Positions 1 to 64,000 of a stretch of 64,000 nucleotides of DNA are shown piece by piece. The notes beneath the pieces are model-generated. The model saw only the letters and a list, made by a program, of their open reading frames with translations, had not been told where the DNA came from and ran no database searches. The position numbers and the translations under genes are program-made. Origin of the DNA: Nemertoderma westbladi (lineage: Eukaryota; Animalia; Xenacoelomorpha); contig JAUCBJ010009041.1 in NCBI GenBank assembly GCA_032718475.1, positions 1 to 64,000 of the forward strand, written 5' to 3'. Each line of letters starts with the position of its first letter. Positions within the stretch are counted from its first letter, which is position 1.

Positions 1-39
1 AAATAAAATAATCCGATAAAATTTGAATACTAAGACAAA

Positions 40-3000
40 TTATAAGTTAGTACCAGTCATGGATTGATGTATAGGTGGCTGAAACCCTTTCACCATGGTA
101 ACCGGTATAACTTGCGTTCCAGAATGCTTGTATTTGCTCAATGTGCAAAATATTCTCCCATTGAGATCCTTTACTCTCTGTATCCGTTTTATCATCCGAG
201 GCAACGCGGCGGCTAGCCCTCCTGCCTTCCCCCCTCCAGAGAGCTCCGTCCCATCCTTCCCATCGTGCCGCTGAACGTAGAGTAAATGGTAACAGAAATC
301 CAACAACTCGAAACGGCGTCTTTGATCCAGCAGACTGATGATAACGCATCCCGCCCAGTTCAACCCATCACCGAATAACTCCTCTGGGGGGATTTCATGT
401 TCCCCGACCGGCATACAATAAACGAACTGCAAAGCGCTCCATAGACGGTGGAACTCTTCCGTTTCGTCGATGTTCATCACACCGTTAGGCGGTGGTCGCC
501 CCTTCCAAGAGCGATCCGTTAGGAATTGCTTGACCTGCTGTAAAACCTTCTCAAATATGGACAACCCCGGGAAGAACCTCTCATTCCTAAGCAGCTCCGC
601 TCCACAACAAAGTCTCTCGTTCGTTAGCAGTTCCGCTTCACGTGCTGTTCTCAGTTGCTCCGGGGTTCCCGATGTCTCTATCATTTTAATGATGTGTAGA
701 TTCTTGTATTTCACTTCCAATTCCTGTTTGCGATATAGCTCTTCCTTTTCCTTTCGAGTTTCGAACATAACATCGATGTTATTGTAGAAAGGCGCTGCCA
801 TTAGCAGATCAGAAACTTCCGCGAATGTCAAGTTTTGTTCGACATGAAAACAGAAAAGAATAGCATTTCCAAACTCCCTAAAGAAATTGAAGATCTCAGT
901 CCGAATAGCAGGGTACTTGAGAACGTCGTTCAGATGAGCTGTATAGTAAGCAAATATTCCTGAAGAGCCGTAGGAATAGCTTTGCATCTTGCAGTTACGT
1001 GGCATGTACATGTGGAGAAGAGTAACAGACTCCAGGATGTTGCTTATTATGTGATTATTAACTATCTCGAGAATTTCTTTGACAATTATTGATATTCCTT
1101 GGTAGCCAAGCATTCGAGCCATAACTCGAAAGTGGTGAGGCCCAATAAATCCAGTGTATTGGTCTGTGATGACCCCGTAGATTGCGTTAAACTGTTTAGA
1201 CCCATATACATACTGAGGTGGACGATTTGGTGGCTTCTGTCGAGTGTCATCTGTTGGGAGGAACTTCTGTTTGACAAAGCGATTAGTAAGATTGTTAAAG
1301 CAGTAGTTTGGAAGGAAGTCAGAGTTAACCTCCATTAAGGTATGTAGAGTGACCCTGCCATAGGGAGCTAAAACATTATTATCCGCTTCTTTGAACATTG
1401 CATCAAAGTCTGGGAGTTTCATGAACTCTGAAAGAATTTTGTGGGTCATTCTGTTGACATCGATGAGCACATATAAGTCAATAATGCCAGTGATATCAAC
1501 CCCTTCATAGCGTGTGATGGCATATTCGAGACTGGACATGAGTAATGCCCTAATCCGTTGCGTGAGCAAGTGGTTCAAATCAATAGAGCGGCCTAGAATT
1601 TGGACATGATGCTGTTTGAGCAGAGTCGAGTAGCGATTAGAGGCAGGATAGTTGATCACGATTGGTGGCTGAAAATTGGCGCATTCTGAGCTGAACCTCT
1701 GATCGAGGAGAATTGATGCTGCCTGGCATTTATAGTGCTGAAATATTTGCTCAGAGAGTTTATAAGCAAACTGATCAAAACAAAGATTAACCTCTGCCTC
1801 AACTTCGTCATACAAAAATTGCTTTTTGAAGGTCGTGAGGGAGTACTGGGCCGAGTCATTATAAAGATCTAAAGGATATAGGACATACTCCATCATTGAA
1901 CTGTCCTTGGTCTCCAAAATGTGATCAGTTAGAATCCACGGCATTGACATTTCGATAGGAAACTGAATGTGCTCACCCATGGTCATCTCAAGGAAAAACT
2001 CACGAAACCATAGCTGAGAGAGATCGCAGCATTCGATTACAGTTCGGTTGAAATTCATCATATGAGTGTAAAAGAAAGAAGCCGCGTGGAATTCATCCAT
2101 CGTTGGTAGACATGCAGTTGGGAGATCCTTACGAAGCGGTTTCTTAGATGCCCCCGCAGAACGATCTATAATCAAACTCTCCAGCATCGTACGAACCATA
2201 TACAACTGCGTAGATGATGGACCTGCAGAACGTCTGTTTAGTGGGATAGTGAAAGGAGACGACTTGAGATCGGGTTCACCCTTGAGACATAGATCATCCA
2301 CGGGTTCCTGGCCATTCAGCCAATCAGCTGCAGTCTCTCGAATACTCAAAAGAATTGCTTTGGCCCAAGTCTTCTTTTTTCTAACAGTGTATCTGATTGC
2401 ATCACGGAGTTGATGCTGTACAAATGTCTGCAACTCGTTGTAGATGGTTCGCAAAATCCCTTCCATAAGAACCCCTTCCATGCGTAGCAATAATGCTTGC
2501 ACCCCTTTTACCATAGCGATGACTTCTATAAGCGCTAACTTCTCCTCTGAAGTGTAATTATACCGAGTCGCCCGCTCATAATCTTCAGAGCTCCCAGGGC
2601 AGGCGTTTTTATCAACAGGATGAACAAGCTTCCACGAGTACAATTCCATGATTTTGGATGACCATTTTGAGAGTAACATGACTCCTCGGTGTGACAAAAC
2701 ATACAATTCCTTGTTGTACTCATCTGAAGAATTTCGCGACTTTTGGGTAATAAACACATCATTGGAATGCTTTGCAAAGTCACTGATGTACTTGTCATGC
2801 TCTTCTCTGATTCTGATCAGAGCTTCTACCAAGTTATATTGCAATCCCACAGAGCTATGTGTGCAGGTCCATTTCGATTGATTGTCTTTGTAGTTGTGCC
2901 CCATGGCGATGTAGTTACTCAATTCGATTTGCATATCTCCATATAATGGGACAACCTGCAGATTCTTGAAAAATTTATCAATCTTTGAAAGTGAAAGTTG

Positions 3001-3864
3001 TTTTTTATGTTCAAGTTTGTAGATGTTGCAAGTAGAACTGTCAGCTAAATAAAGTCCAAAACCCATGACCTTTAACAGCATGTGTTTCTCCTGAGGAAGT
3101 AAATACTTCTTATCTTCATACATACTTACGCAGCAATTGACAATGTCAATCAAAAGATCTTCGTACCCTGGAATGGATTCCAGGTTCTTCTTCAAAGTTT
3201 GGGTTATTTGATTGTGTTGGGCGAGAAACATGGCGAGTTTCTGCGATTCGCCTTGGCCTCTTTCATTGAGGCGACGGGAGCACTGCGACGCCCTTCGGTA
3301 CAACGCGTAGTCGTTCTTTATACTCGACTTCATGTTCTTGAGAGAGTCGAGGACTGCAAACATGTTGATAAACTTTCCCATTGTTAGAAAGTATGTCTCC
3401 GAAACAAAATCTTTTCGACGCTCTTGATGGCAGATTTTCCTCGCCTCTTGGCAAAATCTTTCAATGGCGATGTCTTGGAAATACATAAAATTCTTTAGTG
3501 GTTTCAATTCGGGCTCGAATATTTGAAGAATCTTGTCGTAGATCTCCATTCGATCCGGTTGATCGTTTGATTTGATCGCTGGGATCGCCCTGCTGCAAGA
3601 CCGCCATGTATACAGCATGATGGCATAGTCCTTGCCTTCCTCCAACAGCTTGTTGAGTTCGGATTGGACAACCGCCTCCTCTTTGTATTTTGCCATGCCG
3701 GTTATAAATCCGGAATTATCTTGGAAGTTTGTATCGAAACTAGCCTGGTAGAGAACAGCAGCACCCGACGCCTGGATACATGGTTGCCTTTGGTCCCCAC
3801 TCTGAAACTCTACCAATAGTTCAATGTTACTAATAGCATCAGCCAATGTCACTTCCGCCGTCAT
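40..3864 (-). CDS. CYFIP: Cytoplasmic FMR1-interacting protein (CYFIP/Sra1/PIR121), WAVE regulatory complex subunit; single coding exon, about 1274 aa
   Basis: Full-length uninterrupted ORF with family motifs MLYTWRSCSRAIP, VVPLYGDMQI, EDYERATRYNY, GPSSTQLYMVRTMLESLI, DLSQLWFREFFLE, IQFPIEMSMPWILTDHIL, EFHRLWSALQFVYC. First ATG is at 3864; the ORF track starts at the preceding GTG. Confidence 0.97.
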   Translation of the reverse strand: MTAEVTLADAISNIELLVEFQSGDQRQPCIQASGAAVLYQASFDTNFQDNSGFITGMAKYKEEAVVQSELNKLLEEGKDYAIMLYTWRSCSRAIPAIKSNDQPDRMEIYDKILQIFEPELKPLKNFMYFQDIAIERFCQEARKICHQERRKDFVSETYFLTMGKFINMFAVLDSLKNMKSSIKNDYALYRRASQCSRRLNERGQGESQKLAMFLAQHNQITQTLKKNLESIPGYEDLLIDIVNCCVSMYEDKKYLLPQEKHMLLKVMGFGLYLADSSTCNIYKLEHKKQLSLSKIDKFFKNLQVVPLYGDMQIELSNYIAMGHNYKDNQSKWTCTHSSVGLQYNLVEALIRIREEHDKYISDFAKHSNDVFITQKSRNSSDEYNKELYVLSHRGVMLLSKWSSKIMELYSWKLVHPVDKNACPGSSEDYERATRYNYTSEEKLALIEVIAMVKGVQALLLRMEGVLMEGILRTIYNELQTFVQHQLRDAIRYTVRKKKTWAKAILLSIRETAADWLNGQEPVDDLCLKGEPDLKSSPFTIPLNRRSAGPSSTQLYMVRTMLESLIIDRSAGASKKPLRKDLPTACLPTMDEFHAASFFYTHMMNFNRTVIECCDLSQLWFREFFLEMTMGEHIQFPIEMSMPWILTDHILETKDSSMMEYVLYPLDLYNDSAQYSLTTFKKQFLYDEVEAEVNLCFDQFAYKLSEQIFQHYKCQAASILLDQRFSSECANFQPPIVINYPASNRYSTLLKQHHVQILGRSIDLNHLLTQRIRALLMSSLEYAITRYEGVDITGIIDLYVLIDVNRMTHKILSEFMKLPDFDAMFKEADNNVLAPYGRVTLHTLMEVNSDFLPNYCFNNLTNRFVKQKFLPTDDTRQKPPNRPPQYVYGSKQFNAIYGVITDQYTGFIGPHHFRVMARMLGYQGISIIVKEILEIVNNHIISNILESVTLLHMYMPRNCKMQSYSYGSSGIFAYYTAHLNDVLKYPAIRTEIFNFFREFGNAILFCFHVEQNLTFAEVSDLLMAAPFYNNIDVMFETRKEKEELYRKQELEVKYKNLHIIKMIETSGTPEQLRTAREAELLTNERLCCGAELLRNERFFPGLSIFEKVLQQVKQFLTDRSWKGRPPPNGVMNIDETEEFHRLWSALQFVYCMPVGEHEIPPEELFGDGLNWAGCVIISLLDQRRRFELLDFCYHLLYVQRHDGKDGTELSGGGKAGGLAAALPRMIKRIQRVKDLNGRIFCTLSKYKHSGTQVIPVTMVKGFQPPIHQSMTGTNL

Positions 3865-4329
3865 CACTGATCTGAATACTATATCGTATTAATAATCGAT
3901 CAATAACTGTATCAAATAGATCCGATACACTTTAAAATATTATCAATTTATCATACTAAACAACATAAAGCATAGTTAGTAGGCCTTCACAGTATATATT
4001 TGGATGGGTTGTAGTAGTTAGGTGGCTATTCAATTATTATTTGAGTAAATAAAAAAACAAATAAAATTCCAAATTTAAAACAGTAATAATCAGAAATTGT
4101 AATGAGAACTATTGAAAGTTTAACAAAAATACAATTTATAGTATAGCAGTGTATTTATAGTATAAACAGTACTACAATAGTAAATTCCACAAAATTGCCT
4201 TTTTCACCAATTTAAAAATTACATTTCAAGAAAAAAAAATTGAACTTGAAAAGGAGATGAGATGAAAACTAATCGGCCTCCTGCATTGCAACTGCACATT
4301 GAGATAAATTCCGTACCGGCTTAACAAAA

Positions 4330-4725
4330 AGACTGTCACCACCATGCAATCCACAATTAGCAAGCCCAATGAAGCATATCATCTTCAAGGCCAGTGTCCT
4401 TTAGGAGGTGTCTCTCAAACGTCTTGGGCTGTCCACCTTTCTCTAAGGGGCTGCCAAAGCACAAGATTGTGAGGTGAGACGGCGAATACAATCTCCTCCA
4501 AAGCGGAGGCGGATTTGTTCTAGTGTCAAGCTTGGGGGAACCAATGAGACACCTCCAATGTTATATAATGTATGGTTGGAGATGTGTGCATTGTACTTGA
4601 CACAGTGAACCCGACGTAGCATTCTTATGAATGTGCCATACAGAGATGTGGTGTCCTCAGCAGTTAGAGCCCAGCGTGGACTCCCATAGAGGAGTACTGG
4701 AAGTATTATGTGGTGAAAAGTAATT
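4330..4725 (-). mobile_element. Degenerate 3' fragment of an RTE-clade non-LTR retrotransposon ORF
   Basis: Translation ILPVLLYGSPRWALT...GTFIRMLRRV...HISNHTLY...IRLRFGGDCIR, followed out of frame by GGQPKTFERHLLKDTG. This matches the post-RT region of RTE elements (LLYGxExW..RMLR..RL.xAGH..GRP..D.G). Confidence 0.8.
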
Positions 4726-4894
4726 AGTGGAAAATAATTTCGTATTACTGTACATGACACACAAATAGCTTTCTCCCATCACACATTGATGTATAATAAA
4801 CCTTTTGGACGCAAGCCCTGGCTCGGCAAATTATTCATCTTGGGGTGACGGCGAGGGGCATAAAAGCGCATTATTTTGTTTTAATATAAATAAA

Positions 4895-5030
4895 AGTTAT
4901 ATTTACCTTCTGGTTCCACAATCTATCTTATTGACCTTCGATCTTTGCGATCGCTCGGTAAATAAGTGACCTTGGAGTGAGCAGTAAATGAACCCACTTT
5001 TATATACTGTAAAATAAATAGTAAATATTT
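4895..5030. repeat. Imperfect palindromic dispersed repeat (Crypton-like non-autonomous terminus), diverged copy
   Basis: Shares tatttacc...cgctcggtaaat...gtaaat...aataaatagt.aatat with 7797-7930; family assignment is from resemblance only. Confidence 0.45.
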
Positions 5031-5920
5031 GAATATCATATTATTTTACACACCCAAACATTATACTATCATTATTTCAAATTAATGAAATTATTACTAT
5101 CAGTGTTAGTTGAGGTTTGTGTTACAGAATTTACATGGTTGGTTTTTTACAAATTGCCCTCTCTAAATATTACAGGCACGAGTTGGGATAATTACACGAA
5201 CGAGGAAAGTGAGCGAGTTAATTAAATATGAAACAAGTTATGTGGACCGTCGTGCTATAATCAGTGTACTTATGTGCCAATACTATACCGGTACGGGATG
5301 TTGTTGTGTAAAGATCCATTCTGACATAACCCTAAACTAGAAGGTGAATTACTCTGCATTAGTGCCAAATAATATAGTTCGCTTTAGTGCTGACTGAGTA
5401 ATTACTAAGTCTTTCAATTAATTCTCCCCCCTTAAAGTATATAGGTAAATTTAAATTTAGATAAGACTATGGTTAAGGATTTATCCCTGGAAAATAGATA
5501 ATTAATATTTTAGTGTCATTTTCTGATTACACGGACCCCCATCCCTCCCCACATTTCAGGTATTCTACAAATCATTATCATGTTGCTTGAAATTTGAAAC
5601 ACAACCACTTAAAAACACCGTCGATGTCTCATTAAAACAACATTTCCTAAGATACATTCATATTATTAACAATTTGATTATAAAAATTAATATTTTACAC
5701 GTTTTTGGTGCCACCAGCCTCTTCCTCGTTAATTTTGGCACATAAATCAAATGCTTTCTATTAATGCGCATTACATGAACACTAAATATATTTAATCAAA
5801 CATCGCAAACGTTCAAGTTGTATGATTTTTATGAATAAAGTAACCATAACACTTTCCCGGAGTGATCGCTAGAGGGAGCTATGATACGGTGTCTATAAAT
5901 AGATTGGCCAATAATTATTA

Positions 5921-6265
5921 TCAGAGAGTCCCCTAAAAGTAACAGTAGTGAGAGAGTGGCCCCTCAGAGAGTCCCCTAAAAGTAACAGTAGTGAGAGAGT
6001 GGCCAATCAGAGAGTCCCCTAAAAGTAACAGTAGTGAGAGAGTGGCAAATCAGAGAGTCCCCTAAATGTAACAGTAATGAGAGAGTGGCCAATCAGAGAG
6101 TCCCCTAAAAGTAACAGTAGTGAGAGAGTGGCCAATCAGAGAGTCCCCTAAAAGTAACAGTAGTGAGAGAGTGGCCAATCAGAGAGTCCCCTAAATGTAA
6201 CAGTAGTGAGAGAGTGGCCAATCAGAGAGTCCCCTAAAAGTAACAGTAATGAGAGAGTGGCCAAT
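5921..6265. repeat. 43-bp minisatellite, about 8 copies
   Basis: Unit tcagagagtcccctaaaagtaacagtagtgagagagtggccaa. Confidence 0.97.
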
Positions 6266-6293
6266 GTGATGTTTTTATAGCCACATAAATGGT

Positions 6294-6380
6294 TTGTGGG
6301 GCGAACCACGAAAGTAAGCGAGCTTAGCATGTGGTCGGTGATGCTGTCGTTCTGTTAGTTGTTCTGTCGTATAATTATTC
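6294..6380 (+). mobile_element. End fragment of a Helentron/DINE-1-like non-autonomous element
   Basis: gtggggcga(a/g)ccacgaaagtaagcgagcttagcat is shared with 29681, and both are followed by tctgt-rich microsatellite-like sequence. Confidence 0.5.
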
Positions 6381-7459
6381 TCCATAAGGCTAACATTTTA
6401 GTTTGAAATATAAAAATCTGTTATAATAATAATATAATTGTTGTATTTAATTAATATCGTGGTTCACATTGAACAGTGTAAATTGTTAATCGCGGTTTTC
6501 ATTGAAACATCTCGACTTGTTTTATTTATTACAAAAATAAGAGTGAATTTGTCTTATCACTTCTTGTGCGCGATTGTATTGAATTCATGACAATTGCTGT
6601 TATTATTATTAATCAATTGACACCTCGACTCCTCTCTGAGACTCCGACTATTCTATCCGATAGAATAAAATAATCATTTCGCTAACTGCTCTCTATCTTC
6701 TATAATCACAACATCTTTTATAATTCATTAGATGATTACAACATAATAATTACAGTTTGAAGTTGTCTAGAAAATTTCTCGTACACCACCAGGACTACCC
6801 TCACACTAATTTATTATCAGACAGAATAAAAAGCTTTTACTTGACTCGTACTGTCTCCTACGACTTGCTTCACGGGCCGCTAGGCCCGTCTCTAGTTTGA
6901 CTATAGTTTGTTTCACAATATTTGGGAAAATATAAGTTATTGATCACATAAGTAGCTAGGCAACAACTGTATGTATGCCTATAAAATAAATTTATTGTTA
7001 AAATTAACATTATTTACCGCTCAGTCAATGGGCTAGCTGTAAATAGATTTGCATTATTTACCTAGGTAGAAGGGGATTATTGCTCATCAATCAGTCAACT
7101 TTGCACTGTAATAAATTTTATTTATTTAATGAGTAGCTACGACTAGTAAACTGACATCAAGTAAGTAATTATCTTCAAATATATAATTATGTTCCAGAAT
7201 ATTGTGTATTTATTTATTAAATATAATAAATGGCCTGTCCTGCAGGCTGTAACGGATGCTAATACCTACACTTTTTGAACGCCCGTATCTCAGCTATTTC
7301 TCAACAACATTAATAGTTATTTACAAATTTGGAATCCTTTCAACAACACCTTTTCCTTGGTATCAACAAATCACAATAAGGACGAATAATAACTGCGGTG
7401 CGACTGGTGCAATGTTTAATTACTTATTAAACAATAATATGTTTTGAATGGGAGAATCT

Positions 7460-7702
7460 TTAAGGCTCGTTAAGCCAAGGAATGCCTTTTCACCACCATG
7501 GTGATCTTCCACAGTAAACCCTTCCACTATGTTTCCCAAGTTGCCTTGGTTCCCATTTATCAACCACTGAAGGATGAAAGCCGGGGTTGGGCTAGGCTGC
7601 AGCATTTAAAGCACTGTGCCCAAACAGTACTGCCCCATCTAGGGATCGAACCAGGGCTCCCTAATTGGAAGCCCAGTAATGTCACCACTAGACCAAGCTG
7701 CA
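7460..7702 (-). mobile_element. tRNA-derived SINE with a Nin/Deu-like central domain
   Basis: Minus strand: A box tggtctagtgg, B box ggttcgatccc, then ctttcatccttcagtggttgataaatgggaacc, related to the core of the SINE at 19210. Confidence 0.8.
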
Positions 7703-7796
7703 GTATATGTATGTATAATATGTTTTAATAATATAATAATAATAATAATAGGATGATTTTTAACAATAAAATTACATGTTGTGCGATAAATAAAAC

Positions 7797-7930
7797 ACGT
7801 TATTTACCTTTACGTCCCTCGATCTGACTTATTTACCCTCTTCGCTGCGCTCGGTCGGTAAATGACAGATCTCGGGACGAACGGTAAATAAAGTATATAA
7901 TATTTACCGTACAATAAATAGTTAATATTG
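7797..7930. repeat. Long imperfect hairpin repeat (Crypton-like non-autonomous terminus)
   Basis: Nested inverted arms tatttacc/ggtaaata, cgtccc/gggacg, gatctg/cagatc, atttacc/ggtaaat; related copy at 4895. Confidence 0.5.
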
Positions 7931-8129
7931 CGTAGTTACACTTATAAACAAAATGTTCCAGAACGTTGTGTGTATTTTTTTTTTTTTAAAGAGAATGACT
8001 TTCTCCTGCGAACGTTAATTGTTGCCATATTTGAACGCCTGTGTATCAAGTGTTTGTAGCAGCTGTATCAACTGTTTGTATCAGTTGAATCAGCTGTTTG
8101 TATCAGTTGTATCATGGTCCGTGTCATTA

Positions 8130-8350
8130 GAAAATGATACGGAATTACGTGTCGAAGGCTTTTGTAAGTTCGAGAAAAGCCTCGTTTAAATTGCTATGAA
8201 AAAAATAATAGTAGAATTGTTAATTTTTTTTAAAGTAGAATTTACATTATTCAGTGGCCTTATATTTAAACCAGTAATGTTGAAAAAATCCTGGACCATA
8301 TCCTAAAATATTCAACTATTTCAAACAATTCAATTAAATATATGAAAATT
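8130..8350 (-). mobile_element. Highly decayed LINE reverse-transcriptase remnant (CR1/L2-like)
   Basis: Minus strand reads EAFLELTKAFDT*, matching the RT motif FLDLxKAFD; stops and frameshifts around it, extent uncertain. Confidence 0.5.
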
Positions 8351-8929
8351 CCAACCAAATAAAAATACATTCAATGGATGAAATTATTTTTCAATAATTA
8401 TTTACGTCGAATTTATCCTTGAAATTCAATATTGTCTGTTTGGTTACTTTTTGAGAGTTTGGCCTGTGAGAATGTTATAAAACTAATTTAAATACCAAAA
8501 CTAATTTAATAGACGGATCTAATACGAATATTGTACAACCGGAATTAATATTGTACGAATTAACAACATTACATCGACATCTATAATCAAACATTAAACA
8601 ATAATTTTAAATACAAAGTTCAAACGAACTGAACTTATTGTGTTTTTGGATAGCAATATTTGTATTATCAAACCAAATGTATTGTATATTCCATAAAGCA
8701 GATACGCGGTGGCAAACAACATTCACCAGTAACAGAGCAAATAATTGATTTACGAGATGTGAAATCAATGTCTGGGTTATTTTATAGCAGACCTATCTAT
8801 ACACCTGTGTCCTGCTATTGACGCAATATCAACAGACTATTTCTTTCTTCGTTTGTAAAATAAGTAATTATGAAAGTACAGTTTTTGTAAAAATATTCGT
8901 TAGTCGTTGTATATTGTGAAACAAAACTC

Positions 8930-9125
8930 CGGGGGCAACCGAAGGTTACGTCTAACGGATGTTACCTATAAGGTACCACATTAACTCCCAAGGTTGAACA
9001 CTCTACAACTATCCAACCCTTTACCCCCTCCCCCTCCCAAGCAGCAGAAGCCAAGGTCTCATAGTACAGCAGGGTTTACGTGAGTACTACTATCGACTAA
9101 AGTGTCTTGCTTAAGGACACAACAA
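8930..9125 (-). mobile_element. Headless SINE fragment related to the SINE at 37498-37745
   Basis: Shares gcaacc(c)gaagg, acctataagg, taactcccaaggttga and atccaacccttt with the 37.5 kb element; carries the common SINE motif gttgtgtccttaagcaagacacttt on the minus strand. Confidence 0.65.
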
Positions 9126-9188
9126 AGCAAAATATATAGGCCTACAGCCTTTTGTCGAATTTGAAAAAGCGCCGTGGAAACTATTGTG

Positions 9189-10937
9189 AAAGTAGTTAAG
9201 GAGCTGTATCCCCTCCCTCGTGTGTAAAGTAGTTAAGGAGCTGTATCCCCTCCCTCGTGAGTAAAGTAGTTAAGGAGCTGTATCCCCTCCCTCGTGTGTA
9301 AAGTAGTTTAAGGAGCTGTATCCCTTCCCTCGTGTGTAAAGTAGTTAAGGAGCTGTATCCCCTCCCTCGAGTGTAAAGTAGTTAAGGAGCTGTATCCCCT
9401 CCCTCGTGTGTAAAGTAGTTTAAGGAGCTGTATCCCCTCCCTCGTGTGTAAAGTAGTTTAAGGAGCTGTATCCCCTCCCTCGTGTGTAAAGTAGTTAAGG
9501 AGCTGTATCCCCTCCCTCGAGTGTAAAGTAGTTAAGTAGCTGTATCCCCTTCCTCGTGTGTAAAGTAGTTAAGGAGCTGTATCCCCTCCCTCGTGTGTAA
9601 AGTAGTTAAGGAGCTGTATCCCCTCCCTCGTGTGTAAAGTAGTTAAGGAGCTGTATCCCCTCCCTCGAGTGTAAAGTAGTTAAGGAGCTGTATCCCCTCC
9701 CTCGTGTGTAAAGTAGTTTAAGGAGCTGTATCCCCTCCCTCGTGTGTAAAGTAGTTAAGGAGCTGTATCCCCTCCCTCGAGTGTAAAGTAGTTAAGGAGC
9801 TGTATCCCCTCCCTCGTGTGTAAAGTAGTTAAGTAGCTGTATCCCCTTCCTCGTGTGTAAAGTAGTTAAGGAGCTGTATCCCCTCCCTCGTGTGTATAGT
9901 AGTTAAGGAGCTGTATCCCCTCCCTCGTGTGTAAAGTAGTTTAAGGAGCTGTATCCCCTCCCTCGTGTGTAAAGTAGTTAAGGAGCTGTATCCCCTCCCT
10001 CGTGTGTAAAGTAGTTAAGGAGCTGTATCCCCTCCCTCGTGTGTAAAGTAGTTAAGGAGCTGTATCCCCTCCCTCGTGTGTAAAGTAGTTAAGGAGCTGT
10101 ATCCCCTCCCTCGTGTGTAAAGTAGTTAAGGAGCTGTATCCCCTCCCTCGTGTGTAAAGTAGTTAAGGAGCTGTATCCCCTCCCTCGTGTGTAAGTGGTT
10201 AAGGAGCTGTATCCCCTCCCTCGTGTGTAAAGTAGTTTAAGGAGCTGTATCCCCTCCCTCGTGTGTAAAGTAGTTAAGGAGCTGTATCCCCTCCCTCGTG
10301 TGTAAAGTAGTTAAGGAGCTGTATCCCCTCCCTCGTGTGTAAAGTAGTTAAGGAGCTGTATCCCCTCCCTCGTGTGTAAAGTAGTTTAAGGAGCTGTATC
10401 TCCTCCCTCGTGTGTAAAGTAGTTAAGGAGCTGTATCCCCTCCCTCGTGTGTAAAGTAGTTAAGGAGCTGTATCCCCTCCCTCGTGTGTAAAGTAGTTTA
10501 AGGAGCTGTATCCCCTCCCTCGTGTGTAAAGTAGTTAAGGAGCTGTATCCCCTCCCTCGTGTGTAAAGTAGTTAAGGAGCTGTATCCCCTCCCTCGTGTG
10601 TAAAGTAGTTAAGGAGCTGTATCCCCTCCCTCGTGTGTAAAGTAGTTAAGGAGCTGTATCCCCTCCCTCGTGTGTAAAGTAGTTAAGGAGCTGTATCCCC
10701 TCCCTCGTGTGTAAAGTAGTTAAGGAGCTGTATCCCCTCCCTCGTGTGTAAAGTAGTTAAGGAGCTGTATCCCCTCCCTCGTGTGTAAAGTAGTTAAGGA
10801 GCTGTATCCCCTCCCTCGTGTGTAAAGTAGTTAAGGAGCTGTATCCCCTCCCTCGTGTGTAAAGTAGTTAAGGAGCTGTATCCCCTCCCTCGAGTGTAAA
10901 GTAGTTAAGGAGCTGTATCCCCTCCCTCGTGTGTAAA
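9189..10937. repeat. 37-bp minisatellite, about 47 copies
   Basis: Unit aaagtagttaaggagctgtatcccctccctcgtgtgt with occasional +t and single-base variants. Confidence 0.98.
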
Positions 10938-11043
10938 AATTAACTTTGCCCACATTAGGATGACAATGGCGGTTAAAATATAAAATAAAATGATCATACA
11001 TTCATTATCCACAGTTTCAACTGAAATAAATACTTTCAGTTTA

Positions 11044-13707
11044 CTATTCATAAGTGATGAGATATTCTGGGTACATTTGATAGTTATAGAAAATAACATA
11101 AGTATTGGGATCCACCAGATCGTCTATTAAACAATCAAACAGCGACGCATCGGTTATCTTTGATATCGCCGATATATCGGCCGCTTCTATCTTAACATTG
11201 GGCCGACGTGAAGGCGGTTCCTCGTCCTCTCTCCCTGTCTCTAGCGGTTTCTTTATTACTTTCTGGGAGGGTTTACCTTTCGGTTGAACCTGGCCGCCTG
11301 ACTTGTTGGTTTTCTGACGATCGGCGCGTTTTAACGGCTCGGTTTTGTTAGCCAACCCCCATGGCGACTTCCTCGGAGTGGAGCCATCGTCGTCGCCTCG
11401 CCTCGCAGGAGTGGTGCTCCTATCCCGCGGGACCACGAGGAACGGACTCCGTTGCGCTCGACTCACATCGCCAACGTAGCAACGCGCGATCAGCACCCGA
11501 CACACGTACATGTGACCCGCGTAGAGATCAGCGTACGTGTCGCCGGCGTCGCGAGTAAATGAAACCCCGAGGGAATCCCCCTCCGCTCTCATATAGTTCT
11601 TCGACTCGTAAGCAGCTCGTAAACCCCAAGTATTGATCAATTCGCACATATCGCCGCGGGTCCAATGGAATAATATTTTCTCTCTGACAGCGCTCCCAGA
11701 TACAATCTTCTCTAGACGTTTCTTCGCGGCGTTGAATGCGTCCTTCAGCATTGGGTTCTCGATTCGCTCGATCTTCATCACCTGGTAGAAGTTGTCCCAC
11801 TCCGGGATGCTGTCCTTGAACTGTCGCTCAACCTGTCGGTACTCCTCGGACTGCTGTTGCAGACTGATGACACGGAAGTCCGGGTCGAACGCTTCCGGTA
11901 CTTCCAGGTCCCGGGGACCCCCGTCGCCTATCGCTTTTACTTCTCCTTGCCTCCCGGCTATCGCGCCACCCAGACCCTGAGCCCCATACACCGCCGCTGC
12001 GTCCTGCTGCCATTGGATGAACTCGGGGTCGTTTTCGGTCACTTCGATATTAAACCAAATCCTTTCCGGGACAACGTTGTTGAACTCGCCCATTACCTTG
12101 TGGAAACCCGCCTTTCGGGCAACCATAGGCAATCTATGGAACTCTAAAACAGGAGAAGTAGCATCAACAATCTCCCGTGTTTCTTCTTCAGCAATGACGT
12201 CATCAATTTTTCTGGTTATCACCTCTACATAATTCTTCTTACCGACGACAGCGTTGGGGCTTGGTACCTGGATGGACACCGCGTTGGGCAGATTATCTTC
12301 GAATATATTTTTATTTTTGTCGAACATGTCTGTAGATGCGATGTATGAGACAGGGGGTAGCGATGGGGGTGGGGGGTGTTGCAATGCAGTAGTCAGCGCA
12401 GTTCGTGTTCCCACCACGCAATGAGAGGTACTGGTGTTGGTTTTAAACAGTTCTATATTCCGCTGCAATAATGCATCGTACAATTTTACAGGTTCCAACG
12501 CCACTTCTAGGAAATTTTTCGTTTCTTCAAGTTCGCGTACTTGTTTGTCAACTACGAGGTCCAGATTGGTTTCTATCCTGTCATGGATTTCTTTGATGTG
12601 AGCTTGTATCTGATTGTACATGTCCTCTAATGTATCTTTTGTCTGCACAGCTGACTCCTTTAAAGTGGTAACTCTGTCCCCCAAACCCGAGATCTTTCGC
12701 TCCATCAAATTCATTCTCTTCATCACGCGACTTCGCAGGTGATTGACTTCAGTATTGTACCCTTGAATGAACTTGGGTATGATGGAGGACCACTTGTGTT
12801 CCGTCAACGAATCAGATGACTTCATGTGCAAAGGTTCACAAGAAGTGCACATGAGCACATCGCATGTGACGCACACTCGCACTATCTCTTTGTGATGCAA
12901 CGGGCACGTGTTCACCATCAGGTTATCCAAATTCGCAGCATCTTTATTTTCGATACGTTTAGCTTTATTATTCTTAACAGCCAACTCGATAACGTTGTGG
13001 CTCTGAAATACCTTCATAACCTTATGATGCGCGTGGCAGGTGTCGCACAACATAATGTCACAATCGCGACACAGGAATATGGCGGCTTTCGGGTGCGACT
13101 CACAGTTTCCGCAAACACGGCGGTAACCCTCAGAGTAATAGAAATGTACAACGTTGATAGCCAAGTAATTTAGAGGCAATTTTCCAACTTGTCCTTCCGG
13201 CAAAACGTAATTTTTATGGCATATTGGACAACTGGGAGTGGCGTCCACTTTTCCCACCAGCGTATCGATATGAGCGTTGACGCAAATTTCGCAGATGCTG
13301 TGCAAACACGGTAGCAAACGAGGTATGCGACTGGCTCCGTAAGTTTCCTTACACTCGGGACACACAATCAGAGGATCCTTCGTCTCATCTTTACGCAACT
13401 CAACATCCGATCTGTTAGACCGCACAGATCCCGGTTTGCTGTCCATATCTTCCCACCGTTCAGGGTCGACTTCCCCTGTTGCCTCTGAACCTTGTATCGA
13501 CCCTTTACGTGACCCGCCTCTTACAGACGTCCTACTTCCAGCTACACTACCCGCCCTACTTCCAGCTACACTACCCGCATTCGATTCGGATTTCTTATTC
13601 TCCACTCTCTTCCCATTACCATAATTTACGCCATTTCCAGAAACTTTATCATTGTTCATCAGATTGGCTGATTGTCTCCTACTCTCCTGTTTTTCAGTTT
13701 CGCTCAT
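11044..13707 (-). CDS. TRIM/RBCC E3-ligase-like protein with a C-terminal PARP (ART)-like domain, 887 aa, single coding exon
   Basis: RING (CPEC..LPCLHSICEIC..CPIC), B-box 1 (CGNC..CRDCDIMLCDTCHAHH..H), B-box 2 (CPLH..CVTCDVLMCTSC..H..H) and a coiled coil. C-terminus SEEYRQVERQF..KIERIENP..EKILFHWT..MYVCRVLI..FDCLIDD..YVIF..QMYPEYLITY resembles PARP7/12/14-type catalytic domains. Confidence 0.9.
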   Translation of the reverse strand: MSETEKQESRRQSANLMNNDKVSGNGVNYGNGKRVENKKSESNAGSVAGSRAGSVAGSRTSVRGGSRKGSIQGSEATGEVDPERWEDMDSKPGSVRSNRSDVELRKDETKDPLIVCPECKETYGASRIPRLLPCLHSICEICVNAHIDTLVGKVDATPSCPICHKNYVLPEGQVGKLPLNYLAINVVHFYYSEGYRRVCGNCESHPKAAIFLCRDCDIMLCDTCHAHHKVMKVFQSHNVIELAVKNNKAKRIENKDAANLDNLMVNTCPLHHKEIVRVCVTCDVLMCTSCEPLHMKSSDSLTEHKWSSIIPKFIQGYNTEVNHLRSRVMKRMNLMERKISGLGDRVTTLKESAVQTKDTLEDMYNQIQAHIKEIHDRIETNLDLVVDKQVRELEETKNFLEVALEPVKLYDALLQRNIELFKTNTSTSHCVVGTRTALTTALQHPPPPSLPPVSYIASTDMFDKNKNIFEDNLPNAVSIQVPSPNAVVGKKNYVEVITRKIDDVIAEEETREIVDATSPVLEFHRLPMVARKAGFHKVMGEFNNVVPERIWFNIEVTENDPEFIQWQQDAAAVYGAQGLGGAIAGRQGEVKAIGDGGPRDLEVPEAFDPDFRVISLQQQSEEYRQVERQFKDSIPEWDNFYQVMKIERIENPMLKDAFNAAKKRLEKIVSGSAVREKILFHWTRGDMCELINTWGLRAAYESKNYMRAEGDSLGVSFTRDAGDTYADLYAGHMYVCRVLIARCYVGDVSRAQRSPFLVVPRDRSTTPARRGDDDGSTPRKSPWGLANKTEPLKRADRQKTNKSGGQVQPKGKPSQKVIKKPLETGREDEEPPSRRPNVKIEAADISAISKITDASLFDCLIDDLVDPNTYVIFYNYQMYPEYLITYE

Positions 13708-15437
13708 TTTTAGTCCGTGTCTCTACAACAACTGGTAATTATTATATTTATAATTGGAATACAACTAGTATTAATTGAGTTAATTGAGTTAGCGGACATC
13801 TATATTAAGTAAAAAAACGAGAATTTCATGTCCTCTCAGGGGTCCGTAAAAAGGTAATAATATAACAGCCTATATAGTTAATTTAAACCAAGACCTTCAA
13901 TATAACAAACTTAAATATAATAAACCTGATATATAACAAAACCCAAGTTTACTATAATATAATACATATTTAATCATAATTGAGTTATATATATATATAT
14001 AAAGGGTTGTTATTCAATAATGATTATATTTTTGGCAGGAAACATAATGCATAAAATTATTTATGGTATATATATTTTGGCAGGTAGATGTTGCCAGGCA
14101 ACCTAACCCACCATACTGTAGGTTGATAGCGATAATATATATTTTAAATAAGTAATTTAATTATTGAATTTAATGTAAGTCATATGGTGGGTGACCTTTA
14201 AGGCGTACGGAAAGTGCAGATAATAATCAGCCTGTGTATGACCTTGTCCTATTGCAGCCGACTTGTGATAGGAAAAGAGGAGCCAATGACATTCCTTGAC
14301 GTCTCTGCTAAAAGACACTGATCTTGTCTTGATAATGCATATGAAATGTGGATGAATAACTTTTACATGTCTTTCATTGGAGGTAGAAAAGTGTGTTAGT
14401 TTTTAATAAATTTGATAACTCTTATCGATATTTCTTAAATACCGGTAGATAAATTGATAACAATTATAAAGCTTGTACAATCACAAGAAACACTAGTAAA
14501 TTAAATTCAAGCCATTTTGATATTAAAATATAAACTAATTACGAGATAAATATATAGTTGATAACATGATGTAAATAACAAATATCAGCTACTAACGGTA
14601 ACGTATTAGGTAACAGCAGACAGGTGATAAGTAAGGTTTAGTCCAGTATCGGATATCGGAAGGCGTTATCAGGGCGTAATTCAGAAAAACTTGAAAAAAA
14701 ACAATAAAAACAGAAAAGTAACAAAAACCGTTTTAAACAAATCGATTTTCGTATTCTTTCAACACGAAGTGTAAATGGTCTATCGACTAATAGCAACAAA
14801 TGACGTAAATAAAGGTGATTTCAGTCAGCAATATCCCATGTTTGTGGAGTTTACAAACACAGAACCATTACGAGAGCGGCGGCGCGTAGCTACAATAACG
14901 GCACTTCCACGGGACAAAGTATATTGTTATGTTATTTACATAAGGAGAAATTAGGTACGTGACTGAAGCAGCAGTGAAACGTAGGAATGGAACCAATAAG
15001 TTTTAGTTTTAGACAATAAACAACATCTGTAACCAAAAAGAACTAAATATAATTTAGTTAAACAATTGTGGTAATAAAACGTCTCTTATTCAATAAAAAT
15101 GTACGGCAGTGCCACGGGAAATAAAATGGAGAATAATATTTCTACTCGCTCCACATGTTTTTATAAATATCAACTATTTTAATATAAATATAAGTTGTAA
15201 TTTAAATCTATAAAAAGTTCGTAAAAATTGTATTTCTTACGCAATAAAAATAATTATTAAACAAAAATAACGGGTGGAAAAAAATAGTATTTATAATTTT
15301 ATATTTATATTAAAATATTTAAATATATTTTTATTAACAGATGTCGAGGCAACGTTATATGAAAGAGGATTTCTATATTTATTTTATAAAGGTAACAGTT
15401 TGTTTTCCTCTGTTCCGACTCCTGGTTAGTTCTGATG

Positions 15438-15890
15438 GCTGTAGTTTAGTAGCGGCAGCTACAACAGGTTCAACTGCTGTAGTTTAGTAGCGGCAGCTAC
15501 AACAGGTTCAACTGCTGTAGTTTAGTAGCGGCAGCTCCAACAGGTTCAACTGCTGTAGTTTAGTAGCGGCAGCTACAACAGGTTCAACTGCTGTAGTTTA
15601 GTAGCGGCAGCTACAACAGGTTCAACTGCTGTAGTTTAGTAGCGGCAGCTACAACAGGTTCAACTGCTGTAGTTTAGTAGCGGCAGCTACAACAGGTTCA
15701 ACTGCTGTAGTTTAGTAGCGGCAGCTACAACAGGTTCAACTGCTGTAGTTTAGTAGCGGCAGCTACAACAGGTTCAACAGCTGTAGTTTAGTAGCGGCAG
15801 CTACAACAGGTTCAACTGCTGTAGTTTAGTAGCGGCAGCTACAACAGGTTCAACTGCTGTAGTTTAGTAGCGGCAGCTACAACAGTTTCA
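15438..15890. repeat. 38-bp minisatellite, about 12 copies (probably in the HSF 3' UTR)
   Basis: Unit ctgtagtttagtagcggcagctacaacaggttcaactg. Confidence 0.97.
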
Positions 15891-15942
15891 ATCTGTTTCG
15901 ATTCTGTACTGACCTAGTCAGAGGATCTGTTGGGCTAATAAC
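15877..15942 (-). CDS. HSF: Candidate terminal coding exon of HSF (VISPTDPLTRSVQNRNRLKLL*)
   Basis: Acceptor ttgttgttttag|G; phase 0 matches donor GAG|gttagt at 17515. Alternatively the gene stops at 17497. Confidence 0.4.
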   Translation of the reverse strand, partial: VISPTDPLTRSVQNRNRLKLL

Positions 15943-16320
15943 CTAAAACAACAAAATATCAACTGCAGTGCTACTGAAACATTATCCAAATGGTGATAAG
16001 GAAAGTATAATATTAATACAGGAAAGTCTGACATGCGGTTGTTAATTAAAAACTTTCATCTCGTACCAAATTAGCGCAGTGGAGTTCGGGTTATCAATGT
16101 AAAGGCCGCTCGTTCGATTTTGTGTCAATTTTGTAAGTATTCGAAGCAAATGTATGGCGTAGGGGTAGGGATGTAGGCGTAGGGACATACTGAGAAATAG
16201 TATTGGAAATAAATTGGAAAATATGTCGCACTGGCGATTTGGCAGTGCAAAATTAATTCCATACAAATAAATATAATTATAAATGAATTGTTGTGGGGTG
16301 GGTGACGGCGAATTAAATGT

Positions 16321-16562
16321 ATGTTATAAGTACATTATGATAAAATGCTCTCCATAGAGAGAAATATCAACCGCCCCTATTGGGGCTCGAACCCGGTACC
16401 AAGGTTTCAAACTCCCGGTTATCATCAGCAGAGTGTGTGTCCGAAGACCACTGAGCTACCAGGGCGGTAGGATATTTATTCGCTATGGAGTGGGCTATCA
16501 TATTTAGGCCTTTTTCAGTCACTCATAGGAAAGTACAACGTTATTATTCCCGTGCTCTGCCA
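16321..16562 (-). mobile_element. About 240-bp pol III/tRNA-like element with a hammerhead core, copy 1
   Basis: Near-identical reverse complement of 16702-16940. Confidence 0.75.
16391..16434 (-). ncRNA. Putative minimal type I hammerhead ribozyme, copy 1 (one stem I mismatch)
   Basis: Minus strand actctg-CTGATGA-taaccgggagttt-GAAAC-cttg-GTA-ccgggt. Confidence 0.5.
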
Positions 16563-16701
16563 GAAATTATTATAATAATTATATAATAATAATAATAATT
16601 ATTATTATTATTATTAATTAACAAGCATGGCCGGCATACGTGGTATCAGTGGTTTCTACAACACTGAATATAGTTATTCTTTGAGGCATGGTTGCCATTA
16701 T

Positions 16702-16940
16702 TGGCAGAGCACGGGAATAACGTTGTACTTTCCTAGGAGTGACTGAAAAAGGCCTAAATATGATAGCCCACCCCATAGCGAATAAATATCCTGCCGCCCT
16801 GGTAGCTCAGTGGTCTTCGGACACACACTCGGCTGATGATAACCGGGAGTTTGAAACCTAGGTACCGGGTTCGAGCCCCAATAGGGGCGGTTGATATTTA
16901 TCGCTATGGAGAGCATTTTATCATAATTGTACTATAACAT
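16702..16940 (+). mobile_element. About 240-bp pol III/tRNA-like element with a hammerhead core, copy 2
   Basis: A box TAGCTCAGTGG (16803-16813), B box GGTTCGAGCCC (16868-16878), closing stems gccgccc/gggcggt and ccatagcg.ataaatatc/gatatttatcgctatgg. Confidence 0.75.
16827..16870 (+). ncRNA. Putative minimal type I hammerhead ribozyme, copy 2
   Basis: Stem I actcgg/ccgggt (6 bp, one G-U); core CTGATGA 16833-16839; stem II aac/gtt with a U-U first pair; GAAA 16853-16856; palindromic stem III ACCTAGGT; GUA triplet, predicted cut after 16864. Confidence 0.62.
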
Positions 16941-17195
16941 ATTATAATAAATATAACCACTATCCCATTAAACCATTTTTAGCAGGTCGGAGCAACCCGC
17001 CCCCCCCCCCCCCCCCCTCACTCTAATTTTTTTCAAATTTCAATCAAATGCTACGAAATTTGTTATGAATGTAGTTTTTCTTATCTGCTGGCCTGGCTGG
17101 AATTTTCAATTTTAAAAGTATACAAACCGTTGAAAAATGCCTATTTAGCAATATTTAACAATCTCTGTTGACTTTATATTTATTCTTTGGAATGT

Positions 17196-17276
17196 AATTT
17201 TGGTAATATTTCCGAAAGTTTTCCAGATAATGATATTATCATTATCTGGAAAACTTTCGGAAATATTACCAAAATT
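17196..17276. repeat. Perfect 81-bp palindrome (40-bp arms, 1-nt centre)
   Basis: aattttggtaatatttccgaaagttttccagataatgata-t-tatcattatctggaaaactttcggaaatattaccaaaatt. Confidence 0.95.
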
Positions 17277-17514
17277 CAAAGGCATTTGGAGTTTTGACAC
17301 GTAAATCCATATAAATCTATTTTTTATGATAATATAGAGCGTAATGAAGAAACAAGATGCTTTTAAAAGTATCAAGATAGACAGACAGAGCAAACCAAAT
17401 AGTTGGGAGGGAGACTCCTAACGCAATCAAAATTAAACTCAAAGAAAATAATAACTATAACGCTACTGAAGTTATTCTAGTGGCCTATTACATTAGCTAT
17501 ATATATCCACTAAC

Positions 17515-18520
17515 CTCCACTAATGGGGTATCCAGTTGTTGTGTTCCTTCAATGTTGCTTTCATGGGAAAGAGGTTCTACAATAGAAGGCGATGTGAGTA
17601 TCATATCATATGGGACAGATGGGACAGTGGTATATGGGTCAGGGGGGACAGTGGCATATGGGACAGATGGGACAGTGGTATATGGGTCAGGGGGGACAGT
17701 GGCATATGGGACAGATGGGACAGTGGCATATGGGTCAGGGGGGACAGTGGCATATGGGACAGTGGCATATGGGACAGATGGGACAGTGGTATATGGGTCA
17801 GGGGGGACAGTGGCATATGGGACAGATGGGACAGTGGTATATGGGACAGATGGGACAGTGGCGTATGGGACAGATGGGACAGTGGTATACGGGTCAGGGG
17901 GGACAGTGGCAAGAGGGGCTGTGTTAAATGGGACAGTTGCCTGTGGAACAGTGACATATGGGACATAAGGGGCAGTGTTATGTGGGACAAGGGAGATGAC
18001 GTCATGAGGGATATTAAGGCGACCGTTCGCAGCTGATAATAAAGGGTCAACAGTATCGATGTTAAACCAGTCTGGATTGGCCATATCATTAGTTTTGGGG
18101 GGCGCAATTGGAACAGAGGTTGGTCCGGATGCGGCGACAGGCGGACACGTTGGGGGGCCAGATAAACCAGCCAATCGGATGTGAGGTTCGGTGTAAGCTA
18201 CCACATCCTTGCAGTAGGATGTAAACGAATTCACGTCGACGTTATTGGAGGAGAGCGGCTGGGCGGTGGATCCATCCGGGGTTCGGATCCTCCTATTGAT
18301 GGAGAGCGGCTGGGCGGTGGATCCATCCTGGGTTCGGATCCTCCTATTGATGGAGAGCGGCTGGGCGGTGGATCCATCCTGGGTTCGGATCCTCCTATTG
18401 ATGGAGAGCGGCTGGGCGGTGGATCCATCCTGGGTTCGGATCCTCCTATTGGTGGAGAGCGGCTGGGCGGTGGATCCATACGGGGTTCGGATCCTCCACT
18501 TGGATCCAGGTACATCGGAA
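17515..18520 (-). CDS. HSF: Large Pro/Thr/Ser-rich exon of HSF containing two in-frame tandem repeats
   Basis: Acceptor ttgttttgtttcag|T (phase 2); frame open for over 1 kb; donor GAG|gttagt, or read-through to a stop at 17497. Confidence 0.65.
17608..17965. repeat. In-frame 24-bp (occasionally 15-bp) coding repeat, PY(A/T)TVP(SV/PD)
   Basis: Alternating tatgggacagatgggacagtgg.. and tatgggtcaggggggacagtgg.. units. Confidence 0.9.
18250..18497. repeat. In-frame 51-bp coding repeat, about 5 copies (RRIRTQDGSTAQPLSIN)
   Basis: Unit ggagagcggctgggcggtggatccatcctgggttcggatcctcctattgat. Confidence 0.93.
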
Positions 18521-19208
18521 CTGAAACAAAACAAACAATAATAATATTATATTATTAGACTTAATCAAATTTACCAGTTAAGTCAATCAGATTTAGTGTT
18601 CCATATGAGTGAATAGTGGAACTCATTCTATTATTAATTGTTCTTATATGGCCAAGTATTGTTTTAGGCGAATGGTGGTTTTATATCATTAGATTCGATT
18701 TTTATGCTAATTTCGAATCGGACATCAGAATATGGGTCAATGCCAACCATATTGACCAAGTCACGTACGGGACAAAAAATATACAAAAATGTAAATCATT
18801 GAGAATGAATGGTCGGGTGGCTTTGATAATTAGATTTCCGAATACACTATAATCGGTCTCCTCCTGCTGTGATACACTCCAACCACAGTTTGTTATAGAA
18901 AAAGATACTTAGAATTAATAAAAAAATAGTCACTTACGGGACATTTTTCAAATTTGGTTAATGTGATTAAAGATTACGGGCTCATTTTGACTATTAAAAT
19001 TACAATTTGGAAATTTTTGGTGGTTCATATGAATCAATTGCGTGAGCGAGTCCAAAATGGTCCAAAAAAGTGTCCCATACTTAACGGAGGTTTTCTATCA
19101 GAAAACGCGAACTCATAAAGATATAGATCACCACATCTATTTCTCAGATAGTTTTGCCATAACTATCAGTTTTGCCATAACTGCCAGTTTTGCTTTAATC
19201 TTTAGGTT

Positions 19209-19485
19209 CCACCTTGGTGTAGTGGTTGCATTGAATTCACATCTCCTGTAGGTCGTGGGTTCGATCCTCACATGGGCCAGGGCAGTTTTCGTTTCGGCAC
19301 GAATGCTTTAATGGGACCAGCCAGGGCGCATCTCTGCCTTGCATCCTTAAGTGGTAGCTAAATGAGTACTAGAGTTTCCTCTGGGGAGTAAAGTTCTGGG
19401 GGGACCGCACGGGGGGGGCAGACTTTGTGCGTAATCCCTGGCCTAGTGGCCGAAGAAAATTTACTTTTTTACTTTACTTTTTTTT
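19209..19485 (+). mobile_element. tRNA-derived SINE with a Nin/Deu-like core and simple-repeat tail
   Basis: A box tggtgtagtgg, B box ggttcgatcc, core ccttgcatccttaagtggtagctaaatgagtac, tail tttactttttactttactttt. Confidence 0.8.
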
Positions 19486-19672
19486 GCCATGTATGGGTTG
19501 TATCGGTGAGACTGTTACGTAAACATTTATTTGGCCAGGTTGAAAAAACTGCCATGTCCCATAACGTGACGCCCTGTCCCATACTTGACATTGTGTTGGG
19601 GGCAGAAGTTAATCAGGGTCTAACTTACATTTAATTAATGGTTGGGGGGGGGGGGGGGGGGGGGGGGCTTAC

Positions 19673-19855
19673 CAGTCACAGATAAACTGTAACCTGCTCC
19701 TTCCACTTAATTGACAACAACTATTTGTGGAAAGGGTTTTGAGATTGGGACAGTAGTTGAGATTGGGACAGTAGTTGAGAGTTGGATGTAAGTTGGGAAT
19801 GGAACAGGAGTTGGCAGTGGGAAGGACGATAAACTGGCTTGAATTAAACTTACTT
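19673..19855 (-). CDS. HSF: Candidate symmetric (phase 2-2) 183-bp exon of HSF
   Basis: ctcctccgtactag|A ... CTG|gtaagc; open in the frame required by both neighbouring exons; skipping would preserve frame. Confidence 0.45.
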
Positions 19856-20627
19856 CTAGTACGGAGGAGTTGTTTGAAGAATTTTATGATTTGTTTTTAA
19901 TTGGAAAATAAATGTCAAAATTTATAATAATCGTTTCCATGTAAATTCCTTCCCATACCCTATCAATAAGTCACATTACATGACATCAAAAACTGACTAT
20001 TTACATTTTCAAATTAATTTTTTGATATAAAATAACGATTTTCAGTTGACCAAATGCAACAGTTTTGTGTATCACATTGTTATTAACAGGACAAAAAATA
20101 TTTAGCCCCACTTTTCACTGCCAAGTTTATCACAAAGTGAAACTTTATGTTGTCACTGGAAGAAAAATGTCTTATCCGTGACATAATTTTTAATTTGTTA
20201 CTTCATATTTACAAGAATATGGACAGAAAGTACGAAAAAAATACTTTTACATTTCCCATCCGTGACAAAAAAATGTTTTAAATTTTTTCATTCCAGAACG
20301 TTTCTCCCAATAAAAGCCAATAAATTTTTGGGACACTTTCTGGTTTCATATGCAGAAATTATCGCTCTTTCTAACCATCAATATGGCGGATTCTCAAAGT
20401 TAATTTCAAAATTCAATAAATTTCAAAAATCACATACGGGACATTGGTCAATAATATGGTTGGCATTGACCCATATATAGCCAAGTTGAGGTATAGGAAA
20501 ATCGATTTTGTAGACCAAGGTATACAATAATACTCCCCGAGGAATACAGAATGTTCAAGGCTAATATTAAATACGTATAATTTGTATTAGAAATAAATAA
20601 ATTAAATGAATGAACTATGTTGCTTAC

Positions 20628-20924
20628 CTTGTAGGTTGCCTAGTAGCCGGAATGTTGGGACCCACCAATGATGCATTGTCAGAAGAGATAGCTTCCATTA
20701 TATCATTCAAAGAGTCGTAGTTACTAACATAATTAGTGTTCGTGGGTAGTGATTGGTTATTCACATTGCCTGTAAGTTGATACTGATTGGATGAATTTCC
20801 AGGGAATTGCAGGGTAGAATTATTATAGGAAACTAATTTCCGGCCGGACGTAGTTGTAGAATATTGGGTTGTCGGGTTAAACTGGAGAGACAAATCGGTG
20901 GAATCCGCGGCAACCAACGGATAA
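20628..20924 (-). CDS. HSF: HSF internal exon, 297 bp, Asn/Ser/Thr-rich (phase 2-2)
   Basis: Strong acceptor atttctttctccgcag|T and donor AAG|gtaagc; open frame YPLVAADSTD...RQPT. Confidence 0.75.
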
Positions 20925-21048
20925 CTGCGGAGAAAGAAATACATAAGTAATAATTTAGAGTTACAGCGAGTTATCAACATTGGGAGTTAGTGTGACGTCC
21001 TCCATGACTCATAGGTAACATCCAAGTGAGAGGAGACTTCTGCGATAT

Positions 21049-24000
21049 AGAGGAGACGTCGGGTTGCCTCCGGTAGAGGGGAGCCTTCAGGTTGCCTCCG
21101 GTAGAGAGGAGCCTTCGGGTTGCCTCCGGTAGAGAGGAGCCTTCGGGTTGCCTCCGGTAGAGAGGAGCCTTCGGGTTGCCTCCGGTAGAGATGAGCCTTC
21201 GGGTTGCCTCCGGTAGAGAGGAACCTTCGGGTTACCTCCGGTAGAGAGGAGCCTTCGGGTTGCCTCCGGTAGAGAGGAGCCTTCGGGTTGACCTCCGGTA
21301 GAGAGGAGCCTTCGGGTTGCCTCCGGTAGAGGGAGCCTTCGGGTTGCCTCCGGTAGAGAGGAGCCTTCGGGTTGCCTCCGGTAGAGGGGAGCCTTCGGGT
21401 TGCCTCCGGTAGAGAGGAGCCTTCGGGGTGACCTCCGGTGGAGAGGATCCTTCGGGTTGCCTCCGGTAGAGAGGAGCCTTCGGGTTGCCTCCGGTAGAGA
21501 GGAGCCTTAGGGTTGCCTCCGGTAGAGAGGAGCCTTAGGGTTGCCTCCGGTAGAGAGGAGCCTTAGGGTTGCCTCCGGTAGAGAGGAGCCTTCGGGTTGC
21601 CTCCGGTAGAGAGGAGCCTTCGGGTTGCCTCCGGTAGAGAGGAGCCTTCGGGTTGCCTCCGGTAGAGAGGAGCCTTCGGGTTGCCTCCGGTAGAGAGGAG
21701 CCTTCGGGGTTGCCTCCGGTAGAGAGGAGCCTTAGGGTTGCCTCCGGTAGAGAGGAGCCTTCGGGTTGCCTCCGGTAGAGAGGAGCCTTCGGGTTGCCTC
21801 CGGTAGAGAGGAGCCTTCGGGTTGCCTCCGGTAGAGAGGAGCCTTCGGGGTTCCCTCCAGTAGAGAGGAGCTTTTGGGTTGCCTCCGGTAGAGAGGAGCC
21901 TTCGGGTTGCCTCCGTGTAGAGAGGAGGCCTTCGGGTTGCCTCCGGTAGAGAGGAGCTCTTCGGGTTGCCTCCGGTAGAGAGGAGCCTTCGGGTTGCCTC
22001 CGGTAGAGAGGAGCCTTGGGGTTGCCTCCAGTAGAGAGGAGCCTTCGGGTTGCCTCCGGTAGAGAGGAGCCTTCGGGTTGCCTCCGGTAGAGAGGGGCCT
22101 TCGGGGTTGCCTCCAGTAGAGATGAGCCTTCAGGTTGCCTCCGGTAGAGAGGAGCCTTCGGGTTGCCTCCGGTAGAGAGGAGCCTTCGGGTTGCCTCCGG
22201 TAGAGAGGAGCCTTCGGGTTGCCTCCGGTAGAGAGGAGCCTTCGGGTTGCCTCCGGTAGAGGGGAGCCTTCGGGTTGCCTCCGGTAGAGAGGAGCCTTCG
22301 GGTTACCTCCGGTAGAGAGGAACCTTCGGGTTGCCTCCGGTAGAGAGGAGCCTTCGGGTTGCCTCCGGTAGAGAGGAGCCTTCGGGTTGCCTCCGGTAGA
22401 GAGGAGCCTTCGGGTTGCCTCCGGTAGAGAGGAGCCTTCGGGTTGCCTCCGTAGATATGAGCTTTTGGTTGCCTCCGGTAGAGAGGAGCCTTCGGGTTGC
22501 CTCCGGTAGAGAGGAGCCTTCGGGTTGCCTCCGGTAGAGAGGAGCCTTTGGGTTGCCTCCGGTAGAGAGGAGCCTTCGGGTTGCCTCCGGTAGAGAGGAG
22601 CCTTCGGGTTGCCTCCGGTAGAGAGGAGCCTTCGGGTTGCCTCCGGTAGAGAGGAGCCTTCGGGTTGCCTCCGGTAGAGAGGAGCCTTCGGGTTGCCTCC
22701 GGTAGAGAGGAGCCTTCGGGTTGCCTCCGGTAGAGAGGAGCCTTCGGGTTGCCTCCGGTAGAGAGGAGCCTTCGGGTTGCCTCCGGTAGAGAGGAGCCTT
22801 CGGGTTGCCTCCGGTAGAGAGGAGCCTTCGGGTTGCCTCCGGTAGAGAGGAGCCTTCGGGTTGCCTCCGGTAGATAGGAGCCTTCGGGTTGCCTCCGGTA
22901 GAGAGGAGCCTTCGGGTTGCCTCCGGTAGAGAGGAGCCTTCGGGTTGCCTCCGGTAGAGAGGAGCCTTCGGGTTGCCTCCGGTAGAGAGGAGCCTTCGGG
23001 TTGCCTCCGGTAGAGAGGAGCCTTCGGGTTGCCTCCGGTAGAGAGGAGCCTTCGGGTTGCCTCCGGTAGAGAGGAGCCTTCGGGTTGCCTCCGGTAGAGG
23101 GGAGCCTTCGGGTTGCCTCCGGTAGAGAGGAGCCTTCGGGTTGCCTCCGGTAGAGAGGAACCTTCGGGTTGCCTCCGGTAGAGAGGAGCCTTCGGGTTGC
23201 CTCCGTAGAGAGGAGCCTTCGGGTTGCCTCCGGTAGAGAGGAGCCTTCGGGTTGCCTCCGGTAGAGAGGGAGCCTTCGGGTTCCTCCAGTAGAGATGAGC
23301 TTTTAGGTTGCCTCCGGTAGAGAGGAGCCTTCGGGTTGCCTCCGGTAGAGAGGAGCCTTCGGGTTGCCTCCGGTAGAGAGGAGCCTTCGGTTGCCTCCGG
23401 TAGAGAGGAGCCTTCGGGTTGCCTCCGGTAGAGAGGAGCCTTCGGGTTGCCTCCGGTAGAGAGGAGCCTTCGGGTTGCCTCCGGTAGAGAGGAGCCTTCG
23501 GGTTGCCTCCGGTAGAGAGGAGCCTTCGGGTTGCCTCCGGTAGAGAGGAGCCTTCGGGTTGCCTCCGGTAGAGAGGAGCCTTCGGGTTGCCTCCGGTAGA
23601 GAGGAGCCTTCGGGTTGCCTCCGGTAGAGAGGAGCCTTCGGGTTGCCTCCGGTAGAGAGGAGCCTTCGGGTTGCCTCCGGTAGAGAGGAGCCTTCGGGTT
23701 GCCTCCGGTAGAGAGGAGCCTTCGGGTTGCCTCCGGTAGAGAGGAGCCTTCGGGTTGCCTCCGGTAGAGAGGAGCCTTCGGGTTGCCTCCGGTAGAGAGG
23801 AGCCTTCGGGTTGCCTCCGGTAGAGAGGAGCCTTCGGGTTGCCTCCGGTAGAGAGGAGCCTTCGGGTTGCCTCCGGTAGAGAGGAGCCTTCGGGTTGCCT
23901 CCGGTAGAGAGGAGCCTTCGGGTTGCCTCCGGTAGAGAGGAGCCTTCGGGTTGCCTCCGGTAGAGAGGAGCCTTCGGGTTGCCTCCGGTAGAGAGGAGCC

Positions 24001-27000
24001 TTCGGGTTGCCTCCGGTAGAGAGGAGCCTTCGGGTTGCCTCCGGTAGAGAGGAGCCTTCGGGTTGCCTCCGGTAGAGAGGAGCCTTCGGGTTGCCTCCGG
24101 TAGAGAGGAGCCTTCGGGTTGCCTCCGGTAGAGAGGAGCCTTCGGGTTGCCTCCGGTAGAGAGGAGCCTTCGGGTTGCCTCCGGTAGAGAGGAGCCTTCG
24201 GGTTGCCTCCGGTAGAGAGGAGCCTTCGGGTTGCCTCCGGTAGAGAGGAGCCTTCGGGTTGCCTCCGGTAGAGAGGAGCCTTCGGGTTGCCTCCGGTAGA
24301 GAGGAGCCTTCGGGTTGCCTCCGGTAGAGAGGAGCCTTCGGGTTGCCTCCGGTAGAGAGGAGCCTTCGGGTTGCCTCCGGTAGAGAGGAGCCTTCGGGTT
24401 GCCTCCGGTAGAGAGGAGCCTTCGGGTTGCCTCCGGTAGAGAGGAGCCTTCGGGTTGCCTCCGGTAGAGAGGAGCCTTCGGGTTGCCTCCGGTAGAGAGG
24501 AGCCTTCGGGTTGCCTCCGGTAGAGAGGAGCCTTCGGGTTGCCTCCGGTAGAGAGGAGCCTTCGGGTTGCCTCCGGTAGAGAGGAGCCTTCGGGTTGCCT
24601 CCGGTAGAGAGGAGCCTTCGGGTTGCCTCCGGTAGAGAGGAGCCTTCGGGTTGCCTCCGGTAGAGAGGAGCCTTCGGGTTGCCTCCGGTAGAGAGGAGCC
24701 TTCGGGTTGCCTCCGGTAGAGAGGAGCCTTCGGGTTGCCTCCGGTAGAGAGGAGCCTTCGGGTTGCCTCCGGTAGAGAGGAGCCTTCGGGTTGCCTCCGG
24801 TAGAGAGGAGCCTTCGGGTTGCCTCCGGTAGAGAGGAGCCTTCGGGTTGCCTCCGGTAGAGAGGAGCCTTCGGGTTGCCTCCGGTAGAGAGGAGCCTTCG
24901 GGTTGCCTCCGTAGAGAGCCTCGGTTCCTCCGGTAGAGAGGAGCCTTCGGGTTGCCTCCGGTAGAGAGGAGCCTTCGGGTTGCCTCCGGTAGAGAGGAGC
25001 CTTCGGGTTGCCTCCGGTAGAGAGGAGCCTTCGGGTTGCCTCCGGTAGAGAGGAGCCTTCGGGTTGCCTCCGGTAGAGAGGAGCCTTCGGGTTGCCTCCG
25101 GTAGAGAGGAGCCTTCGGGTTGCCTCCGGTAGAGAGGAGCCTTCGGGTTGCCTCCGGTAGAGAGGAGCCTTCGGGTTGCCTCCGGTAGAGAGGAGCCTTC
25201 GGGTTGCCTCCGGTAGAGAGGAGCCTTCGGGTTGCCTCCGGTAGAGAGGAGCCTTCGGGTTGCCTCCGGTAGAGAGGAGCCTTCGGGTTGCCTCCGGTAG
25301 AGAGGAGCCTTCGGGTTGCCTCCGGTAGAGAGGAGCCTTCGGGTTGCCTCCGGTAGAGAGGAGCCTTCGGGTTGCCTCCGGTAGAGAGGAGCCTTCGGGT
25401 TGCCTCCGGTAGAGAGGAGCCTTCGGGTTGCCTCCGGTAGAGAGGAGCCTTCGGGTTGCCTCCGGTAGAGAGGAGCCTTCGGGTTGCCTCCGGTAGAGAG
25501 GAGCCTTCGGGTTGCCTCCGGTAGAGAGGAGCCTTCGGGTTGCCTCCGGTAGAGAGGAGCCTTCGGGTTGCCTCCGGTAGAGAGGAGCCTTCGGGTTGCC
25601 TCCGGTAGAGAGGAGCCTTCGGGTTGCCTCCGGTAGAGAGGAGCCTTCGGGTTGCCTCCGGTAGAGAGGAGCCTTCGGGTTGCCTCCGGTAGAGAGGAGC
25701 CTTCGGGTTGCCTCCGGTAGAGAGGAGCCTTCGGGTTGCCTCCGGTAGAGAGGAGCCTTCGGGTTGCCTCCGGTAGAGAGGAGCCTTCGGGTTGCCTCCG
25801 GTAGAGAGGAGCCTTCGGGTTGCCTCCGGTAGAGAGGAGCCTTCGGGTTGCCTCCGGTAGAGAGGAGCCTTCGGGTTGCCTCCGGTAGAGAGGAGCCTTC
25901 GGGTTGCCTCCGGTAGAGAGGAGCCTTCGGGTTGCCTCCGGTAGAGAGGAGCCTTCGGGTTGCCTCCGGTAGAGAGGAGCCTTCGGGTTGCCTCCGGTAG
26001 AGAGGAGCCTTCGGGTTGCCTCCGGTAGAGAGGAGCCTTCGGGTTGCCTCCGGTAGAGAGGAGCCTTCGGGTTGCCTCCGGTAGAGAGGAGCCTTCGGGT
26101 TGCCTCCGGTAGAGAGGAGCCTTCGGGTTGCCTCCGGTAGAGAGGAGCCTTCGGGTTGCCTCCGGTAGAGAGGAGCCTTCGGGTTGCCTCCGGTAGAGAG
26201 GAGCCTTCGGGTTGCCTCCGGTAGAGAGGAGCCTTCGGGTTGCCTCCGGTAGAGAGGAGCCTTCGGGTTGCCTCCGGTAGAGAGGAGCCTTCGGGTTGCC
26301 TCCGGTAGAGAGGAGCCTTCGGGTTGCCTCCGGTAGAGAGGAGCCTTCGGGTTGCCTCCGGTAGAGAGGAGCCTTCGGGTTGCCTCCGGTAGAGAGGAGC
26401 CTTCGGGTTGCCTCCGGTAGAGAGGAGCCTTCGGGTTGCCTCCGGTAGAGAGGAGCCTTCGGGTTGCCTCCGGTAGAGAGGAGCCTTCGGGTTGCCTCCG
26501 GTAGAGAGGAGCCTTCGGGTTGCCTCCGGTAGAGAGGAGCCTTCGGGTTGCCTCCGGTAGAGAGGAGCCTTCGGGTTGCCTCCGGTAGAGAGGAGCCTTC
26601 GGGTTGCCTCCGGTAGAGAGGAGCCTTCGGGTTGCCTCCGGTAGAGAGGAGCCTTCGGGTTGCCTCCGGTAGAGGGGAGCCTTCGGGTTGCCTCCGGTAG
26701 AGAGGAGCCTTCGGGTTGCCTCCGGTAGAGAGGAGCCTTCGGGTTGCCTCCGGTAGAGAGGAGCCTTCGGGTTGCCTCCGGTAGAGAGGAGCCTTCGGGT
26801 TGCCTCCGGTAGAGAGGAGCCTTCGGGTTGCCTCCGGTAGAGAGGAGCCTTCGGGTTGCCTCCGGTAGAGAGGAGCCTTCGGGTTGCCTCCGGTAGAGAG
26901 GAGCCTTCGGGTTGCCTCCGGTAGAGAGGAGCCTTCGGGTTGCCTCCGGTAGAGAGGAGCCTTCGGGTTGCCTCCGGTAGAGAGGAGCCTTCGGGTTGCC

Positions 27001-27430
27001 TCCGGTAGAGAGGAGCCTTCGGGTTGCCTCCGGTAGAGAGGAGCCTTCGGGTTGCCTCCGGTAGAGAGGAACCTTCGGGTTGCCTCCGGTAGAGAGGAGC
27101 CTTCGGGTTGCCTCCGGTAGAGAGGAGCCTTCGGGTTGCCTCCGGTAGAGAGGAGCCTTCGGGTTGCCTCCGGTAGAGAGGAGCCTTCGGGTTGCCTCCG
27201 GTAGAGAGGAGCCTTCGGGTTGCCTCCGGTAGAGAGGAGCCTTCGGGTTGCCTCCGGTAGAGAGGAGCCTTCGGGTTGCCTCCGGTAGAGAGGAGCCTTC
27301 GGGTTGCCTCCGGTAGAGAGGAGCCTTCGGGTTGCCTCCGGTAGAGAGGAGCCTTCGGGTTGCCTCCGGTAGAGAGGAGCCTTCGGGTTGCCTCCGGTAA
27401 TGAGGAGCCTTCGGGTTTCCTCCGGTAGAG
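21049..27430. repeat. 28-bp GC-rich satellite, about 228 copies, 6.4 kb
   Basis: Unit agaggagccttcgggttgcctccggtag; very homogeneous on the right, more variants on the left. Confidence 0.99.
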
Positions 27431-28231
27431 AAAATAATTTTCGATGGCTGTGAATAAATATTCTGTCCATACAATGAACTATATTAATATCGTTTCGTGA
27501 CCAAAGAGCCAGAACAACACTCACCAAAAAATGTGGATTCGAGAAAAATACAAAAAAACCTTCTCATTTCCCTCTATATGGATCCAGTCTCCTAATTTTT
27601 TCGACAGAGGTCTGGGAAGATACAATGACACATTTTATAATAGTGGCTAGCATTCAGAATAAATTTTGTTGATGAAAAAAACTGTTTTTTTCGTTATTTT
27701 CCAAAGAGACAAAACAACACATACAGTACTGAAATTTAACATTAACTCTAGTCTGTGTGTGTTGTTTTACCTCTATGATTAGATCACAGAAACATAACAA
27801 CTCACGTCATTCCTCGACTATTGAATGGTGTTTTTCCTGGTAAAGTATGATAGATAGATATTTAAATGTCGCGTCGGACTTACGCACATTACATTTCCAT
27901 GCTGCTCTATTGGATATTTTTCGCCCCTTGCCAGGCTTCCTCATATGTTTCCATATGACGTCATTGCTATGTACCTAGACATATTTGGACTAGGATCATC
28001 CTCATCGTCACTATAACTAGATGATGGAATGTAATTTAACTCTGTAAACTCCAAGTCATCAACATACTCCATTTGTACATCGACATCACCTGCTGGTGAA
28101 TTCTCAATTGAGCACATGTGATTTAAATGGTAATTTATATAAATAGCCCTACTCCGATAATAACTCATTTGAAAGAAAGTAATTATATTAATTTAGATTT
28201 GAATCAATGCCAACATTATTTAAAAATCAAA

Positions 28232-28295
28232 TAGATTATGACAAAAGTTTCGTTGACTTGTTTTTTGGCCGTAAATGCTCATCATCAGATCCTAA
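28232..28295 (-). ncRNA. Degenerate Penelope-type hammerhead motif
   Basis: Minus strand gat-CTGATGA-tgagc...gtcaac-GAAAC-tttt-GTC-ata; stems I and II poorly paired. Confidence 0.3.
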
Positions 28296-28822
28296 ATTCT
28301 ACACTACCACTTAACTCGCGTCAGATAGTGTGGAATAGTTCATATTAATCAACTTTGCCGCTAATTTAAATACATATTATTCCAGAAAAATTTGGCTTCT
28401 TTTGATTCGTTTATAAATAATATACAGGAGTTGCAATACATTGCATTGTGTGGTGTGGGTTCTTTTGCTTCGAATAAGTGTGGTATGTGTTGTTTTACCT
28501 CTAACGGTTTTCAACTTTTATGTTGTGAGGGTTGTTCTGGTTTTCCATATCTCCTAAACGGACTGACATACAAGTCTATGATTTTAACATTAGATGTAAA
28601 ACGCCATCTTGAGTAATTTTGGTGAAAAATTTTTTTTTGAAAAATTGTGGTGTGTTGTTCTGGCTCTATGGTAACGGTTTGTACGTTTTTAATATCAATG
28701 ACAGAATGATATGCCTCAGCGAAATAACAAAAAGTGATTACAATAATAATCTCTGCTACGATGGCGATTGGAAAACTACTAATAATCGAGATCCTAATAT
28801 AGAGTAACTGTTGTATTCAAAC

Positions 28823-28974
28823 CTTGATTCGTTGTTAGAGTTGGCAGGAACATGACCTACATCCAACGTCGATAGAAAGTTCGAATCAGAGAATGGATCT
28901 AAGTCGGGGTAAGCATCGGTATCTAATGAGTAATGGGGGCTAGCCATTAGGTTATAGATACCACGGGAAGGAGA
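28823..28974 (-). CDS. HSF: HSF internal exon, 152 bp (phase 0 to 2)
   Basis: Acceptor ttgtttttcttacag|TCT; SPSRGIYNLMASPHYSLDTDAYPDLDPFSDS...; donor AAG|gtttga is weaker and was chosen for phase compatibility. Confidence 0.65.
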
Positions 28975-29680
28975 CTGTAAGAAAAACAATTTAATTGGTA
29001 TAAATATAAACTCTAAGATACAAACTGAAGTGGTAAATATTCCATCTGTAGTGTAATTACACGTAGGTGAGCTGACTTCGCGCACACGTAAGTCTAGATG
29101 AGCGTTTGCGTAGCGTAGAGGTGCAATTAGTGGACTTAGTCATTCGCCCCCTAGTGGTTGACATATTAACTATAGAAGTATGTCTGTGTGTAGAATTGTT
29201 AAACTTTTTATAGACTACAAACGAGTAGGCCTACCAGTTTTGATTCCATTTAATCACAGATTGACTGCTTTATTAGCGTTTAAACATTTTCGACAACAAC
29301 GACGACAGACGGGCCCACTAATTATACCCCCAACGATAAGACTCAACTGGACTTACGTGGCTCGCCCCCCTTATTGCAACAAAGCCGATATCACTATTAA
29401 TTGTGTAGAGGTAGCCCGCGTTTATATTGTATTGAGATATTGTATTCATGTATTGTATTGTATACAATACGATACGAAATACAAAAATATTATATTGTGA
29501 AATAGTTAAAATTGAAATGTACATTAATTTTAGAAATATAAAACTTAAAATAATATTATTAATATTTCTGTAAATTTCTGTAAAAATTTACTATTTAATT
29601 AAAAATAAACTTTACATAATAAATTATTAATAAAATAGAAAATTTCCATAAAAATGTCAAATTTCCTAATTCGCATCCCT

Positions 29681-29925
29681 GTGGGGCGAGCCACGAAAGT
29701 AAGCGAGCTTAGCATACGGGTACCACTAACTCAATCGGTGTGTCTGTTGTTCTGTTGATCTGCCGATCTGTTGTTCTGTCGTGTCCAATTTTAAACGTTA
29801 ATAAATCAGCCAAATCTTAATGAATTATATCCAATCTTGGTACACAGGTAGTCTGGCAAAAGTTGAGAAATTTTCCAAGTTGAATTTGCGTGTGGCCTTC
29901 GAGAAGGTAAGATAAATTCAGTTAA
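29681..29925 (+). mobile_element. Helentron/DINE-1-like non-autonomous element fragment
   Basis: Same head as 6294, then a tctgt microsatellite-like tract and aatcttggtacacaggtag, a layout typical of HINE/DINE-like repeats. Confidence 0.55.
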
Positions 29926-30600
29926 TTAATTAATGATTAATAAATTAATGTTGGTTAAGGTAAATAACAGCATTTTCAAGCATTTCTTTTAACGGAAATT
30001 AATTATTTTACAGTATAAGATTTAAATAATTATACTTAAAAATTATACAGCTGTAATCCCCATACCCCATTCCATTATAGTTTTTAATTAGTTCAAGTGA
30101 TTTGCTTTAAGAAATATGTTTTTAATTGATCCAAACATAAATAAGTTATCAAAATGCCACCGTTTCTATACCAGCTCCCTCATTCATTGGCATGCTTGGT
30201 ATTGCCTAGCCTTGCTGGGAACCAGTCCAACCACATCAGCACGAACGGGTAATTACATCCATAGGACATAGGCACTAGTGTAAGGTACCAGAGTAATAAC
30301 ACAGCTTGCTTTATCTCGAAAAAATGATTGGCTGAGTATTTAATCGTGATTCTTTAGAATAATTATATAAATAATTTCGTTGAGGTGTTGGTTGACATGA
30401 TAAATTAATATTTCAGTATCAATACTATCGGCTAAGTTTAAATAATTTTTGCAAATTGGGTTGCCTCTTTACCTAAAATTTAAAACACAAATTTCCTGTT
30501 AATACCGCTGCCTTTCATTAAACCTCTGTGCGCCTTTGGGTTGGGGTGGTGCAGTCGTGCAGATTAAGTGGGCGATTGAAACGAGGGGGGGGGGGGGGGG

Positions 30601-31176
30601 GGGGGGAACTTTAATCTCTTCTTTGATTTATTCTTATTGGTGGTTTGGTTAAATTTCTTAAATAACGATTTTGGGATAGAATTGGTCAATTTTAATCTGT
30701 ATCTGAAAACTGAGCCTCGTGCTGCGCGAAGGCCGCACGAACAGTAATTAACTGTATCTCTAGAGAATACTGATATTTTAGGATAATATTAAGGTTTACC
30801 CAATTTTGCCAGTTTATACACATTCTGAAAAAAGGAAAACACAAGTAGAGTAAACACTAGAAACAAGTGATTTCTGCTTAGTTGTGTTGAGGTGGTTTGT
30901 TGTCTTGGCTCTTGCGGTCGTAACTACGGGTGAAATATACTTTTCCGATAATTTCCGGACATTTCCTTGAAAAAACATATTTCCGGAAAACCCACAATTT
31001 GTGAATAACGATCCTTTCTTACACATTTTAATGAGACGTTCGTGGGGCCTTCGCGCATCACAAGGCACAGTTATGAGATACAGATTAATATTGAGAGATT
31101 CTACTGTATTACAAACTCGGTATTTAAGAAATTTAACAAAACACCAATAATTAAAGAAGAGGGGAAAGTTCCCCCT
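30601..31176. mobile_element. MITE/foldback-like element with about 140-bp imperfect inverted arms
   Basis: Arms pair: ggggaacttt/aaagttcccc, ttattggtg/caccaataa, ttaaatttcttaaata/tatttaagaaatttaa, taatctgtatct/agatacagatta, tgcgcgaaggcc/ggccttcgcgca, cacgaac/gttcgtg. Confidence 0.75.
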
Positions 31177-31182
31177 TCAACC

Positions 31183-34082
31183 GTGAGCCAGTATCTACGG
31201 TAAAGATACCATACCTGTGAGCCAGTATCTACGGTAAAGATACCATACCTGTGAGCCCGAATCTACGGTAAAGATACCATACGTGTGAGCCCGAATCTAC
31301 GGTAAAGATACCATACCTGTGAGCCAGTATCTACGGTAAAGATACCATACCTGTGAGCCCGAATCTACGGTAAAGATACCATACGTGTGAGCCCGAATCT
31401 ACGGTAAAGATACCATACCTGTGAGCCCGAATCTACGGTAAAGATACCATACCTGTGAGCCCAAATCTACGGTAAAGATACCATACCTGTGAGCCAGTAT
31501 CTACGGTAAAGATACCATACCTGTGAGCCAGTATCTACGGTAAAGATACCATACCTGTGAGCCCGAATCTACGGTAAAGATACCATACCTGTGAGCCCGA
31601 ATCTACGGTAAAGATACCATACCTGTGAGCCAGTATCTACGGTAAAGATACCATACCTGTGAGCCCGAATCTACGGTAAAGATACCATACCTGTGAGCCC
31701 GAATCTACGGTAAAGATACCATACCTGTGAGCCCGAATCTACGGTAAAGATACCATACCTGTGAGCCAGTATCTACGGTAAAGATACCATACCTGTGAGC
31801 CCGAATCTACGGTAAAGATACCATACCTGTGAGCCCGAATCTACGGTAAAGATACCATACCTGTGAGCCAGAATCTACGGTAAAGATACCATACCTGTGA
31901 GCCGAATCTACGGTAAAGATACCATACCTGTGAGCCCGAATCTACGGTAAAGATACCATACCTGTGAGCCCGAATCTACGGTAAAGATACCATACCTGTG
32001 AGCCGAATCTACGGTAAAGATACCATACCTGTGAGCCAGAATCTACGGTAAAGATACCATACCTGTGAGCCCGAATCTACGGTAAAGATACCATACCTGT
32101 GAGCCAGTATCTACGGTAAAGATACCATACCTGTGAGCCAGAATCTACGGTAAAGATACCATACCTGTGAGCCGAATCTACGGTAAAGATACCATACCTG
32201 TGAGCCCGAATCTACGGTAAAGATACCATACCTGTGAGCCAGTATCTACGGTAAAGATACCATACCTGTGAGCCCGAATCTACGGTAAAGATACCATACC
32301 TGTGAGCCGAATCTACGGTAAAGATACCATACCTGTGAGCCCGAATCTACGGTAAAGATACCATACCTGTGAGCCAGTATCTACGGTAAAGATACCATAC
32401 CTGCGAGCCGAATCTACGGTAAAGATACCATACCTGTGAGCCGAATCTACGGTAAAGATACCATACCTGTGAGCCCGAATCTACGGTAAAGATACCATAC
32501 CTGTGAGCCAGTATCTACGGTAAAGATACCATACCTGTGAGCCCGAATCTACGGTAAAGATACCATACCTGTGAGCCAGTATCTACGGTAAAGATACCAT
32601 ACCTGTGAGCCCGAATCTACGGTAAAGATACCATACCTGTGAGCCGAATCTACGGTAAAGATACCATACCTGTGAGCCCGAATCTACGGTAAAGATACCA
32701 TACCTGTGAGCCAGTATCTACGGTAAAGATACCATACCTGTGAGCCCGAATCTACGGTAAAGATACCATACCTGTGAGCCAGTATCTACGGTAAAGATAC
32801 CATACCTGTGAGCCCGAATCTATGGTAAAGATACCATACCTGTGAGCCCGAATCTACGGTAAAGATACCATACCTGTGAGCCCGAATCTACGGTGAAGAT
32901 ACCATACCTGTGAGCCGAATCTACGGTAAAGATACCATACCTGTGAGCCCGAATCTACGGTAAAGATACCATACCTGTGAGCCCGAATCTACGGTAAAGA
33001 TACCATACCTGTGAGCCGAATCTACGGTAAAGATACCATACCTGTGAGCCCGAATCTACGGTGAAGATACCATACCTGTGAGCCCGAATCTACGGTAAAG
33101 ATACCATACCTGTGAGCCAGTATCTACGGTAAAGATACCATACCTGTGAGCCCGAATCTACGGTAAAGATACCATACCTGTGAGCCGAATCTACGGTAAA
33201 GATACCATACCTGTGAGCCCGAATCTACGGTAAAGATACCATACCTGTGAGCCAGTATCTACGGTAAAGATACCATACCTGTGAGCCCGAATCTACGGTG
33301 AAGATACCATACCTGTGAGCCGAATCTACGGTAAAGATACCATACCTGTGAGCCCGAATCTACGGTAAAGATACCATACCTGTGAGCCAGTATCTACGGT
33401 AAAGATACCATACCTGTGAGCCCGAATCTACGGTAAAGATACCATACCTGTGAGCCGAATCTACGGTAAAGATACCATACCTGTGAGCCCGAATCTACGG
33501 TAAAGATACCATACCTGTGAGCCAGTATCTACGGTAAAGATACCATACCTGTGAGCCCGAATCTACGGTAAAGATACCATACCTGTGAGCCAGTATCTAC
33601 GGTAAAGATACCATACCTGTGAGCCCGAATCTACGGTGAAGATACCATACCTGTGAGCCGAATCTACGGTGAAGATACCATACCTGTGAGCCCGAATCTA
33701 CGGTAAAGATACCATACCTGTGAGCCAGTATCTACGGTAAAGATACCATACCTGTGAGCCCGAATCTACGGTAAAGATACCATACCTGTGAGCCAGTATC
33801 TACGGTAAAGATACCATACCTGTGAGCCCGAATCTACGGTGAAGATACCATACCTGTGAGCCGAATCTACGGTAAAGATACCATACCTGTGAGCCCGAAT
33901 CTACGGTGAAGATACCATACCTGTGAGCCCGAATCTACGGTAAAGATACCATACCTGTGAGCCGAATCTACGGTAAAGATACCATACGTGTGAGCCAGTA
34001 TCTACGGTAAAGATACCATACGTGTGAGCCAGTATCTACGGTAAATATACCCTACCTGGTACCATACCTGTGAGCCAGTATC
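31183..34082. repeat. 33/34-bp minisatellite, about 85 copies, three interspersed variants
   Basis: gtgagc(cagt|ccga|cga)atctacggtaaagataccatacct. Confidence 0.98.
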
Positions 34083-35449
34083 GATGCTGTATTGATAAGG
34101 ACGTCCGAAGTTATCGACTGCCAACGATTGGAGCAGCGCGAAGTCATTGGATTTCAACCCCAGGGTAGAAGAAGGACCTGTAGTTGTGTCGGTAACGGCA
34201 TCGTCTGTAAAATTACACTCAGTGTGAGATTTAAGTACGGGGGTGGAAGCAAATCCAATTTTGGCGAATAAATATCTCGTCTCAATGTTAATTTATCTAT
34301 TAAGGGGAGGGGGGGGGGGGGTGTATATCGGATATCGGGGCATAGCTTTTTAAACATCCCGAAAATCCTGTGGTAGGTCAGTAGCACTGATATATTGTGT
34401 TCAGCCAACGTAGGGGAGGCCGAACAGCAATAAAAATTGAAAAACCAACTTTTTTGGTCCCAGTATCTTCGCATCTACATAAACACTCCAGCCGATTTTT
34501 TAGATTATTAATTTTTAATTAAATTAATTGATTTTAACAAATTCAATTAATTAAAATTCGCAATAATATTTGAACAAATTTTTTTATCAAAAAAGTGCTG
34601 GATATTTTTTCAAGATCTTCAAAAAACCCTTCAAACCAAACCAAACGAACGAGCCAAACGAGCCGAACGAACCAAACGAGCCATAGATTATTGAATTTGA
34701 GTGAAAAATGGCGGATGAGTAGTATTTTGAAAAATTGATAAATGTGATTCCGATATAATTTGCTTTAAAGTTTGAAACTTCCCGCCCAAACCTGTCTGTC
34801 TGTTGTCTGTTAATCGGTGATAATTGAATGTAACGACATACTGACTAGTCGGTTAATCGGCCAGTAATGTTTCGCACTATGGCTTCATACCAACTCACTA
34901 AAATTATCAATTTATTTCCGATGTCAGTTTTAATGTTTGGAGGCATCACTGATATCTAATATCTATGCGACGGTTTGTCTGTCTTCTGAATTTTGACGGA
35001 CAAACTGGTAGATGGAAAGACAGCGATAACTGGAGAAATAAAAAAGATCTCGCCAGGCCGTTTTAAGATTTTACATCTCCATTAAATTCTGCAACAGATC
35101 AAATAAAAACCCAAAAATGTGAAAATATTTCACGGGTCGGAATCGTCTGAGTTAGATAGAATTGTTCAAGGTCGGAAATGCCCGAAACCTCGAACATAAT
35201 TTAATTTAACCAGCCAAGCGCCCCAAGGTGACTTACACACCACCGTCCACCGCCCTCCATCATCTTACAATGTTTAACCAAATATTATATTATAAGATAA
35301 TATTATACAATACATTGCTACTGAGTGATACTAATGGCCACCAACAAATACTCTATTTACTATGTTTATACAAGTGAATTCTTTTTGCAAAGTTGTTTTT
35401 TATATTTTATTTAAATTTTCTATATATACTTATAATTTTTTATAAATCT

Positions 35450-35550
35450 TGGGATAAGAGTAGCGCCCACCCCTACCCTCGGGTAGCAGCTATCGAAAGA
35501 GGAGCCTTCGGGTCGCCTCCGGCTTCGGCCGACTGTTTTTTTTTTTTTTT
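35450..35550 (+). mobile_element. SINE/LINE 3'-tail fragment ending in a UUCG stem-loop and a T tract
   Basis: agtagcgcccacccctacc...agaggagccttcgggtcgcctccgg; homologous to the 3' end of the SINE at 37498. Confidence 0.65.
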
Positions 35551-36226
35551 ATATATACTGGACATGAGAACATGGCTAAACTATGAAAGTGTGTCGTTGA
35601 CTGGTGGGTGTGTCAGGGTCTAACACCATGTATATACAACCAATCGCGTATGATGAGTTGATGCTTGTTGGTACATAAATATACACAAGGATGCCCGCAG
35701 GGAAAAACCCAGCTGCAAACTGCAGGTCTGTTCCTAATGCAGCTCATTGATTGGACCATGCATGTACTTTGCGCTGATACGCCACTGATAAAACTGCATG
35801 ACATATTATTCGGGAAATATTAGCACAAAATGAATTACACAGTTTAAGTCCTTTTAACTCAATGCGTTAATAACTTACTGGAAAACGGGAACGGTGTGTT
35901 CAAATCTCCAACAACGGTGCCGGGATCCACTAGAGACGAGGTTCTTTTTTTCTTAGTTTTTTCCTAAAAATAACAAATAAATAATAACAGAGGTGGGCTA
36001 CACAAGGGTTCGTCTGTATCCGATTTAAATGAAGGAGAATGATAAAAACAAAAGAAATCATATTGAAAATTGTTAAAATACAGACAGAGCAGTTCAACAA
36101 AAGTTTTATTTCCCTTGGTAGTAGGAGTCTGACATCCAGGTACTTCGCCCATAAATTTGTTTCACTTGAGGAAAATTAAATATTTAATTTAATTTAATTA
36201 AATAAATTATATAAGTATATTGAATT

Positions 36227-36326
36227 ATTTAGATGTCGTCAAAGAACCATAAACTGGGCAATGAACCAGTCGCGCTTAATGTCACATTGATGGGATAAGT
36301 TTATGGTTCTTGGCGACCTCTAAATA
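36227..36326. repeat. Imperfect inverted repeat, about 28-bp arms
   Basis: atttagatgtcgtcaaagaaccataaact / agtttatggttcttggcgacctctaaat. Confidence 0.8.
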
Positions 36327-36993
36327 TCAATATTTTTAAAAATGTTCAAAGGTTAAGGATTAAAATTATAAATTGTTTAAAGGCACAATTTATATATTTG
36401 TTATGTTACGTGTCGTGATATTGTTGTCCCTCAAAAAAAAACACCCTTTTAATAGCCCAGCTCTAACAATAATTATATGAGACCGTCTGTTTCCTGACAC
36501 AAGCGCAGTCACATGGGTCCAAGCATTGCTATTTTTAAGAATGATTTGTTTTCTAAGATATTCGCCCCACCAATGATTATAATGAATAATATAGAGTTTG
36601 TGTGCAGTCCACCCACATTATGGTTCACGGATTGGGTGATTTGTGAAAAGTTATTTGAAAGCTCCTCCAATCGGAAGACAGCACAGTGTTCCTGTGTCAA
36701 GCAGGGTAGCAGCCTCGATTCTCTCTAGCCATGGAGGCGCAAGAGGCACGTCTGAATTGCTGTAGTTGACCCCCACTCCCCCCTCACCAACAACATGTGA
36801 CTAAAGATACATTGGAAAAAAATGTATTGATGTTTGCAGACGGTTCAATTGAATTGCGTGAGTCTTTTCTAAATGTTTAAATTTTATTTACAAGCCACAT
36901 AGCCTCAAGTGTACTGTAACGCCATGAACTGGTACAAAAAGGTCTTACATTGTCCCTTCTGAGATGCGTAAGAAAACTTAATGATCTACCCAC

Positions 36994-37132
36994 CTCACTG
37001 ACGTCGGAAGGGCACACCATCAGGTGTCGTTTTGGCGTGGGGGTCGATTTTTCATATTTCTTATCCGAAACGACAGCCGTAATAAATTGAATTAACCGGT
37101 CGATAATATTTTGCTGTGCAGTATGCTTCAAC
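36994..37132 (-). CDS. HSF: HSF exon encoding the end of the HR-A/B trimerisation coiled coil and the basic KR-x-LM motif
   Basis: Acceptor atttcattgtctgtag|G, donor GAG|gtgggt. RLKHTAQQNIIDRLIQFITAVV...PKRHLM aligns by eye with HSF1 [22 protein letters not shown]...KRKIPLM. Confidence 0.82.
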
Positions 37133-37284
37133 CTACAGACAATGAAATTGGATCAGTTGACTAACTAACTGCAAAGTGTTTCGGTCGACATTCGGACGAA
37201 TTCAAATATTACCGTTTGTCTATTTCGAGTTAGTGGCAAGGTGGCGGTGGCTATTTAATTTGGGGGGCCAATTTTTCTAATCTT

Positions 37285-38277
37285 TTTTTTTGTTCCCCCG
37301 ACTTTTGCGAACTCGTTCGAACGACTTTACAAAACTCGGGGAAACAAATCTAATTGGCTGGAGTGGTTTCTGTACCAACGGACATCCAATCAAGTTTGTT
37401 TCCCCGACTTTTGCAGTAGCTGTAATTGTCTTAGAGGCAGTGGTTGGCAGATAAAAGGAAAGTGATCGGCAAACGTGTGAAACACGAAATACCGAACGCA
37501 ACCCGAAGGCTCCTCTGTCTTGGCTGTAACCTATAAGGCAGGGAGGGCGCCACAATAACTCCCAAGGTTGATTGAACACACAGTAAACATCCAACCCTTT
37601 TTCTTTACTGCCCCAGCATAAGCTATAGGTACCCACATCGCTGTGTGGGCACACGAGTTACGAAATTGTAACTGGCTCGGCATGGGATCGAACCCGCGAC
37701 CTCCTAGCAAGTAGCAAAGTGAGTAACCACTCTTCCACCAAGTTGGCACAGAAGCACAGTTGTTATCAGTTATACCCAATGGCATCTGTGGATTGTCATT
37801 GTTTGGGAATAGGACAGGAGGGTACCAGGTGTCTTTATTTTTTATTTGCTTTTATATATCTTTTAGTGTGAGCGAATATCACCAAACCAATAAATACATA
37901 ATTAAGGGAGTAGCAACAGTGGATGTAATATTGGCTACCGATTCGAAAAATCAAGATATCAAAGAGACTGCAGTTTCGGTCTGATTGGCTAAATTATGTA
38001 AACAAACTTGATTGGATGTCAGTTGATATAGAAACCACCCCAGCCAATTAGATTTGTTTCCCCGAGTTTTGTAAAGTCGTTCGAACGAGTTTGCAAAAGT
38101 CGGGCGAACAAACATGATTGGCTTTTTGTTGGTATAGAAACCACTCCAGCCAAATAGATTTGTTTCCCCGTGTTTTGTAAAGTCGTTTGAACGAGTTTGC
38201 AAAAGTCTGGGGAACAAAAAAAAGATTACAAATAACAAAGTTTTGTTTTCCCGAGTTTTGTAAAGTCGTACGAACGA
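37285..38277. mobile_element. Foldback-like element: inverted arms built of about 100-bp subrepeats
   Basis: 37290-37415 (cgacttttgcgaactcgttcgaacgactttacaaaactcgg..aatctaattggctgg) is the reverse complement of repeated blocks at 38000-38277. Confidence 0.7.
37498..37745 (-). mobile_element. tRNA-derived SINE, apparently full length
   Basis: Minus strand: A-box-like tggaagagtgg, B box ggttcgatccc, body shared with 8930-9000, 3' end agaggagccttcgggttgc. Confidence 0.75.
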
Positions 38278-38278
38278 A

Positions 38279-38430
38279 GGCAGCGCGCCATATAGTATGA
38301 GTATGAGAGCGTGCCATAGTGTAAGGCAGCGTTCCATAGTGTAAGGCAGCGTTCCGTAGTGTAAGACAGCCTGCCATAGTGTAAGGCAGCCTGCCATAGT
38401 GTAAGGCAGCGAGCCATGATAGTGTAAGAC
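38279..38430. repeat. 20-bp minisatellite, about 7 diverged copies
   Basis: Unit ccatagtgtaaggcagc(gtt/ctg). Confidence 0.9.
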
Positions 38431-38452
38431 CGTGCTTGGAATGTAGTCCCCA

Positions 38453-41400
38453 AAAATATAGTTATTCCGTGCCCCAATATAGTTAGTTAGTCACCAAATA
38501 TAGTTAGTTCGTCACCAAATATAGTTATTCCGTGCCCCAATATAGTTAGTTCGCCACCAAATATAGTTATTCCGTGCCCCAATATAGTTAGTTCGTCGCC
38601 AAATATAGTTATTCCGTGCCCCAATATAGTTAGTTCGTCACCAAATATAGTTATTCCGTGCCCCAATATAGTTAGTTCGTCACCAAATATAGTTATTCCG
38701 TGCCCCAATATAGTTATTCCGTGCCCCAATATAGTTAGTTCGTCACCAAATATAGTTAGTTCGTCACCAAATATAGTTATTCCGTGCCCCAATATAGTTA
38801 GTTCGTCACCAAATATAGTTAGTTCGTCACCAAATATAGTTATTCCGTGCCCCAATATAGTTAGTTCGTCACCAAATATAGTTATTCCGTGCCCCAATAT
38901 AATTAGTTCGTCACCAAATATAGCTATTCCGTGCCCCAATATAGTTATTCCGTGCCCCAATATAGTTAGTTCGTCACCAAATATAGCTATTCCGTGCCCC
39001 AATATAGTTATTCCGTGCCCCAATATAGTTAGTTCGTCACCAAATATAGTTATTCCGTGCCCCAATATAGTTAGTTCGTCACCAAATATAGTTATTCCGT
39101 GCCCCAATATAGTTAGTTCGTCACCAAATATAGTTATTCCGTGCCCCAATATAGTTAGTTCGTCACCAAATATAGTTAGTTCGTCACCAAATATAGTTAT
39201 TCCGTGCCCCAATATAGTTAGTTCGTCACCAAATATAGCTATTCCGTGCCCCAATATAGTTAGTTCCTCACCAAATATAGTTATTCCGTGCCCCAATATA
39301 GTTAGTTCGTCACCAAATATAGTTATTCCGTGCCCCAATATAGTTAGTTCGTCACCAAATATAGTTATTCCGTGCCCCAATATAGTTAGTTCGTCACCAA
39401 ATATAGTTAGTTCGTCACCAAATATAGTTATTCCGTGCCCCAATATAGTTAGTTCGTCACCAAATATAGTTATTCCGTGCCCCAATATAGTTAGTTCGTC
39501 ACCAAATATAGTTAGTTGGTCACCAAATATAGTTAGTTCGTCACCAAATATAGTTAGTTCGTCACCAAATATAGTTATTCCGTGCCCCAATATAGTTAGT
39601 TCGTCACCAAATATAGTTATTCCGTGCCCCAATATAGTTAGTTCGTCACCAAATATAGTTAGTTCGTCACCAAATATAGTTATTCCGTGCCCCAATATAG
39701 TTAGTTCGTCACCAAATATAGTTATTCCGTGCCCCAATATAGTTAGTTCGTCACCAAATATAGTTAGTTCGTCACCAAATATAGTTATTCCGTGCCCCAA
39801 TATAGTTAGTTCGTCACCAAATATAGTTAGTTGGTCACCAAATATAGTTAGTTCGTCACCAAATATAGTTAGTTCGTCACCAAATATAGTTATTCCGTGC
39901 CCCAATATAGTTAGTTCGTCACCAAATATAGTTATTCCGTGCCCCAATATAGTTAGTTCGTCACCAAATATAGTTAGTTCGTCACCAAATATAGTTATTC
40001 CGTGCCCCAATATAGTTAGTTCGTCACCAAATATAGTTATTCCGTGCCCCAATATAGTTAGTTCGTCACCAAATATAGTTAGTTCGTCACCAAATATAGT
40101 TTTGCCGTGCCCCAATATAGTTATCGTCGCCAAATATAGTTATTCCGTGCCCCAATATAGTTAGTTCGTCACCAAATATAGTTAGTTCGTCACCAAATAT
40201 AGTTATTCCGTGCCCCAATATAGTTAGTTCGTCACCAAATATAGCTATTCCGAGCCCCAATATAGTTAGTTCGTCACCAAATATAGTTATTCCGTGCCCC
40301 AATATAGTTAGTTCGTGACCAAATATAGTTATTCCGTGCCCCAATATAGTTAGTTCGTCACCAAATATAGTTATTCCGTGCCCCAATATAGTTAGTTCGT
40401 CACCAAATATAGTTATTCCGTGCCCCAATATAGTTAGTTCGTCACCAAATATAGTTATTCCGTGCCCCAATATAGTTAGTTCGTCACCAAATATAGTTAG
40501 TTCGTCACCAAATATAGTTAGTTCGTCACCAAATATAGTTATTCCGTGCCCCAATATAGTAAGTTCGTCACCAAATATAGTTATTCCGTGCCCCAATATA
40601 GTTAGTTCGTCACCAAATATAGTTATTCCGTGCCCCAATATAGTTAGTTCGTCACCAAATATAGTTAGTTCGTCACCAAATATAGTTAGTTCGTCACCAA
40701 ATATAGTTATTCCGTGCCCCAATATAGTAAGTTCGTCACCAAATATAGTTATTCCGTGCCCCAATATAGTTAGTTCGTCACCAAATATAGTTATTCCGTG
40801 CCCCAATATAGTTAGTTCGTCACCAAATATAGTTAGTTCGTCACCAAATATAGTTAGTTCGTCACCAAATATAGTTATTCCGTGCCCCAATATAGTAAGT
40901 TCGTCACCAAATATAGTTATTCCGTGCCCCAATATAGTTAGTTCGTCACCAAATATAGTTATTCCGTGCCCCAATATAGTTATTCCGTGCCCCAATATAG
41001 TTAGTTCGTCACCAAATATAGTTATTCCGTGCCCCAATATAGTTAGTTCGTCACCAAATATAGTTATTCCGTGCCCCAATATAGTTATTCCGTGCCCCAA
41101 TATAGTTAGTTCGTCACCAAATATAGTTATTCCGTGCCCCAATATAGTTAGTTCGTCACCAAATATAGTTATTCCGTGCCCCAATATAGTTAGTTCGTCA
41201 CCAAATATAGTTATTCCGTGCCCCAATATAGTTAGTTCGTCACCAAATATAGTTATTCCGTGCCCCAATATAGTTAGTTCGTCACCAAATATAGTTAGTT
41301 CGTCACCAAATATAGTTAGTTCGTCACCAAATATAGTTATTCCGTGCCCCAATATAGTTAGTTCGTCACCAAATATAGTTATTCCGTGCCCCAATATAGT

Positions 41401-44400
41401 TAGTTCGTCACCAAATATAGTTATTCCGTGCCCCAATATAGTTAGTTCGTCACCAAATATAGTTAGTTCGTCACCAAATATAGTTAGTTCGTCACCAAAT
41501 ATAGTTATTCCGTGCCCCAATATAGTTAGTTCGTCACCAAATATAGTTAGTTCGTCACCAAATATAGTTAGTTCGTCACCAAATATAGATATTCCGTGCC
41601 CCAATATAGTTAGTTCGTCACCAAATATAGTTATTCCGTGCCCCAATATAGTTAGTTCGTCACCAAATATAGTTAGTTCGTCACCAAATATAGTTATTCC
41701 GTGCCCCAATATAGTTAGTTCGTCACCAAATATAGTTATTCCGTGCCCCAATATAGTTAGTTCGTCACCAAATATAGTTATTCCGTGCCCCAATATAGTT
41801 AGTTCGTCACCAAATATAGTTATTCCGTGCCCCAATATAGTTAGTTCGTCACCAAATATAGTTAGTTCGTCACCAAATATAGTTAGTTCGTCACCAAATA
41901 TAGTTATTCCGTGCCCCAATATAGTTAGTTCGTCACCAAATATAGTTAGTTCGTCACCAAATATAGTTAGTTCGTCACCAAATATAGATATTCCGTGCCC
42001 CAATATAGTTAGTTCGTCACCAAATATAGTTATTCCGTGCCCCAATATAGTTAGTTCGTCACCAAATATAGTTATTCCGTGCCCCAATATAGTTAGTTCG
42101 TCACCAAATATAGTTATTCCGTGCCCCGATATAATTAGTTCGTCACCAAATATAGTTATTCCGTGCCCCAATATAGTTAGTTCGTCACCAAATATAGTTA
42201 TTCCGTGCCCCAATATAGTTAGTTCGTCACCAAATATAGTTATTCCGTGCCCCAATATAGTTAGTTCGTCACCAAATATAGTTATTCCGTGCCCCAATAT
42301 ATATAGTTAGTTTGTCACCAAATATAGTTAGTTCGTCACCAAATATAGTTATTCCGTGCCCCAATATAGTTAGTTCGTCACCAAATATAGCTATTCCGTG
42401 CCCCAATATAGTTAGTTCGTCACCACATATAGTTAGTTCGTCACCAAATATAGTTATTCCGTGCCCCAATATAGTTAGTTCGTCACCACATATAGTTAGT
42501 TCGTCACCAAATATAGTTATTCCGTGCCCCAATATAGTTAGTTCGTCACCAAATATAGTTAGTTCGTCACCAAATATAGCTATTCCGTGCCCCAATATAG
42601 TTAGTTCGTCACCAAATATAGCTATTCCGTGCCCCAATATAGTTAGTTCGTCACCACATATAGTTAGTTCGTCACCAAATATAGTTATTCCGTGCCCCAA
42701 TATAGTTATTCCGTGCCCCAATATAGTTAGTTCGTCACCAAATATAGTTATTCCGTGCCCCAATATAGTTAGTTCGTCACCAAATATAGTTATTCCGTGC
42801 CCCAATATAGTTATTCCGTGCCCCAATATAGTTAGTTCGTCACCAAATATAGTTATTCCGTGCCCCAATATAGTTAGTTCGTCACCAAATATAGTTATTC
42901 CGTGCCCCAATATAGTTAGTTCGTCACCAAATATAGTTATTCCGTGCCCCAATATAGTTAGTTCGTCACCAAATATAGTTATTCCGTGCCCCAATATAGT
43001 TAGTTCGTCACCAAATATAGTTAGTTCGTCACCAAATATAGTTAGTTCGTCACCAAATATAGTTATTCCGTGCCCCAATATAGTTAGTTCGTCACCAAAT
43101 ATAGTTAGTTCGTCACCAAATATAGTTATTCCGTGCCCCAATATAGTTAGTTCGTCACCAAATATAGTTAGTTCGTCACCAAATATAGTTATTCCGTGCC
43201 CCAATATAGTTAGTTCGTCACCAAATATAGTTATTCCGTGCCCCAATATAGTTAGTTCGTCACCAAATATAGTTAGTTCGTCACCAAATATAGTTAGTTC
43301 GTCACCAAATATAGTTATTCCGTGCCCCAATATAGTTAGTTCGTCACCAAATATAGTTAGTTCGTCACCAAATATAGTTAGTTCGTCACCAAATATAGAT
43401 ATTCCGTGCCCCAATATAGTTAGTTCGTCACCAAATATAGTTATTCCGTGCCCCAATATAGTTAGTTCGTCACCAAATATAGTTATTCCGTGCCCCAATA
43501 TAGTTAGTTCGTCACCAAATATAGTTATTCCGTGCCCCGATATAATTAGTTCGTCACCAAATATAGTTATTCCGTGCCCCAATATAGTTAGTTCGTCACC
43601 AAATATAGTTATTCCGTGCCCCAATATAGTTATTCCGTGCCCCAATATATATAGTTAGTTTGTCACCAAATATAGCTATTCCGTGCCCCAATATAGTTAG
43701 TTCGTCACCAAATATAGCTATTCCGTGCCCCAATATAGTTAGTTCGTCACCACATATAGTTAGTTCGTCACCAAATATAGTTAGTTCGTCACCAAATATA
43801 GCTATTCCGTGCCCCAATATAGTTAGTTCGTCACCACATATAGTTAGTTCGTCACCAAATATAGTTAGTTCGTCACCAAATATAGCTATTCCGTGCCCCA
43901 ATATAGTTAGTTCGTCACCACATATAGTTAGTTCGTCACCAAATATAGTTATTCCGTGCCCCAATATAGTTAGTTCGTCACCACATATAGTTAGTTCGTC
44001 ACCAAATATAGTTATTCCGTGCCCCAATATAGTTAGTTCGTCACCAAATATAGTTAGTTCGTCACCAAATATAGCTATTCCGTGCCCCAATATAGTTAGT
44101 TCGTCACCAAATATAGCTATTCCGTGCCCCAATATAGTTAGTTCGTCACCACATATAGTTAGTTCGTCACCAAATATAGTTATTCCGTGCCCCAATATAG
44201 TTAGTTCGTCACCAAATATAGTTATTCCGTGCCCCAATATAGTTAGTTCGTCACCAAATATAGTTATTCCGTGCCCCAATATAGTTATTCCGTGCACCAA
44301 TATAGTTAGTTCGTCACCAAATATAGTTATTCCGTGCCCCAATATAGTTAGTTCGTCACCAAATATAGTTAGTTCGTCACCAAATATAGTTATTCCGTGC

Positions 44401-47400
44401 CCCAATATAGTTAGTTCGTCACCAAATATAGTTATTCCGTGCCCCAATATAGTTAGTTCGTCACCAAATATAGTTATTCCGTGCCCCAATATAGTTAGTT
44501 CGTCACCAAATATAGTTAGTTGGTCACCAAATATAGTTATTCCGTGCCCCAATATAGTTAGTTCGTCACCAAATATAGCTATTCCGTGCCCCAATATAGT
44601 TAGTTCGTCACCAAATATAGTTAGTTCGTCACCAAATATAGTTAGTTCGTCACCAAATATAGTTATTCCGTGCCCCAATATAGTTAGTTCGTCACCAAAT
44701 ATAGTTAGTTCGTCACCAAATATAGTTAGTTCGTCACCAAATATAGTTATTCCGTGCCCCAATATAGTTAGTTCGTCACCAAATATAGTTAGTTCGTCAC
44801 CAAATATAGTTATTCCGTGCCCCAATATAGTTAGTTCGTCACCAAATATAGTTATTCCGTGCCCCAATATAGTTAGTTCGTCACCACATATAGTTAGTTC
44901 GTCACCAAATATAGTTATTCCGTGCCCCAATATAGTTAGTTCGTCACCAAATATAGTTAGTTCGTCACCAAATATAGTTATTCCGTGCCACAATATAGTT
45001 AGTTCGTCACCAAATATAGCTATTCCGTGCCCCAATATAGTTAGTTCGTCACCACATATAGTTAGTTCGTCACCAAATATAGTTATTCCGTGCCCCAATA
45101 TAGTTAGTTCGTCACCAAATATAGTTAGTTCGTCACCAAATATAGTTATTCCGTGCCCCAATATAGTTAGTTCGTCACCAAATATAGCTATTCCGTGCCC
45201 CAATATAGTTAGTTCGTCACCACATATAGTTAGTTCGTCACCAAATATAGTTATTCCGTGCCCCAATATAGTTAGTTCGTCACCAAATATAGTTATTCCG
45301 TGTCCCAATATAGTTAGTTCGTCACCAAATATAGTTATTCCGTGCCCCAATATAGTTAGTTCGTCGCCAAATATAGTTATTCCGTGCCCCAATATAGTTA
45401 GTTCGTCACCAAATATAGCTATTCCGTGCCCCAATATAGTTAGTTCGTCACCACATATAGTTAGTTCGTCACCAAATATAGTTATTCCGTGCCCCAATAT
45501 AGTTAGTTCGTCACCAAATATAGTTAGTTCGTCACCAAATATAGTTATTCCGTGCCCCAATATAGTTAGTTCGTCACCAAATATAGTTATTCCGTGCCCC
45601 AATATAGTTAGTTCGTCACCAAATATAGTTATTCCGTGCCCCAATATAGTTAGTTCGTCACCAAATATAGTTAGTTGGTCACCAAATATAGTTAGTTCGT
45701 CACCAAATATAGTTAGTTCGTCACCAAATATAGTTATTCCGTGCCCCAATATAGTTAGTTCGTCACCAAATATAGTTAGTTCGTCACCAAATATAGTTAT
45801 TCCGTGCCCCAATATAGTTAGTTCGTCACCAAATATAGTTATTCCGTGCCCCAATATAGTTAGTTCGTCACCACATATAGTTAGTTCGTCACCAAATATA
45901 GTTATTCCGTGCCCCAATATAGTTAGTTCGTCACCAAATATAGTTAGTTCGTCACCAAATATAGTTATTCCGTGCCCCAATATAGTTAGTTCGTCACCAA
46001 ATATAGTTATTCCGTGCCCCAATATAGTTAGTTCGTCACCAAATATAGTTAGTTTGTCACCAAATATAGTTATTCCGTGCCCCAATATAGTTAGTTCGTC
46101 ACCACATATAGTTAGTTGGTCACCAAATATAGTTATTCCGTGCCCCAATATAGTTAGTTCGTCACCAAATATAGTTAGTTTGTCACCAAATATAGTTATT
46201 CCGTGCCCCAATATAGTTAGTTCGTCACCAAATATAGTTAGTTTGTCACCAAATATAGTTATTCCGTGCCCCAATATAGTTAGTTCGTCACCACATATAG
46301 TTAGTTGGTCACCAAATATAGTTATTCCGTGCCCCAATATAGTTAGTTCGTCACCAAATATAGTTATTCCGTGCCCCAATATAGTTAGTTCGTCACCAAA
46401 TATAGTTAGTTTGTCACCAAATATAGTTATTCCGTGCCCCAATATATATAGTTAGTTTGTCACCAAATATAGTTAGTTCGTCACCAAATATAGTTATTCC
46501 GGGCCCCAATATAGTTAGTTCGTCACCAAATATAGCTATTCCGTGCCCCAATATAGTTAGTTCGTCACCACATATAGTTAGTTCGTCACCAAATATAGTT
46601 ATTCCGTGCCCCAATATAGTTAGTTCGTCACCAAATATAGTTAGTTCGTCACCAAATATAGTTATTCCGTGCCCCAATATAGTTAGTTCGTCACCAAATA
46701 TAGTTATTCCGTGCCCCAATATAGTTAGTTCGTCACCAAATATAGTTATTCCGTGCCCCAATATAGTTAGTTCGTCACCAAATATAGTTATTCCGTGCCC
46801 CAATATAGTTAGTTCGTCACCACATATAGTTAGTTCGTCACCAAATATAGTTAGTTCGTCACCAAATATAGTTATTCCGTGCCCCAATATATATAGTTAG
46901 TTTGTCACCAAATATAGTTAGTTCGTCACCAAATATAGTTATTCCGTGCCCCAATATAGTTAGTTCGTCACCAAATATAGTTAGTTCGTCACCAAATATA
47001 GTTATTCCGTGCCCCAATATAGTTAGTTCGTCACCAAATATAGTTATTCCGTGCCCCAATATAGTTAGTTCGTCACCAAATATAGTTATTCCGTGCCCCA
47101 ATATAGTTAGTTCGTCACCAAATATAGTTATTCCGTGCCCCAATATAGTTAGTTCGTCACCAAATATAGTTATTCCGTGCCCCAATATAGTTAGTTCGTC
47201 ACCAAATATAGTTAGTTGGTCACCAAATATAGTTAGTTCGTCACCAAATATAGTTAGTTCGTCACCAAATATAGTTATTCCGTGCCCCAATATAGTTAGT
47301 TCGTCACCAAATATAGTTAGTTCGTCACCAAATATAGTTATTCCGTGCCCCAATATAGTTAGTTCGTCACCAAATATAGTTATTCCGTGCCCCAATATAG

Positions 47401-50400
47401 TTAGTTCGTCACCACATATAGTTAGTTCGTCACCAAATATAGTTATTCCGTGCCCCAATATAGTTAGTTCGTCACCAAATATAGTTAGTTCGTCACCAAA
47501 TATAGTTATTCCGTGCCACAATATAGTTAGTTCGTCACCAAATATAGCTATTCCGTGCCCCAATATAGTTAGTTCGTCACCACATATAGTTAGTTCGTCA
47601 CCAAATATAGTTATTCCGTGCCCCAATATAGTTAGTTCGTCACCAAATATAGTTAGTTCGTCACCAAATATAGTTATTCCGTGCCCCAATATAGTTAGTT
47701 CGTCACCAAATATAGCTATTCCGTGCCCCAATATAGTTAGTTCGTCACCACATATAGTTAGTTCGTCACCAAATATAGTTATTCCGTGCCCCAATATAGT
47801 TAGTTCGTCACCAAATATAGTTAGTTCGTCACCAAATATAGTTATTCCGTGCCCCAATATAGTTAGTTCGTCACCAAATATAGCTATTCCGTGCCCCAAT
47901 ATAGTTAGTTCGTCACCACATATAGTTAGTTCGTCACCAAATATAGTTATTCCGTGCCCCAATATAGTTAGTTCGTCACCAAATATAGTTAGTTCGTCAC
48001 CAAATATAGCTATTCCGTGCCCCAATATAGTTAGTTCGTCACCAAATATAGCTATTCCGTGCCCCAATATAGTTAGTTCGTCACCACATATAGTTAGTTC
48101 GTCACCAAATATAGTTATTCCGTGCCCCAATATAGTTAGTTCGTCACCAAATATAGTTAGTTCGTCACCAAATATAGTTATTCCGTGCCCCAATATAGTT
48201 AGTTCGTCACCAAATATAGTTATTCCGTGCCCCAATATAGTTAGTTCGTCACCAAATATAGTTATTCCGTGCCCCAATATAGTTAGTTCGTCACCAAATA
48301 TAGTTAGTTGGTCACCAAATATAGTTAGTTCGTCACCAAATATAGTTAGTTCGTCACCAAATATAGTTATTCCGTGCCCCAATATAGTTAGTTCGTCACC
48401 AAATATAGTTAGTTCGTCACCAAATATAGTTATTCCGTGCCCCAATATAGTTAGTTCGTCACCAAATATAGTTATTCCGTGCCCCAATATAGTTAGTTCG
48501 TCACCACATATAGTTAGTTCGTCACCAAATATAGTTATTCCGTGCCCCAATATAGTTAGTTTGTCACCAAATATAGTTAGTTCGTCACCAAATATAGTTA
48601 TTCCGTGCCCCAATATAGTTAGTTCGTCACCAAATATAGTTAGTTTGTCAGTCACCAAATATAGTTATTCCGTGCCCCAATATATATAGTTAGTTTGTCA
48701 CCAAATATAGTTAGTTCGTCACCAAATATAGTTATTCCGTGCCCCAATATAGTTAGTTCGTCACCAAATATAGCTATTCCGTGCCCCAATATAGTTAGTT
48801 CGTCACCACATATAGTTAGTTCGTCACCAAATATAGTTATTCCGTGCCCCAATATAGTTAGTTCGTCACCAAATATAGTTAGTTCGTCACCAAATATAGT
48901 TATTCCGTGCCCCAATATAGTTAGTTCGTCACCAAATATAGTTATTCCGTGCCCCAATATAGTTAGTTCGTCACCAAATATAGTTATTCCGTGCCCCAAT
49001 ATAGTTAGTTCGTCACCAAATATAGTTATTCCGTGCCCCAATATAGTTAGTTCGTCACCAAATATAGTTATTCCGTGCCCCAATATAGTTAGTTCGTCAC
49101 CAAATATAGTTAGTTCGTCACCAAATATAGTTAGTTCGTCACCAAATATAGTTATTCCGTGCCCCAATATAGTTAGTTCGTCACCAAATATAGTTAGTTC
49201 GTCACCAAATATAGTTATTCCGTGCCCCAATATAGTTATTCCGTGCCCCAATATAGTTAGTTCGTCACCAAATATAGTTATTCCGTGCCCCAATATAGTT
49301 AGTTCGTCACCAAATATAGTTAGTTCGTCACCAAATATAGTTAGTTCGTCACCAAATATAGTTATTCCGTGCCCCAATATAGTTAGTTCGTCACCAAATA
49401 TAGTTAGTTCGTCACCAAATATAGTTAGTTCGTCACCAAATATAGTTAGTTCGTCACCAAATATAGTTAGTTCGTCACCAAATATAGTTAGTTCGTCACC
49501 AAATATAGTTAGTTCGTCACCAAATATAGTTAGTTCGTCACCAAATATAGTTATTCCGTGCCCCAATATAGTTAGTTCGTCACCAAATATAGTTAGTTCG
49601 TCACCAAATATAGTTATTCCGTGCCCCAATATAGTTAGTTCGTCACCAAATATAGTTATTCCGTGCCCCAATATAGTTAGTTCGTCACCAAATATAGTTA
49701 TTCCGTGCCCCAATATAGTTAGTTCGTCACCAAATATAGTTATTCCGTGCCCCAATATAGTTAGTTCGTCACCAAATATAGTTAGTTCGTCACCAAATAT
49801 AGTTAGTTCGTCACCAAATATAGTTAGTTCGTCACCAAATATAGTTATTCCGTGCCCCAATATAGTTAGTTCGTCACCAAATATAGTTATTCCGTGCCCC
49901 AATATAGTTAGTTCGTCACCAAATATAGTTATTCCGTGCCCCAATATAGTTAGTTCGTCACCAAATATAGTTATTCCGTGCCCCAATATAGTTAGTTCGT
50001 CACCAAATATAGTTAGTTCGTCACCAAATATAGTTAGTTCGTCACCAAATATAGTTAGTTCGTCACCAAATATAGTTATTCCGTGCCCCAATATAGTTAG
50101 TTCGTCACCAAATATAGTTATTCCGTGCCCCAATATAGTTAGTTCGTCACCAAATATAGTTATTCCGTGCCCCAATATAGTTAGTTCGTCACCAAATATA
50201 GTTATTCCGTGCCCCAATATAGTTAGTTCGTCACCAAATATAGTTAGTTCGTCACCAAATATAGTTATTCCGTGCCCCAATATAGTTAGTTCGTCACCAA
50301 ATATAGTTATTCCGTGCCCCAATATAGTTAGTTCGTCACCAAATATAGTTATTCCGTGCCCCAATATAGTTAGTTCGTCACCAAATATAGTTATTCCGTG

Positions 50401-53400
50401 CCCCAATATAGTTAGTTCGTCACCAAATATAGTTAGTTCGTCACCAAATATAGTTATTCCGTGCCCCAATATAGTTAGTTCGTCACCAAATATAGTTATT
50501 CCGTGCCCCAATATAGTTAGTTCGTCACCAAATATAGTTATTCCGTGCCCCAATATAGTTAGTTCGTCACCAAATATAGTTATTCCGTGCCCCAATATAG
50601 TTAGTTCGTCACCAAATATAGTTAGTTCGTCACCAAATATAGTTAGTTCGTCACCAAATATAGTTAGTTCGTCACCAAATATAGTTATTCCGTGCCCCAA
50701 TATAGTTAGTTCGTCACCAAATATAGTTATTCCGTGCCCCAATATAGTTAGTTCGTCACCAAATATAGTTAGTTCGTCACCAAATATAGTTATTCCGTGC
50801 CCCAATATAGTTAGTTCGTCACCAAATATAGTTAGTTCGTCACCAAATATAGTTATTCCGTGCCCCAATATATATAGTTAGTTTGTCACCAAATATAGTT
50901 AGTTCGTCACCAAATATAGTTATTCCGTGCCCCAATATAGTTAGTTCGTCACCAAATATAGCTATTCCGTGCCCCAATATAGTTAGTTCGTCACCACATA
51001 TAGTTAGTTCGTCACCAAATATAGTTATTCCGTGCCCCAATATAGTTAGTTCGTCACCAAATATAGTTAGTTCGTCACCAAATATAGTTATTCCGTGCCC
51101 CAATATAGTTAGTTCGTCACCAAATATAGTTATTCCGTGCCCCAATATAGTTAGTTCGTCACCAAATATAGTTATTCCGTGCCCCAATATAGTTAGTTCG
51201 TCACCAAATATAGTTATTCCGTGCCCCAATATAGTTAGTTCGTCACCAAATATAGTTAGTTCGTCACCAAATATAGTTATTCCGTGCCCCAATATAGTTA
51301 GTTCGTCACCAAATATAGTTATTCCGTGCCCCAATATAGTTAGTTCGTCACCAATATAGTTAGTTCGTCACCAAATATAGTTATTCCGTGCCCCAATATA
51401 GTTAGTTCGTCACCAAATATAGTTATTCCGTGCCCCAATATAGTTATTCCGTGCCCCAATATAGTTAGTTCGTCACCAAATATAGTTATTCCGTGCCCCA
51501 ATATAGTTAGTTCGTCACCAAATATAGTTATTCCGTGCCCCAATATAGTTAGTTCGTCACCAAATATAGTTATTCCGTGCCCCAATATAGTTAGTTCGTC
51601 ACCAAATATAGTTATTCCGTGCCCCAATATAGTTAGTTCGTCACCAAATATAGTTAGTTCGTCACCAAATATAGTTAGTTCGTCACCAAATATAGTTATT
51701 CCGTGCCCCAATATAGTTAGTTCGTCACCAAATATAGTTATTCCGTGCCCCAATATAGTTAGTTCGTCACCAAATATAGTTAGTTCGTCACCAAATATAG
51801 TTAGTTCGTCACCAAATATAGTTATTCCGTGCCCCAATATAGTTAGTTCGTCACCAAATATAGTTAGTTCGTCACCAAATATAGTTAGTTCGTCACCAAA
51901 TATAGTTAGTTCGTCACCAAATATAGTTATTCCGTGCCCCAATATAGTTAGTTCGTCACCAAATATAGTTATTCCGTGCCCCAATATAGTTAGTTCGTCA
52001 CCAAATATAGTTATTCCGTGCCCCAATATAGTTAGTTCGTCACAAATATAGTTATTCCGTGCCCCATAATTAGTTCGTCACCAAATATAGTATTCCGTGC
52101 CCCAATATAGTATTCCGTGCCCCAATATAGTTAGTTCGTCACCAAATATAGTTAGTTCGTCACCAAATATAGTTATTCCGTGCCCCAATATAGTTAGTTC
52201 GTCACCAAATATAGTTATTCCGTGCCCCAATATAGATAGTTCGTCACCAAATATAGTTATTCCGTGCCCCAATATAGTTAGTTCGTCACCAAATATAGCT
52301 ATTCCGTGCCCCAATATAGTTAGTTCGTCACCACATATAGTTAGTTCGTCACCAAATATAGTTATTCCGTGCCCCAATATAGTTAGTTCGTCACCAAATA
52401 TAGTTAGTTCGTCACCAAATATAGTTATTCCGTGCCCCAATATAGTTAGTTCGTCACCAAATATAGCTATTCCGTGCCCCAATATAGTTAGTTCGTCACC
52501 ACATATAGTTAGTTCGTCACCAAATATAGTTATTCCGTGCCCCAATATAGTTAGTTCGTCACCAAATATAGTTAGTTCGTCACCAAATATAGCTATTCCG
52601 TGCCCCAATATAGTTAGTTCGTCACCAAATATAGCTATTCCGTGCCCCAATATAGTTAGTTCGTCACCACATATAGTTAGTTCGTCACCAAATATAGTTA
52701 TTCCGTGCCCCAATATAGTTAGTTCGTCACCAAATATAGTTAGTTCGTCACCAAATATAGTTATTCCGTGCCCCAATATAGTTAGTTCGTCACCAAATAT
52801 AGTTATTCCGTGCCCCAATATAGTTAGTTCGTCACCAAATATAGTTATTCCGTGCCCCAATATAGTTAGTTCGTCACCAAATATAGTTAGTTCGTCACCA
52901 AATATAGTTAGTTCGTCACCAAATATAGTTAGTTCGTCACCAAATATAGTTATTCCGTGCCCCAATATAGTTAGTTCGTCACCAAATATAGTTAGTTCGT
53001 CACCAAATATAGTTATTCCGTGCCCCAATATAGTTAGTTCGTCACCAAATATAGTTATTCCGTGCCCCAATATAGTTAGTTCGTCACCACATATAGTTAG
53101 TTCGTCACCAAATATAGTTATTCCGTGCCCCAATATAGTTAGTTCGTCACCAAATATAGTTAGTTCGTCACCAAATATAGTTATTCCGTGCCCCAATATA
53201 GTTAGTTCGTCACCAAATATAGTTAGTTCGTCACCAAATATAGTTAGTTCGTCACCAAATATAGTTATTCCGTGCCCCAATATAGTTAGTTCGTCACCAA
53301 ATATAGTTAGTTCGTCACCAAATATAGTTATTCCGTGCCCCAATATAGTTAGTTCGTCACCAAATATAGTTATTCCGTGCCCCAATATAGTTAGTTCGTC

Positions 53401-56400
53401 ACCAAATATAGTTATTCCGTGCCCCAATATAGTTAGTTCGTCACCAAATATAGTTAGTTCGTCACCAAATATAGTTATTCCGTGCCCCAATATAGTTAGT
53501 TCGTCACCAAATATAGTTATTCCGTGCCCCAATATAGTTAGTTCGTCACCAAATATAGTTAGTTCGTCACCAAATATAGTTATTCCGTGCCCCAATATAG
53601 TTAGTTCGTCACCAAATATAGTTATTCCGTGCCCCAATATAGTTAGTTCGTCACCAAATATAGTTATTCCGTGCCCCAATATATATAGTTAGTTTGTCAC
53701 CAAATATAGTTAGTTCGTCACCAAATATAGTTATTCCGTGCCCCAATATAGTTAGTTCGTCACCAAATATAGCTATTCCGTGCCCCAATATAGTTAGTTC
53801 GTCACCACATATAGTTAGTTCGTCACCAAATATAGTTATTCCGTGCCCCAATATAGTTAGTTCGTCACCAAATATAGTTAGTTCGTCACCAAATATAGTT
53901 ATTCCGTGCCCCAATATAGTTAGTTCGTCACCAAATATAGTTATTCCGTGCCCCAATATAGTTAGTTCGTCACCAAATATAGTTATTCCGTGCCCCAATA
54001 TAGTTAGTTCGTCACCAAATATAGTTATTCCGTGCCCCAATATAGTTAGTTCGTCACCAAATATAGTTATTCCGTGCCCCAATATAGTTAGTTCGTCACC
54101 AAATATAGTTAGTTCGTCACCAAATATAGTTAGTTCGTCACCAAATATAGTTATTCCGTGCCCCAATATATATAGTTAGTTTGTCACCAAATATAGTTAG
54201 TTCGTCACCAAATATAGTTATTCCGTGCCCCAATATAGTTAGTTCGTCACCAAATATAGTTATTCCGTGCCCCAATATATATAGTTAGTTTGTCACCAAA
54301 TATAGTTAGTTCGTCACCAAATATAGTTATTCCGTGCCCCAATATAGTTAGTTCGTCACCAAATATAGTTAGTTCGTCACCAAATATAGTTATTCCGTGC
54401 CCCAATATAGTTAGTTCGTCACCAAATATAGTTATTCCGTGCCCCAATATAGTTAGTTCGTCACCAAATATAGTTAGTTCGTCACCAAATATAGTTATTC
54501 CGTGCCCCAATATAGTTAGTTCGTCACCAAATATAGTTAGTTCGTCACCAAATATAGTTATTCCGTGCCCCAATATATATAGTTAGTTTGTCACCAAATA
54601 TAGTTAGTTCGTCACCAAATATAGTTATTCCGTGCCCCAATATAGTTAGTTCGTCACCACATATAGTTAGTTCGTCACCAAATATAGTTATTCCGTGCCC
54701 CAATATAGTTAGTTCGTCACCAAATATAGCTATTCCGTGCCCCAATATATATAGTTAGTTTGTCACCAAATATAGTTATTCCGTGCCCCAATATAGTTAG
54801 TTCGTCACCAAATATAGCTATTCCGTGCCCCAATATAGTTATTCCGTGCCCCAATATAGTTAGTTCGTCACCAAATATAGCTATTCCGTGCCCCAATATA
54901 TATAGTTAGTTTGTCACCAAATATAGTTATTCCGTGCCCCAATATAGTTAGTTCGTCACCAAATATAGTTAGTTCGTCACCAAATATAGTTATTCCGTGC
55001 CCCAATATAGTTAGTTCGTCACCAAATATAGTTAGTTCGTCACCAAATATAGTTAGTTCGTCACCAAATATAGTTATTCCGTGCCCCAATATATATAGTT
55101 AGTTTGTCACCAAATATAGTTATTCCGTGCCCCAATATAGTTAGTTTGTCACCAAATATAGTTAGTTTGTCACCAAATATAGTTAGTTCGTCACCAAATA
55201 TAGTTATTCCGTGCCCCAATATAGTTAGTTCGTCACCAAATATAGTTAGTTCGTCACCAAATATAGTTATTCCGTGCCCCAATATAGTTAGTTTGTCACC
55301 AAATATAGTTAGTTTGTCACCAAATATAGTTAGTTCGTCACCAAATATAGTTATTCCGTGCCCCAATATAGTTAGTTCGTCACCAAATATAGTTAGTTCG
55401 TCACCAAATATAGTTATTCCGTGCCCCAATATAGTTAGTTCGTCACCAAATATAGTTATTCCGTGCCCCAATATAGTTAGTTCGTCACCAAATATAGTTA
55501 GTTCGTCACCAAATATAGTTATTCCGTGCCCCAATATAGTTAGTTCGTCACCAAATATAGTTAGTTCGTCACCAAATATAGTTATTCCGTGCCCCAATAT
55601 AGTTAGTTCGTCACCAAATATAGTTATTCCGTGCCCCAATATAGTTAGTTCGTCACCAAATATAGCTATTCCGTGCCCCAATATAGTTAGTTCGTCACCA
55701 AATATAGTTATTCCGTGCCCCAATATAGTTAGTTCGTCACCAAATATAGTTATTCCGTGCCCCAATATATATAGTTAGTTTGTCACCAAATATAGTTAGT
55801 TCGTCACCAAATATAGTTATTCCGTGCCCCAATATAGTTAGTTCGTCACCAAATATAGCTATTCCGTGCCCCAATATAGTTAGTTCGTCACCACATATAG
55901 TTAGTTCGTCACCAAATATAGTTATTCCGTGCCCCAATATAGTTAGTTCGTCACCAAATATAGTTAGTTCGTCACCAAATATAGTTATTCCGTGCCCCAA
56001 TATAGTTAGTTCGTCACCAAATATAGTTATTCCGTGCCCCAATATAGTTAGTTCGTCACCAAATATAGTTATTCCGTGCCCCAATATAGTTAGTTCGTCA
56101 CCAAATATAGTTATTCCGTGCCCCAATATAGTTAGTTCGTCACCAAATATAGTTAGTTGGTCACCAAATATAGTTAGTTCGTCACCAAATATAGTTAGTT
56201 CGTCACCAAATATAGTTATTCCGTGCCCCAATATAGTTAGTTCGTCACCAAATATAGTTTTTCCGTGCCCCAATATAGTTAGTTCGTCACTAGTTAGTTC
56301 GTCACCAAATATAGTTATTCCGTGCCCCAATATAGTTAGTTCGTCACCAAATATAGTTATTCCGTGCCCCAATATAGTTAGTTCGTCACCAAATATAGTT

Positions 56401-59400
56401 AGTTCGTCACCAAATATAGTTAGTTCGTCACCAAATATAGTTATTCCGTGCCCCAATATAGTTAGTTCGTCACCAAATATAGTTAGTTCGTCACCAAATA
56501 TAGTTAGTTCGTCACCAAATATAGTTATTCCGTGCCCCAATATAGTTAGTTCGTCACCAAATATAGTTAGTTCGTCACCAAATATAGTTATTCCGTGCCC
56601 CAATATAGTTAGTTCGTCACCAAATATAGTTAGTTCGTCACCAAATATAGTTATTCCGTGCCCCAATATAGTTAGTTCGTCACCAAATATAGTTATTCCG
56701 TGCCCCAATATAGTTAGTTCGTCACCAAATATAGTTATTCCGTGCCCCAATATAGTTAGTTCGTCACCAAATATAGTTAGTTCGTCACCAAATATAGTTA
56801 TTCCGTGCCCCAATATAGTTAGTTCGTCACCAAATATAGTTATTCCGTGCCCCAATATAGTTAGTTCGTCACCAAATATAGTTATTCCGTGCCCCAATAT
56901 AGTTAGTTCATCACCAAATATAGTTATTCCGTGCCCCAATATAGTTAGTTCGTCACCAAATATAGTTAGTTCGTCACCAAATATAGTTAGTTCGTCACCA
57001 AATATAGTTAGTTCGTCACCAAATATAGTTAGTTCGTCACCAAATATAGTTAGTTCGTCACCAAATATAGTTAGTTCGTCACCAAATATAGTTATTCCGT
57101 GCCCCAATATAGTTAGTTCGTCACCAAATATAGTTAGTTCGTCACCAAATATAGTTATTCCGTGCCCCAATATAGTTAGTTCGTCACCAAATATAGTTAT
57201 TCCGTGCCCCAATATAGTTAGTTCGTCACCAAATATAGTTATTCCGTGCCCCAATATAGTTAGTTCGTCACCAAATATAGTTAGTTCGTCACCAAATATA
57301 GTTATTCCGTGCCCCAATATAGTTAGTTCGTCACCAAATATAGTTAGTTCGTCACCAAATATAGTTATTCCGTGCCCCAATATAGTTAGTTCGTCACTAA
57401 ATATAGTTAGTTCGTCACCAAATATAGTTAGTTCGTCACCAAATATAGTTATTCCGTGCCCCAATATAGTTAGTTCGTCACCAAATATAGTTAGTTCGTC
57501 ACCAAATATAGTTATTCCGTGCCCCAATATAGTTAGTTCGTCACCAAATATAGTTATTCCGTGCCCCAATATAGTTAGTTCGTCACCAAATATAGTTATT
57601 CCGTGCCCCAATATATATAGTTAGTTGGTCACCAAATATAGTTATTCCGTGCCCCAATATAGTTAGTTCGTCACCAAATATAGTTATTCCGTGCCCCAAT
57701 ATAGTTAGTTCGTCACCAAATATAGCTATTCCGAGCCCCAATATAGTTAGTTCGTCACCAAATATAGTTATTCAGTGCCCCAATATATATAGTTAGTTGG
57801 TCACCAAATATAGTTATTCCGTGCCCCAATATAGTTAGTTCGTCACCAAATATAGTTATTCCGTGCCCCAATATAGTTAGTTCGTCACCAAATATAGCTA
57901 TTCCGAGCCCCAATATAGTTAGTTCGTCACCAAATATAGCTATTCCGAGACCCAATATAGTTAGTTCGTCACCAAATATAGTTATTCCGTGCCCCAATAT
58001 AGTTAGTTCGTCACCAAATATAGTTATTCCGTGCCCCAATATAGTTAGTTCGTCACCAAATATAGTTATTCCGTGCCCCAATATATATAGTTAGTTGGTC
58101 ACCAAATATAGTTATTCCGTGCCCCAATATAGTTAGTTCGTCACCAAATATAGTTATTCCGTGCCCCAATATAGTTAGTTCGTCACCAAATATAGTTAGT
58201 TCGTCACCAAATATAGTTATTCCGCGCCCCAATATAGTTAGTTCGTCACCAAATATAGTTATTCCGTGCCCCAATATAGTTAGTTCGTCACCAAATATAG
58301 TTAGTTCGTCACCAAATATAGTTATTCCGTGCCCCAATATAGTTAGTTCGTCACCAAATATAGTTAGTTCGTCACCAAATATAGTTATTCCGTGCCCCAA
58401 TATAGTTAGTTCGTCACCAAATATAGTTAGTTCGTCACCAAATATAGTTATTCCGTGCCCCAATATAGTTAGTTCGTCACCAAATATAGTTATTCCGTGC
58501 CCCAATATAGTTAGTTCGTCACCAAATATAGTTAGTTCGTCACCAAATATAGTTAGTTCGTCACCAAATATAGTTAGTTCGTCACCAAATATAGTTATTC
58601 CGTGCCCCAATATAGTTAGTTCGTCACCAAATATAGCTATTCCGTGCCCCAATATAGTTAGTTCGTCACCAAATATAGTTAGTTCGTCACCAAATATAGT
58701 TATTCCGTGCCCCAATATAGTTAGTTCGTCACCAAATATAGTTAGTTCGTCACCAAATATAGTTATTCCGTGCCCCAATATAGTTAGTTCGTCACCAAAT
58801 ATAGCTATTCCGTGCCCCAATATAGTTAGTTCGTCACCACATATAGTTAGTTCGTCACCAAATATAGTTATTCCGTGCCCCAATATAGTTAGTTCGTCAC
58901 CAAATATAGTTAGTTCGTCACCAAATATAGTTATTCCGTGCCCCAATATAGTTAGTTCGTCACCAAATATAGCTATTCCGTGCCCCAATATAGTTAGTTC
59001 GTCACCACATATAGTTAGTTCGTCACCAAATATAGTTATTCCGTGCCCCAATATAGTTAGTTCGTCACCAAATATAGTTAGTTCGTCACCAAATATAGCT
59101 ATTCCGTGCCCCAATATAGTTAGTTCGTCACCAAATATAGCTATTCCGTGCCCCAATATAGTTAGTTCGTCACCAAATATAGTTAGTTCGTCACCAAATA
59201 TAGTTATTCCGTGCCCCAATATAATTAGTTCGTCACCAAATATAGCTATTCCGTGCCCCAATATAGTTAGTTCGTCACCACATATAGTTAGTTCGTCACC
59301 AAATATAGTTATTCCGTGCCCCAATATAGTTAGTTCGTCACCAAATATAGTTAGTTCGTCACCAAATATAGTTATTCCGTGCCCCAATATAGTTAGTTCG

Positions 59401-62400
59401 TCACCAAATATAGTTATTCCGTGCCCCAATATAGTTAGTTCGTCACCAAATATAGTTATTCCGTGCCCCAATATAGTTAGTTCGTCACCAAATATAGTTA
59501 GTTGGTCACCAAATATAGTTAGTTCGTCACCAAATATAGTTAGTTCGTCACCAAATATAGTTATTCCGTGCCCCAATATAGTTAGTTCGTCACCAAATAT
59601 AGTTAGTTCGTCACCAAATATAGTTATTCCGTGCCCCAATATAGTTAGTTCGTCACCAAATATAGTTATTCCGTGCCCCAATATAGTTAGTTCGTCACCA
59701 CATATAGTTAGTTCGTCACCAAATATAGTTATTCCGTGCCCCAATATAGTTAGTTCGTCACCAAATATAGTTAGTTCGTCACCAAATATAGTTATTCCGT
59801 GCCCCAATATAGTTAGTTCGTCACCAAATATAGTTAGTTCGTCACCAAATATAGTTATTCCGTGCCCCAATATATATAGTTAGTTTGTCACCAAATATAG
59901 TTAGTTCGTCACCAAATATAGTTATTCCGTGCCCCAATATAGTTAGTTCGTCACCAAATATAGCTATTCCGTGCCCCAATATAGTTAGTTCGTCACCACA
60001 TATAGTTAGTTCGTCACCAAATATAGTTATTCCGTGCCCCAATATAGTTAGTTCGTCACCAAATATAGTTAGTTCGTCACCAAATATAGTTATTCCGTGC
60101 CCCAATATAGTTAGTTCGTCACCAAATATAGTTATTCCGTGCCCCAATATAGTTAGTTCGTCACCAAATATAGTTATTCCGTGCCCCAATATAGTTAGTT
60201 CGTCACCAAATATAGTTATTCCGTGCCCCAATATAGTTAGTTCGTCACCACATATAGTTAGTTCGTCACCAAATATAGTTAGTTCGTCACCAAATATAGT
60301 TATTCCGTGCCCCAATATAGTTAGTTCGTCACCAAATATAGTTAGTTCGTCACCAAATATAGTTATTCCGTGCCCCAATATATATAGTTAGTTTGTCACC
60401 AAATATAGTTAGTTCGTCACCAAATATAGTTATTCCGTGCCCCAATATAGTTAGTTCGTCACCAAATATAGCTATTCCGTGCCCCAATATAGTTAGTTCC
60501 TCACCAAATATAGTTATTCCGTGCCCCAATATAGTTAGTTCGTCACCAAATATAGTTATTCCGTGCCCCAATATAGTTAGTTCGTCACCAAATATAGTTA
60601 TTCCGTGCCCCAATATAGTTAGTTCGTCGCCAAATATAGTTAGTTCGTCACCAAATATAGTTATTCCGTGCCCCAATATAGTTAGTTCGTCACCAAATAT
60701 AGTTATTCCGTGCCCCAATATAGTTAGTTCGTCACCACATATAGTTAGTTCGTCACCAAATATAGTTAGTTCGTCACCAAATATAGTTATTCCGTGCCCC
60801 AATATAGTTAGATCGTCACCAAATATAGTTAGTTCGTCACCAAATATAGTTATTCCGTGCCCCAATATATATAGTTAGTTTGTCACCAAATATAGTTAGT
60901 TCGTCACCAAATATAGTTATTCCGTGCCCCAATATAGTTAGTTCGTCACCAAATATAGCTATTCCGTGCCCCAATATAGTTAGTTCGTCACCAAATATAG
61001 TTATTCCGTGCCCCAATATAGTTAGTTCGTCACCAAATATAGTTATTCCGTGCCCCAATATAGTTAGTTCGTCACCAAATATAGTTATTCCGTGCCCCAA
61101 TATAGTTAGTTCGTCGCCAAATATAGTTAGTTCGTCACCAAATATAGTTATTCCGTGCCCCAATATAGTTAGTTCGTCACCAAATATAGCTATTCCGTGC
61201 CCCAATATAGTTAGTTCGTCACCACATATAGTTAGTTCGTCACCAAATATAGTTATTCCGTGCCCCAATATAGTTAGTTCGTCACCAAATATAGTTAGTT
61301 CGTCACCAAATATAGTTATTCCGTGCCCCAATATAGTTAGTTCGTCACCAAATATAGTTATTCCGTGCCCCAATATAGTTAGTTCGTCACCAAATATAGT
61401 TATTCCGTGCCCCAATATAGTTAGTTCGTCACCAAATATAGTTATTCCGTGCCCCAATATAGTTAGTTCGTCACCAAATATAGTTAGTTCGTCACCAAAT
61501 ATAGTTAGTTCGTCACCAAATATAGTTAGTTCGTCACCAAATATAGTTATTCCGTGCCCCAATATAGTTAGTTCGTCACCAAATATAGTTTTTCCGTGCC
61601 CCAATATAGTTAGTTCGTCACTAGTTAGTTCGTCACCAAATATAGTTATTCCGTGCCCCAATATAGTTAGTTCGTCACCAAATATAGTTATTCCGTGCCC
61701 CAAATATAGTTAGTTCGTCACCAAATATAGTTAGTTCGTCACCAAATATAGTTATTCCGTGCCCCAATATAGTTAGTTCGTCACCAAATATAGTTATTCC
61801 GTGCCCCAATATAGTTAGTTCGTCACCAAATATAGTTAGTTCGTCACCAAATATAGTTAGTTCGTCACCAAATATAGTTATTCCGTGCCCCAATATAGTT
61901 AGTTCGTCACCACATATAGTTAGTTCGTCACCAAATATAGTTATTCCGTGCCCCAATATAGTTAGTTCGTCACCAAATATAGTTAGTTCGTCACCAAATA
62001 TAGTTATTCCGTGCCCCAATATAGTTAGTTCGTCACCAAATATAGTTAGTTCGTCACCAAATATAGTTATTCCGTGCCCCAATATAGTTAGTTCGTCACC
62101 AAATATAGTTATTCCGTGCCCCAATATAGTTAGTTCGTCACCAAATATAGTTAGTTCGTCACCAAATATAGTTAGTTCGTCACCAAATATAGTTATTCCG
62201 TGCCCCAATATAGTTAGTTCGTCACCAAATATAGTTAGTTCGTCACCAAATATAGTTAGTTCCGTGCCCCAATATAGTTAGTTCGTCACCAAATATAGTT
62301 AGTTCGTCACCAAATATAGTTATTCCGTGCCCCAATATAGTTAGTTCGTCACCAAATATAGTTATTCCGTGCCCCAATATAGTTAGTTCGTCACCAAATA

Positions 62401-64000
62401 TAGCTATTCCGTGCCCCAATATAGTTAGTTCGTCACCAAATATAGTTATTCCGTGCCCCAATATAGTTAGTTCATCACCAAATATAGTTATTCCGTGCCC
62501 CAATATAGTTAGTTCGTCACCAAATATAGTTAGTTCGTCACCAAATATAGTTAGTTCGTCACCAAATATAGTTAGTTCGTCACCAAATATAGTTAGTTCG
62601 TCACCAAATATAGTTAGTTCGTCACCAAATATAGTTAGTTCGTCACCAAATATAGTTATTCCGTGCCCCAATATAGTTAGTTCGTCACCAAATATAGTTA
62701 TTCCGTGCCCCAATATAGTTAGTTCGTCACCAAATATAGTTAGTTCGTCACCAAATATAGTTATTCCGTGCCCCAATATAGTTAGTTCGTCACCAAATAT
62801 AGTTAGTTCGTCACCAAATATAGTTATTCCGTGCCCCAATATAGTTAGTTCGTCACCAAATATAGTTAGTTCGTCACCAAATATAGTTAGTTCGTCACCA
62901 AATATAGTTATTCCGTGCCCCAATATAGTTAGTTCGTCACCAAATATAGTTAGTTCGTCACCAAATATAGTTATTCCGTGCCCCAATATAGTTAGTTCGT
63001 CACCAAATATAGTTATTCCGTGCCCCAATATATATAGTTAGTTGGTCACCAAATATAGTTATTCCGTGCCCCAATATAGTTAGTTCGTCACCAAATATAG
63101 TTATTCCGTGCCCCAATATAGTTAGTTCGTCACCAAATATAGCTATTCCGAGCCCCAATATAGTTAGTTCGTCACCAAATATAGTTAGTTCGTCACCAAA
63201 TATAGTTATTCCGTGCCCCAATATAGTTAGTTCGTCACCAAATATAGTTATTCCGTGCCCCAATATAGTTAGTTCGTCACCAAATATAGCTATTCCGAGC
63301 CCCAATATAGTTAGTTCGTCACCAAATATAGCTATTCCGAGCCCCAATATAGTTAGTTCGTCACCAAATATAGATATTCCGTGCCCCAATATAGTTAGTT
63401 CGTCACCAAATATAGTTATTCCGTGCCCCAATATAGTTAGTTCGTCACCAAATATAGCTATTCCGAGCCCCAATATAGTTAGTTCGTCACCAAATATAGT
63501 TATTCCGTGCCCCAATATAGTTAGTTCGTCACCAAATATAGTTATTCCGTGCCCCAATATATATAGTTAGTTGGTCACCAAATATAGTTATTCCGTGCCC
63601 CAATATAGTTAGTTCGTCACCAAATATAGTTATTCCGTGCCCCAATATAGTTAGTTCGTCACCAAATATAGTTATTCCGTGCCCCAATATAGTTAGTTCG
63701 TCACCAAATATAGTTAGTTCGTCACCAAATATAGTTATTCCGTGCCCCAATATAGTTAGTTCGTCACCAAATATAGTTATTCCGTGCCCCAATATAGTTA
63801 GTTCGTCACCAAATATAGTTAGTTCGTCACCAAATATAGTTATTCCGTGCCCCAATATAGTTAGTTCGTCACCAAATATAGTTAGTTCGTCACCAAATAT
63901 AGTTATTCCGTGCCCCAATATAGTTAGTTCGTCACCAAATATAGTTAGTTCGTCACCAAATATAGTTATTCCGTGCCCCAATATAGTTAGTTCGTCACCA
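38453..64000. repeat. Giant two-monomer 21-bp satellite, over 25.5 kb (about 1200 monomers), running off the window
   Basis: A = atatagttagttcgtcaccaa, B = atatagttattccgtgcccca, interspersed irregularly with recurring point variants. Confidence 0.99.

What the first reader, a model, noticed from the sequence alone, without database searches (positions are those of the whole stretch)
11044..13707. TRIM E3 ligase fused to a PARP-like domain: possible single-chain ubiquitin/ADP-ribose immune module
Seen: RING, two B-boxes and a coiled coil followed by a PARP7/12/14-type ART fold. Known: standard TRIM C-terminal domains are PRY-SPRY, NHL, PHD-bromo, MATH, ARF, FN3 and filamin, not PARP. In vertebrates, E3 ligases pair with inactive PARPs as separate proteins in antiviral defence (TRIM25-ZAP/PARP13, DTX3L-PARP9). 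Inference: this is a Rosetta-stone fusion of those two activities in an invertebrate. I cannot confirm that the architecture is unreported.
Basis: partly seen in the sequence, partly recalled or inferred. Interest (0 to 1): 0.72.

Follow-up and report, generated by a model that had tools for sequence, protein, structure and literature searches.

The report
TRIM ligase with likely dead PARP
An intact, intron-free animal gene joins the front half of a TRIM ubiquitin ligase to a PARP-type domain that has lost key NAD+-binding residues, so it likely uses a switched-off enzyme as a grip or bait for tagging targets; this rare pairing also appears, likely independently and with the catalytic residues intact, in an acorn worm.

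Summary
An 887-codon single-exon ORF (11044-13707, minus strand) encodes RING, two B-boxes, a coiled coil and a PARP10/12/14/15-type ART domain (E 1e-17 to PARP14) split by a 93-residue basic insert. Two other samples keep the frame open, with 8 silent and 6 replacement changes (pN/pS about 0.21).

The ART domain is probably a pseudo-enzyme: H-G-T reads H-W-T, the triad Tyr is Ser, and 1 of 12 conserved columns in the NAD+-binding segment survives, against 18 of 24 around it. The RING keeps all eight zinc ligands but has Glu at a normally hydrophobic E2-contact site (0 of 130 relatives). A decayed filamin domain may lie in the middle (unproven).

The architecture is rare, not unique: 1 of 144 TRIM hits, an acorn-worm gene model (XP_077991496.1), is a TRIM-KH-WWE-PARP with an intact site, likely a separate fusion. 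Nine paper searches found no TRIM-PARP, and earlier scan notes hold none, though they record other TRIM domain captures. Best reading: a TRIM ligase using a dead PARP fold as its binding or bait module. An immune role is untested.

The parts
11044..13707 (-). Single-exon ORF, 887 aa, TRIM fused to a PARP-type ART domain
   Evidence: frame open in runs X2, X3, X4
13393..13707 (-). Ser/Gly/Arg-rich N-terminal extension (residues 1-105), with a 24-nt tandem duplication at 13531-13578 that is one copy shorter in the other samples (in frame)
13219..13362 (-). C3HC4 RING (116-163); eight zinc ligands present; Glu118 at the usual Ile/Val/Leu position; His164 at the linchpin position
12985..13113 (-). 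B-box 1 (about 199-241)
12790..12906 (-). B-box 2 (268-306)
12487..12774 (-). Coiled coil (about 312-407), predicted dimerisation helix
   Evidence: TRIM profile aligned to residue 407; only weak helical Pfam hits
12028..12321 (-). Possible degenerate filamin-type Ig domain (about 463-560); unproven
   Evidence: Atlas lead, score 0.77; spacing matches 38 of 50 filamin domains; profile scores not significant
11452..11886 (-). ART domain, first block (608-752), with the eroded donor loop and NAD+ strand at about 696-727
11659..11667 (-). His681-Trp682-Thr683, in place of the H-G-T motif
11173..11451 (-). 93-aa basic, Pro-rich insert inside the ART domain (753-845; 22 Lys+Arg, 13 Asp+Glu), predicted disordered
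   Evidence: no joint across it in any laid contig
11047..11172 (-). ART domain, C-terminal block (846-887), well conserved; Thr869 at the third triad column

Best explanation
This single-exon animal gene encodes a TRIM whose C-terminal slot holds a PARP14/12-type ART domain that has lost key NAD+-binding residues, so it likely works as a dimeric ubiquitin ligase that uses a catalytically dead PARP fold as its binding or bait module rather than as a second enzyme. Shown: the domain order, the open frame, the excess of silent changes among alleles, and the pocket substitutions. Inferred: (1) the coiled coil dimerises the protein as in other TRIMs; (2) the pseudo-ART domain and its basic insert bind RNA or a protein partner, or a pathogen protein aimed at host PARPs; (3) clustering on that target brings RINGs together and leads to ubiquitin transfer; (4) the gene arose when a TRIM, probably of the filamin-bearing TRIM2/3/45/71 group, captured the catalytic end of a clade-3 PARP, which then lost its chemistry but kept its fold. 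A defence role against viruses or transposons is the likeliest setting by analogy and is untested.
For: Domain matches. Among 134 ART domains of fetched relatives the Gly after the triad His is 97% conserved and the triad Tyr 100%; here they are Trp682 and Ser (712 or 716 by register). In one register 1 of 12 conserved columns in segment 696-720 is kept, against 18 of 24 in the flanking core, counted from the table; the C-terminal strand block is also well kept. The model is confident in the core and under pLDDT 50 at 699-727. Alleles: 8 silent, 6 replacement, one in-frame 24-nt deletion, no frameshift listed; pN/pS 0.21, binomial p 0.005. All eight RING ligands are present and His is counted among the usual linchpin residues (PMC11992055 passages). 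Precedents: ZAP, RCD1 and TASOR lack two or more NAD+-binding residues and are inactive, TASOR's domain binds ssRNA weakly and needs an extended loop (PMC7532188 passages); ZAP's inactive PARP domain is under positive selection and adds to restriction (PMC4038475 passages). Other TRIMs among the hits carry ADP-ribose-system modules: PARP (P0015), Deltex (P0044, P0163), macro (P0136).
Against: No activity, ligand or partner was tested. The triad His681 and a candidate stacking Tyr (725 or 729) remain, and in the second register more pocket residues have near equivalents. The organism is fast-evolving (its CYFIP is at best 57% identical to named animals), so some divergence is background. Glu118 is seen in 0 of 130 matched RINGs, where 115 have Ile, Val or Leu, so ligase activity is in doubt. 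No orthologue was found to show that the losses are old and fixed. The filamin remnant failed three shuffle tests (84 of 2000, 16 of 150, 28 of 200 shuffles scored as well). The allele count rests on 14 sites, and the table was cut, though piece totals suggest at most about one ORF site is missing.
Confidence: 0.55

Rival explanations
1. Both halves are pseudo-enzymes: the protein is a non-catalytic scaffold or a regulator that pairs with an active TRIM or PARP, like TRIM pseudoligases.
For: Glu118 at a site that is Ile/Val/Leu in 115 of 130 relatives and Glu in none; His rather than Arg at the linchpin (5 of 130). That this position contacts the E2 is recalled from BRCA1 Ile26, not from a call. 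Pseudoligase TRIMs that regulate active paralogues are described (PMC11992055 passages).
Against: Zinc ligands and the Pro before the last Cys pair are intact; His counts as a usual linchpin; 13 of 130 relatives also lack Ile, Leu, Val, Met or Thr at that site.
Confidence: 0.22
2. A true two-enzyme chain that both mono-ADP-ribosylates and ubiquitinates, through a remodelled NAD+ pocket. This reading fits the acorn-worm protein P0015 better than this one.
For: His681, Thr683 and the C-terminal strand block are kept; Gly-to-other changes occur in about 3% of relatives; PARP9's activity is debated (PMC10057411 passages).
Against: Trp at the Gly position, Ser at the triad Tyr in both registers, loss of the glycine-rich donor-loop motif, low model confidence at 699-727.
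Confidence: 0.1
3. A young or decaying chimera (for example a retrocopy) with no function of its own.
For: No intron; no orthologue or close paralogue found; both catalytic domains carry odd substitutions; long low-complexity stretches.
Against: An 887-codon frame open in all three samples; pN/pS 0.21; both halves are far from any relative (34% or less in the tree sets) yet keep their structural cores; the neighbouring CYFIP gene is also intron-free.
Confidence: 0.08
4. An endogenous viral gene rather than a host gene.
For: Single exon; CpG observed/expected 1.14 against 0.83 for CYFIP.
Against: No viral contig match; viral structures match far more weakly (best E 1.1e-03) than human PARPs (4.5e-09); the only other long non-repeat ORF in the window is a host CYFIP.
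Confidence: 0.03

Closest known systems
Glandiceps talaboti XP_077991496.1 (P0015; unnamed RefSeq gene model)
   Same: RING, two B-boxes, coiled coil and a C-terminal PARP14-type domain in one chain.
   Different: Its linker holds KH-like repeats and WWE; its H-G-T and Y-F-A motifs are intact; no insert. Only about 25% identical to this protein. Its ART groups with a Saccoglossus PARP14-like protein (100/99) and its TRIM part with two Glandiceps TRIM-Deltex proteins (SH-aLRT 99), which points to a separate acorn-worm shuffle. Its splicing was not checked.
TRIM2/3/45/71-type (class VII/X, Marin subfamily C) TRIMs
   Same: RING-B1-B2-coiled coil; best PDB RING match is TRIM2; 44 of 144 TRIM hits carry filamin, most at the spacing of the candidate remnant. 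MATH capture by this subfamily in amphioxus is described (PMC3503706 passages).
   Different: ART domain in place of NHL repeats; filamin not proven; that paper has no occurrence of 'PARP' in its main text.
ZAP/PARP13 with TRIM25; PARP9 with DTX3L
   Same: An E3 ligase working beside a PARP domain that lacks catalytic residues (PMC4038475, PMC10057411 passages).
   Different: Separate polypeptides; their sensing is done by CCCH fingers or macrodomains, absent here; the PRY-SPRY TRIM25 and the Deltex RING are other ligase types (recalled); orthology not shown.
TASOR pseudo-PARP (HUSH complex)
   Same: PARP fold with a degenerate NAD+ site and an added loop (PMC7532188 passages).
   Different: No RING or TRIM; TASOR did not appear among sequence matches; inactivity is shown for TASOR, only predicted here.
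Dictyostelium DDB0232928 (U-box, macro, clade-3 PARP) and fungal clade-6A PARP-UBCc
   Same: Ubiquitin-system domain and PARP domain in one chain (PMC2964712 passages).
   Different: U-box or E2 fold, not a TRIM; 'B-box' does not occur in that paper's main text.

Membership tests
TRIM/RBCC | RING, one or two B-boxes and coiled coil in order at the N-terminus | tested here: met
TRIM/RBCC | Complete zinc-ligand set in the RING | tested here: met
   C3HC4 pattern matched, residues 116-163
Active RING E3 ligase | Canonical E2-contact and linchpin residues | tested here: inconclusive
   Glu118 in 0 of 130 relatives; His164 in 5 of 130 but an accepted linchpin
Active RING E3 ligase | Ubiquitin transfer in vitro | not testable with these tools
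   needs an assay
TRIM class VII/X (filamin with or without NHL) | Filamin-type Ig domain after the coiled coil | tested here: inconclusive
   position and Atlas lead fit; Pfam none, shuffle tests not significant
TRIM class VII/X (filamin with or without NHL) | NHL repeats | tested here: not met
   no NHL hit
PARP-type ART domain (PF00644) | Sequence and fold match | tested here: met
Active mono-ART PARP (PARP10/12/14/15 type) | His-Tyr-hydrophobic triad with H-G-T and Y-F-A motifs | tested here: not met
   His-Ser-Thr, with H-W-T
PARP14/PARP9 macro-PARPs or PARP12/ZAP CCCH-PARPs | Macro, KH, WWE or CCCH domains before the ART domain | tested here: not met
   no hit in Pfam or with single-sequence probes for macro, WWE, KH
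Pseudo-PARP (ZAP, RCD1, TASOR type) | Loss of two or more NAD+-binding residues | tested here: met
   Gly to Trp, Tyr to Ser, donor loop eroded; criterion from PMC7532188 passages
Pseudo-PARP (ZAP, RCD1, TASOR type) | No NAD+ binding or catalysis shown experimentally | not testable with these tools
   needs an assay
Antiviral restriction factor | Induction by infection, positive selection, restriction phenotype | not testable with these tools
   no orthologue for a selection test

The most novel reading that the evidence does not exclude
TRIM-PARP is an undescribed, recurrently invented TRIM class in invertebrates: an apparently active writer-plus-ligase form in acorn worms and, here, a form whose PARP domain has been turned into a dead bait that catches pathogen proteins aimed at host PARPs, or foreign RNA, and hands them to its own RING, a one-chain counterpart of ZAP with TRIM25.
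Probability: 0.2. Interest if true: 0.75.

Novelty: new variant of a known kind. Interest (0 to 1): 0.48.

Why it matters
ADP-ribosylation and ubiquitination cooperate in vertebrate antiviral defence through separate proteins, and what the inactive PARP domains of ZAP and PARP9 do is still unclear. A natural chain in which a dead PARP fold is the main candidate recognition domain of a TRIM gives a simple test case: whatever the domain binds should be ubiquitinated. With the acorn-worm protein as an intact counterpart, and TRIM-Deltex and TRIM-macro gene models beside them, it suggests that invertebrate TRIMs have sampled ADP-ribose modules more than once. The limits are that it is one gene in one unidentified species, with no orthologue and no functional data.

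Tried and rejected
No whole genome is held for this window, so paralogues and partner genes could not be surveyed. No RNA holder listed among sequencing runs. Word-based homologue search gave 4 hits of 7996 scored, none with both halves. Searching with P0015 gave 193 hits, 120 listed; only P0015 itself had B-box plus PARP. No relative in metagenome contigs (25 pattern matches, none confirmed) or viral contigs. Runs X6, X7 (other organisms) and X8 laid nothing at 80% likeness, which proves no absence; X1 showed one contig only. Single-sequence fold of the ART region failed (pLDDT 36). A two-sequence alignment of P0015 with this protein misplaced the ART domain and was not used. Whole-protein Atlas search gave only TRIM-like clusters under 0.9, none with PARP; this is weak, since only clusters of 50 or more are searched. 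Filamin: Pfam and PDB sequence searches of residues 421-610 gave nothing; three profile tests were not significant; the first attempt crashed before its control. Trees could not place either half (end branches 3.7 and 3.4); the ART tree had 23 rows and lacked PARP7, 9, 10, 11 and 13, the TRIM tree used 36 chosen relatives. The insert as an unspliced intron: no joint seen in contigs, but these cannot show splicing if they are DNA. Rfam over 3900-21000 gave 12 matches, all below gathering score. No complex prediction was run. Supplements of the papers were not read; domain tables there could hold a TRIM-PARP entry.

Full report
Observation. The window holds an uninterrupted ORF at 11044-13707 on the minus strand, 887 residues. 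It lies between tandem-repeat arrays, about 7 kb from an intron-free CYFIP gene at 40-3864. That CYFIP is at best 57% identical to named animal proteins, with amphioxus on top, so the source is a fast-evolving animal without close relatives in the databases. I did not identify it further. Pfam finds a RING, two B-boxes and PF00644 above its cut-off. A profile of 35 TRIMs aligns over residues 110-407 at probability 99.8. The C-terminal region matches PARP14, 12, 15 and 10 catalytic domains at E 1e-17 to 1e-07, in two blocks separated by a 93-residue basic, proline-rich insert. A model built with 30 PARP14-type rows has a confident core and returns human mono-ART PARP structures; because of that alignment it confirms compatibility, not independence.

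Is the gene real? Five runs hold the stretch, from three studies. Leaving out X1, which may be the source, single contigs of X2 and X4 (one sample) span the ORF, and three contigs of X3 cover it with breaks at 11543 and 13685. The 14 listed differences inside the ORF are 8 silent and 6 replacement, against 22% silent sites expected; pN/pS is 0.21, p 0.005. The only listed indel in the ORF removes 24 bases in frame. That table was cut to the best-supported rows, but piece totals leave room for about one more site. Purifying selection is therefore likely. X3 is labelled 'DNA?' by guess, yet it ends in a run of T at 10945, 99 bases past the stop, where the other runs carry satellite, and its depth varies from about 10 to 290 over DNA that is even in the other runs. 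This hints at a polyadenylated transcript in an RNA library, in which case one contig (11544-13685) would carry RING through the first ART block unspliced. No canonical AATAAA precedes the site and amplification bias could give the same picture, so it is a hint only.

The ART pocket. In 134 ART domains taken from fetched relatives, the Gly after the triad His is 97% conserved and the triad Tyr 100%. Here they are Trp682 and Ser; the Ser is 712 in the HMM register and 716 in the E-INS-i register, so the loss holds in both. The third triad column has Thr869, where relatives mostly have Met, Leu or Ile. Counting from the table, 1 of 12 highly conserved columns in segment 696-720 is kept, against 18 of 24 in the flanking core; 20 further columns were unaligned in that run, 17 of them because of the insert, and the C-terminal block was aligned separately and is well kept. 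In the second register a few more pocket residues have near equivalents, which softens but does not remove the result. The model is below pLDDT 50 at 699-727. ZAP, RCD1 and TASOR are inactive with two or more such losses (PMC7532188, passages). I put the chance that this domain is catalytically dead at about 85-90%; this is inference.

The RING. All eight ligands are present. Position 118 is Glu, where 115 of 130 matched relatives have Ile, Val or Leu and none has Glu; 20 of the 150 hits did not match the pattern. That this site contacts the E2 is recalled from BRCA1. The linchpin is His, rare among relatives (5 of 130) but listed as usual in PMC11992055 (passages); PMC12326332 notes weak E2 binding for a His-linchpin ligase (passages). 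Ligase activity is likely but not secure.

The middle region. Residues 463-560 may be a decayed filamin domain. The Atlas returned a filamin cluster first, at 0.77, which is below its reliable range. The candidate first strand lies 182 residues after B-box 2, and 38 of 50 filamin domains in the hits start 176-192 residues after theirs. Three shuffle tests were not significant. I give it about 60%.

How rare? An exhaustive search of 1.84 billion representatives gave 3208 hits, of which 150 were listed. Of these 144 carry the RING/B-box part and one also carries an ART domain: P0015, Glandiceps talaboti XP_077991496.1, RING-B1-B2-coiled coil-KH-WWE-PARP, with intact motifs. A protein with both halves gains score from both, so a common family should have surfaced, but 3058 hits were not seen. 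Its ART groups with a Saccoglossus PARP14-like protein and its TRIM part with two Glandiceps TRIM-Deltex proteins. This protein is an unplaced long branch in both trees, is about 25% identical to P0015 and has a different linker, so separate origins are likely but not proven by a clade test. A Montipora TRIM-filamin-macro model also turned up. All three are database gene models whose splicing I did not check.

Literature. Nine searches found no description; 'TRIM-PARP' has 0 papers. The TRIM survey PMC3503706 has no 'PARP' in its main text and the PARP survey PMC2964712 no 'B-box' (term counts and passages); the latter does describe U-box-PARP and PARP-UBCc chains. I saw passages only of PMC8195603, PMC10450202, PMC9334734, PMC4038475 and PMC10057411, and no supplements. 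The library lacks most subscription journals. Earlier scan notes hold no TRIM-PARP but list several TRIM captures read as baits; I reuse that idea and did not test it.

Mechanism. Shown: architecture, open frame, selective constraint, pocket erosion. Inferred: a coiled-coil dimer in which the pseudo-ART domain and its basic insert take the place of the usual C-terminal recognition domain, bind RNA or protein, and let the RING ubiquitinate the target (0.55). Rivals: double pseudo-enzyme scaffold (0.22), two active enzymes (0.10), non-functional chimera (0.08), viral gene (0.03). The immune setting rests on analogy: ZAP's inactive PARP domain is under positive selection and adds to restriction, and DTX3L with PARP9 acts in antiviral defence. 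A transposon-silencing or developmental role is not excluded.

Verdict. A real, rare and apparently undescribed TRIM architecture; a new variant of a known kind, since TRIMs swap C-terminal domains and ligase-PARP chains are known in other forms. Interest 0.48.

Noticed in passing
window 40-3864, minus strand: Complete, intron-free CYFIP/Sra-1 gene (1274 aa), at best 57% identical to named animals; vertebrate CYFIP genes have many exons (recalled), so this is either a retrocopy or a sign of wide intron loss.
   Followed up: partly
window 10945-10948 and 13685-15400: Run X3 (guessed DNA) ends in a T run 99 bases after the stop codon and shows depth of about 260 over 14064-15105, which is single-copy in the other runs and has no long ORF or Rfam match; this may be an RNA library with a poly(A) site for this gene and an abundant neighbouring non-coding transcript.
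   Followed up: partly
window 13783-13842: A roughly 35-60-base element 80-130 bases upstream of the start codon is shared by many other contigs of the same organism and occurs once in the window: a short dispersed repeat or shared promoter element.
   Followed up: no
window 21049-27431 and 38454-64000: Large satellites (28-base unit, 228 copies; 42/21-base unit, over 25 kb). The 1912-codon ORF at 21732-27470 is a by-product of the 28-base array and has no Pfam match.
   Followed up: yes
window 16320-16941 and 17194-17278: A 226-base inverted repeat (95%) around 170 bases, MITE-like, and a short near-perfect hairpin that draws sub-threshold miRNA matches.
   Followed up: no
proteins P0015, P0044, P0163 (Glandiceps talaboti) and P0136/P0158 (Montipora capricornis): Gene models joining a TRIM front to ADP-ribose-system modules: KH-WWE-PARP with an intact site, Deltex RING-DTC (twice), and filamin-macro. 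P0015 is the better candidate for a two-enzyme chain.
   Followed up: partly
proteins P0149, P0111, P0063: Other unusual TRIM tails among the hits: MIF4G, HSP70 and COR-A domains.
   Followed up: no
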